From positions 18,989-82,988 of the forward strand of contig CAJFVQ010000019.1 in the NCBI GenBank assembly GCA_904420535.1: a DNA stretch of 64,000 bases. The letters run 5' to 3'. A program made the translations under genes and the position numbers. The first letter of the stretch is position 1. Every line of letters starts with the position of its first letter. A model generated the notes under the pieces. The model was not told where the DNA came from and made no database searches. It worked only from the letters and a program-made list of their open reading frames with translations. The stretch is from Candidatus Cryptoclostridium obscurum. Lineage in GTDB: Bacteria; Bacillota; Dehalobacteriia; UBA7702. Positions 1 through 64,000 of this stretch are shown piece by piece.

Positions 1-216
1 GTAACAATCCAGGACGGAAAAGTTTTTGTGAACGGGAAGGCCGTAAACGAAGTTTATCTGACACAGGACATTTTTACTGAGGGCAATGAAGAGGAAATCA
101 GCGTTCCCCAGGGCAGTATTTACCTTTTAGGCGACAATCGTGAAGAATCAGTGGATTCCCGGGAACTGGGGTTATTTTCGCAAGATGATATTTTTGGAAT
201 CATACTTTGGAAATAG
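1..216 (+). CDS. lepB: Signal peptidase I, C-terminal fragment; the gene starts upstream of the window
   Basis: The frame is open from base 1. The C-terminal motif GDNREESVDSRELG matches the conserved SPase I box (GDNRxxSxDSR). Confidence 0.75.
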   Translation, partial: VTIQDGKVFVNGKAVNEVYLTQDIFTEGNEEEISVPQGSIYLLGDNREESVDSRELGLFSQDDIFGIILWK

Positions 217-334
217 AAATATTATTTTTACCTATGAACATGAAAAAAGCCAAGATTTTGCTTGCATTTTCATACCCCATGAGGTATAATTGATTCGATA
301 AAAAAGAAATATACAATCTGGACGGCGCAATTTT

Positions 335-510
335 GCTTAATAGGAAAACAGGCCAATCCTGTACTGTCCCAGCAACCGTGCTACAGACGAAAAGACATAG
401 CCCACTGTTTTTGTGAGAAAATGGGAAGGGGTCTTAGTAGGATGAAGTTAAGTCGGTAGACCTGCCGTTCACTGTTTCTCCTGGGTAGAGTTTATGTCAA
501 TTTTGCATGC
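335..510 (+). promoter_or_regulatory. Cobalamin (AdoCbl) riboswitch aptamer in the 5' leader of the cbi operon
   Basis: Conserved elements are present: a B12-box-like AAGTCGGTAGACCTGCC, then GCCCACTG, GGGAAGG and AATCCTG. It lies immediately upstream of cbiP/cobQ. Confidence 0.75.
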
Positions 511-518
511 GCATGATT

Positions 519-546
519 ACCCGCCCGGGATGGGCGGTTTTTTTAT
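519..546 (+). terminator. Riboswitch expression-platform terminator (attenuator)
   Basis: GC-rich hairpin CCCGCCCGGGATGGGCGG followed by TTTTTTT, located between the aptamer and the first gene. Confidence 0.6.
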
Positions 547-597
547 GAAATCACAGGAGATGAAAACAATCAATATTGTTTTAGGAGGTACCATGTC

Positions 598-2088
598 GTG
601 AAAGGAATTATGATTCAAGGATGTTCCAGTGATGCGGGAAAAAGCTATGTGGCGACCGCCATCTGCCGCATCCTGAAAGATATGGGCTATAAAGTTTCAC
701 CATTCAAAAGCCAAAATATGTCCAACAATTCCTATGTTACCTGGGACGGAGGAGAAATCGGCCGCGCACAAGGGGTCCAGGCCGAAGCCGCGGGCGTTCG
801 GGCGGAAACCTATATGAATCCCATTTTACTGAAACCGCAAAAAGATTCCGGTTCTGAAATCGTTCTCTTCGGGGAAGTATTCAAGACATTATCGGGGAAG
901 GACTACCATGACGATTTTACCATGACTGACGGAATCGCGGCAGTACGCAAGGGGTTAAAAATTATCGAAGATCAATACGATGTCATCGTCATTGAAGGGG
1001 CCGGGAGCCCCGCGGAAGTCAATCTCAATGATAAAGAGATCGTCAATATGCGCATTGCGGAAGAAGCCGATGTTCCCGTCCTCCTGGTAGTAGACATCAA
1101 CCGCGGCGGTTCCTTCGCTTCCATTGTGGGCACCTTAGAACTGGTAGGAAAAGATCGGGAACGAGTCAAAGGCCTGATTTTCAACCAATTCCGCGGAGAT
1201 CTTGCCTTATTCGAAGACGGCGTGAAATGGATCGAAGAATATACGGGAATCAAAGTCGTAGGGGTTTTACCCTATCTTCGGGACGTCCATATTGAAGGTG
1301 AAGATTCCCTGAGCATCAATTTCCAGCATACCAGTGGAGCAAAAGAAACCTTAGATATCGGCATTGTACGTTTGCCCTATATTTCCAACCATACAGATAT
1401 GGAAATTTTCCAGTATGAAGCCGATGTCAACATCCGTTTTATTGATGAATTCACTTCCCTCGATAAATTTGACGCAATTATCATCCCCGGTACTAAAAGT
1501 ACCATCGGAGATCTCGAATACATCGAAGGGATCGGCCTCGCCGAAAAACTTAAAACCTTTAACGGCTATATTTTTGGAATCTGCGGAGGCTATCAGATCA
1601 TGGGAGAAGACCTGTTCGATGAAGAAGGGATTGATTTCAAACCCGGCTACCGCAAACAGGGATTGGGCCTCCTACCTTTGAGCACTCACTTCCAGCGCCA
1701 GAAGGAAGTCGGTCAAGTGACTGCTCGGGGGATCCATCCCTTGGCCCAGGATTTGGAAGTAACGGGCTATGAAATCCATCTGGGCCGCACCGAAAAGAAG
1801 AACGATACGGTCTCCCCCTTGTGGATGATCGGAGATCGTCCCGATGGAGCGGCCACAGCCGATATGAAGCGTGCAGGTTCCTACCTTCACAACGTATTTC
1901 ACAACGACAATTTCAGAACAGCCTGGCTGAATATGATCCGTCGCCACAAAGGTATTCCCCAACGAGAGATGGTGGACACCATGGCTTACAAAGAAGCGCA
2001 ATATACAAAATTGGGGAATTATGCTAGAGAATACCTGGATGTGGACTACATCATGTCCCTCATTAACGGCAAAGAGGGAGAAAAATAA
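598..2088 (+). CDS. cbiP: Cobyric acid synthase
   Basis: The N-terminus MIQGCSSDAGKSYVATAICR is typical of CobQ/CbiP. GTG start with GGAGG 9 nt upstream. Length 496 aa. Confidence 0.9.
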   Translation: MKGIMIQGCSSDAGKSYVATAICRILKDMGYKVSPFKSQNMSNNSYVTWDGGEIGRAQGVQAEAAGVRAETYMNPILLKPQKDSGSEIVLFGEVFKTLSGKDYHDDFTMTDGIAAVRKGLKIIEDQYDVIVIEGAGSPAEVNLNDKEIVNMRIAEEADVPVLLVVDINRGGSFASIVGTLELVGKDRERVKGLIFNQFRGDLALFEDGVKWIEEYTGIKVVGVLPYLRDVHIEGEDSLSINFQHTSGAKETLDIGIVRLPYISNHTDMEIFQYEADVNIRFIDEFTSLDKFDAIIIPGTKSTIGDLEYIEGIGLAEKLKTFNGYIFGICGGYQIMGEDLFDEEGIDFKPGYRKQGLGLLPLSTHFQRQKEVGQVTARGIHPLAQDLEVTGYEIHLGRTEKKNDTVSPLWMIGDRPDGAATADMKRAGSYLHNVFHNDNFRTAWLNMIRRHKGIPQREMVDTMAYKEAQYTKLGNYAREYLDVDYIMSLINGKEGEK

Positions 2089-3032
2089 TGCTCGTCTACA
2101 TCAGCGCAATCATTGACTTTTTTCTGGGCGACCCCAAGGGCTTTCCCCACCCCATTATTTTAGTGGGGAAACTGATTTCTCTTTACGAGAAAATTTTCTA
2201 CCGCGGTAATCGAAAGATCATGGGATTTCTTTTTACAGCAGCGGTTTTAGTCACGGTCGGCGGCGTTTTGGCTCTGATCCTTTGGATCGCCTCCCATTGG
2301 CAGATCCTTTATTGGATTATATCGATTTACTTCATGTATACGGCATTGGCATGGCGCTCCTTAAAAAAGGAAACGGGGTATGTTTTTACAGCATTGGAAC
2401 GCAACAATATTCCCCTGGCAAGGAAGAAGCTGTCTTATGTCGTGGGAAGAGATACCCAAAACCTTGATGAGGAAAAAATCCTCAAGGCCACCATTGAAAC
2501 CTTTGGCGAAAACACCATAGACGGCGTGCTTGCCCCGATGTTCTATATGATGATTGGCTATTTCCTGGGCTGGCCTGTGATTTTTGTCTATCTTTATAAG
2601 ACCATCAATACTTTAGATTCTATGGTGGGATACAAAAACGAAAAATACGCTGACTTTGGTTTTTGTTCCGCCAAATTGGACGATATCGTCAATTGGATTC
2701 CTTCCCGTCTTGGATCTTTATTGATGTTAGCCGCGGGAACAATTTTGGGCTACGACGGCAAAAACGGTTTTCGTATTTGGAAGCGGGATCGTTACGCCCA
2801 CAAAAGTCCCAATAGCGCCCAGTCGGAAAGCGTCATCGCTGGGCTCCTGGGATTGCAGCTCGGAGGACCCAATTACTATTTCGGGCAGCTTGTGGTAAAA
2901 CCCACCATCGGCGATGAGCTCAGAAAACCCGTTGCCAAAGACTATTTGCGCTGTTGTCGCATCCTTGATGTAAGTGTTCTATTTACTTTGCTGATATTTA
3001 CCGTATGCTACATTACTAGCATATTTATTTAA
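2088..3032 (+). CDS. cbiB: Adenosylcobinamide-phosphate synthase (CobD/CbiB family membrane protein)
   Basis: N-terminus AIIDFFLGDPKGFPHPI matches CbiB. ATGA overlap with the cbiP stop. Confidence 0.9.
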   Translation: MLVYISAIIDFFLGDPKGFPHPIILVGKLISLYEKIFYRGNRKIMGFLFTAAVLVTVGGVLALILWIASHWQILYWIISIYFMYTALAWRSLKKETGYVFTALERNNIPLARKKLSYVVGRDTQNLDEEKILKATIETFGENTIDGVLAPMFYMMIGYFLGWPVIFVYLYKTINTLDSMVGYKNEKYADFGFCSAKLDDIVNWIPSRLGSLLMLAAGTILGYDGKNGFRIWKRDRYAHKSPNSAQSESVIAGLLGLQLGGPNYYFGQLVVKPTIGDELRKPVAKDYLRCCRILDVSVLFTLLIFTVCYITSIFI

Positions 3033-3052
3033 ACGGAATCAACGGAGGTCGC

Positions 3053-3697
3053 ATGAATAAAATGGACAAAATTACCATTATTGAACCAAAATCCATTGAA
3101 ACAAGAAGTTTTGAAATTATTACGGAAATCCTCGGTGACCGCGTATTTCCCCAAGAGCAACAAGGCATTATCAAACGGGTGATTCACACCAGCGCTGATT
3201 TTGATTATGCCGATAATCTCGTTTTTGGCAATGACGCCGTCAAAGCCGCGATGAAAGCGTTCCAAAAAGGATGCACCGTTTACACTGACACCAGAATGGC
3301 TTATTCCGGTATCAATCAAACGAATTTGGCAAAGTTCAATTCCCAAAAGGAATGTTACATCGATCACCCGGAAGTGGCGGAAGAAGCGAAAAAACGCGGC
3401 GTAACCAGGGCGACGGTATCTATGGAAAAAGCCGCCAAAGATGAAGGCCACAAAATCTTTGCCATCGGCAACGCACCCACCGCATTGATCGCCCTCTATG
3501 AAATGGTCAAAGAGGGAACCTTGAAACCCGACCTTATTATCGGCGTGCCCGTAGGCTTCGTCAATGTCGTAGAATCAAAAGAATTGCTGATGGAATTGGA
3601 TGTTCCTTACATCGTAGCAAAGGGAAGAAAAGGCGGCAGCAATGTGGCGGCTGCCATTGTCAATGCCATTATGCTGGAAGGTCTGAAACAGGCATGA
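3053..3697 (+). CDS. cbiC: Cobalt-precorrin-8 methylmutase
   Basis: 214 aa with CbiC/CobH-like sequence, located inside the cbi operon. Confidence 0.85.
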   Translation: MNKMDKITIIEPKSIETRSFEIITEILGDRVFPQEQQGIIKRVIHTSADFDYADNLVFGNDAVKAAMKAFQKGCTVYTDTRMAYSGINQTNLAKFNSQKECYIDHPEVAEEAKKRGVTRATVSMEKAAKDEGHKIFAIGNAPTALIALYEMVKEGTLKPDLIIGVPVGFVNVVESKELLMELDVPYIVAKGRKGGSNVAAAIVNAIMLEGLKQA

Positions 3698-4812
3698 CGG
3701 AAGAATATATCAGATTTGGTAATAAAAAACTGAGAAAGGGGTTTACCACCGGCACCAGTGCCGCCGGAGCGGCCAAGGCTGCGGCAGCCATGGCGCTCAC
3801 CGGCAAACTCATCGATTCCGTTGAAATCGCTTTGCCCGACGGACGGATGATTTCCCGTCCCCTCTCCCAACGTGAATTGACGGCAAAGGGGGCAAAGGCA
3901 GCCATTACCAAAGACGGCGGTGATGACCCTGATATTACCACAGGACTCGATATTTTTGCCGAAGTTACCGTCGACGATACCGGCGAGATCAAACTCCTCG
4001 GTGGCGAAGGCGTGGGACGGGTTACCTTAAAAGGCTTGAAGATCCCTGTGGGAGAAGCGGCTATCAACCCAGTACCGCGCTCCATGATTCGTCAAAATGT
4101 CCGTGCCGTGCTGCCCGAGGGATACGGAGCATCCGTCACTATTTCCGTTCCCGGCGGTGAGGAAATCGCGAAACGCACCTTTAACCCCAGATTGGGCATT
4201 GTCGGAGGTATCTCTATTTTAGGAAGTACCGGTATTGTCAATCCCATGTCCGAAGACGCCTTAAAGGAAAGCCTCAGCCTAGAATTAAAAATCCTTACCA
4301 GCAAAGGTTATGATGAAATCATCTTCGCCTTCGGCAATTATGGATTGCAATATTTAAAAGACGCAGGGATTCCCAATGACCGAGTCATAAAAACCAGCAA
4401 TTATATTGGGTTTATGTTGGAGGAAGCTATGGATCAGGGGGTAAAGCGGATTTTACTCTCCGGCCATATTGGAAAAATGGTAAAAGTCGCCGGGGGTATT
4501 TTTAATACTCACAGCCGTAAAGCCGACTGCCGCATGGAGATACTCACCGCTTATGCTGCATTGGAAGGCGCTTCCCAGGAAACAATCATGGAAATTTATG
4601 AAGGAAAGACTACCACGGCGGCGGTGGAAGTCATTGAACGGGAACACCTTACGGGAATCTATCAAAGAATTGTAAACAATGCCGTACGGCGTTGTCAGAA
4701 TTACACTTACCAGGAAATTGAGTTCGGCGCTGTACTTTTTGGAGACGAAAGCCGACTGCTCTATATGGATGAAAAGGCCAAAGAGTTTATAAAGGAGTTT
4801 CAAAAGAAATGA
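3694..4812 (+). CDS. cbiD: Cobalt-precorrin-5B (C1)-methyltransferase
   Basis: The FTTGTSAAGAAKAAA motif and a length of 372 aa are typical of CbiD. Confidence 0.85.
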   Translation: MTEEYIRFGNKKLRKGFTTGTSAAGAAKAAAAMALTGKLIDSVEIALPDGRMISRPLSQRELTAKGAKAAITKDGGDDPDITTGLDIFAEVTVDDTGEIKLLGGEGVGRVTLKGLKIPVGEAAINPVPRSMIRQNVRAVLPEGYGASVTISVPGGEEIAKRTFNPRLGIVGGISILGSTGIVNPMSEDALKESLSLELKILTSKGYDEIIFAFGNYGLQYLKDAGIPNDRVIKTSNYIGFMLEEAMDQGVKRILLSGHIGKMVKVAGGIFNTHSRKADCRMEILTAYAALEGASQETIMEIYEGKTTTAAVEVIEREHLTGIYQRIVNNAVRRCQNYTYQEIEFGAVLFGDESRLLYMDEKAKEFIKEFQKK

Positions 4813-6026
4813 GCGGAAAGACACCTTATATTGTAGGGATCGGCCCGGGAAACCATGAATATATTTATCCCCTGGCCCAAAAGGCCATTGAAGGCGCCGA
4901 TGTGCTCATCGGTGGCAAACGAAATTTGGAAGAATTTGCCTATCTAAAAAAGGAAACCGTGGTCATCGACGGGAAACTGGCTCCCGTCGTAGCCTTGATT
5001 GAACAACAATGGCAGGAAAAGTCCATCGTTGTGTTGGCTTCGGGAGATACGGGACTTTTCAGCATCCGCGCATATCTTCAAAAAAAATTGCCGAAAATCC
5101 CTTTTACCGTATTGCCCGGCATCAGTTCCTTACAATACCTCATAGCCAAATGCAATGTCAATCTCAATGATTTGAAGATCATTACCCTTCATGGCAATCA
5201 TGAAGTCAACCTTCGGGATACGGTAGCCCGTAACCCGGTAACTGCGATTTTTACCGGCGGTAGCAACAGCCCCCAGGCCATTGCCGCAAGATTAGCTACC
5301 ATGAACTTTGCCAAACTCAGCGTCACTGTAGGGGAAAATCTCTCCTACCCCAATGAAGTACTTGTCACGGATACGCCGGAGGCCATCGCTAAAATGCATT
5401 TCGGCGATCTCAGTTTGATGCTCGTAAAAAACAACGCCGTCGATGAACGCCCTTGGCCCTACCATACTATGGGGTTGCCCGATGAAAGTTTTCTTCGGGA
5501 TGAAGTCCCCATGACCAAGAGTGAGATTCGGGCGATCATTTCATCGAAATTACGCTTGAAAGCCGATTCCAAAGTCTTGGAAATCGGCGCTGGAACAGGT
5601 TCCGTCACCATTGAGGCCGCTTTGACGGTTCACGAAGGCCACGTTTGGGCGTTGGAAAAAAATCCGGCTGCCGTAGAATTATGTAAAAAGAATATCGAGC
5701 GCTTTTGTCTCGACAACGTTACCTTAATCGAAGGTACGGCGCCGGAAGCTATCCCTTCCCTCTCGGATCTTGACGCCATTTTTATCGGCGGTAGCGGCGG
5801 CAATATGAAAAACATTATCGAAGTGTTTGGCAGTGCTCCCGTAAGATTAGTAGTTTCCGCTATTACAGTAGAGTCTGTCGCCGAAGCCCTGGACGCAATG
5901 AAAGAATTTGGCTTTGAAGGTATTGAAATCGTCCAAGCTGCTGTGGCGCGGAGCAAAAGAGCAGGCAGCAAACATCTTATGATGGGAATGAACCCCATTA
6001 CCATTCTATCAGGAGAACGAAAATGA
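4809..6026 (+). CDS. cbiET: Cobalt-precorrin-6B C5,C15-methyltransferase/decarboxylase; CbiE-CbiT fusion
   Basis: The N-terminal half has tetrapyrrole methylase signature YIVGIGPGN. The C-terminal half has SAM-MTase motif EIGAGTGSVTIEAA, as in CbiT. Confidence 0.85.
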   Translation: MSGKTPYIVGIGPGNHEYIYPLAQKAIEGADVLIGGKRNLEEFAYLKKETVVIDGKLAPVVALIEQQWQEKSIVVLASGDTGLFSIRAYLQKKLPKIPFTVLPGISSLQYLIAKCNVNLNDLKIITLHGNHEVNLRDTVARNPVTAIFTGGSNSPQAIAARLATMNFAKLSVTVGENLSYPNEVLVTDTPEAIAKMHFGDLSLMLVKNNAVDERPWPYHTMGLPDESFLRDEVPMTKSEIRAIISSKLRLKADSKVLEIGAGTGSVTIEAALTVHEGHVWALEKNPAAVELCKKNIERFCLDNVTLIEGTAPEAIPSLSDLDAIFIGGSGGNMKNIIEVFGSAPVRLVVSAITVESVAEALDAMKEFGFEGIEIVQAAVARSKRAGSKHLMMGMNPITILSGERK

Positions 6027-7099
6027 AAACTGCTGTCATCGCTTTGACAAAAAACGGCTGCAAAACAGCATTGCTACTCCATCGCGAACTCGAAAAAGAA
6101 AGCGAAGTATCCGTCTTTTTGAAAGACACCGCGGCACCGATCTCCCTTGAAAAAAATAAAAATATTCACGTTTTTCCGCAGAAATTAAAGGACTTGATCG
6201 CGACGATCTATGCGGAATTCGATGCTTATATCATGGTCATGGCCACGGGGATCGTATTTCGCACCTTCGCGCCGTATATAGAGCATAAAACCATCGACCC
6301 TGCCATCGTCGTCATGGACGAAAAGGCGCAATTTTGTATCAGTCTGTTAAGCGGCCATCTCGGCGGAGCCAATGCATTGGCCCAACAGGTGGCAACAATG
6401 ATGGGTGCAACCCCGGTGATCACCACAGCCACCGATGTAAACGGTCTCATCGCCTTTGACAATGTAGCCAAAGCAAATGACTGCGCCATTGAAAATATCG
6501 ACGCGTTGCCTCATATCAGCGGCGCCATGGTTAACGGTGAAACCGTTGGCCTAAAAAGCGACATTCCCATCGAAAACTTACGTTCTGGAGATACGCAGAC
6601 TTTCTTTCTTATCAATGAACACGGTGACAATATTTGTAAAAATAACGTAATCATTAGCAACAGCCTATCAGGTCCTTTGGGCGAGCATACGCTGTATCTC
6701 CGTCCCCGCAACCTGGTTCTTGGCGTCGGCTGTCGAAAAAATACGCCTTTCGAGCAGTTGAATGATGCACTGTTAGATTTTTTGAGAGTGAAGGGATATT
6801 CTCTGCTTTCCCTCCGCGCTATGGCCTCCATCGACTTGAAAAAGAACGAAAAAGGCCTTTTGGAATTGGCGCAAACCTATCGACTCCCCTTCCTCACCTT
6901 TACCAATGAGGAATTGAAACATGTGGGAAACGTCACCGGGACTTCCGCTTTTGTGGAGAAAGTGACGGGAACCCCCAGCGTTTCCCAGGCTGCAGCATTG
7001 ACGGCATCCAACGGCGGAAAGACCATAGTAGAAAAAACGATTTATCCCGGCATCACCTTCAGTCTTGCTGAGGAACCCTTTACGATTACCATTTCATAA
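6023..7099 (+). CDS. cbiG: Cobalt-precorrin-5A hydrolase
   Basis: 358 aa, sits between cbiET and cbiH, CbiG-like. Confidence 0.75.
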   Translation: MKTAVIALTKNGCKTALLLHRELEKESEVSVFLKDTAAPISLEKNKNIHVFPQKLKDLIATIYAEFDAYIMVMATGIVFRTFAPYIEHKTIDPAIVVMDEKAQFCISLLSGHLGGANALAQQVATMMGATPVITTATDVNGLIAFDNVAKANDCAIENIDALPHISGAMVNGETVGLKSDIPIENLRSGDTQTFFLINEHGDNICKNNVIISNSLSGPLGEHTLYLRPRNLVLGVGCRKNTPFEQLNDALLDFLRVKGYSLLSLRAMASIDLKKNEKGLLELAQTYRLPFLTFTNEELKHVGNVTGTSAFVEKVTGTPSVSQAAALTASNGGKTIVEKTIYPGITFSLAEEPFTITIS

Positions 7100-7113
7100 A
7101 AAGGAGATTCACC

Positions 7114-7857
7114 ATGCAAAAATTCTATGTCATCGGGATCGGCCCCGGCGCCCCCGAAGAAATGACGATTCGAGCGAAACAAGCCCTGGCAGAAGCCGAC
7201 ATTATTGCCGGTTACGGAACCTATATCGACTTAGTAAAACCTCTGTTTCCGGATAAAGAATACTTACAAAACGGTATGACAGGCGAAATCAAACGCTGCC
7301 AACTTGCATTGGAAAAGGCCAAAGAGGGAAAGACTGTGGCCATGGTCAGCAGCGGCGACTCCGGAATCTACGGTATGGCAGGCCTTGTTTTAGAGTTGGC
7401 CCAAGGAATGGAGATTGATGTGGAAACGGTGCCCGGCATTACCGCGGCGGCTTCGGGGGCATCCCTGTTGGGAGCTCCTTTGATGCATGACTTTGCCGTC
7501 ATCAGTTTGAGCGACCGTTTGACCGAATGGGATCTCATCGTCAAACGTTTAAACAATGCCGCAGAAGCCGATTTTATCATCGTCCTTTACAATCCGAGAA
7601 GCAAAGGGCGTCCGGATCATATTGACAGAGCGAGGGAAATCTTTTTACAATATAAGTCAGCGTCCACACCGGTGGGTATTGTAAAGAACATCGGCCGCAC
7701 CGGAGAAACAGTTATTCTTACCACCCTGGGGGAAATGAATATCGAAGATGTGGATATGTTTTCCACTGTATTTATCGGCAACCGTCAAACTTACATCAAA
7801 GACGGTAAGATGATTACCCCCAGAGGTTATCTGGAAAAGAAAGGCAACCATCAATGA
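7114..7857 (+). CDS. cbiH: Cobalt-precorrin-3B C17-methyltransferase
   Basis: YVIGIGPGAPEEMT methylase N-terminus. RBS AAAGGAG upstream. Confidence 0.85.
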   Translation: MQKFYVIGIGPGAPEEMTIRAKQALAEADIIAGYGTYIDLVKPLFPDKEYLQNGMTGEIKRCQLALEKAKEGKTVAMVSSGDSGIYGMAGLVLELAQGMEIDVETVPGITAAASGASLLGAPLMHDFAVISLSDRLTEWDLIVKRLNNAAEADFIIVLYNPRSKGRPDHIDRAREIFLQYKSASTPVGIVKNIGRTGETVILTTLGEMNIEDVDMFSTVFIGNRQTYIKDGKMITPRGYLEKKGNHQ

Positions 7858-8609
7858 CAAAGATCCTCGTCGTTGCCGGTACTGCGGACAGTGTAGAATT
7901 CTTAAAGCAACTTCCCGACTCCGTTACGGCCGTGGCCACGACTTTCAGTCAGCTCGGGGCCAATTGTATCGTACCGCGACAGGGGTTGACCATTGAATCC
8001 GGGGCTTTGGATCAAGAAGGATTTCGATTGCTCCTCCGGGAAAAAAATATTGACTTTCTCGTTGATATGAGTCATCCTTTTGCCGTGGAAGTAAGCCGCA
8101 ATGCCAAAGAGGCCGCAAATAAAGAAAGTGTGCCCTATTTACGTTATGAGCGTGAAACTGTCCAGGACCAACAGGGTATCTGCCGCAGATTTCCCGACTT
8201 CCCCTCTGCCGTCGAGGCGTTAAAAAAAATAGAAGGCAATATTTTTTTGACCATTGGCAGTAAAAACCTCCATTATTTTAAAGCACTGCCCGATTTTGGC
8301 GAGCGATGCTATATGCGAGTCTTGGCAGACAGTCGCATTTTAGCGGAACTGGAAGAAATGAAAATAGATCCCGCTCATATCTTCGCCATGAAAGGGGTCG
8401 CCTCCAAAGAATTAAATATCGCTTTGGCCCGCCAATACGACGCAAAAGTCATAGTCTCCAAAGACAGCGGTATTACCGGCGGGATTGTGGAAAAAATGGA
8501 AGCGGCGTCAGCATTGAAAATCCCCCTGTTCCTTATTGACAAACCGAAGGACAGTGGGATGACTTACGAAAACTTTGCAGAAATTTTTAAAATCATCGGG
8601 AGGAAATAA
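7854..8609 (+). CDS. cbiJ: Cobalt-precorrin-6A reductase
   Basis: 251 aa, CbiJ/CobK-like. ATGA overlap with cbiH. Confidence 0.8.
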   Translation: MTKILVVAGTADSVEFLKQLPDSVTAVATTFSQLGANCIVPRQGLTIESGALDQEGFRLLLREKNIDFLVDMSHPFAVEVSRNAKEAANKESVPYLRYERETVQDQQGICRRFPDFPSAVEALKKIEGNIFLTIGSKNLHYFKALPDFGERCYMRVLADSRILAELEEMKIDPAHIFAMKGVASKELNIALARQYDAKVIVSKDSGITGGIVEKMEAASALKIPLFLIDKPKDSGMTYENFAEIFKIIGRK

Positions 8610-8610
8610 C

Positions 8611-10002
8611 ATGGTCAAGACAGCATTCCTATTGGCAGCAACCCAAAGCAATAGCGGAAAAACAACCATTGCCATGGGACTGATGAAGGCCTTTTGCAAT
8701 ATGGGTCTTAACGTTCAACCATTTAAAGTCGGCCCCGACTATATCGACCCTATGTACCATACAGCCGCCACCGGGAGAAATTCAAGAAATCTTGACAGCT
8801 TTATGCTAGAAGAAGACACCATTCGCTACCTTTTTGAAAAAAACAGCAACGACGCTGATTTGTCTATCGTAGAAGGTGTGATGGGGCTTTATGATGGGCA
8901 AGGTGGGTTCTCTTTAAAAGGCAGTTCCGCCCATATTGCACAACTTTTGGATTTGCCCGTCATTTTAGTGGTCAACGGCAACGGCATGTCCCTTTCTGTA
9001 GCAGCCCTTATCAAAGGCTTCCAAGATTTTTCTCCGGAAACAAAAATTGGCGGCGTCATTTTAAACCAAGTTAAAAACGACAGCGGTTTCATTCATTTAA
9101 AGGAAATCATAGAAACAAACTGTAAGATTCCCGTTTATGGCTATCTGCCAAAAAACCCGCAATTCGCCCTAAACGACCGCCATTTGGGATTGTATTGCAG
9201 CGAAGAGATCAACGACCTTGATGAAAAATTTGAGCGCATCGCCGAGGCGTTGACAGAGCACTGTGATTTAAACCGCTTGCGGGAAGATATGGCACGGGTT
9301 CCCCATGATGCCTCTGCTCCGCCCTTGCCCTCAAAAATCGACGGCAGCGTCACCATCGGTTACGCCAGAGACAGCGCCTTCAATTTTTATTATCGTGACA
9401 GCCTCGATTTACTGGAGGAACTTGGCGCAACGTTAATCCCCTTTAGCCCAATGAAAGACAAATCGCTACCTCCCATGGACGGCGTAATCTTAGGCGGCGG
9501 TTATCCGGAACTGTACTTAGAAGAGTTATCCGCAAACAAATCTTTTTTACGAGATCTCAAAGAAAAGCTGGAGCAAGGATTGCCATGTTTCGCCGAATGC
9601 GGTGGCCTGATCTATCTGGGCAAAACCATGACCATCCACGATAAAACTCACGAATTGACAGGATTTTTCCCCTTTGATTTCACCATGACCGACCGTTTGC
9701 AGCATTTCGGATATATGGAAGCCTCCATTGAAGCGGGAACCCCACTTACCACCGAAGGAGAACTATCCATCCGCGGTCATGAATTTCACTATACAAAAAG
9801 AATCGATACGACGGATTACCCAACGTCTTACAGGGTCACGAAAAAGCGCCGTACCAAGGATGTACATTGGGAAGAAGGATACCGCAAACAAAATGTATTG
9901 GGCGGCTATCCCCATTTCAATTTTTATTCCAACCCACAATGTGCCAAAAATCTTTTGTTGATGGCAAAAGCATACCATAAGGAGAGACTAGACCAAAAAT
10001 GA
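8611..10002 (+). CDS. cbiA: Cobyrinate a,c-diamide synthase
   Basis: N-terminus FLLAATQSNSGKTTIAMGL and a C-terminal glutamine amidotransferase domain. The start is taken at the ATG with a GGGAGG RBS; the ORF-track start at 8575 is an upstream extension. Confidence 0.85.
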   Translation: MVKTAFLLAATQSNSGKTTIAMGLMKAFCNMGLNVQPFKVGPDYIDPMYHTAATGRNSRNLDSFMLEEDTIRYLFEKNSNDADLSIVEGVMGLYDGQGGFSLKGSSAHIAQLLDLPVILVVNGNGMSLSVAALIKGFQDFSPETKIGGVILNQVKNDSGFIHLKEIIETNCKIPVYGYLPKNPQFALNDRHLGLYCSEEINDLDEKFERIAEALTEHCDLNRLREDMARVPHDASAPPLPSKIDGSVTIGYARDSAFNFYYRDSLDLLEELGATLIPFSPMKDKSLPPMDGVILGGGYPELYLEELSANKSFLRDLKEKLEQGLPCFAECGGLIYLGKTMTIHDKTHELTGFFPFDFTMTDRLQHFGYMEASIEAGTPLTTEGELSIRGHEFHYTKRIDTTDYPTSYRVTKKRRTKDVHWEEGYRKQNVLGGYPHFNFYSNPQCAKNLLLMAKAYHKERLDQK

Positions 10003-11246
10003 GCATTTCTGTTTTGGGAATCGATCATCAATATAGCGCGGAAATCCGAGAAATGGTAGCGTTTACCGAATCGCAAATCATTGAGTTTTCTTCCATGCTG
10101 TTGGAAATGAATGTGGAAGAAGTCGTGATTTTATCCACCTGTAACCGCAGTGAGGTATATTTTTCTTCCAAAAACGCAGATGTGAGCCAAAAAGTTAAAG
10201 AAGCATATATTCGGTATTTTTCCATTGAGGAACAAAAAGACTGCGTCTTTTTGCTTCATGACGATGACGCAATCCATCATATTTTCCGTGTGACATCAGG
10301 CATTGAATCAGCAATCATTGGCGAAGATGAGATTTTGCGTCAAATCAAAGAAGCCTATGAATTCTCTTTGCGTTTTAAAAATACCGGAAAGCGCTTTAAC
10401 CGTTTATTCCAGGAAGCTATCCGCTGCGCCAAAGAAGTGAAAAGCAAATTAAAAATTTCCGAAATTCCCATCTCCACAGGATACATTGGCTTGAAATATT
10501 TGGAAGAACAGGTGGGAACCTTTGAAGGAAAACACATGATGTTGATTGGTTTTGGGGAAATCGGTCAACTTTTCTATCAATACGGAAAAGAACTCCCCTT
10601 CCGTCGTATTACTGTTTGTAACCGCAGCAGAGAAACGGCCGACGCTATTTTGGACGGACAAAAAAGAGATCTATATATTCATCACGATCAATGGAAAGAC
10701 GTGATCAATGATGTGGATATTTTAATTACCGCAACTTCCTGCCCCCACCATATTTTAAAAGCAGAGGAAATGATGGTACGGGAAAAGCCCATTTATATGT
10801 TAGATATGGCAATTCCTCGTAATATTGATAACCAAATTGGAATGCTCAACAACTATCATTTATATAACATTGATGTTTTAAAAGAAATGTCGGCGCAAAA
10901 TGCCGCCAGTCGTTTGGCATTGCGGGATCACGCAGAAGAAATTATTGAAAATTACGTTTCCGACTACAAACGGTGGCTCGATCATTCCGAAGAAGACAAT
11001 GTGATCGAATCCTTAAATCAATCCGTTGACGATATTTTAGATTACCATTTAAAATACCTCTTTCAACGCATCAAAGCCAATGAACGGGAGCAAAAAATCA
11101 TTACCCGTACGATGCAAGCTGCATTGAAAAAGGCTGTACGGAACCCTATCATCGCATTAAAAAATATTGACGACCCGCAAAAACGCGCCCACTATTCCGA
11201 GGTTTTGGAAGAACTGTTCCAGCTGGACAAGGGGGAACCAAAATGA
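9999..11246 (+). CDS. hemA: Glutamyl-tRNA reductase
   Basis: ILSTCNRSEVY motif with catalytic Cys. 415 aa. Confidence 0.85.
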   Translation: MSISVLGIDHQYSAEIREMVAFTESQIIEFSSMLLEMNVEEVVILSTCNRSEVYFSSKNADVSQKVKEAYIRYFSIEEQKDCVFLLHDDDAIHHIFRVTSGIESAIIGEDEILRQIKEAYEFSLRFKNTGKRFNRLFQEAIRCAKEVKSKLKISEIPISTGYIGLKYLEEQVGTFEGKHMMLIGFGEIGQLFYQYGKELPFRRITVCNRSRETADAILDGQKRDLYIHHDQWKDVINDVDILITATSCPHHILKAEEMMVREKPIYMLDMAIPRNIDNQIGMLNNYHLYNIDVLKEMSAQNAASRLALRDHAEEIIENYVSDYKRWLDHSEEDNVIESLNQSVDDILDYHLKYLFQRIKANEREQKIITRTMQAALKKAVRNPIIALKNIDDPQKRAHYSEVLEELFQLDKGEPK

Positions 11247-11842
11247 TACTTCCATTGTTCATCGACGTAACCGGCTGGCCCGTTTTGGTCATCGGCGGCG
11301 GAGAGATCGCATTTCGTAAAGCCCAAGCATTACAGGAAGCCGGTGCGAAGATTACAGTCATGGCACCGGAACTGTCCCAAGAGTGGGAGGGATACTCCTT
11401 TCTCTATCAGAAAGAACGGTACGAGAACCAGCCTTTGGATCACTACCGTTTCGTCGTTGCCGCCACCAACGACAAGAAGCTAAACGAAACCATCGCCGAA
11501 AGGTGTAAAGACGCTGACATCCTTTGTAATACGGCGTCGCATCCCCAAAAGGGCGACGTGATCTTCCCCGGTACTGTGCGGCAGGGAGGCTTTGTTGCGG
11601 CATTGTCCAGTGAAGGCCGAACCCCTTTCCTTACAAAAAAGCTAAAAGAAGATCTGCGAAAGATCTTCTTGGATTATGACGAAGAAACCATCGCGCTCTT
11701 GGGAAAAACGAGAGCATATATTATAGAAAACTATCCGGAGGACAAAGAGCGGCTTTTGAAAAAACTTTCAAAAGCGCCTTTGCACATCATTAAGGAGAAA
11801 GGAAACCATCATGACATTACGCATTGGCTCCAGAGGGAGTAA
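11243..11842 (+). CDS. sirC: Precorrin-2 dehydrogenase / sirohydrochlorin chelatase-like (SirC / CysG N-domain family)
   Basis: Rossmann motif VLVIGGGEIAFRKA. 199 aa. Confidence 0.7.
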   Translation: MILPLFIDVTGWPVLVIGGGEIAFRKAQALQEAGAKITVMAPELSQEWEGYSFLYQKERYENQPLDHYRFVVAATNDKKLNETIAERCKDADILCNTASHPQKGDVIFPGTVRQGGFVAALSSEGRTPFLTKKLKEDLRKIFLDYDEETIALLGKTRAYIIENYPEDKERLLKKLSKAPLHIIKEKGNHHDITHWLQRE

Positions 11843-12704
11843 ACTGGCATTGACCCAAACCAATTTGGTAGCTGACGCCATTCGCGCGGCAAATCCCGGT
11901 CTTGAAGTGGATGTAGTAATCATTAAGACCAAAGGAGATCTGATTCAAGATAAGCCTTTAAATGAAATCGGAGACAAGGGATTGTTTGTAAAAGAAATTG
12001 AAGAAGCCCTATTAAACCACGAAATTGATTTGGCGGTTCACAGCCTTAAAGATATGCCGGGGGAACAACCTCCCGGTTTAGAAATGTCCATCACTCCGAA
12101 AAGAGAAGATCCCAGAGATGTCGTCATTACCTTTGAACCCATGAAATCTCTGGAGAATCTTCCTTTGAACAGCAAAATCGCTACAGGAAGTCCTCGCCGT
12201 ATTGACCAGTTAAAAATACTGCGCCCCGACATTACCGCTATGCCGATCCGGGGCAATGTTGACACTCGTATCCGTAAAAGTAAGGAAAATGGTTACCAGG
12301 GCATTATCCTGGCGGCAGCAGGATTGAACCGTCTCAATATGGAGTATACGGGATTCCCTTTGGAAATCGATACCTTCATCCCGGCTCCTGCCCAGGGAAT
12401 CTTGGGATTGGAAAACCGCGTGGACGATGAGGAAACCCTCGCTTATCTTCGTCCCCTCCATGACGAAGATAGTCACCGACAGGCCCTGGCGGAACGGGCC
12501 TTTCTCCGTTATGTAGACGGCGGCTGCCATGCACCCATGGGGGCGCACTGCGTTATCGAAGGAGAAAATTTCACAATCACCGGCTTCTATCAGGAAGGCG
12601 AAGTTTATCGAAAAGAAAGTCTCTGCGGTGTTCGCGGAGAAGAAAGCGAAAAAGGCAAAGCCCTGGCTTTGTTGTTAAAGGAGAGAGTCAAAAATGAACG
12701 GTAA
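11811..12704 (+). CDS. hemC: Hydroxymethylbilane synthase (porphobilinogen deaminase)
   Basis: N-terminus LRIGSRGSKLALTQT is a HemC signature. Confidence 0.9.
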   Translation: MTLRIGSRGSKLALTQTNLVADAIRAANPGLEVDVVIIKTKGDLIQDKPLNEIGDKGLFVKEIEEALLNHEIDLAVHSLKDMPGEQPPGLEMSITPKREDPRDVVITFEPMKSLENLPLNSKIATGSPRRIDQLKILRPDITAMPIRGNVDTRIRKSKENGYQGIILAAAGLNRLNMEYTGFPLEIDTFIPAPAQGILGLENRVDDEETLAYLRPLHDEDSHRQALAERAFLRYVDGGCHAPMGAHCVIEGENFTITGFYQEGEVYRKESLCGVRGEESEKGKALALLLKERVKNER

Positions 12705-14190
12705 AGTATATTTGGTCGGAGCAGGCCCCGGAGATTACGGACTAATCACATTAAAAGGATTAAATACCATTGAGATCGCCGACGTCCTCGTTTACGACCG
12801 TCTCATTAATGAAAACCTGATCTATCGTACTCCGAAACATTGCGAAAAAATTTACGTCGGTAAACAGGCGGCCAACCATGCATTACCTCAGGACCAAATC
12901 AATGAGCTGCTCTATCAAAAAGCAGCCGAGGGAAAAATCGTAGTACGTTTGAAAGGCGGCGACCCTTATGTTTTCGGTCGCGGCGGTGAAGAAGGGATCT
13001 ATCTGGTAGAACGGGGGATCCCCGTTGAGGTCGTCCCTGGCATCACTTCCAGCATTGCAGGTCCCTGTTATGGAGGAATCCCTGTGACTCACAGAGATTG
13101 GGCATCTTCTTTTCACGTGTTTACCGGGAATTTTAAGGACGAAATCCGCGGATTAAACTTTCCAAACCTTGCGGAACTCGAAGGAACCTTAATCTTCCTC
13201 ATGGGATTTGGAAACCTTGATTATATCACTAACGGCCTGATGCAAGCAGGCAAGGACAAAACTACCCCGGTGGCGGTGATCAGTAAAGCCACAACCCATC
13301 AACAAAAAACGGCTGTGGGGACTTTGGAGACCATCGAACAGATCTGCAAAGACGAGAAAATGGTGCCGCCGGCCATTACCCTTGTGGGCGATGTGGTGAA
13401 ATGTCGGGAGTATCTCAACTTCTTTGAACAGCAGCGGCGGGAAGGCGTTCTGATCCTTAGAGACGCCCGCCAAAGCGATGTTTTTGCCAAAATGCTGATG
13501 CAAAACAATTTTGAACCCGTGGTATGCCCTGTAATCCAAATTGAAAAGAGGGAGCTATCCTCGGAACTGCAAAGTGCCTTTGAACATCTTAAAGACTACA
13601 GTTGGACGGTATTTACTTCGCCCAACGGCGTCAAATCTTTCTTTGAACTGTTTTTGGACAACGACGGCGATATGCGTATGCTCGGCCACATGAAATTTGC
13701 AACTATCGGCAAGGCAACAGCGGAAGTTCTGAAGAAATGGGGTTTTAAAGCTGATTTCATTCCCCAAAAGCAAGTCAGCAACGCCCTGGCCGACGGACTT
13801 TGCGAACTGCTCGGCAGTAATGATCGAATTTTGCTTCCCCGCAGCGCCATTGCCAATAACGATATGGTGGATATTATTACAAAAAGATGCCCTGTGGACG
13901 ATATTAAGATATACGATACTCGCATCAAAACAGAAAATGAAAGCGAGCTAAGATCCCTTTTGAACACCGGTGAAGTGAAATATATTCCCTTTACCAGCGC
14001 TTCCACGGTGGACGGTTTTGTGAAAGCTATTCACAATGACCTTACCGGGTTGGAAAACGTAAAAACCGTCGCCATCGGCCCCATCACCAAAAAGCGTATG
14101 CTGGATTTGGGGATCACTCCGGATCTGGAAGCCACCGACCACAGTTTAGAAGGAATCATCAAAGTATTGGGAGGAAAAAATGTTGATTGA
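12694..14190 (+). CDS. cobA-hemD: Uroporphyrinogen-III C-methyltransferase / uroporphyrinogen-III synthase fusion
   Basis: The N-terminal SUMT domain starts VYLVGAGPGD. The C-terminal ~240 aa are HemD-like. 498 aa. Confidence 0.85.
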   Translation: MNGKVYLVGAGPGDYGLITLKGLNTIEIADVLVYDRLINENLIYRTPKHCEKIYVGKQAANHALPQDQINELLYQKAAEGKIVVRLKGGDPYVFGRGGEEGIYLVERGIPVEVVPGITSSIAGPCYGGIPVTHRDWASSFHVFTGNFKDEIRGLNFPNLAELEGTLIFLMGFGNLDYITNGLMQAGKDKTTPVAVISKATTHQQKTAVGTLETIEQICKDEKMVPPAITLVGDVVKCREYLNFFEQQRREGVLILRDARQSDVFAKMLMQNNFEPVVCPVIQIEKRELSSELQSAFEHLKDYSWTVFTSPNGVKSFFELFLDNDGDMRMLGHMKFATIGKATAEVLKKWGFKADFIPQKQVSNALADGLCELLGSNDRILLPRSAIANNDMVDIITKRCPVDDIKIYDTRIKTENESELRSLLNTGEVKYIPFTSASTVDGFVKAIHNDLTGLENVKTVAIGPITKKRMLDLGITPDLEATDHSLEGIIKVLGGKNVD

Positions 14191-15154
14191 ACGACCGAGA
14201 CGACTGAGAATCAATGAACAAATACGCTCTTTGGTACGGGAAACTCGTTTGAGCACCAAGGAATTGATGTATCCCATTTTTGTAAAAGACGGCAAAGGCA
14301 TCAAAGAGGAGATCGGCGCCATGCCGGGACAATACAGATACTCCATAGATATGCTGTCGGAAGAGATCAAAGCGGTACAGGAAGCCGGCGTTAACCACGT
14401 CATTCTATTCGGGATTCCCTTCGATGAAGACCACGACGCCTGTGGTTCCTCCGCCCATGACCCCAACGGCATCGTACAGCGTGCCATCAGAGAGATCAAA
14501 GAGCACAGCGATATCTTTGTTACCACCGATGTTTGTCTTTGTGAATACACGGATCACGGCCATTGTGGGATCCTGGATCCCGACGGTTATGTCAATAATG
14601 ACAAAACTCTGGAAGTTTTGGCGAAAACCGCGCTAAGTCACGTAGAAGCCGGCGCCGACATGGTAGCCCCTTCCGATATGATGGACGGTCATATTGCGGC
14701 GCTCCGTTCCATTCTTGATGAGAACAACTTTGTCAACACGCCCATCATGGCTTATGCCGTAAAATATGCTTCTAACTTTTACGGGCCTTTCCGCGAAGCG
14801 GCCAATTCCGCTCCGGGAAAAGGAGATCGCAAAGGGTATCAGATGGATTATCACAACAGCCGTGAAGCAGAAGTGGAGGCAGCTTTGGACGTAAAGGAAG
14901 GCGCTGACATTATCATGGTCAAACCAGCCCTCCCCTATTTGGATATCATTGCTAAATTGCGTCCCCAGATCAAAAAGCCCATGGCGGCATACTGTGTCAG
15001 CGGTGAATACTCTATGATGAAACTGGCAGTAGATAAGGGAATCGTTTCCGAAGATCTTATTTATGAAAGTCACATTGCTATGAAACGCGCCGGCGCCGAT
15101 GCCATTCTGACATACTTTGCCAAAGACTTGGGCAAATTCCTCCAGGAGGTTTAA
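14180..15154 (+). CDS. hemB: Porphobilinogen synthase (ALA dehydratase)
   Basis: 324 aa, HemB-like. GGAGG RBS upstream. Confidence 0.85.
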   Translation: MLIERPRRLRINEQIRSLVRETRLSTKELMYPIFVKDGKGIKEEIGAMPGQYRYSIDMLSEEIKAVQEAGVNHVILFGIPFDEDHDACGSSAHDPNGIVQRAIREIKEHSDIFVTTDVCLCEYTDHGHCGILDPDGYVNNDKTLEVLAKTALSHVEAGADMVAPSDMMDGHIAALRSILDENNFVNTPIMAYAVKYASNFYGPFREAANSAPGKGDRKGYQMDYHNSREAEVEAALDVKEGADIIMVKPALPYLDIIAKLRPQIKKPMAAYCVSGEYSMMKLAVDKGIVSEDLIYESHIAMKRAGADAILTYFAKDLGKFLQEV

Positions 15155-15156
15155 CG

Positions 15157-16446
15157 ATGTGCAAAAATAATAACAAAGAGGAAATTTTGGCATTAAGCAG
15201 AAAGATCATGCCTGGTGGCGTCAACAGTCCAGTACGTGCGTTTCAATCCGTTGAAGTCGCCCCTGTCATTGTGGAATCTGCCCATGGGCCTTATATCAAA
15301 GATATTACCGGCAAAGAGTATATTGACTACGTTTGCTCCTATGGTCCATTAATCTTTGGCCACGCACCACAATTCCTTATTGAGGAAATTCAGGCAGCAG
15401 CGGAAAGCGGGACTACTTACGGATTTACAACCCCCCACGAAGTGGAATTGGCAGAATTGGTCATTGAATCCTACCCGTCCTGTGAAATGATCCGGATGGT
15501 CAACAGTGGTACCGAAGCCACAATGAGCGCCATTCGCGTTGCGCGAGGTTATACCGGGCGCAATAAAATTTTGAAATTTGAAGGATGTTATCACGGCCAC
15601 AGCGACAGTTTATTAGTAAAAAGCGGCAGCGGCCTTTTGACTCAGGGAGTTCCCACCAGCCCTGGTCTGGTACCCGCCTTAGTGGAGCAGACCCTCGTTT
15701 GCCCTTATAATGATGAAGAAGCCCTGGCGGAAATGATCCGAGCCAATCAAGATGAAATCGCCTGCGTGATTTTGGAACCCATCGCCGGAAATATGGGAGT
15801 TTTGGCGCCCCATGAGGGCTATTTGGAAGCGGTACGCAAGCTCTGCACGGAAAACGGCATCGTTTTGATCTTTGATGAAGTCATTACGGGCTTTCGTGTC
15901 GATTACCACTCCGCAGCTGGCGTTTTTAATATTGATCCCGATATGGTTTGTTTCGGGAAGATCATCGGCGGCGGCCTGCCCGTAGGCGCTTACGGCGGCA
16001 AATTGGAAATCATGAAAATGGTCTCCCCTGTGGGGCCGGTATACCAAGGGGGCACCCTTTCCGGCAATCCTTTGGCAATGCGTGCCGGCATCGCCACATT
16101 AAAACGTTTAAAATCCAATCCTGTTATTTACAAAACCTTGGAAGAAAACGCAACCTATCTGAACCGTGGAATCACCGAAGCAATCCAGAAATATCACATC
16201 CCTGCTGTAACCTCCCAATTCAAAGGGATGTTTTGCCTATTCTTTACGGATCGTCCCGTGTCCTCCTATGATGACGTCATGAAATGTGATACGGAACTGT
16301 ACAAGAAATTCTTCGAAGGTATGATGAATGAGGGAATTCTGCTTGCACCTTCTCAGTTTGAAGCATGGTTCCCCTCGACAGCTCATACCAAAGAAGTGTT
16401 GGATCAGACCATTGCGGCAGTCAATCAAGTTTTCGCGAAATTATAA
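15157..16446 (+). CDS. hemL: Glutamate-1-semialdehyde 2,1-aminomutase
   Basis: 429 aa aminotransferase class III with a HemL-like N-terminus. Confidence 0.85.
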   Translation: MCKNNNKEEILALSRKIMPGGVNSPVRAFQSVEVAPVIVESAHGPYIKDITGKEYIDYVCSYGPLIFGHAPQFLIEEIQAAAESGTTYGFTTPHEVELAELVIESYPSCEMIRMVNSGTEATMSAIRVARGYTGRNKILKFEGCYHGHSDSLLVKSGSGLLTQGVPTSPGLVPALVEQTLVCPYNDEEALAEMIRANQDEIACVILEPIAGNMGVLAPHEGYLEAVRKLCTENGIVLIFDEVITGFRVDYHSAAGVFNIDPDMVCFGKIIGGGLPVGAYGGKLEIMKMVSPVGPVYQGGTLSGNPLAMRAGIATLKRLKSNPVIYKTLEENATYLNRGITEAIQKYHIPAVTSQFKGMFCLFFTDRPVSSYDDVMKCDTELYKKFFEGMMNEGILLAPSQFEAWFPSTAHTKEVLDQTIAAVNQVFAKL

Positions 16447-16460
16447 TAAAGGAGTTTGGA

Positions 16461-17156
16461 ATGAAAGGTAAATTTTACGGCATCGGCGTTGGTCCCGGAG
16501 ATCCCGAATTGTTGACCATCAAAGGCAAACGGATCTTGGAAGAAGCGGATTATATTGCCACTCCCAAAACAAAAGGAGATAGCGAAAGCACGGCGCTCCA
16601 TATCGTTTCTCCATATATCGAGGGAAAAGAAGTGATCGAGCTGGTACTTCCGATGACAAAGGATCCTGCCATTTTGGAGCAGGCTTGGAATGATGGGGCA
16701 AAGTGCATTATGGAATACCTGGATCAAGGGAAAAACGTTGCTTTCATCACTTTGGGTGACCCTTCCCTTTTCAGTACGTTTATGTATGTTTTCCGTCCCG
16801 TGCGGGCAGCGGGATATGCCTGGGAAATTGTTCCCGGCGTTACTGCTCCCAGTGCTGCCGCGGCCAAACTGGGAATCGGTTTGGCTGACGGTAAAGAAAA
16901 TATCGCTATTTTAGCGGCAACTACAGACCTGGAAAATGTAGAACGCACCATTGACAACCATGATAATACCGTTTTAATGAAAGGGGCCGGCAAGTGGGAA
17001 GCCATTGCCGAGATCTTGAAAAAGAAGGGTCTGACCGAAAAAACCGCCGCAGCGGAACGCTGCACTATGGAAGGGGAACGATTATTCCCCGATATCAATG
17101 AAATGCCTGAGGATCTCAGCTATTTCCTCACCGCCATTATCAGAAAGGGGTTATGA
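16461..17156 (+). CDS. cbiL: Cobalt-precorrin-2 C20-methyltransferase
   Basis: N-terminus FYGIGVGPGDPELLTIKG. RBS AGGAG. The ORF-track start at 16365 lies inside hemL and is rejected. Confidence 0.8.
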   Translation: MKGKFYGIGVGPGDPELLTIKGKRILEEADYIATPKTKGDSESTALHIVSPYIEGKEVIELVLPMTKDPAILEQAWNDGAKCIMEYLDQGKNVAFITLGDPSLFSTFMYVFRPVRAAGYAWEIVPGVTAPSAAAAKLGIGLADGKENIAILAATTDLENVERTIDNHDNTVLMKGAGKWEAIAEILKKKGLTEKTAAAERCTMEGERLFPDINEMPEDLSYFLTAIIRKGL

Positions 17157-17160
17157 TCGC

Positions 17161-17919
17161 ATGAATCTCGTGAATATTGTCGGGGCGGGCCCCGGCGATC
17201 CTGAACTTATTACCGTCAGAGGAATGAATCTTTTACAAGAAGCCGATATTGTCATTTATGCCGGCTCCCTTGTGAATCCCAAACTTCTGGACTACTGTAA
17301 AAAAGACTGCACCATTTACGACAGCGCAGGCATGAACTTAGACGAAGTCATTGCAGTCATCAAAGAAGAATATCCCAAAGGGAAAAAGATCGTGCGTCTC
17401 CACACCGGCGATCCTTCCATCTATGGCGCCATTCGCGAACAAATGGATATTTTGGAAGGGGCGGGTATTCCCTTCCGAGTGACTCCCGGGGTCAGCTCTT
17501 TCTGCGCCGCAGCGGCAGCGCTGAAAAAGGAATACGTTTTACCCGAAGTCAGCCAGACAGTGATCCTCACCCGTATGGAAGGCCGCACTCCCGTACCGGA
17601 AAAGGAAGATATTCGCAACCTGGCGAAGATCAATGCCACAATGATCATCTTTTTAAGTGTCCACATGATTGAAGATTTGGTGGAACGTTTAAAGGAAGGG
17701 TACCCCGAAGATACGCCGGCAGCAGTGGTTTACAAAGCCTCCTGGCCCGAAGAAAAACAAGTGGTAGGTACTTTGGCGGACATTGCGGAAAAAGTCCATG
17801 AAGCCCAGATCGGACGCACCGCCTTAGTGACTGTGGGACGGTTCCTCGGAGATGAATACGCGTTATCCAAACTGTACGATAAGGGTTTTTCACACGGTTA
17901 TCGGGAAGCCAAAGAATAA
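17161..17919 (+). CDS. cbiF: Cobalt-precorrin-4 C11-methyltransferase
   Basis: N-terminus VNIVGAGPGDPELITVRG. 252 aa. Confidence 0.8.
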   Translation: MNLVNIVGAGPGDPELITVRGMNLLQEADIVIYAGSLVNPKLLDYCKKDCTIYDSAGMNLDEVIAVIKEEYPKGKKIVRLHTGDPSIYGAIREQMDILEGAGIPFRVTPGVSSFCAAAAALKKEYVLPEVSQTVILTRMEGRTPVPEKEDIRNLAKINATMIIFLSVHMIEDLVERLKEGYPEDTPAAVVYKASWPEEKQVVGTLADIAEKVHEAQIGRTALVTVGRFLGDEYALSKLYDKGFSHGYREAKE

Positions 17920-17971
17920 AAAGCCCAAAACGAATCCAACGTAATCAAAAATATTCTTATAATTAATATGA

Positions 17972-18008
17972 TAAAACACGGCATCGATCGATGCCGTGTT
18001 TGCATTTT
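17972..18008. terminator. Bidirectional rho-independent terminator at the end of the cbi-hem operon
   Basis: Perfect palindrome AACACGGCATCGATCGATGCCGTGTT flanked by A-run and T-run. Confidence 0.7.
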
Positions 18009-18027
18009 CAATATAAAACAAGAAAAG

Positions 18028-18969
18028 TTATTGTTGCTCCGTGTTGGCATTTTGTTTTCTTTGGTATAAAAAACGACGTTGATATTTCAGCTTCGCATAG
18101 TCCGTGATCACATGGAGATAATGCACGTCAGACAACCCACCGACTACACCCACAATGGGAATTCCCTGAATAAATTTCAAATAGAGCAGTTCTCGAGATA
18201 GAGCGGCAGCAGTGGCATCGATTTGTTGATTCAGTGCTTCCTCCGTCACAGTAAAATGTTTCGTCATCAATGTATTGATTTGCCCATCAAGATTTTGGAG
18301 CCTTTTGCTACGCTCCAATGATGCACGGATCAAACACAAAATAAAATATCGTTCTTCCCTGCTCTCATAGGGAAACCCGAAAGTCAGAGCGATTTCATAA
18401 ACACTTTTTAATATCATCCCCACAAAGACGGGGATGTCAGGAATCCCAATTCCCAGGATACCGAAGCCAACGCCTTCCACTCCCGATACTGCTACATTTT
18501 TTGCCGTCGCCGCAGAGGAGGAACGACGAAAAGCCCGCAGCGAAGCACGATTCTTTTTCACAGAAGCGGCATAAGAACGAATGTCGTAATCACTTTTCCG
18601 TTTTTCTTTGGAAAAACTTTTTTCTATGACGGGATTCCCTTTTTCAAAAATAAGGCGAAATGCCTTACCAAAAGCCATTTCCAAAGTATGTTGAAGTTTT
18701 GGAGGTACGACTTGCTCCAATTTATCGTTGAAAAAAGAAAAACCTTCTTTATTGCGGCGTCGCAAAAATGATTCTTCTTTCTTTTGCAAGTACTCCCATT
18801 CTTTTTTCCATGGATTTTTCATCACCTGTCCCCATTTCCTCATCTGATAACTTATATTATAATCCATGAATTGTGAAATCTCAATGAATAATATTGCAAG
18901 AGATGAAAAGCCCAAAGAGAAAGTCTTGTGGATGACTCTTTCTTTGGGCTTTGATGTCTGTAATAACAA
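18028..18969 (-). CDS. Hypothetical protein, probably EcsC family
   Basis: Contains a Gly-rich central segment GVEGVGFGILGIGIPDIPVF resembling EcsC-family proteins. The start is uncertain. The TTG at 18969 lies 1 nt after the gerM-like stop. In-frame ATG alternatives lie about 40-50 codons downstream and would give a product of about 264 aa. Confidence 0.45.
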   Translation of the reverse strand: MLLQTSKPKERVIHKTFSLGFSSLAILFIEISQFMDYNISYQMRKWGQVMKNPWKKEWEYLQKKEESFLRRRNKEGFSFFNDKLEQVVPPKLQHTLEMAFGKAFRLIFEKGNPVIEKSFSKEKRKSDYDIRSYAASVKKNRASLRAFRRSSSAATAKNVAVSGVEGVGFGILGIGIPDIPVFVGMILKSVYEIALTFGFPYESREERYFILCLIRASLERSKRLQNLDGQINTLMTKHFTVTEEALNQQIDATAAALSRELLYLKFIQGIPIVGVVGGLSDVHYLHVITDYAKLKYQRRFLYQRKQNANTEQQ

Positions 18970-18970
18970 A

Positions 18971-19684
18971 TTAAAGATCTTCCGAAGAAATGGGATGGGA
19001 AATATCCCAGTGGCCTGTTAAACTCTGTACCACTTCACCATTGACACGGATTTGGACTGCGGATACGGAATCAAACTGGCTTAGCGTTTCGACAATGCTT
19101 TCAATCACATATCGTTCTTCCGTGCTGTTTAATTCAGCTTTTTGGATATCTTCACTAAAATCAACCGTACAAATTCCGTCTTCCCCAATATTGATTCCTA
19201 AAACTTGGGTACCATCGGGGATATATGAGGCCAAAGAGGTATCCACCGGGCCGGAGAGTAATTCCTGCATTGTCGTTTTGGCTACCCCAACTTGATTGAC
19301 AATGCTGCGTTTTTCCACTGCCATTTCATTTTCTGCGTCATTGACGAAATATAATGAAACTTCTTTATAGGTGACAGGAGCAGAGGTCTCTTCCGCAGAG
19401 CCATCTTCCTCTTGATCCGTAGACTCACTGTCTGCAGTCATCCCTTCCGGAACCGGAGGAGCAGAAGCTGTCCCCTCTTCTTCCGTTGTACTTTCAGAAT
19501 CATCGGCTTCTGAATCGCTTAACGCCGGTAAGTTTTCGTTCTCCATCAAAGCCGCTGTATCCGCATTGACGGCATCATGGGCTTTGGACCGGACCGAAGC
19601 AAAAAAGCCCCCAATTTCTGCCTGAAAAACAAATGCCAGCAAAACAACGAATAAAATGCCTGTCACCACACCTTTTTTTTTCAT
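18971..19684 (-). CDS. GerMN-domain lipoprotein (spore germination protein GerM-like)
   Basis: N-terminal signal/TM segment, then an acidic Ser/Thr/Glu-rich linker, then a C-terminal GerMN-type domain. RBS GAGGGGGAA upstream. Confidence 0.6.
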   Translation of the reverse strand: MKKKGVVTGILFVVLLAFVFQAEIGGFFASVRSKAHDAVNADTAALMENENLPALSDSEADDSESTTEEEGTASAPPVPEGMTADSESTDQEEDGSAEETSAPVTYKEVSLYFVNDAENEMAVEKRSIVNQVGVAKTTMQELLSGPVDTSLASYIPDGTQVLGINIGEDGICTVDFSEDIQKAELNSTEERYVIESIVETLSQFDSVSAVQIRVNGEVVQSLTGHWDISHPISSEDL

Positions 19685-19767
19685 ATGCGGTTCCCCCTCA
19701 AAGTTTGCAAATGATTTGTTATAGTCTATGGGGTAGTCCCAAAAATTAGAACTGCAAAATTAGAACC

Positions 19768-19796
19768 GTTTTGAAAAAAGCAGACTGTGAACCACA
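19768..19796 (-). terminator. Rho-independent terminator downstream of the hisC-like gene
   Basis: Hairpin GCAGACTGTG-AAC-CACAGCCTGC with 9 of 10 bp paired, followed by a T-run on the minus strand. Confidence 0.5.
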
Positions 19797-19816
19797 GCCT
19801 GCCGGGGAAATATCAT

Positions 19817-20914
19817 TTAAACTATTTGAGACAAACATTCTTTCAATGCATCTAAAAAATAATTATTCTCTTCACGCAAACCAATGGAAACACGAATCGC
19901 TGTGGGGTAGCCAAAAGAATCTGCGCTTCGTACCATAACGCCGCGCTTCAGAAGACTTTGATAGATACGTACTGCACTTGTCTTTACATCGACCAGGAGA
20001 AAATTTGCTTGGCTCTCTAAAACAACAAGTCCCATCGTGCGAAGACGGTTAATCATATACTCCCGCTCCACTTGATTATAGCGAATGCTTTTCTCAAAGT
20101 ATTCTTTATCATTCAGGGCAGCCAAAGCAGCAGCTTGAGCCACGGAACTGATATGATACGGTTCTCTTACTTTATCCAGTTCATAAATGATGGACGCATG
20201 GGCAATGCCGTAGCCAATACGTAATCCGGCCAGACCGTATCCATGGGAAAAAGTACGGATTGAAGCAACGTTGGGAAATTCTTTTAAAAATGTGACACCG
20301 TCGGGGGAATTTGGATAATCTACATAATCGAAGTATGCTTCATCCAAAACCACAAGAATATTGTCCCCTACTCGATTAAGCATCTGCCGCAATCCGCGCT
20401 GTTCGATAACAGTTCCTGTAGGATTGTTAGGGTTGCAAATAAAGATCATCTTAGTTTTACTACTGATAGCAGCTGCCATGGATGGCAGATCAATAACGAA
20501 ATCGTCATTGAGAGGAATGGCTTTACAATGGGCGCCGCACATTGTAGCTAAACGAGCATATTCCCCTAAGGACGGACGGGGAAGAATCACCTCATCTTCA
20601 GGTTCAAGGTATGCCAAACAGAAAAGCTTAATAACTTCATTGGCGCCTGCGCCGAAAACCAATTGATCTGTATTCACCCCCAAATGGCTACTTAGGGCAT
20701 TACGAAGATCAAAACTATCCCCATTGGGATAACGTGCGCTGCGCAAAGAAGCCACTCGCATGGCTTCCACGGCCGAGGAAGGAGGCCCCAAAGGATTTTC
20801 ATTGGAGGAAAGCCTGCAGATATCTTCTAACCCCAATTCTTCCTTTAATTCTTCGATGGGTTTACCTGGACGATAAGGCAAAATTTTTTGAATAGATTTT
20901 CGCGGTTTAATCAT
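19817..20914 (-). CDS. hisC: Histidinol-phosphate aminotransferase family (class II aminotransferase)
   Basis: N-terminus KILPYRPGKPIEELKEELGL...LSSNENPLGP matches HisC family. The start is taken at the MIKPRK methionine (20914). The ORF-track start at 20947 has no RBS. Confidence 0.6.
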   Translation of the reverse strand: MIKPRKSIQKILPYRPGKPIEELKEELGLEDICRLSSNENPLGPPSSAVEAMRVASLRSARYPNGDSFDLRNALSSHLGVNTDQLVFGAGANEVIKLFCLAYLEPEDEVILPRPSLGEYARLATMCGAHCKAIPLNDDFVIDLPSMAAAISSKTKMIFICNPNNPTGTVIEQRGLRQMLNRVGDNILVVLDEAYFDYVDYPNSPDGVTFLKEFPNVASIRTFSHGYGLAGLRIGYGIAHASIIYELDKVREPYHISSVAQAAALAALNDKEYFEKSIRYNQVEREYMINRLRTMGLVVLESQANFLLVDVKTSAVRIYQSLLKRGVMVRSADSFGYPTAIRVSIGLREENNYFLDALKECLSQIV

Positions 20915-21330
20915 TTCAACGTTAATTCCTTTATCTTGTGTGAACATCTAATTAATATTTGAAAACAAATCAGCTTTTTACCGAGCTGTCTGCCTCATTG
21001 GAGTTATTGTAACATAGGAAATTTTATTTGTAAATATAATGCCATTTCATTCAAAACTATAGCAGGTTAGTATCTCAAGAATCAAGGTATTCATTGACAA
21101 TCCATATTTATAACAAAAAAACATACATGATTCCATATTTTGACATTGGTAAAATTTATCGCACAAATCTGCTTTTTTGGATTTTACTGCTCCATTCTAT
21201 ACAAATTCAAGCAGGATAATCCTATTTTTCAAATTACCATCCTAGCCAAAGGAGGTCTTGCATGCTATAATATCAACATCAGAACAAATTATTCCACTCA
21301 AGGAAAAGAGTATCTGTCATTCATCACGAG

Positions 21331-22275
21331 GTGATTAAAATGATTAAATTGGACATCGTTTCCGGATTTTTAGGAGTCGGCAAAACGACCCTAATCAAAC
21401 GATATCTAAAAGCTCTATCCTGTCGAAAGGAAAAAGTCATTCTCATTGAAAATGACTTTGGAGAGATTGGAATTGATAAAGACATTCTAAAAATTGGCGA
21501 TCTTGATATTTATGAAATCAATAGAGGATGCCTATGTTGCAGTTTGAAAGGAACATTCATCGACACATTGCTTCTCATCGCCGAACAGGTCAAGCCTGAT
21601 CGCGTGATCCTGGAACCTTCCGGTATTTTCATTTTAAGCGAAATCTTTGAACTTTTCCGTTATTACCAGATCAGCGACGCCTATGAAATCGGTGGAGTTG
21701 TCACTGTTATTGATGGCCCTCACTTTCGAGATCACCAAGTAAGGTTTGGAAATTTTCTAACCAATCAGATCGATAACGCAGCGCACTTGATGCTCAGTAA
21801 AACATCGGAAATGAAAGAAAATGAACTTTTGGAAGTTGTTGAGGAATTAAGTGACACTTTTCATGGAAAAGAGATTATTGCAAAAGATTGGCGCGATATC
21901 AGCGATGAGGAATTATTACAGATTTTTATCGGTGACGGTACCATCCAAGGAAAGGTCTTAACCGGCAAAGCATTGAAAGAAAAAAAGCAAGAGCGCAGTC
22001 ATCAAGGATTCAGCAGTTATTCATTTTACGGGGGTTCCCCTCTCTCCCCAGAAGAACTGAAGCAAAAACTTCTGTTGTTAAACTCTAAAAACTTTGGAGA
22101 GATCATCCGGGCAAAGGGATTTGTCAAAGAAAAAGAAAACAATCGCTTTCTGGAATTCCATTATGTGGACGGTTCCATTGAAATTCTGCCCAATCAAAAC
22201 AATGATCTCAAAGCCGGCTCATGCTTCATTGGGAAAGATTTGCAAAAAGACGCCTTGGCAGAATTTTTCCAATAA
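21331..22275 (+). CDS. COG0523 / CobW-family G3E P-loop GTPase (putative metallochaperone)
   Basis: Walker A SGFLGVGKTTL, the CxCC metal motif NRGCLCCSL and a C-terminal CobW_C-like domain. 314 aa. Confidence 0.8.
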   Translation: MIKMIKLDIVSGFLGVGKTTLIKRYLKALSCRKEKVILIENDFGEIGIDKDILKIGDLDIYEINRGCLCCSLKGTFIDTLLLIAEQVKPDRVILEPSGIFILSEIFELFRYYQISDAYEIGGVVTVIDGPHFRDHQVRFGNFLTNQIDNAAHLMLSKTSEMKENELLEVVEELSDTFHGKEIIAKDWRDISDEELLQIFIGDGTIQGKVLTGKALKEKKQERSHQGFSSYSFYGGSPLSPEELKQKLLLLNSKNFGEIIRAKGFVKEKENNRFLEFHYVDGSIEILPNQNNDLKAGSCFIGKDLQKDALAEFFQ

Positions 22276-22282
22276 AAAAATA

Positions 22283-22310
22283 AAAGCTTATTTGCAATAA
22301 GCTTTTATGA
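22283..22310 (+). terminator. Rho-independent terminator after the COG0523 gene
   Basis: Hairpin AAAGCTTATTTGCAATAAGCTTTT. Confidence 0.55.
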
Positions 22311-22500
22311 AATGAAGTAAAGCGATAGCTTACAATAACGAAAGGAGGGTAGGCTTTTATAAAACCATTACGCAACATTTCGTATTTTGCTATCTTCAAT
22401 GATCAAATTTAGTATAGCAAATCTCCGATTTTGTTGCAAGGATAATTTTTTTAACAATTATCAAAAAAAAGTACAAAACTTATTGAAAAGGAGATTGAAA

Positions 22501-23880
22501 ATGGCAAGATTAGAATTTAATGAATTAGCTTACAACAATGCCGACGAGCTTATTTTTGGAAAATCGAAAAAACCTGTTACTTGTAAAAACGGTCTTGTAG
22601 TCGGCGGCGGCGAAGTGATTCCCGAATTAAACTATACCCTCCCCATGATGCAGATTACCGAAGAAACCATGCCCAAGGTGCTACAACATTACAAAGAAAT
22701 GACCACCAGCGCTTGTGAAAAAGCCATTGAGCTGAGTGCTCCCTCCCTTTGTTTTGAAATCGAATTGCTTCCAAACTGTACTTTTCATCCCAAATGGGGA
22801 ATTGAAGTCGTAAAGACTGTTGTTGATGTTGCCAAAGAATTTGAAGCAAAATCCAACACGAAATTTATCGTTAGAAATACCCCTGTTGACATCCGTGAAG
22901 GAAAAGGACTTGAACATATGTATCATGGTATGCACTGGGATGCTATTATGGAAACTTTTGCCGGCGGTGCGGAAGCTGGCGCTGATTTGATGGCCATTGA
23001 ATCCATTGGTGGAAAACATATCCATGACGATGCTCTGATGATGGGTGAAATGGATAAATTACTCTTTGCTTTGGGCGTTGTGGGATGCAAAGATATGGGC
23101 ATCCTCTGGGATAACATTGTAAAAATCGGGAAAGAAAAGGACGCGATACCTTCTGGCGATACTGCCTGCGGTTTTGCCAATACCGCGATGGTTCTTGGAA
23201 ACCAGGGGCTCATTCCCCGTACCTGTGCGGCCGTAGATCGCGTTATGACGGCTGTCCGCACCATGGTCGCGGTGGAAGCGGGAGCAATCGGTCCCGACAA
23301 GGATTGCGGCTATGAAGGAGTTTACATGAAAGCCATCACAGGCACTCCCATCTCTATGGAAGGCCGCACCAGCGCTTGTGCACACAGTTCTCATGTCGGC
23401 AATATTGTCGGTGCAATATGCGATATGTGGTCCAATGAATCAGTACAAAATATTCGCTTACTCGGTGGCATGGCTCCCACTGTGTATACCGAACAACTGG
23501 TTTATGATTGCCGCATGATGAATACCGCCACAAAATTAGGGAAAGCCGACGTTTTAAAAGAAATTTTCGTTGAATCTGACAAAGCTTTGGAACCCCATGG
23601 GTACATTATGGACCCCAAAGTTGTCGTCGAAATTTCCAAAAAAATCGTTGCTGCCAAAGGTCATTTTGAAAGAACCAGAATTGCCGCTTTAGCAACCATT
23701 GACGCTCTCAGAAAAGGCTATGACAACAAAGAACTTCTTTTGGCCGACAGAGAATACAGATATCTCGATGTCATGGAAGCATCTCTCAGTAGTGTAACCA
23801 CTGATGTCGAGGCATTTACCGATGAAATGAAAAAAGCCTGTGCCAGCGAAAAATTCAAACCAGAATGGTATGATCTTTAA
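22501..23880 (+). CDS. mtaB: MtaB-family methanol:corrinoid methyltransferase
   Basis: Collinear similarity to Methanosarcina MtaB as recalled from memory. Matching blocks include ELAYNNADELIFGKSK, GADLMAIESIGGK, SGDTACGFANTAM, AVEAGAIGPDKDCGYEGVYMKAITGTPISMEGRTSACAHS and MWSNESV. About 459 aa. RBS AAAGGAG. The ORF-track start at 22387 is an upstream extension. Confidence 0.85.
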   Translation: MARLEFNELAYNNADELIFGKSKKPVTCKNGLVVGGGEVIPELNYTLPMMQITEETMPKVLQHYKEMTTSACEKAIELSAPSLCFEIELLPNCTFHPKWGIEVVKTVVDVAKEFEAKSNTKFIVRNTPVDIREGKGLEHMYHGMHWDAIMETFAGGAEAGADLMAIESIGGKHIHDDALMMGEMDKLLFALGVVGCKDMGILWDNIVKIGKEKDAIPSGDTACGFANTAMVLGNQGLIPRTCAAVDRVMTAVRTMVAVEAGAIGPDKDCGYEGVYMKAITGTPISMEGRTSACAHSSHVGNIVGAICDMWSNESVQNIRLLGGMAPTVYTEQLVYDCRMMNTATKLGKADVLKEIFVESDKALEPHGYIMDPKVVVEISKKIVAAKGHFERTRIAALATIDALRKGYDNKELLLADREYRYLDVMEASLSSVTTDVEAFTDEMKKACASEKFKPEWYDL

Positions 23881-23948
23881 TTTACCATAGCCCACACTTC
23901 ATAATATACTTCATAATATTTTGAACATTTTTATCATCTTTATTTTGC

Positions 23949-23987
23949 TTTAAGGGGAAAATGATTCCCCTTAAGGCTCTTTTTTCA
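23949..23987 (+). terminator. Rho-independent terminator after mtaB
   Basis: Hairpin CTTAAGGGGAAAATGATTCCCCTTAAG followed by CTCTTTTTT. Confidence 0.7.
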
Positions 23988-24126
23988 CATATGGTAGGTT
24001 AGCCTGAAAATTTATTCAAATTTTTCATTGTAGCTTATATTATCATCAGGTATAATGAAAAAAGAGACCATACAATAAAGATGTCATAATACACGAATCG
24101 TCAAATTGTTTCGAGGAGATGACAAA

Positions 24127-25428
24127 ATGGGTAACTCTGAATTCCAATGGCTCGATACAAGTAAAGAAAAGGGCTTTCTGGAAAAAGCACTGCGTTCTTT
24201 CTCCACGTTCAGTGGTTTGAAAGCATCCTTAGTGGATAAAGAGGGAAATACCGTAGTCAGTACGGAAAATTATGTACCGGACTGTAGATTTTGTCAACTG
24301 ATTAAAAGTGATCCACAGGGAAAACAAAAATGCCGCCGTTCTTATGCTCGTGCCGGTCGTGAAGCGGCAAAATACGGGGAGCCTTATGTTTTTCGTTGCC
24401 ATGCAGGTTTGGTGGCGTGGGCAGTGCCTATTATTATCAACAAACATCAAGGGGCTGTCATCTGCGGCCAGGTTTTAATGTGGGAGCCAGAAGACTATTT
24501 TTTAGACGAAATTGGTATGATGGTAAAAGATCTGGACGTCAATATTTCTGAAATTAAGATGGCAGCACTGCAGTTAAACGTGTTACCCAGTGATAAAGTA
24601 CAAGCCATCACCGATTTACTTTTTGTCATCGCCAACCAAATCATGAATCATGAATCTACTTTCTTTTCGGAACAAAAAAGCATCGCAGCATATCAAGCAT
24701 TGCTTTCAGAAGAAATCAGCGAGTCAAAAAAGAAAAATAAATACAAAATGACAAAGAATCTTGCAGACGGCCTTTCTCTTCAAGGAGAAGAACGGGAATT
24801 AATGGCAAAGGTTCGCAGTGGAGAAAAGGATTCGGCAGAAAAATTACTGGATCACTTGTTAATTACGATCATCAATCACAATACGGGAAATCTCGGCGAT
24901 GTAAAAGCCAGAATCATTGAATTACTGGTAATGATTTCCCGCGCCGCCGTGGATGGAGGAATGGACTCTAAAGAAATCCGCAACCTAAATAGCCGTTTTT
25001 ATGAGGAACTTTATGCAAAACGAACGACGGAAGAAATTTGTTATTGGACAAAAAATGTCGTCAGTATTTTTTCCGAAGAAGTCAGAAAAGCCAAAGGAAA
25101 CGACAACCTGCAAGCAGTTTATGCAGCGGGAGAATACATCCAAAAACATTTTCGAGAAAAACTATCCATTCAATCCATCGCTGAAGTAGTTCATCTCAGC
25201 CCAAGCTATTTAAGTCATATTTTCAGCCAAACTTTTGGCTATACCATAACGGATTATGTGACATATATCCGTTTAGAAAATGCAAAGTCAATTTTGAGTA
25301 AAAGCGGCACCAGCATCAGCGAAGCAGCTTTGGATTCAGGATTTGAAGATATCAGCTATTTTTCCAGAGTGTTTAAGAAAGTGGAAGGCATTAGTCCACG
25401 AGAATACAAGAAGAGGCAATTACCATGA
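24127..25428 (+). CDS. PocR sensory domain + AraC-family HTH transcriptional regulator
   Basis: The N-terminal ~170 aa resemble a PocR ligand-binding domain. The C-terminal ~100 aa form an AraC-type HTH (YLSHIFSQTFGYT...FEDISYFSRVFKK). The start is at the ATG with a GAGGAG RBS. Confidence 0.75.
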   Translation: MGNSEFQWLDTSKEKGFLEKALRSFSTFSGLKASLVDKEGNTVVSTENYVPDCRFCQLIKSDPQGKQKCRRSYARAGREAAKYGEPYVFRCHAGLVAWAVPIIINKHQGAVICGQVLMWEPEDYFLDEIGMMVKDLDVNISEIKMAALQLNVLPSDKVQAITDLLFVIANQIMNHESTFFSEQKSIAAYQALLSEEISESKKKNKYKMTKNLADGLSLQGEERELMAKVRSGEKDSAEKLLDHLLITIINHNTGNLGDVKARIIELLVMISRAAVDGGMDSKEIRNLNSRFYEELYAKRTTEEICYWTKNVVSIFSEEVRKAKGNDNLQAVYAAGEYIQKHFREKLSIQSIAEVVHLSPSYLSHIFSQTFGYTITDYVTYIRLENAKSILSKSGTSISEAALDSGFEDISYFSRVFKKVEGISPREYKKRQLP

Positions 25429-26078
25429 GCAAAGAAGATATGGAGTGCATTCAAGAAGCTGTATTAAACGGTCAGGCCAACAAAGTAAAGATCTTGACCA
25501 CCCTTGCCATTGAAAATGGGATTGACCCCGGAGAGATTCTATTTGAGGGTTTGTTAGAACCATTAAAGGTCATAAGCCAAAAATTAAAAAGTAATGAAAT
25601 TTTTACAGCGGAAGTTCTGATCATTTCCAGAGCAGTTCACGCAGGTCTTCATGTTTTAGGCCCCTTTCTCAGCGAATCTCATCAAAATCTCCGCGGAAAA
25701 GTCATTATTGGCACTGTTGCTGGGGATCTCCACGATATTGGCAAGAACCTCGTCGCAATGACATTGGAAAGTTTGGGAATGAAAGTTATTGACCTTGGCA
25801 TCGACGTTTATCCTGAAGATTTTGTGGCTGCAGTCATAGAACACAAACCAGATTTTGTAGCACTTTCCGCCATGCTGACAACAACCATCAACATGATCGT
25901 GGAAACCGTCCATAAACTGGAGGTTGCAGGCTTGCGCAAAAATGTCAAGGTCATCATTGGCGGCAACCCCGTGACCAATGATTTTTGTTTTTCCTCCGGT
26001 GCCGACGGTACCTGCGAAGAATTAAAAGAGATCGAAGATATGGTACGCCATCTCAAACCCTCGCTGTTTAAAGATTAG
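25425..26078 (+). CDS. mtaC: MtaC-like corrinoid (cobalamin-binding) protein
   Basis: N-terminal B12-binding_2 cap helix bundle, then a Rossmann B12 domain with the DxHxxG motif (GDLHDIGKN). 217 aa. ATGA overlap with the regulator stop. Confidence 0.8.
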   Translation: MSKEDMECIQEAVLNGQANKVKILTTLAIENGIDPGEILFEGLLEPLKVISQKLKSNEIFTAEVLIISRAVHAGLHVLGPFLSESHQNLRGKVIIGTVAGDLHDIGKNLVAMTLESLGMKVIDLGIDVYPEDFVAAVIEHKPDFVALSAMLTTTINMIVETVHKLEVAGLRKNVKVIIGGNPVTNDFCFSSGADGTCEELKEIEDMVRHLKPSLFKD

Positions 26079-26087
26079 AAAAATGAT

Positions 26088-26118
26088 AAAAACCACTGTA
26101 GTAAAACAGTGGTTTTTT
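26088..26118. terminator. Bidirectional terminator between the convergent mtaC and mtaD genes
   Basis: Hairpin AAAACCACTGTAGTAAAACAGTGGTTTTTT. Confidence 0.7.
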
Positions 26119-26130
26119 TATTTGCTTTAT

Positions 26131-27414
26131 TTACATTCGTGCCGCACGGTGTTGAACCTCTTGGTAAAGTTTCCCTTCGTCTATATTGACACATTTTCTT
26201 TCCCGTACGATAATTTTTCCATTGACGATTACCGTATGAACATCACCGCTCTTCATGCAATAAACCAGATGGCTCAAAAGGCTGTGCCGCTCCGTTCGCG
26301 GATAAAAATGGGGCCGCCAGAGAGAAATGATGTTGATGTCGGCCTTTTTCCCTACTTCCAAAGTACCGATTTCATCGTCAAGTCCCAAGGCTTTGGCGCC
26401 GTTGATCGTAGCCATGGACAACGCCTCGTAGGGGTTGAGAGCATCGGCATCCTTTTGGGCGACCTTTTGCAAAAGTATTGCGGTACGCATTTCTTCAACC
26501 ATATCGAGGTCATTGTTACTGGCCGCGCCGTCAGTACCCAATGCAATGGGCACGCCATGTTTTTTTAACTCCCCATGGGGGAAAATTCCGGAAGCCAATT
26601 TCATGTTGCTTTGGGGACAATGAATCGCCGAAACGCCACGTTCCCCTGCCAACTCCATTTCGGATTCATCTAAATGAACCATATGGGCTGCCAGCACTTT
26701 GTGCCGCAAAAGGCCGGTGGAATCAAGATATTGCAGCGCGCGTTTGCCGTGGTTTCGCAGACAGGCTTCCTGCTCTATTTCGGTCTCCGCCACATGAATA
26801 TGGATCGGCAATCCTGTTTCCTCCGCAGCATGGGCGATACTTTGCAGGTAATTTTCGGAACAACTGTAAAGGGCGTGAGGAGCCAACATAAAATGGATCC
26901 GTCCTTCCAGATCGTTTTCATGTTCTTTCGCAAACCGGAGGGCTTCTCTCAAGTAGTATTCGCCGCGGCCGTCGTAATCTACCAATCCTGCCCCAAGCAC
27001 CCCACGGATCCCGCTGGTCTCTGCAGCCCAGATCGCAGATCCCGGATCGAAGTACATATCGGCATAGCAGGTAGTACCACTTTTCAGCATCTCTAAATGG
27101 GCCAAAAGGTTACCTAGATAAAAATCCTCGTCAGTGAGACTATTTTCAGCAGGGCGGATCACATCTTGCAGCCATTGTTCCAAAGGAAGCCCTTCACCGT
27201 AACCGCGCAACATGGTCATGGCGGCATGGGTATGACAGTTCACAAAACCAGGCAAAGCGCATTTATCCTGGCCATAGATGATCTCATCTCCCCATTTGGG
27301 GACAATATCTCCCATAGCAGTAATTCGCTGTCCCTCGATACGTATGGAACCATGATGGAATTCTCCCCTACCCGTCATGGGCAGGTATAAAATATCTTTA
27401 ATAAATATCGCCAT
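26131..27414 (-). CDS. mtaD: 5'-methylthioadenosine/S-adenosylhomocysteine deaminase (amidohydrolase superfamily)
   Basis: HxH metal motif FVNCHTHAAMTMLRG. 427 aa. Similar to the chlorohydrolase/MtaD subgroup. Confidence 0.75.
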   Translation of the reverse strand: MAIFIKDILYLPMTGRGEFHHGSIRIEGQRITAMGDIVPKWGDEIIYGQDKCALPGFVNCHTHAAMTMLRGYGEGLPLEQWLQDVIRPAENSLTDEDFYLGNLLAHLEMLKSGTTCYADMYFDPGSAIWAAETSGIRGVLGAGLVDYDGRGEYYLREALRFAKEHENDLEGRIHFMLAPHALYSCSENYLQSIAHAAEETGLPIHIHVAETEIEQEACLRNHGKRALQYLDSTGLLRHKVLAAHMVHLDESEMELAGERGVSAIHCPQSNMKLASGIFPHGELKKHGVPIALGTDGAASNNDLDMVEEMRTAILLQKVAQKDADALNPYEALSMATINGAKALGLDDEIGTLEVGKKADINIISLWRPHFYPRTERHSLLSHLVYCMKSGDVHTVIVNGKIIVRERKCVNIDEGKLYQEVQHRAARM

Positions 27415-27416
27415 AA

Positions 27417-28436
27417 TTATCCCAGCATTTCCGCGATGCCTTTTTGGTAATCCCCGTGAATAATTCCTTTCTCCGTGATAATCGCTGTAATGAGCTCATG
27501 AGGCGTCACATCGAAGGCGGGATTCACCACCGGCACTTCTCGGGGAGCGGTAAAAATGCCGCCCAGAGAACGTACTTCATCGCCATTTCTTTCTTCTATG
27601 ATAATATCCTTTCCCGTGGCTGTCGTCAAGTCAAAAGTTGACAACGGCGCTGTAATATAAAAAGGAATTTTATGGTACTGCGCCAGAACAGCCAGGCCGT
27701 AGGTTCCAATCTTATTGGCGGCATCGCCGTTGGCCGCGATGCGGTCGGCCCCGGTGATCACCAGATCAATTTTCCCCTGCCCCATAAGATAAGCGGCCAT
27801 ATTATCGGTAATCAGCGTGACGGGAATATGGTCCTCCATCAATTCATAAGCCGTGAGGCGGGCGCCTTGGAGCAGCGGACGCGTTTCATCAGCATAGACC
27901 ATGGAAACTTTTCCCTGTTCATGACCGCGGCGAATAATTCCAAGGGCTGTACCGTAACCGCCGGTGGCCAATGCTCCCGCATTGCAATGCGTCAAAATAT
28001 GAGCATGATCGGGAATCAACGTCGCTCCGTATGCCGACAAAACCTTGCAGCGGGAAATATCATCCTCTTCGATCTCTTTTGCCTTATCTAACAAAGATTG
28101 AGGATCATAGGTTCCGCCGTTTCCCTGCCAAACACTTCTCATTTGCTCCAAAGCCCAGAAAAGGTTGACTGCCGTAGGCCGCGTTGCGGCAATCGCTTTT
28201 TCCGCTTCCTCCATAAATTTTCGGAAATTTCCCAATGTGGGATTCCATGCCTCGGCGGCGATGACCATTCCATAGGCCCCCGCAATGCCAATGGCAGGAG
28301 CCCCACGCACCGCCAATGTCCGGATCATTTCGCAAACGTCCTCCACGGTTTTGCAAGCTATGATTTTTACCTCATTGGGTAAAAGACGCTGATCCAAAAG
28401 ATAGAGACAATGGTTTTTCCATTCAATGTGTTTCAT
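27417..28436 (-). CDS. mtnA: S-methyl-5-thioribose-1-phosphate isomerase
   Basis: eIF-2B alpha/beta/delta-like. N-terminus HCLYLLDQRLLP is typical of MtnA. Confidence 0.8.
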   Translation of the reverse strand: MKHIEWKNHCLYLLDQRLLPNEVKIIACKTVEDVCEMIRTLAVRGAPAIGIAGAYGMVIAAEAWNPTLGNFRKFMEEAEKAIAATRPTAVNLFWALEQMRSVWQGNGGTYDPQSLLDKAKEIEEDDISRCKVLSAYGATLIPDHAHILTHCNAGALATGGYGTALGIIRRGHEQGKVSMVYADETRPLLQGARLTAYELMEDHIPVTLITDNMAAYLMGQGKIDLVITGADRIAANGDAANKIGTYGLAVLAQYHKIPFYITAPLSTFDLTTATGKDIIIEERNGDEVRSLGGIFTAPREVPVVNPAFDVTPHELITAIITEKGIIHGDYQKGIAEMLG

Positions 28437-28465
28437 AGTTTCACACTTTCCTCAAACTGTCGACA

Positions 28466-29248
28466 TTATTTCACAGGTCCCGCTGTTCCGCGGCACTGGC
28501 AATCTCCGTTCCCGGCGATCAGTGGAATTGCCGCCAACAACAAAGATTTAATGGTTGCTGAATTCTCTGCCATAACTTCCAGCACCTCTTCATGAGTGAG
28601 GTGCGTCGGACTGACACCGGCAGCATAATTTGTCACCATGGCAATGGTGGCATAACACATTCCGACTTCTCTGGCCAAGGCCACTTCCGGGAAGGAAGTC
28701 ATGCCTACAAGATCACCGCCCATATGACGGTACATTTTAATTTCCGCCGGAGTTTCAAACCGGGGCCCCTCAGTACAGACATATACGCCGCCATCGTGAG
28801 CTTGATGAGCGATTGCTGATGCAGCCTGGGTCAACCCTTTCCGCAAGTGGGGGCAGTATGGTTCCGTCATATCCGTATGAACAACCCCCATATCCCCGCC
28901 GTCAAAAAATGTGCATTGTCTGGCTTTGGTAAACTCTAAATACTGATCGGGAAAGACAAAGTGTCCCGGAGCCATATCCAAATTCAAAGATCCTACCGCG
29001 GCAGTTGCCATAATTTTGGTAACACCGAGTTCCTTCAATCCCCAGATGTTGGCGCGATAATTGATCATGTGGGGAGGTACCGAATGGCCTTTGCCATGAC
29101 GGTTCATAAATACCACATCAAAGCCTTGATAATTGCCGGTCACAGCGTTCATCATGCCGTAGGGCGTGGAAACGCCGACTTCCTTCACATCCCCCAGGAT
29201 GCTGGGGTCATAAACACCGGTGCCACCGATAATTGCGATTTTCTCCAT
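28466..29248 (-). CDS. mtnP: S-methyl-5'-thioadenosine (or -thioinosine) phosphorylase
   Basis: N-terminus IAIIGGTG. PNP/MTAP family. 260 aa. Its ATG lies 3 nt after the ftsY stop and has a GGAGG RBS. Confidence 0.8.
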   Translation of the reverse strand: MEKIAIIGGTGVYDPSILGDVKEVGVSTPYGMMNAVTGNYQGFDVVFMNRHGKGHSVPPHMINYRANIWGLKELGVTKIMATAAVGSLNLDMAPGHFVFPDQYLEFTKARQCTFFDGGDMGVVHTDMTEPYCPHLRKGLTQAASAIAHQAHDGGVYVCTEGPRFETPAEIKMYRHMGGDLVGMTSFPEVALAREVGMCYATIAMVTNYAAGVSPTHLTHEEVLEVMAENSATIKSLLLAAIPLIAGNGDCQCRGTAGPVK

Positions 29249-29251
29249 GTT

Positions 29252-30181
29252 TTATTCCTCCGTTTCTTCTTCCGCACTGAACAACGCCTTTCCAAAGGCC
29301 TTGGCATCAAAATCCTGTAAATCATCGACAGCCTCGCCCACGCCGACATAGCGCACGGGAATATTCATTTCATCAATAATACCTGCAATAATACCGCCTT
29401 TGGCGGTGCCGTCAATTTTCGTCAAAATAATACCATTGATGTCTACAATCTCTTTGAATGCCTGGGCCTGACTAATAGCATTTTGTCCCGTGGAGGCATC
29501 CAAAACCAATAACGATTCTACCGGCGTATTGGGTAATTCCCGATCTAAAATACGTTTGATCTTGCCCAACTCTGCCATGAGATTGTTCTTATTCTGGAGA
29601 CGACCGGCAGTGTCGATGATCAAAACATCGGAGTGGCGGCTTTGGGCAGCTTTGATGCCGTCAAAAACCACGGCGCCGGGATCTGCTCCCTCACCGTGAC
29701 GAATGATATCCACATCGGCTCGCTTTGCCCACATTTCCAACTGCTCAGCAGCAGCGGCGCGAAAGGTATCAGCAGCGCACAACAGTACCTTATAGCCCTC
29801 ATTGTGAAGCCTGGCCGCAATTTTGCCGATAGAAGTGGTTTTACCAACGCCATTAACACCAGTGACCAGAAGCACCTTTAAACTTCCCTTTTCAAAGGTT
29901 AAATCGGACTGCCCCCGTTCCAAAATCCCGCAGATTTCCTCAGAGAGCGCTTGTTTCAAGGTTTCGGTATCCTTAATTTTTTCTGTTTTTACACGTTGGC
30001 GCAAGGTGTCCATGAGATTCATCGCCGTAGCAATGCCCATATCCGCTTCGATCAGGGCTTCCTCCAGTTCATCAAACATCTCTTCATCGATTTTTCTCCC
30101 TGTGAGAACGGAGGCAATTTTACCGCCGATACCGCCGCGAGTTTTCCCCAGGCCGCTTTTCAGTTTATCAAAAATCCCCAT
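29252..30181 (-). CDS. ftsY: Signal recognition particle receptor FtsY
   Basis: SRP GTPase G-domain motif LLVTGVNGVGKTT. 309 aa. Confidence 0.9.
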   Translation of the reverse strand: MGIFDKLKSGLGKTRGGIGGKIASVLTGRKIDEEMFDELEEALIEADMGIATAMNLMDTLRQRVKTEKIKDTETLKQALSEEICGILERGQSDLTFEKGSLKVLLVTGVNGVGKTTSIGKIAARLHNEGYKVLLCAADTFRAAAAEQLEMWAKRADVDIIRHGEGADPGAVVFDGIKAAQSRHSDVLIIDTAGRLQNKNNLMAELGKIKRILDRELPNTPVESLLVLDASTGQNAISQAQAFKEIVDINGIILTKIDGTAKGGIIAGIIDEMNIPVRYVGVGEAVDDLQDFDAKAFGKALFSAEEETEE

Positions 30182-30199
30182 GATATCTTCCTTTCCTCG

Positions 30200-33100
30200 T
30201 TATTGCTCCAAGCGGACGGAAACCGTTTTTGAAACTCCCTCCTCCGCCATGGTGATTCCATATAATTCCTGCGCCGATTCCATGGTTCCCTGGCGGTGGG
30301 TAATCACCAGGAACTGGCTGTCTGCACCGTATTCTTTCAGATAAGCGCCAAATTTTCTTACATTAACGTCGTCCAGGGCCGCATCTATTTCATCTAAAAC
30401 ATAGAAGGGACTGGACTTCACTTTTAAAATAGCGAAAAGTAAGGCAATCCCGGATAAAGCCAATTCACCGCCGGAAAGAAGTCCGTGGTGCTGCAATCGT
30501 TTCCCCGGAGGCTGAACAATCACCTCCACCCCAGATTCCAAAAGATGATCCGGGTCCGTTAAGCGCAGCTCGCCATGGCCGCCGCGGAAAAAAGCCGGAA
30601 ATGTTTGACGAAAGCTCTCATCAATTTTTTGAAACGTCTCGGCAAAACGGGCCGAGATAATTTCATCCATTTCTCCCACCACCTTTTCCAATGCTGCTTT
30701 GGCCTCTAGAACATCAGTACGCTGCGCTGTCAAAAATTCATACCGCTCAGAAACGGTTTGGAATTCCTCGATCGCACCGACATTAACGTTACCAAGCATG
30801 TTGATCTGATCTTTTAACGATTTAATGCGTTCCTTTTTCTCCTTCTTTCCAAGTTCAGGACGGCAGTAAGCGATGGCGTCGGCCAAAACCGTTTCATATT
30901 CTTCCCACAGCTGGGTCTCACACTGTTCCGCCTCTACGGACAGACGTTCTCTCCTTAAAGAGAGTTGATGTTCTTTTTCCTTATATTCACTTTCTTCCCT
31001 GCGCAGTGTGCGCAGATGCTGTTCAGAATGATTTTTTTCTTCTTCTGCCTCTCCATGCTTAATTTTAAGATCTTCCAATATTGCAGAGAATTCCGCCAAG
31101 GAGCGATTTTGGGAAATCGCATTGTCCCGCAATGCTTTGCATCGATGTTCCATCTCACTGCGCGCAGTGCGTGTATCATTCATTTCTTTCTGCTTCTCTT
31201 CCAATGAGGATAGGACCTCGGCACGCTCTTTTTCCATACGTTGAAGATTTTCAAAACAATGATTGAGAGCAGCACGCTGTTCCGTATAAGATACCCGTAA
31301 ATCCGTGAAGGCACTGCGCCCCTGGTCTTCTTTGCTTTTAGCCGATTGCAATGCTGCTTCCCGCTCCTCAATTTCTCGATAAATTGCTGACTCCTCTTTC
31401 TGCAATGAAGCAATGGAATGCTCTAATGCGCTTAACGATTCACGACTTTGCCGCTGCTCTTCATGAAGTTGAGAGACATCCAGAGCCAAAGATTCCCGTT
31501 CCCGCACATAAACTTCTCGTCGGGTATCGATGTTTTGAATCTCGCTGTCAAAAGAGATTTTCTCTTTTTGTAGACCTTCGCGTTGATGCTCCATCTGTGC
31601 AAGATTGCGTTTCGCATTTTCCCGGCACTCCAACAACGACTCTATTTCTTGCTGTAGAACCCTGATATTTTCACTGCTTTCAATGAGTTTATGACGAAGT
31701 TCATCAATTTCACTTTGCCGTTGTAAAAAACTGCTTTTTTTACCGTCGCGACTGCCGCCACTGACGGCTCCCCCACCGCTGATCATATCGCCGTCTGAAG
31801 TCACATATCGAAAAGGGATTTTTACATCGCGAGCTGTAGCCACGGCATCATCCAAATTTTGAAAGATCAAAGTATTTCCCAAGAGGTATTCCACCGCGGG
31901 ACGAACCTCGCGGGAGCAGTTGACTCGGTCCGCCGCGACCCCTAAAAAAGAGGGGTGAGAGGCAATCTCTTTGGGAAGGCTCTTTCGCGAAGAAATACGC
32001 AGCATATTCAGGGGAAGGAACGTCGCACTGCCCCGTTTATTTTTTTTCAAGAAAGCAACGGCTTTGGCTGCGTCCTCCCCAGTGCGAGTTACCAAGTTTT
32101 GCAAACCGCCGCCCAAAGCCGATTCTACTGCTACAGTAAAATTCTTATCGACTTTGACGAGTTCTGCCATGACTCCGATGACACCGCCAAGGCGTTTTTG
32201 AGAACTTTCCTCCAAAATGGCTTTAACGCCAGGATAAAAACCTTCGCGACGAAACACCAGTTCTTCCAAAACTTTTAGGCGAGCCTCACACCGGTTCACC
32301 TCCATTTTAGATGTTGTTTCATCTTCTTTTTTAGAGGTAATCTGTTTTTCAATTGATTCATAATGATTTCTTGCAGCCAAAATCTTTTCATGTAACGCAT
32401 CTTCTTTGGCAGAAAGCCCATCAAGGAAATCATTGATTTCCTCAGTGCGCAGATCCAGGATTTCTTCCTCTTTATCGTAACGAATAGATTTTTCTTCTAA
32501 TGCCGCGAGACGTCGAGCGATGGAATTGAGGGCTTGTTCCAACCCTGCTTTTTCGTTGTGGCACCCGCTAATTTCCCTTGTTTTATCAAAAGCCTCTGCT
32601 CGTAAGCGTTCTACTATCGCTTCCGCCTGCATCAATGCCTCTTCCTCGGAAACGCGGCGCACTTCCAGTTCGCTCATCTCCGATTTCAACGCATCCACAT
32701 AGGCGGATAAAGCCTCACTTTCTTTCTGCCCCTCGGAGAGAGACGACTCCAGCAAAATAGATTTTTCCTCCAGAACAGTACATTCCTGCTCTAATAAAGA
32801 GAGCTTTTCATCGTAACCAAGAATACGGCTTTCTAAAGATTTCATTTCACCTTCCGCCGTTTGGATCGACTGGCTCAATTCATGATACTCCTGCTGTTTG
32901 GATTGAAGAGTATCGGCCATTTGGGATAATGTAAGATTTTTTTTATCCAAAGATATTTCTTCCGCCAAAACAACAGCGGAAATCTCACGGGATTTTCCGC
33001 GTATTTCATCGCTTTCTGCTGTAATCTTTTCCAGTTTTTCTTTGGCTTCCAAAGTATTTTCCGCCAAAATGCCGATGGAGAGATCATCTTTTTCCTTTTT

Positions 33101-33754
33101 TAATTCCAAATACTTTTTCGCGTTTTCCGCATCCCGCTCCAAAGGGCCCAGACGACTCTCGATTTCCGTCATAATATCAGCCAGACGTAAAAGGTTGTCA
33201 TTAGCACTGGAAATCTTGCGCAGCGCTTCTTTTTTACGTTCACGGTATTTTACTACACCGGCAGTTTCTTCCACCATGGCTCGGCGTTCATCGGGGCGCG
33301 CTTCTACAATCTGGGAGATGCGACCTTGGCCTATGACGGAATATCCGTCATTGCCGATGCCACTGTCTGCAAAGAGGCGGTGAATGTCTTTTAAACGACA
33401 ATTTTTTCCATTGATTAAGTATTCGCCGTCACCCGAACGGTAAAGCCTGCGGGTTACTTTAATCTCGCTAACATCGAGGGGAAATCCAAAATCACTGTTA
33501 TCCAGAATGAGACTGACTTCCGCCATACCCATAGGCTTTCGTAGCTTGGTACCGTTAAAGATCAAGTCTTCCATTTTATGCCCTCGAAGGGTCTTTGCCT
33601 TCTGCTCTCCCAGTACCCATTGAATCGCCTCTACCACATTGCTTTTGCCGGAGCCGTTGGGTCCTACAATGGCAGCAATGCCTTTATGGAGATTGATAGA
33701 AGTTTTATCGGCAAATGATTTAAATCCTTGTAATTCCAGTGTTTTTAAATACAC
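30200..33754 (-). CDS. smc: Chromosome partition protein Smc
   Basis: 1184 aa. N-terminal Walker A GPNGSGKSN, long coiled coils, and a C-terminal signature LSGGE..D-loop. Confidence 0.95.
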   Translation of the reverse strand: MYLKTLELQGFKSFADKTSINLHKGIAAIVGPNGSGKSNVVEAIQWVLGEQKAKTLRGHKMEDLIFNGTKLRKPMGMAEVSLILDNSDFGFPLDVSEIKVTRRLYRSGDGEYLINGKNCRLKDIHRLFADSGIGNDGYSVIGQGRISQIVEARPDERRAMVEETAGVVKYRERKKEALRKISSANDNLLRLADIMTEIESRLGPLERDAENAKKYLELKKEKDDLSIGILAENTLEAKEKLEKITAESDEIRGKSREISAVVLAEEISLDKKNLTLSQMADTLQSKQQEYHELSQSIQTAEGEMKSLESRILGYDEKLSLLEQECTVLEEKSILLESSLSEGQKESEALSAYVDALKSEMSELEVRRVSEEEALMQAEAIVERLRAEAFDKTREISGCHNEKAGLEQALNSIARRLAALEEKSIRYDKEEEILDLRTEEINDFLDGLSAKEDALHEKILAARNHYESIEKQITSKKEDETTSKMEVNRCEARLKVLEELVFRREGFYPGVKAILEESSQKRLGGVIGVMAELVKVDKNFTVAVESALGGGLQNLVTRTGEDAAKAVAFLKKNKRGSATFLPLNMLRISSRKSLPKEIASHPSFLGVAADRVNCSREVRPAVEYLLGNTLIFQNLDDAVATARDVKIPFRYVTSDGDMISGGGAVSGGSRDGKKSSFLQRQSEIDELRHKLIESSENIRVLQQEIESLLECRENAKRNLAQMEHQREGLQKEKISFDSEIQNIDTRREVYVRERESLALDVSQLHEEQRQSRESLSALEHSIASLQKEESAIYREIEEREAALQSAKSKEDQGRSAFTDLRVSYTEQRAALNHCFENLQRMEKERAEVLSSLEEKQKEMNDTRTARSEMEHRCKALRDNAISQNRSLAEFSAILEDLKIKHGEAEEEKNHSEQHLRTLRREESEYKEKEHQLSLRRERLSVEAEQCETQLWEEYETVLADAIAYCRPELGKKEKKERIKSLKDQINMLGNVNVGAIEEFQTVSERYEFLTAQRTDVLEAKAALEKVVGEMDEIISARFAETFQKIDESFRQTFPAFFRGGHGELRLTDPDHLLESGVEVIVQPPGKRLQHHGLLSGGELALSGIALLFAILKVKSSPFYVLDEIDAALDDVNVRKFGAYLKEYGADSQFLVITHRQGTMESAQELYGITMAEEGVSKTVSVRLEQ

Positions 33755-34827
33755 AATTCACTCCAATATGGTAATCGTTCTAAATACAATGCAAAAAATT
33801 CTTTTTCTCTCAATATGCTAAGGACGTTGGAACGTTCCCTTTTATCAAAAGGAGCCAGAGCAATATCGCCGCGGGAAAGCATTGCTTCGGAGACAGCGCA
33901 ACGCCTTTCTTGTTCAAAAAACCTCAGGTTGGATCGTTTATCCCCAAATAGTAACGGCAAATCATTGCGAAAGGCCAAAAAACGCACGTCACCTTTATGA
34001 CGTTCCAACAACATTTCCATTTGTTTCCTTTTGAGATAGGATTTTACCAAATAACCAAAAGAAGGATGAAACGGTCCATCCAAAAGGAAATTGCTGTCAA
34101 AATTCAATTCTTCCGTAGGTTGTAATCCCATACGAATGACAGGGATGCCATAATGACAGAATACCGCAAACATATCTCCCACCAAAGATACGGCATCTAC
34201 CAATGTTTGCGGCTCATAAATACCGTGCCTCCACATTTCTGCCAAAGGCGTTCCTTCAAGAACCAATAACGGATAAATACGAACCATGTCAGGTCGAAGC
34301 GGCAACAATTCCCGAATTCCCTGAAAAATTGAATTGGGGGTTTGTCCCGGAAGCCCCGTCATCAGCTGAATGCCCACGGTAAATCCTGCGTCCTTCAATA
34401 ATGTAATACTATGGATTATTTCGCCCTTACCATGGTCTCTTCCTGCTTTTTCCAAGACGAAATCATCCATGGACTGAACCCCGAGCTCCACTGTGGAAAC
34501 TCCGTATCGTCTAAGGAGGGATATCTTTTCCTGATCAAGATAAGCGGGGTGAGTTGAAATGCGGATAGAACCAATACGCCCTTTTCTCCTCAGCTTTTGA
34601 CCAAACTCCAAATAACGGAGCATGACGGAACGGGGCAATGATGTAAAAGTGCCGCCATAATAGGCGAGTTCCCATGTTTCATCAGTTTTTTTCGGTATCA
34701 TGTCCCACAAATCATATTCCGAGGGCAAAGAAGTTTCTCCCGTAATTCCCTTCTGATTACAATAAATACAATGCTGGCGACAACCTCCCTGGGGCAGAAA
34801 CACGGGGATCAATTTACGCTTTGCCAT
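33745..34827 (-). CDS. Radical SAM protein (ELP3/MiaB-like, TIGR01212-type)
   Basis: CxxxCxxC cluster CRQHCIYC near the N-terminus. 360 aa. Sits in the conserved rnc-smc slot of Firmicutes. Confidence 0.7.
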   Translation of the reverse strand: MAKRKLIPVFLPQGGCRQHCIYCNQKGITGETSLPSEYDLWDMIPKKTDETWELAYYGGTFTSLPRSVMLRYLEFGQKLRRKGRIGSIRISTHPAYLDQEKISLLRRYGVSTVELGVQSMDDFVLEKAGRDHGKGEIIHSITLLKDAGFTVGIQLMTGLPGQTPNSIFQGIRELLPLRPDMVRIYPLLVLEGTPLAEMWRHGIYEPQTLVDAVSLVGDMFAVFCHYGIPVIRMGLQPTEELNFDSNFLLDGPFHPSFGYLVKSYLKRKQMEMLLERHKGDVRFLAFRNDLPLLFGDKRSNLRFFEQERRCAVSEAMLSRGDIALAPFDKRERSNVLSILREKEFFALYLERLPYWSELCI

Positions 34828-35536
34828 GGTGCTTCGACGGGTTGTGAAAATGATTTACCATGGCTTTGTATGCCACTTCGGCCGCTGCCTTTTCCGCTTC
34901 CTTTTTAGAACGCCCCGTTCCTTCTCCCCAGAGCCGGGAACAGTAGTAAACGCCGGCAGAAAAAACACGCTGATGCGGAGGACCATTTTCCGCAAGAATA
35001 CGATAGTGCACATTTCCACTGCCCAAGCTCTGGGCATATTCCTGCAAGGCTGTTTTATAATCCATGATTTCTCTCTCGGCAGCAGCCAAACGATCTTCAA
35101 GGGCACCGAAATATTTTAAAACAAATTTCGTTGCTTTTTCCAGACCAAAAGAAAGGTAAATCGAAGCAATCACAGCCTCCAAGGCATCAGCTAACGTAGA
35201 AGGGCGCGTGCGACCACCGTCCTTTTCTTCCCCTTTTCCCAAAAAAAGAATGCTGCCCAAACCAATTTCCGTAGCCACTTGAGCCAACGTAGATTCCTGG
35301 GCCAAATTTGCCCGCATTCGCGTCATCTCTCCCTCATTACAATGAGGAAATTTTTCAAAAAGATGTTCCGCCAAGATCAACCCCAATACGGCATCGCCTA
35401 AAAATTCTAATCTCTGATTACTGCGTTTTTTACTATTATCGTAGGAAGGGTGCATCAACGCTGTCTCAAAAAGCGTTTCGTCAATCCCCTCCAGCTCCCA
35501 TTCATGTATTTTTTCCCTATATTTATCCTGTTTCAT
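34814..35536 (-). CDS. rnc: Ribonuclease III
   Basis: RNase III signature ERLEFLGDAVLG and a C-terminal dsRBD. 240 aa. Confidence 0.9.
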   Translation of the reverse strand: MKQDKYREKIHEWELEGIDETLFETALMHPSYDNSKKRSNQRLEFLGDAVLGLILAEHLFEKFPHCNEGEMTRMRANLAQESTLAQVATEIGLGSILFLGKGEEKDGGRTRPSTLADALEAVIASIYLSFGLEKATKFVLKYFGALEDRLAAAEREIMDYKTALQEYAQSLGSGNVHYRILAENGPPHQRVFSAGVYYCSRLWGEGTGRSKKEAEKAAAEVAYKAMVNHFHNPSKHHGKA

Positions 35537-35599
35537 AAAACACCTCGTTAAATAAAACAGTATGATCGGAAATCAAAAATCACACTGGTTTATTTAAAG

Positions 35600-35628
35600 T
35601 AAAAGAGCCTCCCCGGAGGCTCTCGGTT
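35600..35628 (-). terminator. Rho-independent terminator downstream of acpP
   Basis: Hairpin GAGCCTCCCCGGAGGCTC with a T-run on the minus strand. Confidence 0.65.
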
Positions 35629-35654
35629 CGTGTCAATCTACCGTCACTATGACT

Positions 35655-35894
35655 TTATCCTTTATCGACCAAGTCCTCAAGGTAGCGAACTGCCTGACCG
35701 ACATTTTCGAAATCCGCCAGATCTTCATCGGGAATGGTAATACCAAATTGCAATTCAATTTCAGTGATGACCTCAAGGAAATCAAGAGAGTCAATATCCA
35801 AATCCTTAAAAGTAGCCTCGGGTTGAATGGTATCGGCATTGGGCAAATTCAAACGATCTTTAAAAATATTGATAATTTTATCATAAGTGCTCAT
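35655..35894 (-). CDS. acpP: Acyl carrier protein
   Basis: 79 aa. Phosphopantetheine-attachment motif LDIDSLDFLE. Confidence 0.9.
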   Translation of the reverse strand: MSTYDKIINIFKDRLNLPNADTIQPEATFKDLDIDSLDFLEVITEIELQFGITIPDEDLADFENVGQAVRYLEDLVDKG

Positions 35895-36904
35895 TTCACT
35901 ACCTCCTTACTCTGTTCTGCAGTATACGCAGATACCGCATCGGCCAAATGGTGAATAAAGTCACGTTCTACACAATTCGCAGCAGTTACAATGGCATGTT
36001 CGATGGCAATGGCTTTGGAACTACCGTGACAAATGATCGAAATACCGTTAACCCCCAGCAATGGAGCACCCCCCTGGTTGCTGTAATCAAGACGTTTTCT
36101 CAAATTCATCAATCCCGGTTTAATCAAAGCTGCTCCAATTTTTCGTGGCAATGTTGCGGTGATCTCATCTTTCACCAATTTAAATAAAGCAGAAGCCACG
36201 CCTTCTGTAAGTTTCAACGCCACGTTCCCACTGAAACCGTCACAAACGACCACGTCGTAGCCGCCTTTCATCATGTCGCGTCCCTCGATATTACCGTCAA
36301 AGGAAAGACATTTTGTGGCAGCCAAACGCTGATGCGCCTCCACAATCACAGCAGTGCCTTTATGGCTTTCCGTGCCATTGGATAATAATTTTACTGAAGG
36401 ATTTTCAATTTTTAAGAGGTGCTTCGCGTAAGCATTCCCCAAAATTGCGAAATCAACCAAATTTTCCACCGTAGCGTCTGGGTTGGCTCCGCCATCCAGC
36501 ATAACTTTGTCCCCCTCTAACGTGGGATAGGGAATCACAATGGCAGGACGTCGAACGCCTTTAATGCGTCCAATCAACAATACTGCGGCTGCCATTTGTG
36601 CTCCCGTACTGCCGGCGGAAACAATGGCATCCGCTTTTCCTTCGCGTACCAGAGAGGTAGCCAAATAAATAGAAGAATCTTTCTTTTTCCGTAAGTGATC
36701 CACAGGTTCGTCCATAGCCATAACGCTGTGGGAATAAAGCCTCTCAATTCTAGGAGGGAGCACAGGAAGAAACTTCTGGAAGACTTCTTCACTGCCAACC
36801 AAAATTAATTCTAAAGAAGGATTATGCTCCGCAGCTGCCACCGCGCCCTTTATCAATTCTTCGGGAGCATGATCGCCCCCCATAATATCAACAGCGATTT
36901 TCAA
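35891..36904 (-). CDS. plsX: Phosphate acyltransferase PlsX
   Basis: N-terminus MKIAVDIMGGDHAPEE. 337 aa. Confidence 0.9.
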   Translation of the reverse strand: MKIAVDIMGGDHAPEELIKGAVAAAEHNPSLELILVGSEEVFQKFLPVLPPRIERLYSHSVMAMDEPVDHLRKKKDSSIYLATSLVREGKADAIVSAGSTGAQMAAAVLLIGRIKGVRRPAIVIPYPTLEGDKVMLDGGANPDATVENLVDFAILGNAYAKHLLKIENPSVKLLSNGTESHKGTAVIVEAHQRLAATKCLSFDGNIEGRDMMKGGYDVVVCDGFSGNVALKLTEGVASALFKLVKDEITATLPRKIGAALIKPGLMNLRKRLDYSNQGGAPLLGVNGISIICHGSSKAIAIEHAIVTAANCVERDFIHHLADAVSAYTAEQSKEVVK

Positions 36905-37018
36905 AAAATATCACTCTTTCATCAATAGCATATTGTATATAGCACGTAATTAATGCAATACCTTTGGTATAGTCAAAATGCACCTCAACTCAAAAAAGAA
37001 GAGGTGCATTTACCAAAC

Positions 37019-37204
37019 TTATTTGGAAGCGGCAGTTTTAACTACCTCTTGCCCTTTATAGTAACCACATTCAGGACAGGCTTGATGAGGCCGCTTGATG
37101 CTGTGGCATTGAGGACAAGTAGACAATCCGGGGATACGAAGTTTATCCTCACCGCGGCGTTGTCTTTTATTGGATTTAGAAGTTTTACCTTTGGGTACAC
37201 CCAT
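37019..37204 (-). CDS. rpmF: 50S ribosomal protein L32
   Basis: 61 aa. MGVPKGKTSKS...CPQC...CPECG zinc-ribbon form of L32. Confidence 0.9.
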   Translation of the reverse strand: MGVPKGKTSKSNKRQRRGEDKLRIPGLSTCPQCHSIKRPHQACPECGYYKGQEVVKTAASK

Positions 37205-37219
37205 TGTTCACACCCCTTT

Positions 37220-37768
37220 CTAATCATCCTCTTTGAGCAAATCAGCCAGAACCGCAAGTCGTGGGTCAATGGGAGATTGATCACAAGAGCATTCTTTGTT
37301 GTTGAGATTCTGTCCGCAGGTGGGGCAAAGCCCTCTACAATCCTCACGGCAGAGGATTTTCATCGGCATCGCAAGGAACAAAGCCTGCTCAATGTAAGGC
37401 AGAAGGTCGATGGAATCCCCTTCAAAAAAGTGCACTCCATCATCGGCTTCTTCCCCTTCGGACACTTTTTCCGGAAGATTGGTAAATGCTTCTGAAAAAT
37501 CTGTTGTGACTGTAACATCCGTCACATCGCCGCAGCGATCACAAACAGCGGAAAAACAAGCTGAAACAGTGCCAGTTATTTTAATAATACGGTCGAAATT
37601 CTCTGCGACACCTTGAAAAGTCAACGGCACCGTATGGGATAGCCTCATCTCCGTAAATGGCGCTAACTCTGTTTTACGTAAAACAAAGGACAAAGTTTCC
37701 CGTCCACCAGCTACATTTTTCAGTTTGTCTACCCGAGCAATTATCGGACTCATACGCATTTCTTCCAT
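37220..37768 (-). CDS. yceD: DUF177 / YceD family protein
   Basis: C-terminal Cys cluster CREDCRGLCPTCGQNLN. Conserved position upstream of rpmF. Confidence 0.8.
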   Translation of the reverse strand: MEEMRMSPIIARVDKLKNVAGGRETLSFVLRKTELAPFTEMRLSHTVPLTFQGVAENFDRIIKITGTVSACFSAVCDRCGDVTDVTVTTDFSEAFTNLPEKVSEGEEADDGVHFFEGDSIDLLPYIEQALFLAMPMKILCREDCRGLCPTCGQNLNNKECSCDQSPIDPRLAVLADLLKEDD

Positions 37769-37832
37769 GATAACAGAATAATTATATATAAGTGTTCCCT
37801 AAATGTCAATACTTATCCGCAAATACTTAAGA

Positions 37833-39032
37833 TTATTTGTTAATAATAGCCATAGTATCGCGGGCAATGGCCAATTCTTCATTAGTAGGCACAATGAAAG
37901 CTTTAATCTTGGAGTTGGGGGTGGTGATCAGCTTTTCAACACCACGGCAGTTGTTGGCTTCTTTGTCGATTTCTACGCCGAGTACACCAAGGCCTTCCAA
38001 AATGCGTTCTCTGGCCAAAATGGAGTTTTCCCCAATGCCGGCGGTGAAAGCAATGGCATCGACGCCTCCCAAGGCAACGGCATAAGCACCGATATATTTT
38101 TGCACGCCATAATAGAAAACTTCCATAGAGATCTTAGCATGTTCATTGCCTTCCGCGGCGGCTTCTTCTACGTTGCGGAGGTCGCTGGAAACACCGGAAA
38201 CACCGAGGAAACCGCTCTTTTTATTAAGGAACGTTTCCATATCTTCCGGTTTTACAGCACCCTGGGTCTGTAAATAAGTAACAACAGAAGCATCAATATC
38301 GCCGCAGCGGGTTCCCATAAGGACACCGGCCAAAGGTGTAAGCCCCATGGAAGTATCGATGCATTTACCGCCGTCTACAGCAGTGATGCTGGAACCGTTG
38401 CCGAGGTGGCAAGTAATAATTTTTGTTTCTTCGATGGGTTTACCGAGAAGTTCAGCAGTTCTTTGTGCTACAAATTTATGGGAGGTACCATGAGCGCCAT
38501 AACGACGAACACTGTATTTTTCAGCGACCTTGTAGTCAATCCCATAGGTATAGGCTTTGGCGGGCATGGTGGAAGTATGGAAAGAAGTATCAAACACGGA
38601 AACCATGGGTACACCGGGCATCACTTTAGCGCAAGCTCTAATCCCTGCAACATGAGCGGGATTATGAAGAGGAGCCATGGGGAACGTCGTCTCCATATCT
38701 GCAATCACTTTGTCGTCAATTAAAACAGATTCGGGGAAAAGTACGCCGCCATTCACATAACGATGGCCTACACCGTTAATTTCATTTAAATCAGCAATGA
38801 CACCGTGATTTTTATCGGTAAGGGCATCAAAAACCATTTTAATTGCCACGGTGTGATCAGGAATATCCTGACGGAATTCCACTTTGTCTTTACCAGAAGG
38901 ACTGTGGGTCAAAACGGAATCATCAATGCCAATGCGGTCAACAAGACCTTTTGCCATTACGCTTTCATCGTCCATATCAATCAGCTGATATTTCAGAGAA
39001 GAACTGCCACAGTTTACCACGAGAATTTTCAT
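37833..39032 (-). CDS. ackA: Acetate kinase
   Basis: N-terminus MKILVVNCGSSSLKYQL. 399 aa. Confidence 0.9.
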   Translation of the reverse strand: MKILVVNCGSSSLKYQLIDMDDESVMAKGLVDRIGIDDSVLTHSPSGKDKVEFRQDIPDHTVAIKMVFDALTDKNHGVIADLNEINGVGHRYVNGGVLFPESVLIDDKVIADMETTFPMAPLHNPAHVAGIRACAKVMPGVPMVSVFDTSFHTSTMPAKAYTYGIDYKVAEKYSVRRYGAHGTSHKFVAQRTAELLGKPIEETKIITCHLGNGSSITAVDGGKCIDTSMGLTPLAGVLMGTRCGDIDASVVTYLQTQGAVKPEDMETFLNKKSGFLGVSGVSSDLRNVEEAAAEGNEHAKISMEVFYYGVQKYIGAYAVALGGVDAIAFTAGIGENSILARERILEGLGVLGVEIDKEANNCRGVEKLITTPNSKIKAFIVPTNEELAIARDTMAIINK

Positions 39033-39239
39033 GAAAAAATACCTCCAAAACTTCTTATAAATCTTTCTTTTTCCAGTGAAACATCTAAGTTATATGCTTG
39101 CTATTGAAACATAAATAACATATTATATTTTCACATAAAAACACTATTTTTAATAGAGGAATATTTTGACATTTTTGACAAGAATACCCCCCCTTTTTTT
39201 CTAATCGTGAATCCTTTCAAAGGTGGTGATTATGGATTC

Positions 39240-40355
39240 ATGAAACGACTACTACCGTATTTCTTATTATGCATAATGTTCTATTTTTTCACATCCCCCT
39301 CGGAAGTTTCGGCTGCGGCAAAAGACGGGCTTACTTTATGGTTCACATCGGTTGTTCCCGCTCTATTACCTTTTTTTATTCTTAGTAACTTATGCATGGA
39401 CTACGGTGTCCCTGAAATATTGGGAAAATTTTGCAGACCTTTTACCGAACGGTTGCTGCGTTTACCAGGGGAATCGGCATTTGTGATCATTACGGGATAC
39501 AGCACAGGAGCTCCCGTCAGCGCAGGGCTCATCGCTACCCTGCGAAAAAAAGGACAATTGACAAAGCGGCAAGCCGAGGATATGTTGGGGTTCTGTACCA
39601 ACGTTAGTCCGTTATTCATCTTATCGGTCGTAGCTGTCTCCTTTTTAGGTCACCCGGAAACAGGAATACAACTGGGAATCATTCATTACGGGAGTAATTT
39701 TTTACTTGGATTGGCTGTGGGATTCACGCGAAAAAAAATTCCCATAAATAAAGCAAAGCTTTCCCAAAGCCGCAGTTGGCCACCTTTGGGAAAAGCATTG
39801 TCTGATGCTGTTTATCACGGCGTCTCCACCATTAATCTCATCGGCGGACTAATGGTTGTTTTTATCATTTTATTACATATTTTAGACAATTTAGGAATCA
39901 CCAAAGAGATTTTATTATTGCTTCGCAACGCCACTGATCTTGATTTCACTGGGCTATTTTATGGAATATGGGAAATCACCATTGGCACAAAATCGCTAAG
40001 TGAAACGATTTCCTATGGGCAAATGCAAACGGCATTGATTTCCGCGATTTTAGCCTTTGGCGGCATTTCTACCGCAATTCAAGTGCAGTCCCAAATCAAG
40101 GATACAGATTTAACATTACATCGATATCTGCCTTATAAGGGAGTGCAAAGTATTTTCGCTTTTCTACTAGGAATGTTTTTACCCATCAAGAAACAGGCGG
40201 TCAGCGTTTCCGGACAAATTCCTACAGCAACACCGCCTGATTTATCAAATTATCCGTACCCTCTTTGGTCACTTGGAGTTTTATTTTTAATGATTCTTAG
40301 TCTTGTTCTTCTTCGTATTCTACATTGGAAGCGGACGCGGGTTTCTTTGCACTGA
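39240..40355 (+). CDS. ylbJ: Sporulation integral membrane protein YlbJ (nucleoside-recognition / Gate-domain family)
   Basis: Polytopic membrane protein with similarity to YlbJ. The start is taken at the in-frame ATG (MKRLLPYF). The ORF-track start at 39207 is a GTG extension without an RBS. Confidence 0.6.
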   Translation: MKRLLPYFLLCIMFYFFTSPSEVSAAAKDGLTLWFTSVVPALLPFFILSNLCMDYGVPEILGKFCRPFTERLLRLPGESAFVIITGYSTGAPVSAGLIATLRKKGQLTKRQAEDMLGFCTNVSPLFILSVVAVSFLGHPETGIQLGIIHYGSNFLLGLAVGFTRKKIPINKAKLSQSRSWPPLGKALSDAVYHGVSTINLIGGLMVVFIILLHILDNLGITKEILLLLRNATDLDFTGLFYGIWEITIGTKSLSETISYGQMQTALISAILAFGGISTAIQVQSQIKDTDLTLHRYLPYKGVQSIFAFLLGMFLPIKKQAVSVSGQIPTATPPDLSNYPYPLWSLGVLFLMILSLVLLRILHWKRTRVSLH

Positions 40356-40791
40356 CACGCAATTCATCCCGACTCTTTTTTACAGTATAAAGGGCTTTAT
40401 CCAAATTATTTTCAATCTGATAAAGGATGTCATTTGCATAGCTTCTGGCGCCTTCACGGACTTCCAAAGCGTTTTGCTTGCTGCGTTCCAGAAGGGCATC
40501 AGCCTCAGCTTGGGCGTGACGTACGATTTCATGCTCAGAAATCATACTTCTGGCTTCTTTCCGAGCATTTTCCAACTCTTTTTCTGCCTTTGCCTGGGCT
40601 TCGGCAATCATTCTATCTTTTTCCAGTAATGCGTACTGGGCATCTTTCAATTCCTGAGGCAGATTTTCGCGAATCAAATCGATAAGTTCGAACACTTCAT
40701 CAACATCCACCATGACTTTGCCGGTAAGAGGCACTTTGGTTGCAGTATCAACAATTTCTTCTAACTGATCGACGTACTTTAAGATTTCCAT
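40297..40791 (-). CDS. Hypothetical coiled-coil protein (ATPase b-subunit-like heptad repeats)
   Basis: 164 aa, charged and rich in A/E/K/R. ATG with a GAGGTG RBS. It overlaps the ylbJ 3' end convergently by 59 nt. Confidence 0.45.
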   Translation of the reverse strand: MEILKYVDQLEEIVDTATKVPLTGKVMVDVDEVFELIDLIRENLPQELKDAQYALLEKDRMIAEAQAKAEKELENARKEARSMISEHEIVRHAQAEADALLERSKQNALEVREGARSYANDILYQIENNLDKALYTVKKSRDELRVSAKKPASASNVEYEEEQD

Positions 40792-40801
40792 TTTATACAC
40801 C

Positions 40802-41413
40802 TCATATGTTTTTTATTCCGTAATTAACTCTGTAAAACCAAATTTGTGCCGTGCCATATGTTTTTGTCTTTATGACATCCAACGCGGGAAAATCGCAAAT
40901 TTCCGGTTCTGACGAAGATGTTTCTGCAACAATCATCCCACGTTCTTTTAAAGCACCTAATTTGATAATCAGGTCCATACTTTCTAAAAGTAAATTTTTA
41001 CAATAAGGGGGATCTAAAAGAATCAAATCATAGGACTCTCCGGGGCGCAGAGCCTGCCGAAAGTCACAACAGCGAATCTCAACACGTTGGGAAAGCCCGA
41101 AATTCATAACATTTTTTTTTATGATATCACAAGCTTTGGGAGAAAAGTCTGCAATCACAGCTGAAGCAGCGCCGCGAGACAGTGCTTCAATGGCCATGGC
41201 ACCGCTGCCACCGAACAAATCAAGAACCGAAGCTTCGGAAACATCGTACAAGCTATTGAAAACAGCGCCGCGCACTTTATCCAAAGTTGGCCTTGTCGCT
41301 TGTCCATCCGGCGAATGCAATTTGCGCCCTTTCAAGCTACCGCCAATAATACGCAATCCATCACCTGCTATCATAAAAACCGAAACAAACAAAACATCCG
41401 AACAAAATTTCAA
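40802..41413 (-). CDS. rsmD: 16S rRNA (guanine966-N2)-methyltransferase RsmD family
   Basis: Motifs LDLFGGSGAMAIEALSRGA and LDPPY. 203 aa. Confidence 0.8.
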   Translation of the reverse strand: MKFCSDVLFVSVFMIAGDGLRIIGGSLKGRKLHSPDGQATRPTLDKVRGAVFNSLYDVSEASVLDLFGGSGAMAIEALSRGAASAVIADFSPKACDIIKKNVMNFGLSQRVEIRCCDFRQALRPGESYDLILLDPPYCKNLLLESMDLIIKLGALKERGMIVAETSSSEPEICDFPALDVIKTKTYGTAQIWFYRVNYGIKNI

Positions 41414-41550
41414 AATTAAGAATAATTAAAGAACTTTTGCACAATATAGAAAAGAAATCCAATGATTCTTCTTATCCCCCGAAGAATCTTTCGGTTTCTC
41501 TCTCCCTTTCTGCTGCAATACAGAATTTAAAATCTGCAAAGCAGCATCTT

Positions 41551-41617
41551 TGGCGGCGGAATTGTCGTTTCTTCAGAAATTTACGACGGAGAAACAGCTC
41601 TGCCGCCGTATTTTTTT
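41551..41617 (+). terminator. Terminator-like stem-loop plus T7 run in the gpr upstream region
   Basis: Outer stem CGGCGG/CCGCCG enclosing an inner hairpin GTCGT..ACGAC, followed by TTTTTTT. No plus-strand gene lies upstream of it. Confidence 0.35.
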
Positions 41618-41703
41618 CTTACTCTATATAATAACTCATTTTAACATGAAAAAGCAAGTTTTCAATGGAATTTTTTTCAAAAAATTTGGAAATGGAGGAA
41701 ATA

Positions 41704-42699
41704 ATGTTGAAAGATCGTTTTTTTTCTGAACTTCCTGTGAACTGCGATTTGGCTTCTGAGGCCCATGCCCTTCTTAGAGGAGACAAAGATATTGAAATCC
41801 CAGGAGTCAAAGAAGAAATTAGCACTAAAAAATTCACAAAAATTACAAAAATAACCATAATTAATGATGAGGGCGCAAGGATTATGGGTCGCCCCAAAGG
41901 GCAATACATCACCATAGACGCGCCGATGGTCACAGAAGATTTTGCCGCTATGGAGGAAGCTGCTTTTACTACAGCAAATGCCATCGGGGAACTTGTGACT
42001 AAGCATATCTCTTCTAATCGCCATACACCAATCCTTATTTGCGGACTCGGCAATGAAAGGGTCACAGCTGATGCCCTCGGACCGGAAGTAATAAAAAAGT
42101 CATTGTCTACGCGTCAATTTTTTCTTTCGTCACCCGAGGATGTCCTTGGGAAATACCGTTCCATTGTATTGCTCCGTACTGATGTTCTAGCAAATACCGG
42201 CATGGAAGCAGCAGAAATCATTGCCGCTGCAGCGAACCAAATCAATGCGTCGGCAATCATTGTCATTGATGCACTCGCAGCCTTGGGGGCGGAACGTCTC
42301 GGGACATCATTTCAAATCTCGGATTGTGGTATCACACCCGGGGCGGGGCTTGGCAACATTCGTTCCGCCATCAATCGGGAAACCATGGGGATCCCGGTCA
42401 TCGCTTTAGGGGTTCCAACGGTAATTCGTATGTCGACCTTAATCGATCAAATTATAGCTCACCACGAACCATCATTGGAGCACCAGCATAACAATGGCAA
42501 AGGTGATGCCCCCACGGGAGCATCACCCAAAGAAATCACAAATTCTATTTTAATGAAACAAAGGGAGCATTTTGCCGTAACTCCAAAAGATATTGATCAC
42601 GTCATTGAAAAAGCAGCTTCTACGCTAGCAGTGGGACTCCATATTGCGCTTCATCAGGCCATTGATCAGACAAACTATCACGAGTATATCAATGTATAA
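41704..42699 (+). CDS. gpr: Germination protease (spore endopeptidase Gpr)
   Basis: Collinear with B. subtilis GPR: LICGLGNERVTADALGPEV, IVIDALAA, and the C-terminal HQAIDQTNYHEY. ATG with GGAGG 5 nt upstream. The ORF-track start at 41665 is an upstream extension. Confidence 0.85.
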   Translation: MLKDRFFSELPVNCDLASEAHALLRGDKDIEIPGVKEEISTKKFTKITKITIINDEGARIMGRPKGQYITIDAPMVTEDFAAMEEAAFTTANAIGELVTKHISSNRHTPILICGLGNERVTADALGPEVIKKSLSTRQFFLSSPEDVLGKYRSIVLLRTDVLANTGMEAAEIIAAAANQINASAIIVIDALAALGAERLGTSFQISDCGITPGAGLGNIRSAINRETMGIPVIALGVPTVIRMSTLIDQIIAHHEPSLEHQHNNGKGDAPTGASPKEITNSILMKQREHFAVTPKDIDHVIEKAASTLAVGLHIALHQAIDQTNYHEYINV

Positions 42700-42700
42700 C

Positions 42701-43852
42701 TCAATGTGGCATTGCCATCATATAGGCAGAAAGATTTGAAAGCATTGTGACGGCCTCTGCTCTGGTGGCATAGCCTCTCGGATCGAAAAGGTTATCATCT
42801 TTCCCGTTGATAATGCCGGCGGCCTGAATGCGTTCTACAGAATCCAGTGCCCAAGATCCGATGATGGGGGCATCAGCAAAATCCACAGCACTTCGAACCG
42901 CTTTGCAGTCGATTTGAAAATACAAGATAAATCGATCACAAAGAGCAGCCATTTCCTCCCTGCTGATGGTAGCATCGGGGAAAAACTCATTTTCAGTTTT
43001 CCCATTTACAAGTCCCCGCTCTGTTCCCCATGCGACATACGAGTAAAACCAATCGTTAATTGCAACATCATGAAACTGGTTGGTTTGACATTGGGAGTAA
43101 TCTTCTCCGGACATAAGCGCCAACATCTTTATAAACTCTGCCCGTGTCACACTGCGATTCGGTAAAAATGTGTTTTCAGACATGCCATTTAGCACACCAT
43201 GGGAAGTTAAAAATTCGATACTATTCTTTCCCCAATGTTCAGTAATATCGGAAAAACTTTTGGCAGAATCGCTGAAAGTGTACGTTTCAGAGGTACCAAG
43301 CTGCCAGCGTAAGGACGCGCCGTCAACAAAATAAGCGCTGTTGCCAATGAGATTGCCATGACTGTCTTCGACTGCCATCGTCAAAGGTCCATTCTCATAG
43401 GGAACAGTTACGATACAGATTCCAGCAGAACCATAGATGGTGCTGTCGTCTGATGTAATCCGAACAGCGCAGGTGCTCCCCTCCGTTGTCAATGAAAAGG
43501 TTACTGCTTCTGCGTCCAATTGTTCCAAAATGCTTTCAACAAAAGCAGGATTCATTAACAACGAGCCGTCGTCACCTGTCAGCAACAGACCTTCGAAAGT
43601 GTCATCAGACACCATGGAACGAAGGCTTGCAGCTTCTAAGGTAAGAGAGTCTCCATTCATCATCACTTCTTGAAAGTCAAAGAGTGCAGAAGGTACTGCG
43701 CTGCTTTGGCTTTCTGCGTCTAGGGGAACTTGTTCTTGAGTTGCATCATCGGCAATGATTTGTTTACTCCCAAAATCGAATAACGAAAAGGCGCCAACTC
43801 CCAATAAAACCAGTCCCACAAAAGTCAAGACAATGAGATATCGCTTTTTCAT
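42701..43852 (-). CDS. S-layer homology (SLH) domain protein with signal peptide
   Basis: N-terminus MKKRYLIVLTFVGLVLLGVGAFS. Three C-terminal SLH repeats (pattern F.D......W......L...G...G). RBS GGAGA. Confidence 0.65.
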   Translation of the reverse strand: MKKRYLIVLTFVGLVLLGVGAFSLFDFGSKQIIADDATQEQVPLDAESQSSAVPSALFDFQEVMMNGDSLTLEAASLRSMVSDDTFEGLLLTGDDGSLLMNPAFVESILEQLDAEAVTFSLTTEGSTCAVRITSDDSTIYGSAGICIVTVPYENGPLTMAVEDSHGNLIGNSAYFVDGASLRWQLGTSETYTFSDSAKSFSDITEHWGKNSIEFLTSHGVLNGMSENTFLPNRSVTRAEFIKMLALMSGEDYSQCQTNQFHDVAINDWFYSYVAWGTERGLVNGKTENEFFPDATISREEMAALCDRFILYFQIDCKAVRSAVDFADAPIIGSWALDSVERIQAAGIINGKDDNLFDPRGYATRAEAVTMLSNLSAYMMAMPH

Positions 43853-43915
43853 AATAATCTCCAATTTTTTTATTTGTCTTATTATACAGGAAAAAACGAC
43901 AAAATTCAACTCAAG

Positions 43916-44299
43916 TTATGCCTCTTCATTTAATTTACGGACAAGACGCCGATGCATCCGACGACAAGTACTCTCATCACAATATAGACGATTGGCAATC
44001 TGTAGCCAGGTAAATCGTCGAATATATCGCATTCGCAAAAGGCGACGTTCTACAGAGGGAAATTGTTCGATGATTGATTCTACCTTCATGCGTAAATCGC
44101 CATATTCATTAATTTTTTGCTCTAGAATCTTTTCCAAATCAACAACAGTAGCGACGCCATCAGCCATCGTATCATTGTGACCACTGGCAGTATGGCGCCT
44201 TGGTGACTTTAAAAGACTCCAGATATGGGAAATCTCCTCCCTTAATTCCTCAATTTCACGCCCCATAGCACAATAATCCTCCCCTAAAATCCACTTCAA
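43916..44299 (-). CDS. Phage-type sigma-70 region-4-like HTH protein (DUF1492 / ArpU-RinA-like late regulator)
   Basis: C-terminal segment VERRLLRMRYIRRFTWLQIANRLYCDESTCRRMHRRLVRKL resembles sigma region 4. 127 aa. Confidence 0.45.
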   Translation of the reverse strand: MKWILGEDYCAMGREIEELREEISHIWSLLKSPRRHTASGHNDTMADGVATVVDLEKILEQKINEYGDLRMKVESIIEQFPSVERRLLRMRYIRRFTWLQIANRLYCDESTCRRMHRRLVRKLNEEA

Positions 44300-44320
44300 A
44301 ATAATCCCTCCTTCTCAATT

Positions 44321-44689
44321 TCAATCAACAATATTCTCTTCACCGAAAAAAATTACAGATTGCTGGGGCATTTGATTACGCTCGGAAAAAAGATTGGCAT
44401 TTTTTCCCAAAAGCTCTGCTGCGCGCATCCGATCACGAACGGTGACCTCGTCATCGCAACTACGCATCACTTTAGTAAGATATTCTAAAATTTCGTCGTT
44501 TCCGGCAATATTACGTTTTTCAGCCTCCTTTCTTTTTTCCTCAAGGTGAGAAAGAATTTCGCGGTTTGAAAGTAAACGTGAACTTGTAGCATGGGCACTC
44601 TTCACACTGTAGCCCGCAGCAATGGCAGCGGAAACACCATCACCGAGTTTTAAGTATTGTTCACAAAAGATCCTCTGCTTTTTTGTCAT
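44321..44689 (-). CDS. terS: Phage terminase small subunit (Terminase_2 / P27 family)
   Basis: N-terminus MTKKQRIFCEQYLKLG..AAIAAGYS is typical of TerS. 122 aa. Confidence 0.6.
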   Translation of the reverse strand: MTKKQRIFCEQYLKLGDGVSAAIAAGYSVKSAHATSSRLLSNREILSHLEEKRKEAEKRNIAGNDEILEYLTKVMRSCDDEVTVRDRMRAAELLGKNANLFSERNQMPQQSVIFFGEENIVD

Positions 44690-44700
44690 TTTGGTACCTC

Positions 44701-45018
44701 CTAAAATTCAAGACCATCATAGATTTCATTTAAAATGAATCGTTCCTCCGATGTAAAACATTCTCCCAACAACGATTCAAACGTTTCCGTCAACATTTTT
44801 TTGCATTGGCCGCAGGCATTGCTTGCAATGTCATTCGATGGGAACCATTGACCACAAAGCAAACACTTTTCAATAGAAACCAACGATTGTGCATTGAAAC
44901 AATAGGGACAAACTTGAATCATATATCCCACCTCGTTATCTGCTATTTCCTTAGGATCTACAATAATATGATTACATCGCTTACAAAAATAATACAAGGC
45001 TGCTCCTTCCAACACCAA
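44701..45018 (-). CDS. Hypothetical zinc-ribbon protein (four CxxC motifs)
   Basis: CKRC, CPYC, CLLC and CGQC motifs. 105 aa. Adjacent to terS. Confidence 0.4.
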   Translation of the reverse strand: MVLEGAALYYFCKRCNHIIVDPKEIADNEVGYMIQVCPYCFNAQSLVSIEKCLLCGQWFPSNDIASNACGQCKKMLTETFESLLGECFTSEERFILNEIYDGLEF

Positions 45019-45330
45019 AAATAAATAGAACTAATGTTCTTTTTGTTTTGAATTATATCTTTTTTACTTTCGTTTGTCAATACAATTTCTTTAAAGAAAT
45101 ATCCACCATAGTACTATTCAACGGACAATTTAATGTATATTGCCTATTAAAAGGATTTTATTAATTTTCAATAAATATTTTCAAAGTCTTTTTTAAAGCT
45201 TTTAATAATTATCAAGGATATTTTAGAATTAAATTTCTTAAAAGAAATAAAACATCATAATTACTTTTCGCGATTGAAATTCTTAGTTATATTGTATTCT
45301 CAAAAGCCGGGTAAGTTTGGGCAAAAAAGA

Positions 45331-45358
45331 AAAAGCTCCGATTTTCTCGGAGCTTTTT
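45331..45358 (-). terminator. Rho-independent terminator downstream of the SASP gene
   Basis: Hairpin AAAAGCTCCGATTTTCTCGGAGCTTTTT. Confidence 0.7.
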
Positions 45359-45384
45359 ATAATAGCACTAGAAGCAATACTTAT

Positions 45385-45651
45385 TTAGTTGTTTTTATTC
45401 TGTCCGGGGAAGTCAGTTTTAGCAGCATTGTTGATTGCACCAGTCTGCCCCTGGCTCATAGCCTGTTCAGCGAAGGCAACCATTTTTTTGGTCATATTAC
45501 CGCCAACATAGCCGTTTTCACGGGAGCTGAGGTTTCCCTTATCGATATTTTCATAATCCTGGATACCAAGTTCGTTAGCAACTTCCATTTTAAAACGGTT
45601 CAAAGCACCTTGTGCACTCTTTTTTACGGGGTCATTATTTCTTTGAGACAT
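45385..45651 (-). CDS. ssp: Small acid-soluble spore protein, alpha/beta type
   Basis: ALNRFKMEVANELGI...GYVGGNMTKKMV matches the two conserved alpha/beta-SASP blocks, including the Gpr cleavage region. 88 aa. Confidence 0.8.
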   Translation of the reverse strand: MSQRNNDPVKKSAQGALNRFKMEVANELGIQDYENIDKGNLSSRENGYVGGNMTKKMVAFAEQAMSQGQTGAINNAAKTDFPGQNKNN

Positions 45652-45713
45652 AATTTTTATTCCTCCTGTTTTTAAATATCACTGATTTCTCAGTTAAAAC
45701 ATATTTCTTAAAA

Positions 45714-45866
45714 TTATTTTTTGTTCATGGATTGTGAAGAGCAAGCATCTGAACGCTTTTCATTGGATTTACTGTTTTTTACAGTACTGTTTTTGGCTTC
45801 GCTTCCTTGACAGCAACGATTAGAAAAATCTTGATTGCGATTACTGTTTTTCTCGTTGTTTCTCAA
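45714..45866 (-). CDS. Possible unannotated small hydrophilic protein (50 aa, N/S/K-rich)
   Basis: TTG start 8 nt downstream of a strong SD AAAGGAGGTGA. Translation (M)RNNEKNSNRNQDFSNRCCQGSEAKNSTVKNSKSNEKRSDACSSQSMNKK. It is below the 60-aa cutoff of the ORF track. Confidence 0.25.
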   Translation of the reverse strand: MRNNEKNSNRNQDFSNRCCQGSEAKNSTVKNSKSNEKRSDACSSQSMNKK

Positions 45867-46032
45867 AGGATGTCACCTCCTTTCGCTGCATGACTATTTT
45901 TTGCCGATTTCGATTTTTTATACGATTTTACGATGTTATTTATTTCCTGCAAATTTCGTCAAGCACCGCATGCCACATTTATCTTTCCCTCAGCAGTTCA
46001 CTGTTATACATTGATCGTGTTCACAAAATAAA

Positions 46033-46055
46033 AAGACCGCTTTTTAGCGGTCCTT
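46033..46055 (-). terminator. Rho-independent terminator downstream of ltaE
   Basis: Hairpin AAGACCGCTTTTTAGCGGTCCTT followed by TTTTATTTT on the minus strand. Confidence 0.65.
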
Positions 46056-46208
46056 ATCATAAAAAAAATAGCAAACTCATTATAACGCAAACACGTTTCA
46101 TATTCATGTTGTATGGATTATAAGTAATACTCCTCCCATAAACCCCTTTCGTGAATAAAATTTCTTTCAACATATTTTAGCTTTTTGTTGATACTTTTCA
46201 CTTACTCC

Positions 46209-47240
46209 TTATTCAACTTGAAATTTGCGAAGCCAGGTACAAAGGATTTCAACATCATGATCTGCTGTGGCCCATGAAGTTACAAGGCGGATGACTGCCT
46301 TATCGGCGCCAATTTTTTCAATAATTTCAAAACTAAAATTTTGGGCCAATTCCATAATAAAACTCCAAGGAAAGATTGGGAACAGTTGGTTTGACACTGC
46401 CTCGGCAAACATGGGTATGCGACACTCCTCCAGCACCGCATAAATTTTTCTGCTTTGTTCATTGGCATGCTCTGCCAAGCGATAATAAAGACCATCACGG
46501 AACATTACCTGAAACTGAAGTCCCAAAAGCCATCCTTTTGCCAAAAGTCCGCCCTTCTGCTTGATAAAATAGCGAAAATCCGGTTTCAAAGCATCATTGA
46601 CAATCACCAAAGCCTCTCCAAAAAGCATCCCATTTTTTGTTCCACCAATAGAGAAAGCATCAGCAACCTTGGCCAAATGAGCCAAAGTACAATCGCTTTT
46701 CTCTGCGGTAAGGGCGGAACCGAGACGTGCTCCGTCAATGTACAACAGCATTCCATGGTTATGGGCAAAATCAGCGATTTGATTTAATTCTTTTTGTTGA
46801 TAAACAGTCCCTAACTCCGTTGTTTGAGATAAATAGATCAGGCGCGGCTTTACCATATGTTCATCGCGGTGAAGATTATATATCATTTCCAAATCTTCTA
46901 AACGCATTTTTCCATCGGCGGCAGGGATTGTCAACACCTTATGACCTGTCGATTCCACAGCACCGGTTTCATGAACTGCAATGTGCCCCGTATCCACAGC
47001 CACAACTGCTTCATGAGGACGGAGAGATGCAGCGATAAACGTCATATTGCATTGCGTACCACCCACAAAAAAATGGATATCGGCATTTTCAGACTCAATT
47101 TCGTAACTGATTAACTTTTTTGCCTCTTCACAAAGGGGATCTGTTCCATAACCACTATACTGATGTAAATTGATTTCCGAAAGCGCTGCCAGAATTTCTG
47201 GTGCGGCGCCTTCCGTATAATCGCTGGTAAAATGTATCAT
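46209..47240 (-). CDS. ltaE: Low-specificity L-threonine aldolase (PLP-dependent)
   Basis: 343 aa. Beta-eliminating lyase / threonine aldolase-like N-terminus DYTEGAAPEIL. Confidence 0.7.
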   Translation of the reverse strand: MIHFTSDYTEGAAPEILAALSEINLHQYSGYGTDPLCEEAKKLISYEIESENADIHFFVGGTQCNMTFIAASLRPHEAVVAVDTGHIAVHETGAVESTGHKVLTIPAADGKMRLEDLEMIYNLHRDEHMVKPRLIYLSQTTELGTVYQQKELNQIADFAHNHGMLLYIDGARLGSALTAEKSDCTLAHLAKVADAFSIGGTKNGMLFGEALVIVNDALKPDFRYFIKQKGGLLAKGWLLGLQFQVMFRDGLYYRLAEHANEQSRKIYAVLEECRIPMFAEAVSNQLFPIFPWSFIMELAQNFSFEIIEKIGADKAVIRLVTSWATADHDVEILCTWLRKFQVE

Positions 47241-47253
47241 ATCTGCCCACCTT

Positions 47254-49653
47254 TTATCCTATTGTATGATTTTTTTCCAAATATTCTCTGAGGGGACGCC
47301 ATGGTTCCCGATTTAATTTGGGATCTTCGGTCAACAATTCTTCGGCGAAACTAGAAGCAGTTTTTAGTATCTCATGATCCACATAAAGATCGGCAATTTT
47401 TAATTCCGCCAATCCGTGTTGGCGAGTGCCAAAAAAATCACCGGGACCTCTCAGTTTCAAATCCTCTTCGGCAATGCGAAAACCATCTTGATATTTCAGC
47501 ATGATCTCCATGCGTTTTTTAGCGTATTCGCTACTTCCGTTATACTCTAAAATACAATGGCTTTGTGCTTTGCCGCGGCCGATACGGCCACGAATTTGAT
47601 GAAGCTGGGCCAAACCGAAGCGGTGCGCGTCTCGCACCATCATCACTGTTGCGTTGGGCACATCAACGCCGACTTCAATGACAGTAGTAGAAATTAAGAC
47701 CGAAATTTTCCCATTGCGAAAGTCATCCATCACGGTATCTTTCTCTTTGGCATTCATTTTCCCGTGAACCAATCCCAACGAGAGATTTTGAAAAGCACCT
47801 TTTTTTAAGCGTTCATACAATTCCGTGGCAGAAGCAAGATCCAGTGATTCGCTCTCCTCCACAAGAGGGCAAACAATATAACATTGATGGCCTGCTTCCG
47901 CATGTTTTCGAATAAAGGTAAGAGCGCGGCTTTCTTCTTTTTCTGTAACAACATAAGTTTTCACGGGGATTCGCCCCGGCGGCAGCTCATCGAGTACAGA
48001 AAGGGACAACCCCGCAAATACCGTCATGGCAAGAGTTCTGGGAATTGGTGTTGCCGTTAAAATTAACGTGTCGGGATGGTTTCCTTTTCCCGCCAAAGTT
48101 TCACGCTGGCGGACACCAAATCGGTGTTGCTCATCAATGACGACCAGAGAAAGGTCACGGAAAACTGTTTTTTCTTCAATCAGTGCATGAGTTCCCACTA
48201 GCAAATCCAGCTTCCCGGCAGCAAGACCGCGGTATATGTTTTGCTTATCCGCTCCTTTCGTGTCGCCGGTCAAAAGGCCGATACGGAGCCCGGAGTTTTC
48301 AAAAAAGGAGCAAAGAGATTGATAGTGCTGACGCGCCAATAACTCTGTGGGAGCCATAAGCGCACATTGATGGCCTGACCGCACAGCGCGGTAAATTGCC
48401 GCCGCGGCCACAACAGTTTTTCCCGAACCGACATCGCCCTCTACCAAACGCATCATTTGATTGGGAGCGGCCATATCCAAAAAAATCTCATTTACGGCCC
48501 GTTTTTGCGCATTGGTTAAAGTAAACGGGAGAAAGGAAGAAAATTCATCAAGATTCCCTTTTGCCTGGGAAATACCTTGTACTTCAATGTGTTGACCGTT
48601 GACGCCTTGGCCCATGCGCAGCAAAAAGAATTCATCAAAAACCAGGCGACGGCGGGCATCCTTCAGCTCTTCCAGAGAATCAGGAAAATGGTAATGATTG
48701 ATTGCCCACTCCCGCCCAACAAAATCAAAACGTTTCCTTACATTCTCAGGCAAAAAATCTCCGATTTGCCCCTGTTTTTCATATAAGGCACTCTGTACAA
48801 TCGTCCGTATTAATTTTTGACTCAGTCCCTCAGTAAGACCATAAATAGGGAGGATTCCGAATCCGCCAGCTTTTTCCGCCAACGAAAACTCCGTTACGGT
48901 AAACTGGCGTTTTCCATAACGAAAATCTGCTTTTCCATAAAGAAGCACTTCGCACCCTTCATGAATCTGATCTTTCAGCCAAGTTTGGTTATACCAGAGA
49001 GCTACAACACCGCCGCTGTCATCATTCAAATAAGCTTTAAAGAGCTGAAGATTTTTTTTCAGGCGCAACGATTCTGTTTTTTGCACTACTCCTCGAATGA
49101 CAGCGGGGACGTCTGAAATTAAATCTGCAATAGAAGTTACCTTACGGCGATCTTCGTGGCGTTTGGGAAAATATTCAATCAAATCATCTACGGTGGCAAT
49201 TCCCAACTTTTTTAAAAGTCCCACGCGTTTTGGCCCCACATGTTTTAAATATTGCAATGAATTTACTGCAACTTTCTTTCTCGATGGTGTAGTTTTTGTG
49301 GAATTCTTTTCCGGGGCAGAATTTTCTCTTTTTGGAGATGCCACATTCTCTTCCAAAGAACGTCCTTGGCTAAGAAGTACAGTTCGCACTTCTTTCTTTT
49401 CTATGGCTGAGTTTTCCTCTTCCCCTGTCTGTAAAAGTACAAAAATTCGCTTTAATATTTCCCGTCGTTCTTCTTTCCCCGCAGTACCGTAGCGAGAAGC
49501 CAATAAAACCGAGGCACGGGCTCGAGGATCTGCATCATGCTCCAAAGTATCCGCCACAAAGCGAGAAAAGCCGCCGAATACGGTAGAATCACCGTATTCT
49601 TTGCGGCTTTCTTTTTTAATTGCTTCTATGATTGCCTGGTATTTTTCATTCAT
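47254..49653 (-). CDS. recG: ATP-dependent DNA helicase RecG
   Basis: Helicase motif I GDVGSGKT, then DEQHRFG, then the C-terminal helicase domain. 799 aa, including an N-terminal extension of about 110 aa. Confidence 0.9.
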   Translation of the reverse strand: MNEKYQAIIEAIKKESRKEYGDSTVFGGFSRFVADTLEHDADPRARASVLLASRYGTAGKEERREILKRIFVLLQTGEEENSAIEKKEVRTVLLSQGRSLEENVASPKRENSAPEKNSTKTTPSRKKVAVNSLQYLKHVGPKRVGLLKKLGIATVDDLIEYFPKRHEDRRKVTSIADLISDVPAVIRGVVQKTESLRLKKNLQLFKAYLNDDSGGVVALWYNQTWLKDQIHEGCEVLLYGKADFRYGKRQFTVTEFSLAEKAGGFGILPIYGLTEGLSQKLIRTIVQSALYEKQGQIGDFLPENVRKRFDFVGREWAINHYHFPDSLEELKDARRRLVFDEFFLLRMGQGVNGQHIEVQGISQAKGNLDEFSSFLPFTLTNAQKRAVNEIFLDMAAPNQMMRLVEGDVGSGKTVVAAAAIYRAVRSGHQCALMAPTELLARQHYQSLCSFFENSGLRIGLLTGDTKGADKQNIYRGLAAGKLDLLVGTHALIEEKTVFRDLSLVVIDEQHRFGVRQRETLAGKGNHPDTLILTATPIPRTLAMTVFAGLSLSVLDELPPGRIPVKTYVVTEKEESRALTFIRKHAEAGHQCYIVCPLVEESESLDLASATELYERLKKGAFQNLSLGLVHGKMNAKEKDTVMDDFRNGKISVLISTTVIEVGVDVPNATVMMVRDAHRFGLAQLHQIRGRIGRGKAQSHCILEYNGSSEYAKKRMEIMLKYQDGFRIAEEDLKLRGPGDFFGTRQHGLAELKIADLYVDHEILKTASSFAEELLTEDPKLNREPWRPLREYLEKNHTIG

Positions 49654-49659
49654 ATGCCA

Positions 49660-51315
49660 TCATTCCAAAGAAATCAGATAATAATAAAGTGGTTGCCCTC
49701 CTTGATAGACCTCAATATCCAGATCAGAATAGGCATTTTCAATCGCTTCTGCCATGGCGTTGGCCGACTCCTCCGTAATCTCGTTACCGTAATACAAAGT
49801 GAGAAGGGATGCCTCGTCATGATACATTTTCTCCACTAGTTTTAAGACAGCGCCATCCAAAGAACCTTCGGCACAAACGATTTCACCATCTAACAAACAA
49901 AGAATATCATTAGCTTTGATTTCAACTCCATTCACTGAGGTATCACGGATGGCATAAGTAACTTCACCATTCTGCACCGCATCCAAAGAAGCCGTCATTT
50001 CTTCGGCGTTTTCTTCAGCAGAAGCAGCGGCGTTAAACTGAATCAGTGCGCTTAACCCTTGGGTGACAAACTTGGAAGGAACGACCGAAACGGTTCGGTC
50101 GGCAATGGAAACCACTTGCTGTGCCGCGAGAATAATATTGCTGTTGTTGGGCAAAATTACGATTTCTTCAGCGTTAACTTTGTCAATACATGCCATAATA
50201 TCTTCGGCGCTGGGATTCATAGTTTGTCCACCGGAGATCACCTCATCGGCTCCGAGGCTTTTGAAAATTTCCGTCATTCCGTCACCGGCGGCCACTGCGA
50301 TTACACCGCATTTTTTCTTCGGTTCCATCGCCGCCGAAGCGCCGCGGGCAGCTTCAGCTTCTTTTTTCTCCCGAGCCTCTCTGGCCATTTGCTCCTTCAT
50401 ATTCTCTACTTTAATATCAAAGAGTTCACCAACGGTCAATGCATAGCTAATAATCTCACCGGGATCATTGGTGTGAAAATGAACTTTGATAACATCTTCA
50501 TCACCGACAACAACTAAGGAGTCCCCATCCCGCTTTTCCAGATCTTTGCGGACAGATTCATAATCCTTTTTGGCATTGTGGATCATCAGCTCGGTACAAT
50601 AGCGGTAAGTAATTTCCGATTCCTGAATTTCTGCGGAAAATGCCGCTGTTTTATCGGGGATTTCCGAAGCATCAGAAAGTTTCGATAACTGATCCAACCC
50701 CTTGCCTTCCAAAGCCAAAAGGCAACCCTGCATGATATACAAAAATCCCTGACCGCCGGAGTCTACGACACCTGCTTCTTTCAAAACCGGCAGCTGATTC
50801 GGAGTATTTTCCAAGGCCTTTTGTCCTGCTTCCATTGCACAACGCATCACCGTGACAATATCTTTCTCATAGACGGCACACTCTACAGCAGCATCGGCAA
50901 AATGACGGCTTACGGTAAGGATGGTACCTTCAACGGGCTTCAAAACACTTTTATAAGCAACTTCTACCCCTTTTTGCAAGGCGGTTGCCAAAGACATGGC
51001 ATCGACTGTTTTTTGGTTTTGGATCGACATGGTAAATCCCCGCAAAATCTGGGACAAAATCACACCGGAGTTTCCCCGAGCCCCCATCAAAGCACCACGA
51101 GAGACTGCGGTACAAATTTCTTTAAGATCCATGGATTCATCCAAATTTTTCACCGCACTCTTAATGGTAAGGCCCATATTCGTGCCGGTATCGCCATCGG
51201 GCACAGGAAACACGTTCAACGCGTTAACCTGCTCTTTATTTTGATTCAACACTGCTTCGCCCATACGAAAAAAATCCCGCAATTCGGCGGAAGATAATGT
51301 TTCTATGGTAGACAT
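49660..51315 (-). CDS. yloV: DAK2 domain fusion protein YloV
   Basis: DAK2 motif PVPDGDTGTNM. The start is taken at the ATG (MSTIETL) just after the asp23 stop. The ORF-track start would overlap asp23 by 46 nt. Confidence 0.8.
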   Translation of the reverse strand: MSTIETLSSAELRDFFRMGEAVLNQNKEQVNALNVFPVPDGDTGTNMGLTIKSAVKNLDESMDLKEICTAVSRGALMGARGNSGVILSQILRGFTMSIQNQKTVDAMSLATALQKGVEVAYKSVLKPVEGTILTVSRHFADAAVECAVYEKDIVTVMRCAMEAGQKALENTPNQLPVLKEAGVVDSGGQGFLYIMQGCLLALEGKGLDQLSKLSDASEIPDKTAAFSAEIQESEITYRYCTELMIHNAKKDYESVRKDLEKRDGDSLVVVGDEDVIKVHFHTNDPGEIISYALTVGELFDIKVENMKEQMAREAREKKEAEAARGASAAMEPKKKCGVIAVAAGDGMTEIFKSLGADEVISGGQTMNPSAEDIMACIDKVNAEEIVILPNNSNIILAAQQVVSIADRTVSVVPSKFVTQGLSALIQFNAAASAEENAEEMTASLDAVQNGEVTYAIRDTSVNGVEIKANDILCLLDGEIVCAEGSLDGAVLKLVEKMYHDEASLLTLYYGNEITEESANAMAEAIENAYSDLDIEVYQGGQPLYYYLISLE

Positions 51316-51331
51316 AAAGTAAATTTCCTCC

Positions 51332-51676
51332 TCAATCCATGACGCGAATTCCCGTAATACGGATTTCCAAACGGTCAATGGTCATCCCCGTTGCCTGTTC
51401 CACTGCATAATGTACCGCTTCGGAAACATTTTTGGCAACTTCCGAAATTTTTGTGCCGTAAAGCACATGGATCTGTACTAAAATATTTATGGCATTATCC
51501 TTTACTTTGACTTCTACGCCCTTGTTACCGCTTTCACCACGAACGAACTGGGCAAAATTTTTCGCGGGCATTCCCACCACTCCAAAACATTCGGAAACGG
51601 CCTTATACGCCAACTGTGCAATGGCAGTAGTGCTAATCACAACAGCTCCCGCATCGGTCAAAATTGTATTGCTCAT
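51332..51676 (-). CDS. asp23: Asp23/Gls24 family envelope stress protein
   Basis: 114 aa, Asp23-like. Conserved position upstream of yloV. Confidence 0.8.
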   Translation of the reverse strand: MSNTILTDAGAVVISTTAIAQLAYKAVSECFGVVGMPAKNFAQFVRGESGNKGVEVKVKDNAINILVQIHVLYGTKISEVAKNVSEAVHYAVEQATGMTIDRLEIRITGIRVMD

Positions 51677-51882
51677 GATTGCACCTCCTGTAATCCGTAT
51701 TTTAGCGATTCGATTTATTATACCATAGAAAAAGGGAATTGTAAATTCTTACAGTTCCCAAAACTTCAACGAAGGCCTTCTTTTCTATTTATTCTTTTAC
51801 GGATTCCCTAATTATATGAACCATCATAAAACTTTTACAAAAAAAGCGAATTCATGACAGAATTCGCTTTGTATTCTCAGTT

Positions 51883-53340
51883 TTAGGAAAACTCCGGACG
51901 AACCACCACGTCATTGCCGCCGACCTTAGCTTCTCGGAGCACCAAGGTTTTTCCGGTTTCATTTTCCCATTTGACATCCAGCTTATTATGGTGAATGTAG
52001 TCAATGACCACAGGTGCAGCCTCTACGCGAATGGCAGCAGCTTCCGTCTGTTTTGCCTGTTTATTCACTTCATGACGGATCTGAAGACAAATCATCGACG
52101 GATTGAAAACACGACCGCGTCCGTCGCAGTATTCGCATTCATTGTCCATCATCTGATTCAAACCGTGTCCCGTTTTTTTCCGCGTCATTTCCAGCAACCC
52201 CAGCTGAGTCAAGCCAAGAATATTCGTTTTCACACGGTCCTTTTTCAGTTCATTTGCCAAAGCGGCAATCACTTTTTCCCGATCTTCCGGTTTTTCCATA
52301 TCAATGAAATCAATGATAATAATACCGCCAATATTACGGAGACGAATCTGCCGGACGATTTCTTCCACCGCCTCAAGATTCGCATTGACCACAGTATCTT
52401 CTAAATTGGTGGTACCTACATATTTTCCGGTATTAACATCAATGGCGGTCAAAGCCTCGGTATTGTCAATAATAATATGACCGCCGTTTTTCAGCCACGC
52501 TTTTCGCTTCCCTGCTTTTTTGATTTCTTCCAGAAGATCATATTCCTCGAAGACTTCCATCATATCACGGATTACCACGCGCTTTTTGTAATCGCCCGGG
52601 AAAAACTGCAGACTGTCCATGACGGAATCATAGGTTTCCTGACTATTTACAATAATGCGGCTGACCTCATCGGTGACCTGATCTCGCATAATACTAGATA
52701 GTAGATTAAGGTCTTTATAAATAAGCTTACTCCCCTTGGAGTGAACGCTTTTATTAACAATTTTAGACCACACACTTTTCAACCACTTTAAGTCCGCTTG
52801 TAATTCTTCTTCTCCTGCCCCCTGAGCAACAGTACGTACAATCAGTCCCATATTTTCAGGGCATATTTTCTCTGCCATGGCGGTAAGACGGCGACGCTCC
52901 TCCTCATCTTCAATCCGCCGGGAAATACCAATATACGATACCGTCGGCATCAATACCAAGTAGCGACCGGCCAAAGTCAAATGTGTGGTAACCCTTGCTC
53001 CTTTGGAAGGAGTGGGTTCTTTGACAATCTGAATCAGAATTTCCTGATTCTTTTTTAGTAAATCGCTGATTTCCACATTGGAAACGTCATTATTTTCGCC
53101 ATCCATGGCGGTTTTGGGTAATACTTCACGAATATAGAGAAAACTGTTTTTATTAAGACCGATATCCACAAAAGCCGCTTGCATTCCCGGAAGTACGTTT
53201 TCTACAACTCCTTTATAGATATTTCCGGTAAGTCGCTCTTCATCGGCTCGATCGATATAAAGTTCGACCAATCGATGGTCCTCAATGACAGCCACCATGG
53301 TTTCATCGGACTCTGCTCGAATAATGATTTCTTTTTCCAT
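51883..53340 (-). CDS. rng: Ribonuclease G/E family endoribonuclease
   Basis: S1 domain GNIYKGVVENVLPGMQAAFVDIG and an RNase E/G catalytic domain. The start is taken at the ATG (MEKEIII) with a GGTGA RBS. This leaves a 22-nt gap from the upstream gene instead of an overlap. Confidence 0.85.
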   Translation of the reverse strand: MEKEIIIRAESDETMVAVIEDHRLVELYIDRADEERLTGNIYKGVVENVLPGMQAAFVDIGLNKNSFLYIREVLPKTAMDGENNDVSNVEISDLLKKNQEILIQIVKEPTPSKGARVTTHLTLAGRYLVLMPTVSYIGISRRIEDEEERRRLTAMAEKICPENMGLIVRTVAQGAGEEELQADLKWLKSVWSKIVNKSVHSKGSKLIYKDLNLLSSIMRDQVTDEVSRIIVNSQETYDSVMDSLQFFPGDYKKRVVIRDMMEVFEEYDLLEEIKKAGKRKAWLKNGGHIIIDNTEALTAIDVNTGKYVGTTNLEDTVVNANLEAVEEIVRQIRLRNIGGIIIIDFIDMEKPEDREKVIAALANELKKDRVKTNILGLTQLGLLEMTRKKTGHGLNQMMDNECEYCDGRGRVFNPSMICLQIRHEVNKQAKQTEAAAIRVEAAPVVIDYIHHNKLDVKWENETGKTLVLREAKVGGNDVVVRPEFS

Positions 53341-53362
53341 AGTAATTTCACCTTTTTCCGAA

Positions 53363-54058
53363 TCAGGGTTGGCTGCGATGGGTTCCTTCTTTGATATACA
53401 ACCCCAGTCTTTGCACCCTGATATCTCCAATTATATCCCAATATCCCAATGCTGTCAAAAGCTCCTCAGGACGAAGCGCCCCTCGATTCCCCAGAGATAC
53501 TGAAAATAGAAGGATATGATCTTTTACCTCCATTGATTGAACGTAAGAACGGAGGTCAATTTCCTTATCCCCTTTCGGGCTGTGACGAACATAGGTGTGA
53601 TGCTCCTCCGCCATAAAAGCAGTCGCCTTCTCTTTCAGTGCGGATGCTTCATCCAAAGGAAAAATCGCACGATATTCCGCTTCGTTAATTACAGCTTCTA
53701 AAAGTTTCGTCCCCTCTGGCAACTCGCGAACCTTTAATACGCGAACCTCACCGGGCAAAACACTGTTTAGCTCCTCCAAAACCTTATTTCCCTTAAGGTA
53801 GGTTTTAAAATCCATATCAATATATTCGCCTAATCCTTCAATCCCAACGCCTTTGGCCGGTCCTAAAGAAAGCTTGGGACGAGGATTAAATCCCAGGGTC
53901 CAAGCGATGGGCAGTTGGGAACGAAGTAACGCTCGCTGCCACAGACGCATCATCTCCAAATGAGACAGAAAAGAGAGATGCCCCTTAACCTCGTATTTTA
54001 CTCGGAATCGCACGGCAGCGTCCCCTCCTTTCGGCACCCCAAGCCGCAACCGTGACAA
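53363..54058 (-). CDS. DUF2344 / TIGR03936 family radical-SAM-associated protein
   Basis: Conserved block HLSFLSHLEMMRLWQRALLRSQLP...GFNPRP. The true start may instead be the GTG at 54013, which is preceded by AAAGGAGGGG and gives 217 aa. Confidence 0.7.
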   Translation of the reverse strand: MSRLRLGVPKGGDAAVRFRVKYEVKGHLSFLSHLEMMRLWQRALLRSQLPIAWTLGFNPRPKLSLGPAKGVGIEGLGEYIDMDFKTYLKGNKVLEELNSVLPGEVRVLKVRELPEGTKLLEAVINEAEYRAIFPLDEASALKEKATAFMAEEHHTYVRHSPKGDKEIDLRSYVQSMEVKDHILLFSVSLGNRGALRPEELLTALGYWDIIGDIRVQRLGLYIKEGTHRSQP

Positions 54059-55815
54059 ACGCCATCATAGCAATGGGGCGTTGTTACTGTTGATTTGGCC
54101 TTTTTGTATTCTTTTTGCAAAAATTCTTTTGTTACACCGCAGGAAATGTGATCCCATGGCAAAGACGCATGAAGATCAAACCATCGCTGTGCATAGTATG
54201 TTCCATCAATTCCCGTTTCCTCCATGGCTCGCTGCCACAGATCAAAACGGAAGTACTCACTCCAACCATCCAATCGGCCACCCAAAGAAAACACTTTTTC
54301 CAACAAATCCCCAATGCGACGGTCACCGCGGGAAATTACTCCTTCTAAAAAACTGGTTTCAAAATCGTGATAATTGAGCCGCACACCCTTTTGAGTTTTT
54401 GCCCATGCTTTTAATTCCCGTTGTTTTTCACGAACAGTTCGTTCAGATTCCTGGCCGCACCATTGAAACGGTGTTTGCGCTTTGGGCACAAAAGTTCCAA
54501 CGCTGACGCTGAGGTTCAATCCTTTTCCTGTAGCAGTCTTGACTTCGTGAATCAAGTCTTTGATTCCCTCAATATCCTCTTGCTCTTCAAATGGTAAGCC
54601 GATCATCATATAGAACTTCAAACTGCGAAATCCGTTTTGAAAAGCTTCTGCAGCGGTATTGACAATGTCATCTTCCGAAATATTTTTGTTGATAATATCT
54701 CGCATTCTCTGGCTGCCGGCCTCCGGCGCCAAGGTTAATGTGCCTTTCCTAACTTTTTGTACTTCCTTGGCAATTTCTACAGAAAATGCGTCCATACGAA
54801 GGGATGGCAAACTGAGACTAATACCATTGTCGCTATATTGTTCCGTCAAATCATGAACTAAGCGACCAATGTGGCTATAATCCATGGTACTCAAGGATAA
54901 AAGACCCAATTCATCATAACCGCTTTCATTGATAATCTCTTCTGCGTCACAAAGCAATGTAGACATGGATTTTTCACGACGGGGGCGATAAATCATGCCT
55001 GCCTGACAAAAACGGCAACCGCGGACACAGCCGCGAAACAACTCTAATACCCCACGATCGTGCACAATTTCCGTATGGGGCACCAAAGGCTTTGTGGGGA
55101 ATATCGCATGATCCAAATCCTTAATTAAGCGTTTTTTGACCACAGTCCCAGGGCGGAGGGAACCGTCATTTTCCATCCCATAAAGTGAGGGGACATAGAA
55201 CCCTTTCAGCTTGGCCACCTCTTGTAAAAAGTCGCTGCGTTTTTCGTCACTTTCCCCAGGCGCCATGGATTCATAAAGAGCGAGGAATTCCAGAATCGCT
55301 TCCTCACCTTCCCCCACTAGAAAGACATCGAAAAATGGAGCAAAGGGTTCCGGATTATAGACACAAGGACCACCGCCAATCACAATGGGGTGGCGGTGGT
55401 TTCTGTTCTTACTCCGTAGAGGGATCCCAGAAAGATCAAGCATATTTAGAATATTTGTAACGCAAAGTTCGTACTGAATACTGAACCCAATGATATCAAA
55501 ATCGCCCAAAGGCCGATTGGTTTCCAGAGAGAACAACGGCGTATCCTCAGCACGAAGCAGGGCTTCCAGATCGGGTGCCGGCGCCATCGCACGCTCCATA
55601 CTGTAAGTATCCTGCCGGTTCACTACTTCATATAAGATACGCAACCCCAAATGACTCATTCCTACTTCATATAAATCAGGGAATGCCATCACCATCTGTA
55701 CCTTGGCATCGGTAAAATCCTTTTGGGGCAAATTCCATTCCCGGCCGATATATCGACCGGGACGCTTTACTCTGGATAAAAACCGCTCCACAGGAACTCG
55801 ATTCATTGACTTCAT
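53998..55815 (-). CDS. TIGR03960-family radical SAM protein with B12-binding domain
   Basis: About 605 aa. An N-terminal B12-binding-like domain is followed by a CxxxCxxC cluster in the radical SAM core. Gene pair conserved with DUF2344. Confidence 0.7.
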   Translation of the reverse strand: MKSMNRVPVERFLSRVKRPGRYIGREWNLPQKDFTDAKVQMVMAFPDLYEVGMSHLGLRILYEVVNRQDTYSMERAMAPAPDLEALLRAEDTPLFSLETNRPLGDFDIIGFSIQYELCVTNILNMLDLSGIPLRSKNRNHRHPIVIGGGPCVYNPEPFAPFFDVFLVGEGEEAILEFLALYESMAPGESDEKRSDFLQEVAKLKGFYVPSLYGMENDGSLRPGTVVKKRLIKDLDHAIFPTKPLVPHTEIVHDRGVLELFRGCVRGCRFCQAGMIYRPRREKSMSTLLCDAEEIINESGYDELGLLSLSTMDYSHIGRLVHDLTEQYSDNGISLSLPSLRMDAFSVEIAKEVQKVRKGTLTLAPEAGSQRMRDIINKNISEDDIVNTAAEAFQNGFRSLKFYMMIGLPFEEQEDIEGIKDLIHEVKTATGKGLNLSVSVGTFVPKAQTPFQWCGQESERTVREKQRELKAWAKTQKGVRLNYHDFETSFLEGVISRGDRRIGDLLEKVFSLGGRLDGWSEYFRFDLWQRAMEETGIDGTYYAQRWFDLHASLPWDHISCGVTKEFLQKEYKKAKSTVTTPHCYDGVCHGCGLGCRKEGTLPCDSE

Positions 55816-55879
55816 GACTAATTTGTTTCTCCTCAATATCTAGTTTCTTTTCTATGAATACTCCTCAATGACATTGCTG

Positions 55880-56521
55880 TCAATCGACATTGAAATATGC
55901 AACAGGATCCTTTTGTTCCCCATTTTGTAAAACTTCAAAATGTAAGGTGTCGCCTTTTGGCTTCCCTAAAGATGCGCCCTTTTCCACAGTGTCTCCCACA
56001 GCCACGCCAGTTTCGCCCAGACGACCGTATACGGTAGACCAATCTCCGTTATGCTTCAATGTAATCCAATAAGTACCATCATCATGGGTGTCTACAGCGG
56101 TAACCTCTCCCGTTTCTGCAGCTAGAATTTCACTCCCGTCGGGAATACGAATGTCCACGCCGCCGTGATAATTTTCTTCTCCTTCGTCATTCAAAACAAC
56201 ACCGAATTCTTCTACCACAACACCGGAACTTACGGGCAACGAAAAAGATGCGTCTTCCGAAAAACCGATTTTTTCTTCTCCCCACTGGGCTGCTTCCTTC
56301 AATGAAGATGAGATTGTCGAAGCAACATCTCCCAAACGGTCATTCAGTCCTTGGGCGGGGATAACATCGAAACGCAAAAGCAACGCTGCAGCCAATAGAA
56401 AACAGAGCAGTATTGCAACCTTCGGTGTTTTGCGCCGCTTACGGCGGCCATAATTACCGCGCCATGGGTCACGCTTTTTTTTTCCATGGTGATCGGAATA
56501 AGAAAAATGTTCCACAACCAT
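55880..56521 (-). CDS. M23 family metallopeptidase with N-terminal membrane anchor
   Basis: LytM-type motifs HGGVDI and HFEVLQNGEQKDP. 213 aa. Confidence 0.75.
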   Translation of the reverse strand: MVVEHFSYSDHHGKKKRDPWRGNYGRRKRRKTPKVAILLCFLLAAALLLRFDVIPAQGLNDRLGDVASTISSSLKEAAQWGEEKIGFSEDASFSLPVSSGVVVEEFGVVLNDEGEENYHGGVDIRIPDGSEILAAETGEVTAVDTHDDGTYWITLKHNGDWSTVYGRLGETGVAVGDTVEKGASLGKPKGDTLHFEVLQNGEQKDPVAYFNVD

Positions 56522-56581
56522 CACTCTCCCTTTGTCTTATAACGAATCATATTGGACAAAGGCAAAGATTATGACGGTATT

Positions 56582-57865
56582 TTATTTTTGTTTTTTCCCT
56601 CGGAGAGAAATACTGAAAACCAATCCCACTGACATCATGTTGACCCACAAACTAGTGACGCCATAGCTGAAAAAGGGAAGGGGTACCCCTGTAACAGGCA
56701 TAATTCCCATGGTCATCCCCGCATTGACCAACACCTGGAAAATAATCATGGAACAAATTCCGGTAACAATCAAAGAACCGAAGAGATCTCTGGCAATAAA
56801 AGCTGTCCTCATCAGACGGATTAAAAACACAAGATATAGCACTAATACAAAAGCACAGAACAAAAATCCGAATTCTTCCCCAGCCACAGAAAAAATAAAG
56901 TCTGTATGGTGTTCCGGCAAAAAGCCGCTTTGTACTTGAGTTCCGTTACCGTAACCTTTACCCAAAAGACCGCCGCTCCCAATGGCAATCATACTTTGAA
57001 TAATGTGGAAGCCACTGTTTTGCGGATCCATTCCTGGATTGATAAAAATTGCCAACCGCATCAACTGATAAGATCTCAGCGGTAAAAACGGAATATCTTC
57101 CTCTAATAATTTGGTAAAACCATCGGTATAAATATAGAGACTGACGTAAATAAGTACAATTGCCGCCAACAAAAATAGGCAAAATCCGTAAAATACTTTA
57201 CGATTAGCTCCAGCAACAAAAAGCATCGACAGCATAATTACAAGAAATACTAAAGAGGTACCTAGGTCAGGCTCCAAAAAGACAAGTGCCATGGGAACTG
57301 CCATAAATAGCATACTTTGCCACACGACCTTGGGTTCTTTTAAGCGTTCTCGCCGATTCGTAAGCCATGAGGCAAATACTACAATCATAACGAGTTTCGC
57401 CAACTCTGACGGCTGAAAACCAAATAGCCAACGTTTTGCACCATCGCCGGTACCAAAGATCAAAACCAGAACCAAAAGAATAATGATGGCGATATATCCT
57501 TTGCTGGCATACTCTCGATAGCGACGATAATCAATGAGCGCTACAACGGCCATTAGAACAATACCTAACACCATAAAAAGAGCTTGTTTGTTAATATAGT
57601 AATCAGGCTGCTCCTCAATAACCTTTGAAGAAGCCGAACTTAGCACAAACAAACTGCAAAGCAATAAAACACCAAAAATTACCAAGGTAATCCAATCAAC
57701 ACGATTAAAAACACCCTGCTTTCTCAGTTCGGAAATGCGGTTTTCCTGACGTTGACGGCGGTTTCCTTTCCGTTCATCTTTGGTTAATTTCTGCTTCTTT
57801 TGATTTGGCTGATTACTGGTATTTCTTTTTTTTAATTTCAGATCAATGTTCAGAGGATTATTCAT
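56582..57865 (-). CDS. rodA: SEDS-family peptidoglycan glycosyltransferase RodA
   Basis: Polytopic FtsW/RodA family protein located in the mre-min cluster. It has an N-terminal basic extension of about 50 aa. Confidence 0.8.
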   Translation of the reverse strand: MNNPLNIDLKLKKRNTSNQPNQKKQKLTKDERKGNRRQRQENRISELRKQGVFNRVDWITLVIFGVLLLCSLFVLSSASSKVIEEQPDYYINKQALFMVLGIVLMAVVALIDYRRYREYASKGYIAIIILLVLVLIFGTGDGAKRWLFGFQPSELAKLVMIVVFASWLTNRRERLKEPKVVWQSMLFMAVPMALVFLEPDLGTSLVFLVIMLSMLFVAGANRKVFYGFCLFLLAAIVLIYVSLYIYTDGFTKLLEEDIPFLPLRSYQLMRLAIFINPGMDPQNSGFHIIQSMIAIGSGGLLGKGYGNGTQVQSGFLPEHHTDFIFSVAGEEFGFLFCAFVLVLYLVFLIRLMRTAFIARDLFGSLIVTGICSMIIFQVLVNAGMTMGIMPVTGVPLPFFSYGVTSLWVNMMSVGLVFSISLRGKKQK

Positions 57866-57893
57866 ATTTTACCTTATAATTTCATTCCACAGC

Positions 57894-58172
57894 TTATTTC
57901 TCTTCTGTCATCAAGTTCGTTTGGTTTGACAAAACAGGAATATTCGCCACAATGGCTACTTGTTCCCCGTCCTTGCGCAGAGTAACATCCATAGCGGTAG
58001 TATCGATGGCCATATGGCGACCGATCACTGTAATGAGGTCGTTTTTCAGAGTTTCCAAAGATTCGCTTCTGGTGTCGATGCGATCTTGCACTAATACCAA
58101 TCGCAATCGTTCCTTGGCCACGGCTTTGCTCTTATGATCTTTATCAAACCATTTTCTCAAAAAATCCAGCAT
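57894..58172 (-). CDS. minE: Cell division topological specificity factor MinE
   Basis: N-terminus MLDFLRKWF...RLRLVLVQDR. 92 aa. Confidence 0.85.
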   Translation of the reverse strand: MLDFLRKWFDKDHKSKAVAKERLRLVLVQDRIDTRSESLETLKNDLITVIGRHMAIDTTAMDVTLRKDGEQVAIVANIPVLSNQTNLMTEEK

Positions 58173-58184
58173 AACATCGGCCCC

Positions 58185-58976
58185 CTATTTTACAAAAACA
58201 GAGCGAAGTTTCTGCCAGAAACTCACATGAAATTCGCGATTCATGAAGGGAACATTTTCCCCATTGAAGCGGCGTGCAATATTGCGAAAGCATTTTCCCG
58301 CGATGGAAAAATCATTTTTCGCAACAGGTTCACCGCGATTCGTAGAAATGACGATCTCTTCATCGTCAGCAACAATACCTACCAGCTCTACAGATAAAAT
58401 CTCCAAAATATCGCCGATGTCCATCATTTCCCCTTTTCGCACCATATCAGGGCGAATGCGGTTAATGATCACTTTGGGATCCTTCAGTCCTGCAGCTTCC
58501 AGCAAACCAATGATACGGTCTGCATCTCGTACGGCGCTGACCTCCGGTGTCGTAACAACGACGGCACGATCCGCACCGGCAATGGCATTTTTAAAACCTT
58601 GTTCGATTCCGGCAGGACAATCAATCAATACATAATCATACTCTTCCCGCAGTTTTGACGTGATTTTCGTCATATCCGCCTGGGTTATGGCAGTCTTGTC
58701 CCTGGTTTGGGCAGCGGGAAGCAAAAAAAGTGTATCCAACTTCTTGTCCTTAATCAGTGCTTGTTTTAAACGACAACGCTTTTCCGCCACATCCACTAAA
58801 TCATAAACAATCCGATTTTCCAATCCCATGACGACGTCAAGGTTTCTTAAACCAATATCCGTATCGAGAAGAACCACTTTCTTTCCCATTTGCGCCAATG
58901 CTGTACCAATGTTCGCAGTGGCGGTCGTTTTACCTACGCCTCCCTTGCCAGAGGTAATTACAATTACTTCACCCAT
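58185..58976 (-). CDS. minD: Septum site-determining ATPase MinD
   Basis: N-terminus MGEVIVITSGKGGVGKTT. ATG with a GGAGG RBS. The ORF-track start at 59009 is a TTG extension. Confidence 0.9.
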   Translation of the reverse strand: MGEVIVITSGKGGVGKTTATANIGTALAQMGKKVVLLDTDIGLRNLDVVMGLENRIVYDLVDVAEKRCRLKQALIKDKKLDTLFLLPAAQTRDKTAITQADMTKITSKLREEYDYVLIDCPAGIEQGFKNAIAGADRAVVVTTPEVSAVRDADRIIGLLEAAGLKDPKVIINRIRPDMVRKGEMMDIGDILEILSVELVGIVADDEEIVISTNRGEPVAKNDFSIAGKCFRNIARRFNGENVPFMNREFHVSFWQKLRSVFVK

Positions 58977-58989
58977 TTTTACTGACCTC

Positions 58990-59358
58990 CTATGCCAAAA
59001 ATTCTTCAATTACCACTTTGCCATCGGCAAGTCTGGCAATTTCCGGTTTGTGGCCGGCATGTTCATAATACCCTTGGGGAGGACAGGTGATATGGCCCGC
59101 AATACGCAGTTGTGTTGGCAAAAGTGACAGGGCAAGAACCGAAGCGGATTCCATTCCACAAGCGCCGCCATGAACCATGCCGCGGAGTGCGCCAAATACA
59201 AGGACATGGCCGGAAGCTACGATTTCCGCACCGGCATTGACATCCCCTCGCACAACAACGTTACCGTCAAATGTGACACATTGTCCAGAACGCAAAGGTC
59301 CTTCAATCAAGATGGTATCACCATCAGAGAATAGTTGTTTCATAATAGGATTCGCCAT
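58990..59358 (-). CDS. minC: MinC, C-terminal (MinD-binding beta-helix) domain only
   Basis: 122 aa. GDVNAGAEIVASGHVLVFGALRG matches the MinC C-domain. There is no N-terminal FtsZ-inhibitory domain. A 78-nt intergenic gap with its own RBS and a TATAAT box lies upstream. Confidence 0.75.
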   Translation of the reverse strand: MANPIMKQLFSDGDTILIEGPLRSGQCVTFDGNVVVRGDVNAGAEIVASGHVLVFGALRGMVHGGACGMESASVLALSLLPTQLRIAGHITCPPQGYYEHAGHKPEIARLADGKVVIEEFLA

Positions 59359-59436
59359 AATATCATCCTTTCCAAAGGATTGTGTTGCAACACTTGATAT
59401 TATAGCTTATGAAAATTGCTGCGCCAACGTTTTTTT

Positions 59437-61560
59437 TCACTCACCGCTCGACACAATAATGCTGGTATCGACGTCATATCCGAAATAGGCATTGAGCGTA
59501 TCTTCACAAACATAACCTGCCGAGGTGGAGCCGTGGCGCCCATATTCAATCAGGCAGGCAAAGGCGACTTCAGGGTCGTCAGCAGGGGCAAAGGCGATAA
59601 AAACGCCATGGAAGTCAGAATTGGGATCGTCGGAAGCAAGCCCTGTTTGGGCAGTACCGGTTTTCCCTGCAGGGCGAAGTTCATCGGGTAATACGTCGAA
59701 AAGATTTACGGCAGTACCACCTTCGTTGGTAACAGTTTTCATCGCCTGAATTAACAAATCGGCGGTTTCATCAGTAAACTCCATATCGATAACTTCCGTT
59801 GGTTCCGTCGATTTTAAAACCGTACTACTGTCGTCGGTAATTTCTTGAACAATATAAGGTTTCATGCGTACACCGCGGTTGGCAATGGTGGCAGTATAGC
59901 AAGCCAACTGCAAAACAGTGTCTTCTGTTGCCCCCTGGCCAATGGAAGTATAGTAAGTATCATAAGTATGCCATTCTTTTTCCCAACCACTTCTATTCTC
60001 AGCTTTCCATTCGGGAGTCGGTAAAAGTCCCGAGACTTCACCGGGAAGATCAATATTGGTTTTTTGCCCGAATCCGTAATCCATGCCGGCTTGCAACATC
60101 GCATCTTCTCCAACTCTTTCTGCCATGAGCTGATAATAAATATTACAACTACCGGCAGTAGCACCCATGAGATCGACATATCCGTGACCGCCGGTTTGCC
60201 AACACTGCGCCAAAGAATCGGAAGAATTCAACCAGACACTGGGACTACAAAGAACCGTTTCATTAGGAGAAATACCTTCTCGCAACAAGGCAGTCGCCGT
60301 TACCAATTTAAACGTGGAACCAGAGGCATATTTACTGGAGATTGCACGATTAATCTGTGGTTTTAAGTCATCGCTGAAATAATAATCCACTTCCTCCTGG
60401 GTCAAACCACGGGAAAAATCATTGGGATCGACTGAAGGCGCACTGGCCATAGCAATGACACCGCCTGTTTTAATATCGAGCAAAACAGCGCTACCTCCCA
60501 CCGATTTATCGGGTTTGGAAGCCTTTACGCTGGAAACAATATTTCTTAAAGAATCTTCCATATGTTCCTGGGTATTTAAATCAATGGTAGTAACAAGGGA
60601 ATTCCCAGCAGTGGGAGGTTCTTCGGAAATGGTACGAACAATATTGCCGTTGGCATCTACCTCAACAGTACGACTGCCATTTTGCCCCCTGAGGCCGATT
60701 TCTTTTCCGTCCTCAGTATAGTGTTCATAATACTCTTCCAGACCGCTTTTTCCCACTATGGCGTTTAAATCATAACCATAAAGCTCGCCTTCTTCATCGT
60801 ATTGCGATTGGGTGATCGTTCCGACACTGCCCAAAACATGCCCCAAATAATAACCGTTAGGGTAAGAACGCATGGCTTGTTCAGCAACATAAACGCCGGG
60901 ATAAAGATCTCGATTTTCCGCAATGATCTGAGCTACTTTTACACCGACATCATAGGTATAAGTCCGCACAGTAACGGGAAGAAAGTTATTAACATTGGAA
61001 GAGAGCATCTCTTTCAACTCATCCACGGTAACTTTATCGTTTTCTGTAAGGCTTCCATCAGCGCTTTCTTCTTCATCGTCTGTGGAATCCGATTGAGAAT
61101 CCTCAGTCTCTCCCTCTTCCTCGTCGTTGGCTTGGGCGAGTTTTTGCGCATTGGATTCAATTTCTTCACTCAAACTACTGACAGCTGTCGCCGCCCGCGC
61201 TTCTTCCTCTGCCGTATAGATATCCTCGCGATTGAACAGTTCCGCCAAGGCTTCGGCAAGGGCCTCACGATCCTCCACCTCGTCCATATAAACGTTAACA
61301 CTCATATACGGTTCAGAACTGGCGAGTACATTACCGTTTCGATCGTAAATGACACCACGACGCGCCTCCAATTCAACCGTACGGGTAATATTATTCTCCG
61401 CCCGTTCCGAATAGGCTTCCCCCTGAATAATTTGCATATAAAAGAGCCGCCCAATTAAAACAGCAAACACAACAAACACTAGTATATAAATGATAAATAG
61501 TCGTTTATTAATCACTTGCTGCGGCTCTTTTTCCGGGCTATTATTTTTTGGATCGCTCAT
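59437..61560 (-). CDS. mrdA: Penicillin-binding protein 2 (elongasome transpeptidase)
   Basis: 707 aa. N-terminal TM segment, a PBP dimerisation domain and a transpeptidase domain with SxxK (STFK), SxN and KTG motifs. An acidic insert of about 45 aa is present. Confidence 0.85.
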   Translation of the reverse strand: MSDPKNNSPEKEPQQVINKRLFIIYILVFVVFAVLIGRLFYMQIIQGEAYSERAENNITRTVELEARRGVIYDRNGNVLASSEPYMSVNVYMDEVEDREALAEALAELFNREDIYTAEEEARAATAVSSLSEEIESNAQKLAQANDEEEGETEDSQSDSTDDEEESADGSLTENDKVTVDELKEMLSSNVNNFLPVTVRTYTYDVGVKVAQIIAENRDLYPGVYVAEQAMRSYPNGYYLGHVLGSVGTITQSQYDEEGELYGYDLNAIVGKSGLEEYYEHYTEDGKEIGLRGQNGSRTVEVDANGNIVRTISEEPPTAGNSLVTTIDLNTQEHMEDSLRNIVSSVKASKPDKSVGGSAVLLDIKTGGVIAMASAPSVDPNDFSRGLTQEEVDYYFSDDLKPQINRAISSKYASGSTFKLVTATALLREGISPNETVLCSPSVWLNSSDSLAQCWQTGGHGYVDLMGATAGSCNIYYQLMAERVGEDAMLQAGMDYGFGQKTNIDLPGEVSGLLPTPEWKAENRSGWEKEWHTYDTYYTSIGQGATEDTVLQLACYTATIANRGVRMKPYIVQEITDDSSTVLKSTEPTEVIDMEFTDETADLLIQAMKTVTNEGGTAVNLFDVLPDELRPAGKTGTAQTGLASDDPNSDFHGVFIAFAPADDPEVAFACLIEYGRHGSTSAGYVCEDTLNAYFGYDVDTSIIVSSGE

Positions 61561-62350
61561 AGCTCTTGCTCCTTGGTTTTTTCATTTGATCACGTTTATT
61601 CACTATATTTTTCTTTTTCCGGCGTTTTGTACCGGTGTTTTTCTCTCTTTGGGAACGTTGAGAAGAAATTTTTTCATTTCCGCGATTTTGCCTTGGATCG
61701 TTATGACGATTCTGTTTTTTCAATTTTTCAATACGTTCCCGTTTTTTTCGGTTGGACTTTTTACGCTTTATTACCGATTGATCAACGGGTGTGTTATTCG
61801 ATGTGAGAATAATACCGCCACCGGTCAAATCCACATAGGCAATTTTGGTACCGCGAAAACGTCGGTATAAATAAATAAAAGGCATTGCCAACAGCATTAA
61901 CACCGCATTATAAAAGGCAGTCGGAACAATAATCCCACCAATACTGGAAAGCCAAGGAAGCCCCACCCCGATCAAATTAAGACAAATCAAATAAAGAAAA
62001 CCGGAAAATAACGTCCCTGCGCATACCGAAAAGAAGTGGCCGGGATAAAAATTCAACTTAATCCTTTTGGCCAAAAATCCAAAAAGCATCCCCGTGCAAC
62101 CAAAAACGACAATATTGACGCCAAAATAGCCGCCGATAAAAAGATCTACCCAAAACCCCATCACTGCCCCGGCCAATCCGCCGTTTTTCCAGCCTGTTTT
62201 GATGGCCGCAATCACCGTAAAAATTAAGATCAAATCGGGTTTTGTATGAAAAATTTCAATAAACGAAAAGAATTCTGCTTGAAGAAAAATTCCGCATAAA
62301 CCCAACAAAGAATAGAAGAGATACGGAACGATATAGAGCATCATTCTCAC
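61541..62350 (-). CDS. mreD: Rod shape-determining protein MreD with a C-terminal basic tail of about 100 aa
   Basis: The N-terminal ~165 aa form a polytopic MreD-like domain. The C-terminus is K/R-rich low complexity. It overlaps the mrdA start by 20 nt. Confidence 0.7.
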   Translation of the reverse strand: MRMMLYIVPYLFYSLLGLCGIFLQAEFFSFIEIFHTKPDLILIFTVIAAIKTGWKNGGLAGAVMGFWVDLFIGGYFGVNIVVFGCTGMLFGFLAKRIKLNFYPGHFFSVCAGTLFSGFLYLICLNLIGVGLPWLSSIGGIIVPTAFYNAVLMLLAMPFIYLYRRFRGTKIAYVDLTGGGIILTSNNTPVDQSVIKRKKSNRKKRERIEKLKKQNRHNDPRQNRGNEKISSQRSQREKNTGTKRRKKKNIVNKRDQMKKPRSKSYERSKK

Positions 62351-63384
62351 TCATCCCCCCCACTGTCTCCATTGGATGAATCTGTCGTTTCATCAGAGTT
62401 ATCCGTGTTATCCGTCTGTGTATCGGATGAATCTCCCGTATTGTCAGTCGTGTCACTACCGGAGGAAGTATCTTCGCTGTTGCTATCGGAAGCTCCGCCC
62501 TGTTCACTGTCGGAAGAATCTGCACTGTTTTCATTAGTCTCGACGGGGATCATTACCAATACTGTATCAATGCTGTTAAAATCACAAAAAGGCTCAACTA
62601 CCGCCTGACGGCTGAGGCCATCGACAGAATCGCCTACCTTAACCACGGTACCCACTAAAAGACCGGCCGGAAAAACACCGCCTTCTCCCGAAGTCACAAT
62701 CACATCATTGAGCTGAATATTGGCATCAAAAGGAAGATTCGACATAGTAAGGAGTCCCTTACCTCCGCCGATGCCTTCTAAAACTCCAGGGATTTGGCTT
62801 TCTTGCAACATACCGCCAAGGGATCCCATAGCATCAATGATCAACAGCACCTCCGAAGTGTTCTCCGTCACATTGACAGTTCTTCCCACCAGTCCGTCTT
62901 CATTGACAACAGCCATATTTTCCTCAATGCCGTCTGCGGATCCTTTATTAATCAAGAGACGCTCATACCAATTATCAATTTCCCGTCCAGAAACGGAAGC
63001 GGCTACCATATTCCAACTCCCGGCATTGGATTCCTTGAGATCCAGCAGTTCTCGCAATCGCTCATTTTCCGCAGAAACATCCTGGGCAATAGAGGATTGA
63101 GCCTTCAATTCCGCCAATTCATTGTTGGCATCTTCCAACGCTTGCTCCAATTGATTTTTTGTGCTGAAATCAAAGAAGTTACCAAAAAAATTTCCCACAG
63201 CCGTCAACGGCGATACGGCGGAACGAGCAGCCCCCTCTGCAGAAGATAATTCGTCTTGGGGACCACATGCCTTTGCCACTAGTAATAACGCCACTGCCAG
63301 AATAATAATTACTATGAACTTCCATTTACGCAGAATTTTCATTGGTTTCGACATAATTCTATGATACCTCTGTTTTATCAACAA
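62347..63384 (-). CDS. mreC: Rod shape-determining protein MreC with an acidic Ser/Thr/Asp-rich C-terminal tail
   Basis: N-terminal TM segment, coiled coil and MreC beta-domains. The C-terminal ~65 aa are D/S/T/E-rich. Confidence 0.8.
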   Translation of the reverse strand: MLIKQRYHRIMSKPMKILRKWKFIVIIILAVALLLVAKACGPQDELSSAEGAARSAVSPLTAVGNFFGNFFDFSTKNQLEQALEDANNELAELKAQSSIAQDVSAENERLRELLDLKESNAGSWNMVAASVSGREIDNWYERLLINKGSADGIEENMAVVNEDGLVGRTVNVTENTSEVLLIIDAMGSLGGMLQESQIPGVLEGIGGGKGLLTMSNLPFDANIQLNDVIVTSGEGGVFPAGLLVGTVVKVGDSVDGLSRQAVVEPFCDFNSIDTVLVMIPVETNENSADSSDSEQGGASDSNSEDTSSGSDTTDNTGDSSDTQTDNTDNSDETTDSSNGDSGGDE

Positions 63385-63401
63385 TGGGTGAAGAATCCGT
63401 G

Positions 63402-63989
63402 TTATAACACCCGAATTTCGATTTCTTTTAACAACTGATATAATTTATTTAGCGGAAGGCCTACCACATTGTAAAAGTCTCCCTCAATGCGACGGATAAA
63501 AAGTCCCCCTAGGCCCTGAATCCCATATGCGCCGGCCTTATCCATGGGTTCACCGGTCTCCACATAAGCGCGGATTTCTTCTTTCGATAGCATTTGAAAA
63601 TAAACCAATGTCTGCTCCGTAGCGCTGATAGAGCGTCCGGAAATTTGATCCACAATTCCCACGCTTGTAATTACCACATGCTCTCTACCGCTTAAATTCC
63701 TCAGCATTTCCTCGGCCTGATCCATTGTCTTCGGTTTTCCGAGGATCTGTTCGTCCATCACGACCACAGTATCGGCGGAGATCACTGTTGCATCCGTATA
63801 GTTTTTGGCCACGGCAAGGGCTTTTTGCATTGCTGTACGTAGCGTATAGGTAGCGGCATCTTCATGGTCATTTTGTTTCTCGTCAATGGAAGCGGGAACA
63901 ATGTCGAACTCCAGTCCCAAACGTTGTAAAAGTTCTTTACGACGAGGTGAAGCCGAGGCCAATATGATGTTGCGTTTCGCTGTTTTCAT
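63402..63989 (-). CDS. maf: Maf-family nucleoside triphosphate pyrophosphatase (septum formation protein)
   Basis: N-terminus ILASASPRRKELL. 195 aa. Conserved position upstream of the mre genes. Confidence 0.85.
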   Translation of the reverse strand: MKTAKRNIILASASPRRKELLQRLGLEFDIVPASIDEKQNDHEDAATYTLRTAMQKALAVAKNYTDATVISADTVVVMDEQILGKPKTMDQAEEMLRNLSGREHVVITSVGIVDQISGRSISATEQTLVYFQMLSKEEIRAYVETGEPMDKAGAYGIQGLGGLFIRRIEGDFYNVVGLPLNKLYQLLKEIEIRVL

Positions 63990-64000
63990 AAAATCACTCA

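Follow-up and report, generated by a model that had tools for sequence, protein, structure and literature searches.

A reduced mta locus in a relative of Dehalobacterium and a probable corrinoid protein subfamily that tracks PocR-AraC regulators

Background

In the systems of Methanosarcina barkeri (MtaBC) and Moorella thermoacetica (MtaABC), mtaC adjoins mtaB and no regulator stands between them. In E. limosum, A. woodii and Sporomusa the mta operon is headed by mtaR, the gene for a PocR-AraC regulator, and mtaC1 comes next; MtaR was shown genetically in 2026 to be an activator of the mta promoter, and Sporomusa expresses the mtaR-mtaC1 pair apart from its catalytic genes (PMC13602510, PMC12456013). 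The 2026 study of E. limosum found that MtaR is needed for methanol induction. The presence of COG0523 genes beside corrinoid methyltransferase genes, mtaABC included, was described in 2009 (PMC2770081).

Among the relatives of the organism discussed here, Ca. Formimonas warabiya grows on methanol and converts it to acetate (PMC8163858), and Desulfosporosinus orientis is listed among methanol users (PMC5770442). Dehalobacterium formicoaceticum was for a long time taken to be an obligate dichloromethane user, and conservation of the Wood-Ljungdahl methyl branch extends throughout the Dehalobacteriia (PMC10327494).

This work focuses on an mta locus in a 64 kb stretch of DNA, which we call the window. 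The organism is not a Negativicute. The nearest genomes are MAGs of uncultured 'Peptococcaceae', whose MtaB is 95% and 80% identical, and the organism itself, also uncultured, is related to Dehalobacterium and 'Peptococcaceae' and comes from gut or digester.

Gene content of the locus

An earlier note on this DNA described four plus-strand genes and named their families. These genes are real: all four have Pfam matches, and the profiles for MtaB, the B12-binding domains, PocR and CobW each find the expected protein. The longest open reading frames begin at 21331 (cobW), 22387 (mtaB) and 24106 (regulator). The true starts are likely downstream, at the ATG codons at 21340, 22501 and 24127, each of which has a GGAG-type ribosome binding site before it and agrees with the gene calls on public contigs. 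Compared with the related locus L007, dN is 0.03-0.11 across the four genes, while dS is 1.45 for mtaB (dN/dS = 0.02) and has reached saturation for the remaining genes. None of the four is disrupted, and strong purifying selection acts on them in several species.

The gene at 22501..23880 (+) is predicted to encode MtaB, the zinc-dependent methanol:corrinoid methyltransferase (MTI). Its product matches PF12176 at full length, from position 3 to 460 of the 460 in the profile, scoring 544.5 bits (Pfam gathering cut-off 25), and residues 2-457 align to MtaB in the M. barkeri MtaBC structure (PDB 2I2X, chain 2i2x_A; E 1.2e-88). The likeness is homology at the level of the fold, with the zinc ligands kept. 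E167, C223 and C269 align to the ligands of the M. barkeri enzyme, which we take to be Glu164, Cys220 and Cys269 (numbering attributed to Hagemeier et al. 2006), and all three are invariant in 20 homologues. The protein scores 420.8 bits against the methanogen MtaB equivalog NF040651, below its cut-off of 720. As judged from its sequence, it is a member of the bacterial branch of the PF12176 family. To our knowledge all characterised members of that family are methanol enzymes.

The gene that leads the cluster (21340..22275, +) encodes a COG0523/CobW-like G3E GTPase, a putative metallochaperone, with matches to PF02492 cobW (116.7 bits) and PF07683 CobW_C. The Walker A motif GFLGVGKT lies at aa 9 and CLCC, a CxCC metal motif, at aa 64. 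Its best solved relative is YjiA (1nij), and its dN to L007 is 0.107. Its score of 100.8 bits is below the cut-off of 332.1 for CobW proper, the cobalt chaperone of aerobic B12 synthesis (TIGR02475). It resembles COG0523 subfamily 13 (Haas et al. 2009) in lying beside corrinoid-dependent methyltransferase genes and in having the GTPase and CxCC motifs.

The third gene (24127..25428, +) encodes a PocR-domain AraC-family regulator of the MtaR type. It matches PF10114 PocR with 140.6 bits over residues 25-182 and the AraC helix-turn-helix profiles PF12833 and PF00165 over residues 345-437, and C53, C56, C69 and C91 are kept in 88-98% of 43 homologues. Its score against the PocR equivalog is 154.8 bits, below the cut-off of 500. 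It shares with Salmonella PocR, the cob/pdu regulator, a PocR sensory domain, an AraC helix-turn-helix and a link to B12-dependent metabolism, but it differs in its predicted effector and in its pairing with a corrinoid gene. We call it MtaR-type on two grounds: it combines PocR and AraC domains in about 430 aa, and it sits in an mta cluster with a corrinoid gene next downstream, as in the mtaR-mtaC1 pattern. It has the domain architecture described for E. limosum MtaR, and that likeness is architectural. The fourth gene (25425..26078, +) encodes a corrinoid (B12-binding) protein with PF02607 and PF02310.

Pfam typing of nearly all window ORFs of at least 150 aa found no Pterin_bind, URO-D or RACo protein. 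The typing covered every ORF of at least 400 aa and the ORFs of MtaA size except 61541-62350; those left untyped are 11243-11842, 61541-62350, 62347-63384 and 63402-63989. Two bacterial MtaA proteins used as tblastn queries against the window gave no hit. The earlier claim that the 64 kb hold neither an MTII nor a RamA-type activase is therefore borne out by the typing and, for the MTII, by tblastn as well. There is no canonical mtaC within the window either.

Comparison with other mta loci

The earlier note considered the gene set unusual and possibly a distinct, uncharacterised variant. This does not hold up. We compared 48 MtaB loci from other species, each flanked by 5 kb or more in both directions, and 22 of them have all four families. 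A CobW-like gene is present in 30, a PocR-AraC gene in 28 and RACo in 15. The order mtaB-regulator-corrinoid gene is kept in Ca. Formimonas warabiya, Desulfosporosinus, Desulfitobacterium hafniense and Dehalobacterium, and is thus found in both Dehalobacteriia and Desulfitobacteriia. The window's own arrangement is retained in L007-L014, over MtaB identities from 95% down to 65%. Together with the mtaR-mtaC1 pair of acetogens and the association of COG0523 genes already known in 2009, the conserved order in relatives, methanol users among them, makes this a largely standard arrangement. As had been claimed, it is unlike the mtaCB(A) order of methanogens and Moorella.

The clusters of Ca. F. 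warabiya, Desulfosporosinus and D. hafniense are fuller. Their order is (mtaA) cobW(-) mtaC mtaB mtaR CoP (mtaA), where CoP is the corrinoid protein that partners the regulator. Their MtaB is 57-62% and their partner corrinoid protein 52-59% identical to those of the window, and the latter falls in the same clade. They have in addition a canonical mtaC directly 5' of mtaB and a Pterin_bind mtaA, and several have RACo. The CobW-like gene is next to the mta genes there as well, but divergently oriented. Dehalobacterium (L087) has the same reduced set as the window. On sequence grounds the locus is a reduced version of the fuller clusters, with canonical mtaC and pterin-binding mtaA absent in this lineage.

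The acetogen operons of E. limosum, A. woodii and Sporomusa share with the window MtaB and a PocR-AraC regulator followed by a corrinoid gene. The regulator pair leads the operon there, whereas in the window it comes after mtaB. The window lacks an mtaC2-type corrinoid gene, mtaA and any equivalent of mtaX or mtaY. It is led by a COG0523 gene; the acetogen MtaW is called 'hypothetical'.

The corrinoid protein and its clade

According to the earlier note the regulator had been inserted between mtaB and mtaC. We believe this is a misreading, as canonical mtaC is missing and the corrinoid gene that is present, 1.5 kb 3' of mtaB and behind the regulator gene, is the regulator's partner. Its product has the B12-binding_2 plus B12-binding architecture of the Moorella and M. 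barkeri proteins, with DLHDIG (DxHxxG) at aa 101 and GG at aa 179, as in base-off/His-on B12 binding. The SxL motif is replaced by SAM, and the Met at that position is conserved among corrinoid proteins encoded behind PocR-AraC genes. In neighbor-joining trees the window's protein groups with these (58/60 bootstraps; 48/60 for the extended clade), apart from the corrinoid proteins encoded next to mtaB and from 1Y80, which we take to be the characterised MtaC of Moorella thermoacetica. Its identity to 1Y80 is 41%. Scores against TIGR02370 (cut-off 215.3) are 147 bits for the window's protein, 168-193 for other members of the clade and 214-225 for the Moorella-like proteins of the same loci.

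These regulator-coupled proteins occur beside MtaB, beside MttB-type methyltransferases, or with no MTI nearby. Every examined PocR-AraC homologue of at least 39% identity has a corrinoid gene within 120 nt downstream; this covers all MtaB-linked loci of the clade and six of six sampled loci without MtaB. A second, Moorella-MtaC-like corrinoid gene adjoins MtaB or the MTII in loci of this clade, and LX-D and Zhaonella each have two regulator-corrinoid pairs. In other lineages (L033, L040 and similar) the regulator-adjacent protein groups with the catalytic type. The only corrinoid protein of the cluster belongs to an uncharacterised subfamily that tracks PocR/AraC regulators.

Transcription signals

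The earlier note gave each gene its own terminator or ribosome binding site. Terminators do follow mtaB and the corrinoid gene, and a hairpin follows cobW, but the regulator and corrinoid genes form one unit, since the stop of the first overlaps the start of the second (ATGA). After mtaB there is an intrinsic terminator (23947..23977, +) with a 13-bp stem and then a T-run (-20.3 kcal/mol, z-score -4.97). Between the corrinoid gene and a convergent amidohydrolase gene a scan of both strands found a bidirectional terminator (26088..26117; -17.8 kcal/mol, z-score -5.95). The AT-rich hairpin 3' of cobW (22280..22308, +; -11.6 kcal/mol, z-score -4.25) may be a weak terminator; L007 and L008 share its stem but not its loop.

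A promoter-like site 5' of cobW (21243..21271, +) reads TAGCCA-17-TATAAT with a TG extension and has 10/12 matches in a consensus scan; its function as a promoter is inferred. Its TAGCCA and TGCTATAAT blocks are kept in L007, and in L008 the -10 block is kept and the first block is AGCAAA. A non-coding block 5' of mtaB (22415..22450, +), which contains CAAATCTCCGATTTT, is near-identical among the window, L007 and L008 while its non-coding flanks have diverged, and it is a candidate promoter and activator site. The terminators and this conserved block define three transcription units. Similar motifs lie at 20966 and 21164, 5' of cobW; the pattern was built from these same sites and is circular to that extent, so we treat an operator motif as a lead only.

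Interpretation of the locus

We lean somewhat toward reading the locus as the methanol-inducible MtaB front end of methanol:tetrahydrofolate methyl transfer, with its own control unit and with the downstream genes elsewhere. MtaB would activate methanol, its inferred substrate, and pass its methyl group on to a corrinoid protein in the Co(I) state, for which the co-encoded protein would be the obvious acceptor. The COG0523 GTPase would most likely provide MtaB with its metal, probably Zn. When methanol is present the MtaR-type regulator, which shares a bicistronic unit of its own with the partner corrinoid protein, would turn on its presumed targets, the cobW and mtaB promoters. Because they are absent from the locus, the MTII (pterin-binding MtaA type) and RACo must on this reading be encoded elsewhere, probably shared with other methyltransferase systems, and the resulting methyl-tetrahydrofolate would enter the methyl branch of the Wood-Ljungdahl pathway.

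The case for a front end is built on the full-length MtaB match, the M. barkeri homology and the three invariant zinc-ligand positions, on the intact DxHxxG and GG motifs of the corrinoid protein and the selection on the genes, and on the core order shared with methanol-using relatives and the architecture shared with E. limosum MtaR. A separate or shared back end is realistic, since L092, L094, L096 and L097 have sets of corrinoid protein and MTII, some with RACo, with no adjacent MTI. Against the front end count the lack of an MTII, an activase or a canonical MtaC within 64 kb, and a co-encoded corrinoid protein that is not an orthologue of 1Y80. The circular operator motif weighs on the same side, and so does Dehalobacterium, whose identical reduced set may not support growth on methanol.

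A rival reading is less likely but still plausible. The corrinoid protein may be mainly the signalling partner of the regulator and not a catalytic carrier, with the catalytic corrinoid protein and MTII elsewhere in the genome. MtaB would methylate the partner when methanol is available, and the partner's cobalt or methylation state, or its B12 loading, would control the PocR-AraC regulator. The constant pairing argues for this, as do the single clade of partners whatever the neighboring MTI (MtaB, the MttB family or none; 48/60 bootstraps), the separate Moorella-MtaC-like gene in the same loci and the double pairs of LX-D and Zhaonella. From the literature, mtaR and mtaC1 are constitutive in S. 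sphaeroides while the catalytic genes are methanol-induced, mtaBC2A alone suffices to restore methanol growth of E. limosum, and MtaR alone in E. coli is methanol-independent, its sensing mechanism being stated as unresolved. On the other side, PocR domains presumably bind small molecules directly, and the protein lacks none of the cofactor-binding features of a catalytic one. It is also the sole corrinoid gene near an MTI in the window, L087 and L093, which fits a catalytic role, and in L033, L040 and similar loci the regulator-adjacent protein is of the catalytic type. We would tentatively extend the idea, with no greater assurance, to the PocR-AraC regulators of anaerobic methylotrophy in general as two-protein sensors with a dedicated corrinoid subfamily, the window's 'MtaC' being a sensor component. 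The substrate would then be sensed through catalysis and not by direct ligand binding, because the regulator would read the state of a partner that is methylated by the substrate-specific methyltransferase, here MtaB.

It is unlikely that the locus is a leftover of a fuller cluster that supports no methylotrophic growth and is kept for a small task, for example the recovery of methyl groups from trace methanol. Sister lineages do have fuller clusters with mtaC and mtaA while the window's lineage and Dehalobacterium are without both, and the reduced set is also that of D. formicoaceticum, for years taken to be an obligate dichloromethane degrader. However, the four genes are whole and strongly constrained by purifying selection in several species, the promoter and terminator elements are conserved, and methanol is released from pectin in gut and rumen habitats. 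It is very improbable that MtaB acts on another methyl donor, in view of the conserved zinc site, the methanol enzymes known to us in its family and the 57-62% identical relatives in methanol users, despite its score below the methanogen equivalog cut-off and a report that Methanosarcina MtaBC is required for ethane formation from ethanol (PMC12450230).

As a methanol-utilisation locus this one is ordinary and made of known parts. With it, relatives of Dehalobacterium in gut, rumen and digester join the likely bacterial consumers of methanol, and they would be rivals of methylotrophic methanogens for the methanol that comes from pectin. More useful as a result is the regulator-coupled clade, which follows PocR-AraC regulators across methyltransferase systems. 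It offers a concrete and testable answer to the question raised by the 2026 E. limosum work of how methanol is detected by MtaR and why MtaR alone in E. coli does not depend on it.

The B12 operon of the window

Among the ORFs typed in the window there are no chelatase or nucleotide-loop genes. The B12 operon that the earlier note placed near the locus, and called complete, is real as an operon: cbi and hem genes run from 598 to 17919, with a cobalamin riboswitch at the head of the operon (306-483).

Identity of the four genes

Four plus-strand genes occupy 21.3-26.1 kb, and Pfam typing bears out the families that the earlier note had named. The first encodes a COG0523 GTPase (cobW plus CobW_C, ATG at 21340), followed by mtaB (ATG at 22501; Pfam MtaB at 544.5 bits over its full length), a regulator (24127-25428, ATG at 24127; PocR plus an AraC helix-turn-helix) and a corrinoid protein (B12-binding_2 plus B12-binding). 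A GGAG-type ribosome binding site precedes each of the likely starts at 21340, 22501 and 24127, which match the gene calls on public contigs carrying an identical locus. Purifying selection on all four is strong: mtaB has a dN/dS of 0.02, and the other three have dN of 0.05-0.11 with dS saturated.

Over its whole length MtaB aligns with the M. barkeri enzyme of known structure (2i2x_A, E 1.2e-88). Its E167, C223 and C269 fall on the zinc-ligand positions of that structure, reportedly Glu164, Cys220 and Cys269 (Hagemeier et al. 2006), and none of the three varies among 20 homologues. A P-loop and a CLCC motif are present in the GTPase, and the corrinoid protein has the DLHDIG and GG motifs. Cysteines 53, 56, 69 and 91 of the PocR domain are kept in 88-98% of 43 regulator homologues (24-100% identity), an indication that this sensory domain binds a metal or a cluster.

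The same locus is present on ENA and Logan metagenome contigs. The closest MtaB comes from an uncultured 'Peptococcaceae' MAG (95% identity), followed by that of a human-gut reference MAG (80%) and those of UBA7702, an AnMBR MAG, a rumen MAG and a Hadza gut MAG (69-72%). From gene similarity we infer that the organism belongs to the Dehalobacteriia; it is not a Negativicute. The Wood-Ljungdahl methyl branch is conserved throughout this GTDB class, which includes the order UBA7702, Dehalobacterium and Ca. Formimonas (PMC10327494).

Transcription units

Transcription signals were sought with a consensus scan and RNA folding energies. A conserved AT-rich hairpin (22280-22308, -11.6 kcal/mol) lies 3' of cobW, a strong terminator (23947-23977, -20.3 kcal/mol) lies 3' of mtaB, and a bidirectional terminator (26088-26117) follows the corrinoid gene. 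The regulator stop and the corrinoid gene start overlap in an ATGA. The locus therefore divides into three units: cobW, mtaB and regulator-corrinoid. A 36-nt non-coding block 5' of mtaB (22415-22450) is near-identical in two other species with the non-coding sequence around it diverged, and the promoter-like site of cobW is likewise largely conserved. The pattern CAAATCWSCNWTTTT has three of its four window matches in the upstream regions of cobW and mtaB, but it is only a lead since it was built from these same sites. We rejected an operator motif common to three intergenic regions because AT-rich sequence yields many chance repeats. Riboswitch control of the mta genes was also rejected; the sole Rfam match in the window is a plus-strand cobalamin riboswitch at 306-483 (RF00174, 74.4 bits), which heads the cbi/hem operon.

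A reduced variant of a known cluster

The earlier note considered this gene set unusual and possibly an uncharacterised system. The first claim fails. We compared 48 MtaB loci of other species, each flanked by 5 kb or more on both sides. A corrinoid protein is near mtaB in 33 of them, a CobW-like gene in 30 and a PocR-AraC gene in 28, and all three accompany MtaB in 22; the reductive activase RACo is found in 15 and MtaA of the query type in 14. About a dozen Desulfosporosinus genomes keep the exact order mtaB-regulator-corrinoid protein, as do Ca. F. warabiya, D. hafniense, Dehalobacterium and strain LX-D. Ca. F. warabiya makes acetate by fermenting methanol (PMC8163858) and D. orientis is named as a methanol user (PMC5770442). 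The links themselves are already published. COG0523 genes adjoining corrinoid methyltransferase genes, with mtaABC named explicitly, were reported in 2009 (PMC2770081). In E. limosum, A. woodii and Sporomusa the mta operon opens with mtaR (PocR plus AraC) and then the corrinoid gene mtaC1, and methanol induction requires MtaR (PMC13602510, PMC12456013). In D. kuznetsovii mta and B12 biosynthesis genes are co-expressed (PMC5770442). Since none of these parts is new and they often occur side by side, the locus is not a new system; what stands of that interpretation is a variant, a reduced form of the known bacterial mta cluster.

Unlike the window, Desulfosporosinus, D. hafniense, Formimonas and LX-D have a second corrinoid gene and a Pterin_bind mtaA, and several of these loci have RACo as well. 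The second corrinoid gene stands directly upstream of mtaB in the first three; in LX-D it is found some 3.5 kb upstream of mtaB and is followed by a hydantoinase-like gene and mtaA. Both genes are missing throughout the window lineage (comparison loci L007-L014 and L091) and in Dehalobacterium (L087, GCA_039631005.1), where the same reduced set comprises a minus-strand cobW, mtaB, the regulator and the corrinoid protein. The earlier note was right that the window lacks a methyl-corrinoid:THF methyltransferase (MTII) and an activase. Nearly every ORF of at least 150 aa and every ORF of at least 400 aa was typed (the untyped are 11243-11842, 61541-62350, 62347-63384 and 63402-63989), and none of those typed is a pterin-binding or URO-D MTII or a RACo activase. 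A tblastn of the window with two bacterial MtaA proteins found no match.

In a sister sub-clade (L009-L013, around 9060-9590; L091, region 3091-6769) the place of cobW just 5' of mtaB is taken by a gene for a CobO/BtuR ATP:corrinoid adenosyltransferase (PF02572), and a CobW-like gene lies 5-8 kb off on the opposite strand. In the two loci typed for it, L009 and L091, a P-type metal ATPase gene is upstream of the CobO-type gene; in L091 an ArsR-type regulator precedes this ATPase. Two other ideas were dropped. Acetogen MtaW might have been the CobW-like gene, and one source terms it 'hypothetical'. The Dehalobacterium and Formimonas relatives prompted the idea of a chloromethane or dichloromethane dehalogenase, but CdmB and MecE are UroD-superfamily proteins and not of the MtaB family.

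A corrinoid protein coupled to the regulator

The lead worth following is a subfamily of corrinoid proteins coupled to the regulator. In neighbor-joining trees with 60 bootstraps, which do not include acetogen MtaC1 and MtaC2, the window protein clusters with the corrinoid proteins that follow a regulator (58/60). The Moorella thermoacetica protein 1Y80, presumably MtaC though its PDB title says only 'predicted cobalamin binding protein', clusters instead with the mtaB-adjacent proteins and excludes the regulator-coupled set in 57 of 60 replicates. In the trimmed alignment it is 55-61% identical to the mtaB-adjacent proteins and 41% to the window protein. Judged by its sequence, the window corrinoid protein is not a canonical MtaC.

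We sampled six regulator homologues (39-45% identity, long contigs) blind to their context. A corrinoid gene follows within 120 nt in all six, and MtaB is within 8 kb of none. One of these regulators lies behind two MttB-family genes, four lie behind a Moorella-like corrinoid gene and an MTII (two of these with RACo), and the last has no methyltransferase gene in its vicinity. Four of the sampled loci (L092-L095) were placed in the tree. Their partner proteins join the window clade together with the second LX-D pair (48/60 bootstraps); the non-partner proteins of these loci fall in the 1Y80 clade. The partner clade scores 147-193 bits against TIGR02370, compared with 214-225 for the canonical type and a cut-off of 215.3, and its SxL motif carries Met instead of Leu. 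In more distant lineages (e.g. L033 and L040) regulator-adjacent corrinoid proteins exist and resemble the local catalytic type, so the adjacency is general and the clade is lineage-restricted. The top NCBIfam match, MtgC_2 (228 bits), was rejected as a sign of glycine-betaine specificity; both clades score 228-255 bits, all below cut-off, and the model does not discriminate.

Two PocR-AraC and corrinoid protein pairs occur per locus in LX-D (L089, 15698-17677) and Zhaonella formicivorans (L092, 31-2133 and 8001-10079), adjoining a corrinoid/hydantoinase-like/MTII/RACo set and glycine reductase genes. Zhaonella has no substrate:corrinoid methyltransferase (MTI) within 8 kb of its pairs. In L092, L089 and L097 a gene of about 650 aa resembling Hydantoinase_A/MutL separates the canonical corrinoid gene from the pterin-binding MTII gene, and comes on top of RACo. 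The literature we searched ascribes no function to the regulator-corrinoid pair.

What the locus might do

We lean towards a methanol-inducible front end, in which MtaB, served by a metallochaperone and a dedicated control unit, would pass the methyl group to the co-encoded corrinoid protein, while MTII and the activase would be encoded elsewhere and shared. Such sharing is realistic because of a statement in PMC13391211 and because stand-alone back-end sets occur in the sampled regulator loci. The main rival, plausible though short of probable, is that the partner protein is a signalling component of the regulator. The strict linkage of the two across different MTI families argues for it, as do the constitutive expression of mtaR-mtaC1 in Sporomusa, catalysis in E. 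limosum that does not need mtaC1, and an MtaR that is active in E. coli independently of methanol. It is rather unlikely that the locus is a remnant with a minor role, the point in favor being that Dehalobacterium has the same reduced set; D. formicoaceticum was for many years considered strictly dependent on dichloromethane and is not known as a methanol user (PMC10327494). That this MtaB homologue acts on a different substrate we consider very improbable.

The rest of the window

The cbi/hem operon (598-17919, plus strand) lies upstream of the locus and encodes CobQ, CbiB, CbiC, CbiD, a CbiET-like protein, CbiG, CbiJ and CbiA, as well as HemA, HemC, CobA/HemD, HemB, HemL and several TP_methylases. 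Cobalt chelatase and nucleotide-loop genes are absent among the typed ORFs of the window, a set that leaves out the ORF at 11243-11842. Downstream are methionine-salvage and housekeeping genes (FtsY, SMC, RNase III, PlsX, acetate kinase, RecG, MinD, RodA, PBP2). The salvage genes, on the minus strand at 26131-29248, encode an MTA/SAH-deaminase-like amidohydrolase, MtnA and MTA phosphorylase; they run towards the corrinoid gene and end at the same terminator. We rejected a functional link between them and the locus because the linkage is not conserved in relatives.

The stretch at 43900-46200 is mostly coded on the minus strand, low in GC (0.36) and holds small ORFs only. Judged by eye, the ORF at 44321-44689 looks like a phage terminase small subunit and the one at 43916-44299 like a small sigma-like protein, and an alpha/beta-type small acid-soluble spore protein is the likeness of 45385-45651. 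The region may be a phage remnant.

What the first reader, a model, noticed from the sequence alone, without database searches (positions are those of the whole stretch)
21331..22275. COG0523 metallochaperone-type GTPase directly upstream of a zinc-dependent MtaB methyltransferase
MtaB-family enzymes activate methanol at an active-site zinc. COG0523 proteins (GCxCC motif, here CLCC) are GTP-dependent zinc/metal chaperones. Their genomic neighbour frequently indicates the client. The tight linkage here suggests a dedicated metal-insertion or maturation factor for MtaB. I do not know this to have been described for methanol methyltransferases.
Basis: inference. Interest (0 to 1): 0.55.

Follow-up and report, generated by a model that had tools for sequence, protein, structure and literature searches.

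The report
Metal-chaperone gene beside methanol methyltransferase
A gene for a COG0523-type metal-chaperone NTPase really does sit next to a zinc-dependent methanol methyltransferase gene, and the pairing is conserved across many bacteria, but it was already reported in 2009 and its proposed job of loading zinc into the enzyme is still untested.

Summary
Window 21340-22275 (+) encodes a 311-aa two-domain COG0523 protein. It has an intact P-loop, a CLCC motif and the EPSG switch. A full-length MtaB gene (22501-23880) follows, with its Glu/Cys/Cys zinc ligands conserved.

The linkage is not chance. Relatives down to about 37% identity lie beside MtaB, a PocR/AraC regulator and corrinoid proteins, in rearranged orders. 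13 of 35 well-flanked metagenomic MtaB loci carry a COG0523 gene within 3 kb, usually directly downstream of mtaB. 0 of 79 other clostridial COG0523 loci have MtaB within 10 kb. The linked proteins form one clade (81% bootstrap).

I found no Zur box. The protein is not CobW or ZigA by NCBIfam scores.

In this genome the gene is probably a separate transcription unit. It has a conserved promoter, and a 225-nt spacer with a conserved hairpin separates it from mtaB.

The idea is not new. Haas et al. 2009 defined COG0523 "subgroup 13", which co-localises with mtaA/mtaB/mtaC/ramA. Sousa et al. 2018 found the operon-encoded homologue of D. kuznetsovii co-induced with MtaB and MtaC.

Zinc delivery to MtaB is still an inference. 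A role in cobalt or corrinoid handling is not excluded.

Verdict: a real, ordinary new member of a known but biochemically untested kind.

The parts
21243..21271 (+). Promoter-like site of the COG0523 gene: TAGCCA, 17 nt, TATAAT, with a TG extension
   Evidence: Consensus scan gives 10 of 12 matches with TG. The extended -10 TGCTATAAT and the ATCCTAGCCAAAG block are conserved in the upstream regions of homologous loci L001, L003 and L006. Function is inferred.
21340..22275 (+). COG0523 (G3E P-loop NTPase) gene, 311 aa.
   Evidence: Pfam cobW and CobW_C. Homologues are 311-312 aa. AF2 model has mean pLDDT 81.4, and its best fold match is Zn-bound YjiA 4IXM.
21364..21390 (+). Walker A / P-loop, GFLGVGKTT
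   Evidence: Read from the sequence. SGFLGxGKTT is invariant in 28 homologues.
21529..21540 (+). CLCC (CxCC) putative metal-binding motif
   Evidence: Read from the sequence. G63/C64/C66/C67 are invariant. C66 and C67 align with C66 and C67 of YjiA, and E37 aligns with YjiA E37. These are the residues mutated in the Zn-site triple mutant 4IXN.
22280..22308 (+). Perfect 13-bp hairpin just after the COG0523 stop codon; weak, possibly bidirectional terminator
   Evidence: Inverted repeat I2. RNA fold gives -11.6 kcal/mol, z=-3.0. The stem is conserved in L001 and L003 while the loop differs. It has only 2 G-C pairs, so the terminator scan did not call it.
22434..22450 (+). Conserved block TTGCAAGGATAATTTTT upstream of mtaB; candidate mtaB promoter or regulator site
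   Evidence: GCAAGGA is invariant in four lineages, including L006 at 48% protein identity. The only close copy in the window is this one. Function is inferred.
22501..23880 (+). mtaB homologue (methanol:corrinoid methyltransferase family), 459 aa
   Evidence: Pfam MtaB E=2.7e-163. 2I2X match E=1.2e-88 with the Zn ligands aligned. E167, C223 and C269 are invariant in 7 bacterial homologues.
23947..23977 (+). Intrinsic-terminator-like hairpin after mtaB
   Evidence: 13-pair stem with 6 G-C pairs, followed by a T-run.
24127..25428 (+). PocR-sensor / AraC-type regulator. The ORF opens at TTG 24106; the likely start is ATG 24127, giving 433 aa.
   Evidence: Pfam PocR, HTH_18 and HTH_AraC. The L001 homologue is 433 aa. 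This gene is a recurrent partner of MtaB and COG0523.
25425..26078 (+). Corrinoid (B12-binding) protein of MtaC/MtgC type, 217 aa. Its start overlaps the regulator's stop codon (ATGA).
   Evidence: Pfam B12-binding_2 and B12-binding. NCBIfam pyl_corrinoid and MtgC-like hits fall below their cut-offs.
26088..26117 (+). Bidirectional terminator-like hairpin that closes the cluster
   Evidence: 12-pair stem with T-runs on both strands.

Best explanation
The gene at 21340-22275 encodes a COG0523-family P-loop NTPase of the clade that travels with corrinoid-dependent methyltransferase systems (Haas et al. subgroup 13 by gene context). It is an accessory maturation factor of the adjacent methanol methyltransferase module, which consists of MtaB, a PocR/AraC regulator and an MtaC-like corrinoid protein.

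Most likely mechanism (inferred):
1. With nucleotide bound, the protein assembles a thiolate metal site from its CxCC motif, with the conserved Glu37.
2. It docks onto apo-MtaB through its variable C-terminal domain.
3. Nucleotide hydrolysis releases Zn(II) into MtaB's Glu-Cys-Cys site. In other lineages the client would be a URO-D/MtaA-type zinc methyltransferase.

In this genome the gene is probably transcribed on its own, from a conserved extended -10 promoter. It is not under Zur control.

Shown: family membership, motifs, conserved and clade-specific linkage, absence of a Zur box, and conserved zinc ligands in MtaB. Shown elsewhere: co-induction of an operon-encoded homologue with MtaB and MtaC in D. 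kuznetsovii. Inferred: the metal (zinc), the client (MtaB), the direction of transfer, and the nucleotide used.
For: **Family**
- Pfam cobW and CobW_C.
- YjiA is the best sequence match and the best fold match.
- The P-loop, GCxCC and EP(S/T)G are invariant.
- YjiA Zn-site residues E37, C66 and C67 align with E37, C66 and C67 here.

**Client plausibility**
- MtaB residues E167, C223 and C269 align with E164, C220 and C269 of 2I2X. They are invariant in 7 homologues.

**Linkage, sampling through COG0523 similarity**
- Window lineage at 84% and 67% identity.
- L006 at 48% identity.
- Desulfolucanica intricata at 41%, divergent orientation.
- C. formicaceticum at 38%, gene order MtaB-COG0523-MtaC-RACo with an 11-nt gap.
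- Desulfosporosinus sp. BG at 42%.
- L093 and L094.
- More divergent members sit in URO-D/corrinoid protein/RACo operons (L091) or beside URO-D alone (L092).

**Linkage, sampling through MtaB**
- 13 of 35 loci with at least 3 kb on both sides have a COG0523 gene within 3 kb.
- 14 of 21 such genes lie 350 nt or less downstream of mtaB on the same strand.

**Specificity**
- 0 of 79 other clostridial COG0523 loci have MtaB within 10 kb.
- In a neighbour-joining tree of 105 proteins, 35 of 36 members of one clade have methyltransferase context, against 2 of 69 outside it. Bootstrap support is 162/200.

**Literature**
- Haas 2009 subgroup 13.
- Desku_0053 is about 1.8 log10 units higher on methanol plus cobalt, in parallel with MtaB.

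**Rivals excluded**
- No Zur box.
- CobW model scores 100.8 bits against a cut-off of 332. ZigA scores 74.8 against 600.
- The B12 operon upstream is the anaerobic CbiD/CbiG type. It is absent from that position in the 67%-identity relatives.
Against: - No experiment on any member of this clade shows metal binding, metal transfer or a phenotype. None turned up in 9 full-text searches.
- The corrinoid protein is nearly as constant a neighbour as the zinc methyltransferase.
- Cobamide and cobalt genes also recur nearby: CobT/DBI_PRT, CobU and CbiMQO, plus the whole cbi operon 3.4 kb upstream here. A cobalt or corrinoid role therefore cannot be excluded on context alone.
- The D. kuznetsovii homologue responds to cobalt supply, as does the whole operon.
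- About 60% of well-flanked MtaB loci lack a nearby COG0523 gene, so the factor is accessory, or is encoded elsewhere in those genomes.
- In this genome the gene is separated from mtaB by 225 nt with a hairpin, so co-transcription is unlikely and co-regulation is unproven.
- The guanine-specifying Asp of NKxD is replaced (SKTS), so even the nucleotide is uncertain.
- 21 of the 36 clade members were sampled through MtaB, which inflates the clade-context association.
Confidence: 0.55

Rival explanations
1. Corrinoid- or cobalt-directed factor. The protein serves the corrinoid side of the system rather than MtaB's zinc site. It might supply or edit cobalt or the cobamide cofactor for the MtaC-like protein, or assist RACo-type reactivation. 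This would be analogous to the G3E relative MeaB/MMAA, which gates B12 loading into methylmalonyl-CoA mutase, or to CobW, which delivers Co(II).
For: - Corrinoid proteins are present in most linked loci.
- RACo is often adjacent. L091 has RACo directly upstream, and L007 and L009 have it next door.
- Cobamide and cobalt genes recur nearby: CobT, CobU and CbiM/Q/O.
- The window itself has a riboswitch-controlled cbi operon 3.4 kb upstream.
- The D. kuznetsovii homologue rises only when cobalt and B12 are supplied, and its authors read it as B12 synthesis.
- The closest NCBIfam models by score are CobW and a CobW-related selenoprotein.
Against: - The CobW equivalog score is far below its cut-off (100.8 against 332.1).
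- CobW works with CobNST in the late-insertion pathway, whereas this genome encodes the early-insertion CbiD/CbiG route (pathway logic from PMC7689651 and PMC10206600).
- The cbi operon is not upstream in the 67%-identity relatives.
- The gene's most frequent immediate neighbour is mtaB, not the corrinoid gene (14 of 21).
- Some pairs have no corrinoid protein in the flanks: L092 over 8 kb, L109 over 6.8 kb downstream, and L173 over 10 kb.
- MeaB-type B12 chaperones lack the CxCC thiolate motif, which is invariant here.
- The cobalt dependence in D. kuznetsovii applies to the whole operon, so it does not discriminate.
Confidence: 0.2
2. Generic low-zinc-response paralogue (YciC/ZigA/ZagA type). 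It would be transcribed independently under Zur and only fortuitously next to mtaB.
For: - The gene appears to be its own transcription unit, with a conserved promoter at 21243-21271 and a hairpin at 22280-22308.
- COG0523 proteins of several subfamilies are Zur-regulated (PMC2770081).
Against: - No Zur-box-like site lies in 20948-21340 at up to 3 mismatches. The six window-wide hits are all elsewhere and are no more than chance gives.
- The ZigA model scores 74.8 bits against a cut-off of 600.
- The linker has no His-rich stretch.
- The linkage to MtaB is conserved and clade-specific.
- Caveat: only the Bacillus-type Zur consensus was tested. The Zur motif of this uncultured lineage is unknown.
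Confidence: 0.05
3. Assembly or stabilisation factor without metal transfer. The NTPase would promote MtaB-MtaC complex formation or protect MtaB's Cys ligands. In this lineage it may be ATP-driven rather than GTP-driven.
For: - The guanine-specificity Asp of the G4 motif is not conserved in this clade (SKTS, SKTQ, SKVQ and others).
- The C-terminal domain is the variable, client-facing part of COG0523 proteins (PMC7689651).
- MtaB and MtaC form a tight complex in the solved structure 2I2X.
Against: - The CxCC motif and Glu37 are invariant, which argues that metal binding is retained.
- The degenerate G4 motif is shared with 79 unrelated-context clostridial COG0523 genes (SRTQ/SHTx), so it is not an adaptation of this clade.
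- There is no direct evidence for this role.
Confidence: 0.1

Closest known systems
COG0523 subgroup 13 of Haas et al. 2009 (MA4382/MA4381, MM1072, Mbar_A1056, MMP0833, Dhaf_0359, Dhaf_3562, CLB_1516, Swol_0421)
   Same: It is a COG0523 protein encoded next to corrinoid-dependent methyltransferase genes (mtaB, corrinoid protein; in relatives also URO-D/MtaA-type methyltransferases, MeTr and RamA/RACo). Haas et al. use exactly this context to define the subgroup, and they already point out that MtaA and MtaB are zinc enzymes.
   Different: - Monophyly with the named members could not be tested because their sequences were not retrievable here.
- The window gene lies upstream of mtaB as a separate transcription unit, and its cluster includes a PocR/AraC regulator that the 2009 description does not mention.
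- The locus has no MT2 and no activator gene anywhere in the 64 kb.
Desku_0053, 'cobalamin synthesis protein P47K', of Desulfofundulus (Desulfotomaculum) kuznetsovii
   Same: It is a COG0523/P47K protein encoded in a bacterial methanol methyltransferase cluster (MtaB Desku_0051, MtaC Desku_0052, P47K Desku_0053, ferredoxin Desku_0054). It is co-induced with MtaB on methanol plus cobalt.
   Different: - There the gene is in the operon, downstream of mtaC. Here it is upstream and separately transcribed.
- Sequence relatedness to the window protein was not measured.
- Its authors read it as a B12-synthesis protein.
E. coli YjiA (PDB 1NIJ, 4IXM), structural prototype of COG0523
   Same: - Two-domain fold (Foldseek E=1.6e-16 over about 330 columns).
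- P-loop, CxCC and switch II motifs.
- The Zn-site residues E37, C66 and C67 are conserved at the same positions.
   Different: - Only about 21% identity overall.
- YjiA has TKTD at the G4 motif, where this protein has SKTS.
- YjiA has no known dedicated client and no methyltransferase context.
CobW (Co(II) chaperone for CobNST cobaltochelatase)
   Same: It belongs to the same family and has the same CxCC thiolate site. It is the best-scoring NCBIfam model. The window also carries B12 biosynthesis genes.
   Different: - It scores 100.8 bits against a cut-off of 332.1.
- There is no cobN, and the pathway here is the anaerobic one (CbiD, CbiG).
- This gene has no B12 riboswitch in front of it.
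- The cbi operon adjacency is not conserved.
ZigA / YciC (ZagA) / ZNG1, zinc metallochaperones of COG0523
   Same: The proposed chemistry is the same: nucleotide-coupled Zn(II) handling through CxCC and delivery to a zinc enzyme client (ZNG1 to METAP1; stated from general knowledge, not tested here).
   Different: - There is no Zur box.
- The ZigA model scores 74.8 against 600.
- There is no His-rich segment.
- The client is suggested by conserved operon context rather than by a zinc-starvation regulon.

Membership tests
COG0523 (G3E P-loop NTPase, CobW/P47K family) | N-terminal cobW/HypB/UreG nucleotide-binding domain with Walker A GxxGxGK[ST] | tested here: met
   PF02492 E=1.2e-33. GFLGVGKTT is invariant in 28 homologues.
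COG0523 (G3E P-loop NTPase, CobW/P47K family) | CxCC motif between Walker A and Walker B/switch II | tested here: met
   GCLCCS at residues 63-68. C64, C66 and C67 are invariant and align with the YjiA CICC motif.
COG0523 (G3E P-loop NTPase, CobW/P47K family) | C-terminal CobW_C domain and the two-domain YjiA-like fold | tested here: met
   PF07683 E=2.2e-8. AF2 model pLDDT 81.4. Best Foldseek hits are YjiA 4IXM and 1NIJ across both domains.
Canonical GTP-specific G3E GTPase | G4 motif (N/T)KxD, whose Asp reads the guanine base | tested here: not met
   SKTS aligns with YjiA TKTD. The Lys is invariant, but the Asp is replaced by S, Q, T, G or K in most clade members. Other clostridial COG0523 genes have SRTQ or SHTx. 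'GTPase' is therefore an assumption; nucleotide specificity is untested.
Haas et al. 2009 COG0523 subgroup 13 | Genes co-localise with corrinoid-dependent methyltransferases, corrinoid proteins and RamA-type activators | tested here: met
   MtaB and a corrinoid protein are adjacent here. In relatives, URO-D, Pterin_bind methyltransferase and RACo are adjacent as well.
Haas et al. 2009 COG0523 subgroup 13 | Monophyly with the named members (MA4382, MM1072, Dhaf_0359 and others) | not testable with these tools
   The sequences of the named members could not be retrieved. Among the 105 sequences held here, the context-linked proteins form one clade with 81% bootstrap support.
CobW (cobalt chaperone of aerobic B12 synthesis) | Passes the TIGR02475 equivalog cut-off | tested here: not met
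   100.8 bits against a cut-off of 332.1, and the match covers only residues 5-131.
CobW (cobalt chaperone of aerobic B12 synthesis) | Encoded with cobN/cobST, usually behind a B12 riboswitch | tested here: not met
   The upstream operon is CbiP-CbiB-CbiC-CbiD-CbiET-CbiG-...-CbiJ-CbiA-HemA, the anaerobic route. The only riboswitch is at 306-483. Nothing was found in 20900-24200 even at E<=1.
Zur-regulated zinc-homeostasis COG0523 (YciC/ZagA, ZigA) | Zur operator in the promoter | tested here: not met
   There is no match to TCGTAATNATTACGA at up to 3 mismatches in 20948-21340. No conserved palindrome lies around the conserved promoter. Only the Bacillus-type consensus was tried.
Zur-regulated zinc-homeostasis COG0523 (YciC/ZagA, ZigA) | Passes the ZigA equivalog model; His-rich metal-binding stretch | tested here: not met
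   NF038288 scores 74.8 bits against a cut-off of 600. The linker (residues 200-230) has a single His. Only the P. litorale homologues carry a Cys/His-rich insert.
MtaB, methanol:corrinoid methyltransferase (the neighbour) | Full-length MtaB fold family with the Glu-Cys-Cys zinc site | tested here: met
   PF12176 E=2.7e-163. E167, C223 and C269 align with E164, C220 and C269 of 2I2X. The identity of the ligands is taken from my memory of Hagemeier et al. 2006 and was not re-read.
MtaB, methanol:corrinoid methyltransferase (the neighbour) | Passes the archaeal MtaB equivalog model NF040651 | tested here: not met
   420.8 bits against a cut-off of 720. It is a bacterial homologue. Methanol as its substrate is inferred, not shown.

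The most novel reading that the evidence does not exclude
This clade may not be a zinc insertase at all. It could be a nucleotide-driven chaperone for the corrinoid side of methyltransferase systems, loading, exchanging or protecting the cobamide or cobalt of MtaC-type proteins. That would make it a CxCC-bearing functional analogue of MeaB/MMAA for corrinoid methyltransferases. It might run on ATP rather than GTP, given the lost guanine-specificity Asp.
Probability: 0.15. Interest if true: 0.7.

Novelty: new member of a known kind. Interest (0 to 1): 0.3.

Why it matters
Methanol and other methylotrophic corrinoid methyltransferase systems drive acetogenesis, methanogenesis and sulfate reduction on C1 compounds, and they are being engineered for biocatalysis. 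How their zinc and cobamide centres are loaded in vivo is unknown.

A dedicated COG0523 factor would be one of the few cases in which the client of a COG0523 chaperone can be read from operon structure. The association is strong: 37% of well-flanked bacterial MtaB loci carry the gene, and the linked proteins form one clade.

This makes the metal-transfer hypothesis directly testable, and it could improve heterologous expression of MtaABC systems. For this window, however, the finding adds a further example rather than a new concept. It also corrects the misleading label 'cobalamin synthesis protein'.

Tried and rejected
- **Zur control.** I searched the window for the Bacillus-type Zur box at up to 3 mismatches. 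There was none upstream of the gene, and the window-wide count (6) is within chance.
- **CobW or B12-biosynthesis role.** Rejected on NCBIfam score, the anaerobic cbi pathway and the non-conserved adjacency.
- **Riboswitch or known RNA in the spacers.** The Rfam gathering scan found only the cobalamin riboswitch at 306-483. An E<=1 scan of 20900-24200 gave only chance hits to eukaryotic RNAs.
- **Shared operator between promoters.** The conserved mtaB-upstream block TTGCAAGGATAATTTTT has no second copy upstream of the COG0523 or pocR genes. Repeat searches of the three spacers found nothing shared.
- **Degenerate G4 motif as a clade-specific adaptation.** Rejected, because 79 unrelated-context clostridial COG0523 genes are even more degenerate.
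- **The 90-aa ORF between COG0523 and mtaB in L006.** It has no Pfam hit and no counterpart ORF in the window, so it is probably spurious.
- **The genome-contig scan with the family alignment.** It mostly returned other COG0523 types, because the patterns came from the generic N-domain. I used these as a negative control rather than as relatives.
- **The first bootstrap run.** It was invalid, with NaN distances in about 38% of replicates. I repeated it with capped distances.
- **Edmonds et al. 2021 COG0523 review.** It is not held in the library, so I could not check whether it treats this cluster.
- **MlpA-type gene-cluster paper and the 2026 Moorella methanol paper.** Neither mentions a G3E/COG0523 protein.
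Full report
**1. What is at the coordinates**

The ORF 21331-22275 (+) exists. It carries the Pfam cobW nucleotide-binding domain (E=1.2e-33) and the CobW_C domain (E=2.2e-8).

The GTG at 21331 sits inside the Shine-Dalgarno sequence GAGGTG. An ATG follows at 21340. All close homologues are 311-312 aa. I therefore place the gene at 21340-22275 (311 aa).

These motifs are read directly from the sequence:
- P-loop GFLGVGKTT
- ILEPSG

All three are invariant across 28 homologues that share 31-84% identity.

E. coli YjiA is the best PDB sequence match. An AlphaFold2 model (mean pLDDT 81.4) matches Zn-bound YjiA best, at Foldseek E=1.6e-16 across both domains. YjiA residues E37, C66 and C67 are the ones mutated in the Zn-site triple mutant 4IXN. 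They align with E37, C66 and C67 here.

One deviation stands out. The G4 motif is SKTS where YjiA has TKTD, so the guanine-reading Asp is missing. This is not specific to the clade, because 79 other clostridial COG0523 genes have SRTQ or SHTx.

**2. The neighbourhood**

Downstream lies a full-length MtaB homologue. It scores Pfam E=2.7e-163 and 301 bits to M. barkeri MtaB, PDB 2I2X. Its true start is ATG 22501 (459 aa), not the TTG at 22387.

Residues E167, C223 and C269 align with E164, C220 and C269 of 2I2X. As I recall from Hagemeier et al. 2006, those are the zinc ligands. They are invariant in seven bacterial homologues.

Next come two more genes:
- A PocR-sensor/AraC regulator at 24127-25428.
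- An MtaC/MtgC-like corrinoid protein at 25425-26078, overlapping the regulator by ATGA.

Strong terminator-like hairpins follow mtaB (23947-23977) and the corrinoid gene (26088-26117).

Upstream on the opposite strand are a hisC/cobD-like aminotransferase and two further genes. Beyond them lies a cobalamin riboswitch (306-483). It heads an anaerobic-type B12 and haem-precursor operon: CbiP, CbiB, CbiC, CbiD, CbiET, CbiG, CbiJ, CbiA, HemA and others.

The 64-kb window contains no MT2 (URO-D or pterin-binding type) and no RACo activator.

**3. Transcription units in this genome**

The COG0523 gene is not tightly coupled to mtaB.
- It has its own promoter-like site, TAGCCA-17-TATAAT with a TG extension, at 21243-21271. 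The extended -10 element is conserved in lineages at 84%, 67% and 48% protein identity.
- Its stop codon is followed by a perfect 13-bp hairpin (22280-22308). The hairpin folds at -11.6 kcal/mol with z=-3.0, and its stem is conserved while the loop varies.
- A further 190 nt follow. They include a conserved TTGCAAGGATAAT block in front of mtaB.

No Rfam family matches these spacers. No Zur-box-like site lies upstream of the gene.

**4. Is the linkage conserved?**

*Sampling by COG0523 similarity.* This route is independent of context, and it gave these neighbourhoods:

| Locus | Identity to window protein | Neighbourhood |
|---|---|---|
| L001, L003 | 84%, 67% | Same four-gene cluster. At 67% identity FeoAB replaces the cbi operon upstream. 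|
| L006 | 48% | Same cluster in an unrelated neighbourhood |
| Desulfolucanica intricata (L007) | 41% | Divergent from CP-MtaB-PocR-CP-CP; beside RACo and a pterin methyltransferase |
| Clostridium formicaceticum (L009) | 38% | PocR-CP-pterinMT-MtaB-COG0523-CP-RACo, with 11 nt between mtaB and the COG0523 gene |
| Desulfosporosinus sp. BG (L011) | 42% | MtaB, PocR and CP present |
| L093, L094 | about 37% | MtaB-COG0523 or MtaB-CP-COG0523, plus URO-D |
| Romboutsia lituseburensis (L091) | about 39% | URO-D-CP-URO-D-RACo-COG0523-URO-D; no MtaB |
| Peptoclostridium litorale (L092) | about 31% | URO-D-YibE_F-COG0523; no corrinoid protein within 8 kb |
| L095 | about 32% | Orphan; no methyltransferase context |

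(CP = corrinoid protein.)

*Negative control.* 79 COG0523 loci from GTDB species representatives resemble the query only in the N-domain. None has MtaB within 10 kb, and two have corrinoid genes.

*Sampling by MtaB.* I took 78 metagenomic loci whose MtaB is 45-59% identical to the window's.
- Of the 35 loci with at least 3 kb on both sides, 13 (37%) have a COG0523 gene within 3 kb and 19 have a corrinoid protein.
- Of 21 COG0523 genes found, 14 lie 350 nt or less downstream of mtaB on the same strand, 5 are upstream and divergent, and 2 are further downstream.

*Tree.* I built a neighbour-joining tree of 105 COG0523 proteins taken from all loci. It puts 35 of the 37 context-linked proteins into one 36-member clade, with bootstrap support of 162/200. 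L095 is the only clade member without methyltransferase context. A URO-D/CP/RACo-linked protein (L086) is the sister.

*Caveat.* 21 clade members were recruited through MtaB. The independent support therefore rests on the roughly ten lineages sampled by similarity.

**5. What it most likely does**

The family's established biochemistry is nucleotide-coupled assembly of a thiolate metal site at CxCC, followed by delivery to a client. The variable C-terminal domain confers client specificity (review PMC7689651).

The recurrent clients suggested by context are MtaB and URO-D/MtaA-type methyltransferases. Haas et al. cite both as zinc-dependent. mtaB is the most frequent immediate neighbour.

I therefore favour a dedicated Zn(II) insertase or maturation factor for MtaB. 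I put confidence at about 0.55 for zinc-to-MtaB specifically, and at about 0.85 for the looser claim that it is an accessory factor of the methyltransferase system.

The main rival is a corrinoid- or cobalt-directed role. Several observations keep it alive:
- Corrinoid proteins are nearly constant neighbours.
- RACo is often adjacent.
- CobT, CobU, CbiMQO and CooT genes occur in several loci.
- The D. kuznetsovii homologue rises only with cobalt and B12, though so does the whole operon.

A generic Zur-regulated zinc paralogue and a CobW role are effectively excluded.

**6. Comparison with what is known**

Haas et al. 2009 defined COG0523 "subgroup 13" as co-localising with methyltransferases, corrinoid-binding proteins and RamA. 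They named mtaA, mtaB, mtaC and ramM clusters in Methanosarcina, and clusters in C. botulinum, D. hafniense and S. wolfei. They also remarked that MtaA and MtaB are zinc-dependent.

In D. kuznetsovii the operon reads MtaB (Desku_0051), MtaC (0052), 'cobalamin synthesis protein P47K' (0053), ferredoxin (0054). Desku_0053 is about 1.8 log10 LFQ units higher on methanol with cobalt than without, in parallel with MtaB (PMC5770442 supplement). The same operon is drawn in PMC11206085.

Nine full-text searches found no biochemical or genetic test of any member. The 2021 COG0523 review by Edmonds et al. is not held in the library.

The association is therefore known and the function is untested. This window adds one more member. 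It differs in gene order (upstream, separately transcribed), and its PocR/AraC partner is not mentioned in the 2009 description.

**7. Verdict**

The linkage is real and conserved and there is no Zur control, but the zinc-to-MtaB step is inferred and the claim of novelty is wrong.
- Novelty: new member of a known kind.
- Interest: 0.3.

Noticed in passing
window 306-483 and 598-17919 (+): A cobalamin riboswitch (74.4 bits) heads a long anaerobic-type B12 and tetrapyrrole-precursor operon (CbiP, CbiB, CbiC, CbiD, CbiET, CbiG, CbiJ, CbiA, HemA, HemB, HemL and others). It lies 3.4 kb from the methyltransferase cluster. This adjacency is absent in relatives at 67% identity.
   Followed up: partly
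window 24127-25428 and 25425-26078: A PocR-sensor/AraC regulator overlaps the corrinoid-protein gene by ATGA. A PocR/AraC gene accompanies MtaB in most COG0523-linked loci and in 15 of 35 well-flanked MtaB loci. The signal sensed by this PocR domain (methanol or corrinoid?) is unknown.
   Followed up: partly
window 21793-21804 (residues 152-155, SKTS); loci L012-L090: The guanine-specificity Asp of the NKxD G4 motif is missing from this protein. It is also missing from almost all of the 79 other clostridial COG0523 genes sampled, which have SRTQ or SHTx and have lost the Lys as well. This questions the 'GTPase' label for a large clostridial branch of the family.
   Followed up: partly
window 22339-22348 and 22434-22450: In the COG0523-mtaB spacer, a strong ribosome-binding-site-like CGAAAGGAGG is conserved in four lineages but is followed by no ORF in the window. 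L006 has a doubtful 90-aa ORF at that position. A conserved TTGCAAGGATAAT block lies 50 nt before the mtaB ribosome-binding site. Neither matches an Rfam family.
   Followed up: partly
whole window (tblastn): The 64 kb encode no MT2 (URO-D or pterin-binding methyl-corrinoid:THF methyltransferase) and no RACo/RamA activator. The methanol system at this locus is therefore incomplete and must rely on genes elsewhere in the genome.
   Followed up: yes
loci L104, L106, L107, L119, L120, L131, L142, L150, L154, L172 and others: 13 of 35 well-flanked metagenomic MtaB-homologue loci have neither a corrinoid protein nor a COG0523 gene within 3 kb. These 'orphan' MtaB homologues may do something other than classical MtaBC chemistry.
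   Followed up: no
L109 1620-9391; L094 1-5500; L093 4220-6160; L173 14073-14726: Cobamide and cobalt genes cluster with MtaB-COG0523 pairs. L109 reads CobT(DBI_PRT)-MtaB-COG0523-ECF S component-AAA-VWA(CoxE)-CbiM. L094 has CbiM/Q/O, two CooT genes and a short cobW-domain-only ORF. L173 has CobU. This keeps a cobalt or corrinoid role open.
   Followed up: partly
P0117 and P0120 (Peptoclostridium litorale; locus L092 8001-9074): These homologues carry a Cys/His-rich insertion of about 45 residues between the two domains (for example CSCGCGRYEDHSCSHEGYDRSRGHDHSHEGNCDCGCSCEGHDHEH). They sit next to a URO-D methyltransferase and a YibE_F membrane protein, with no corrinoid protein within 8 kb.
   Followed up: no
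window 26131-29248 (-): A methionine-salvage-like trio lies immediately downstream on the opposite strand: an amidohydrolase (MTA/SAH deaminase type), an IF-2B-family MtnA-like isomerase and a PNP_UDP_1 phosphorylase. It is syntenic in the close relatives L001 and L003.
   Followed up: no
window 23896-23919: A perfect tandem duplication, ACTTCATAATAT x2, lies just after the mtaB stop codon and before its terminator.
   Followed up: no
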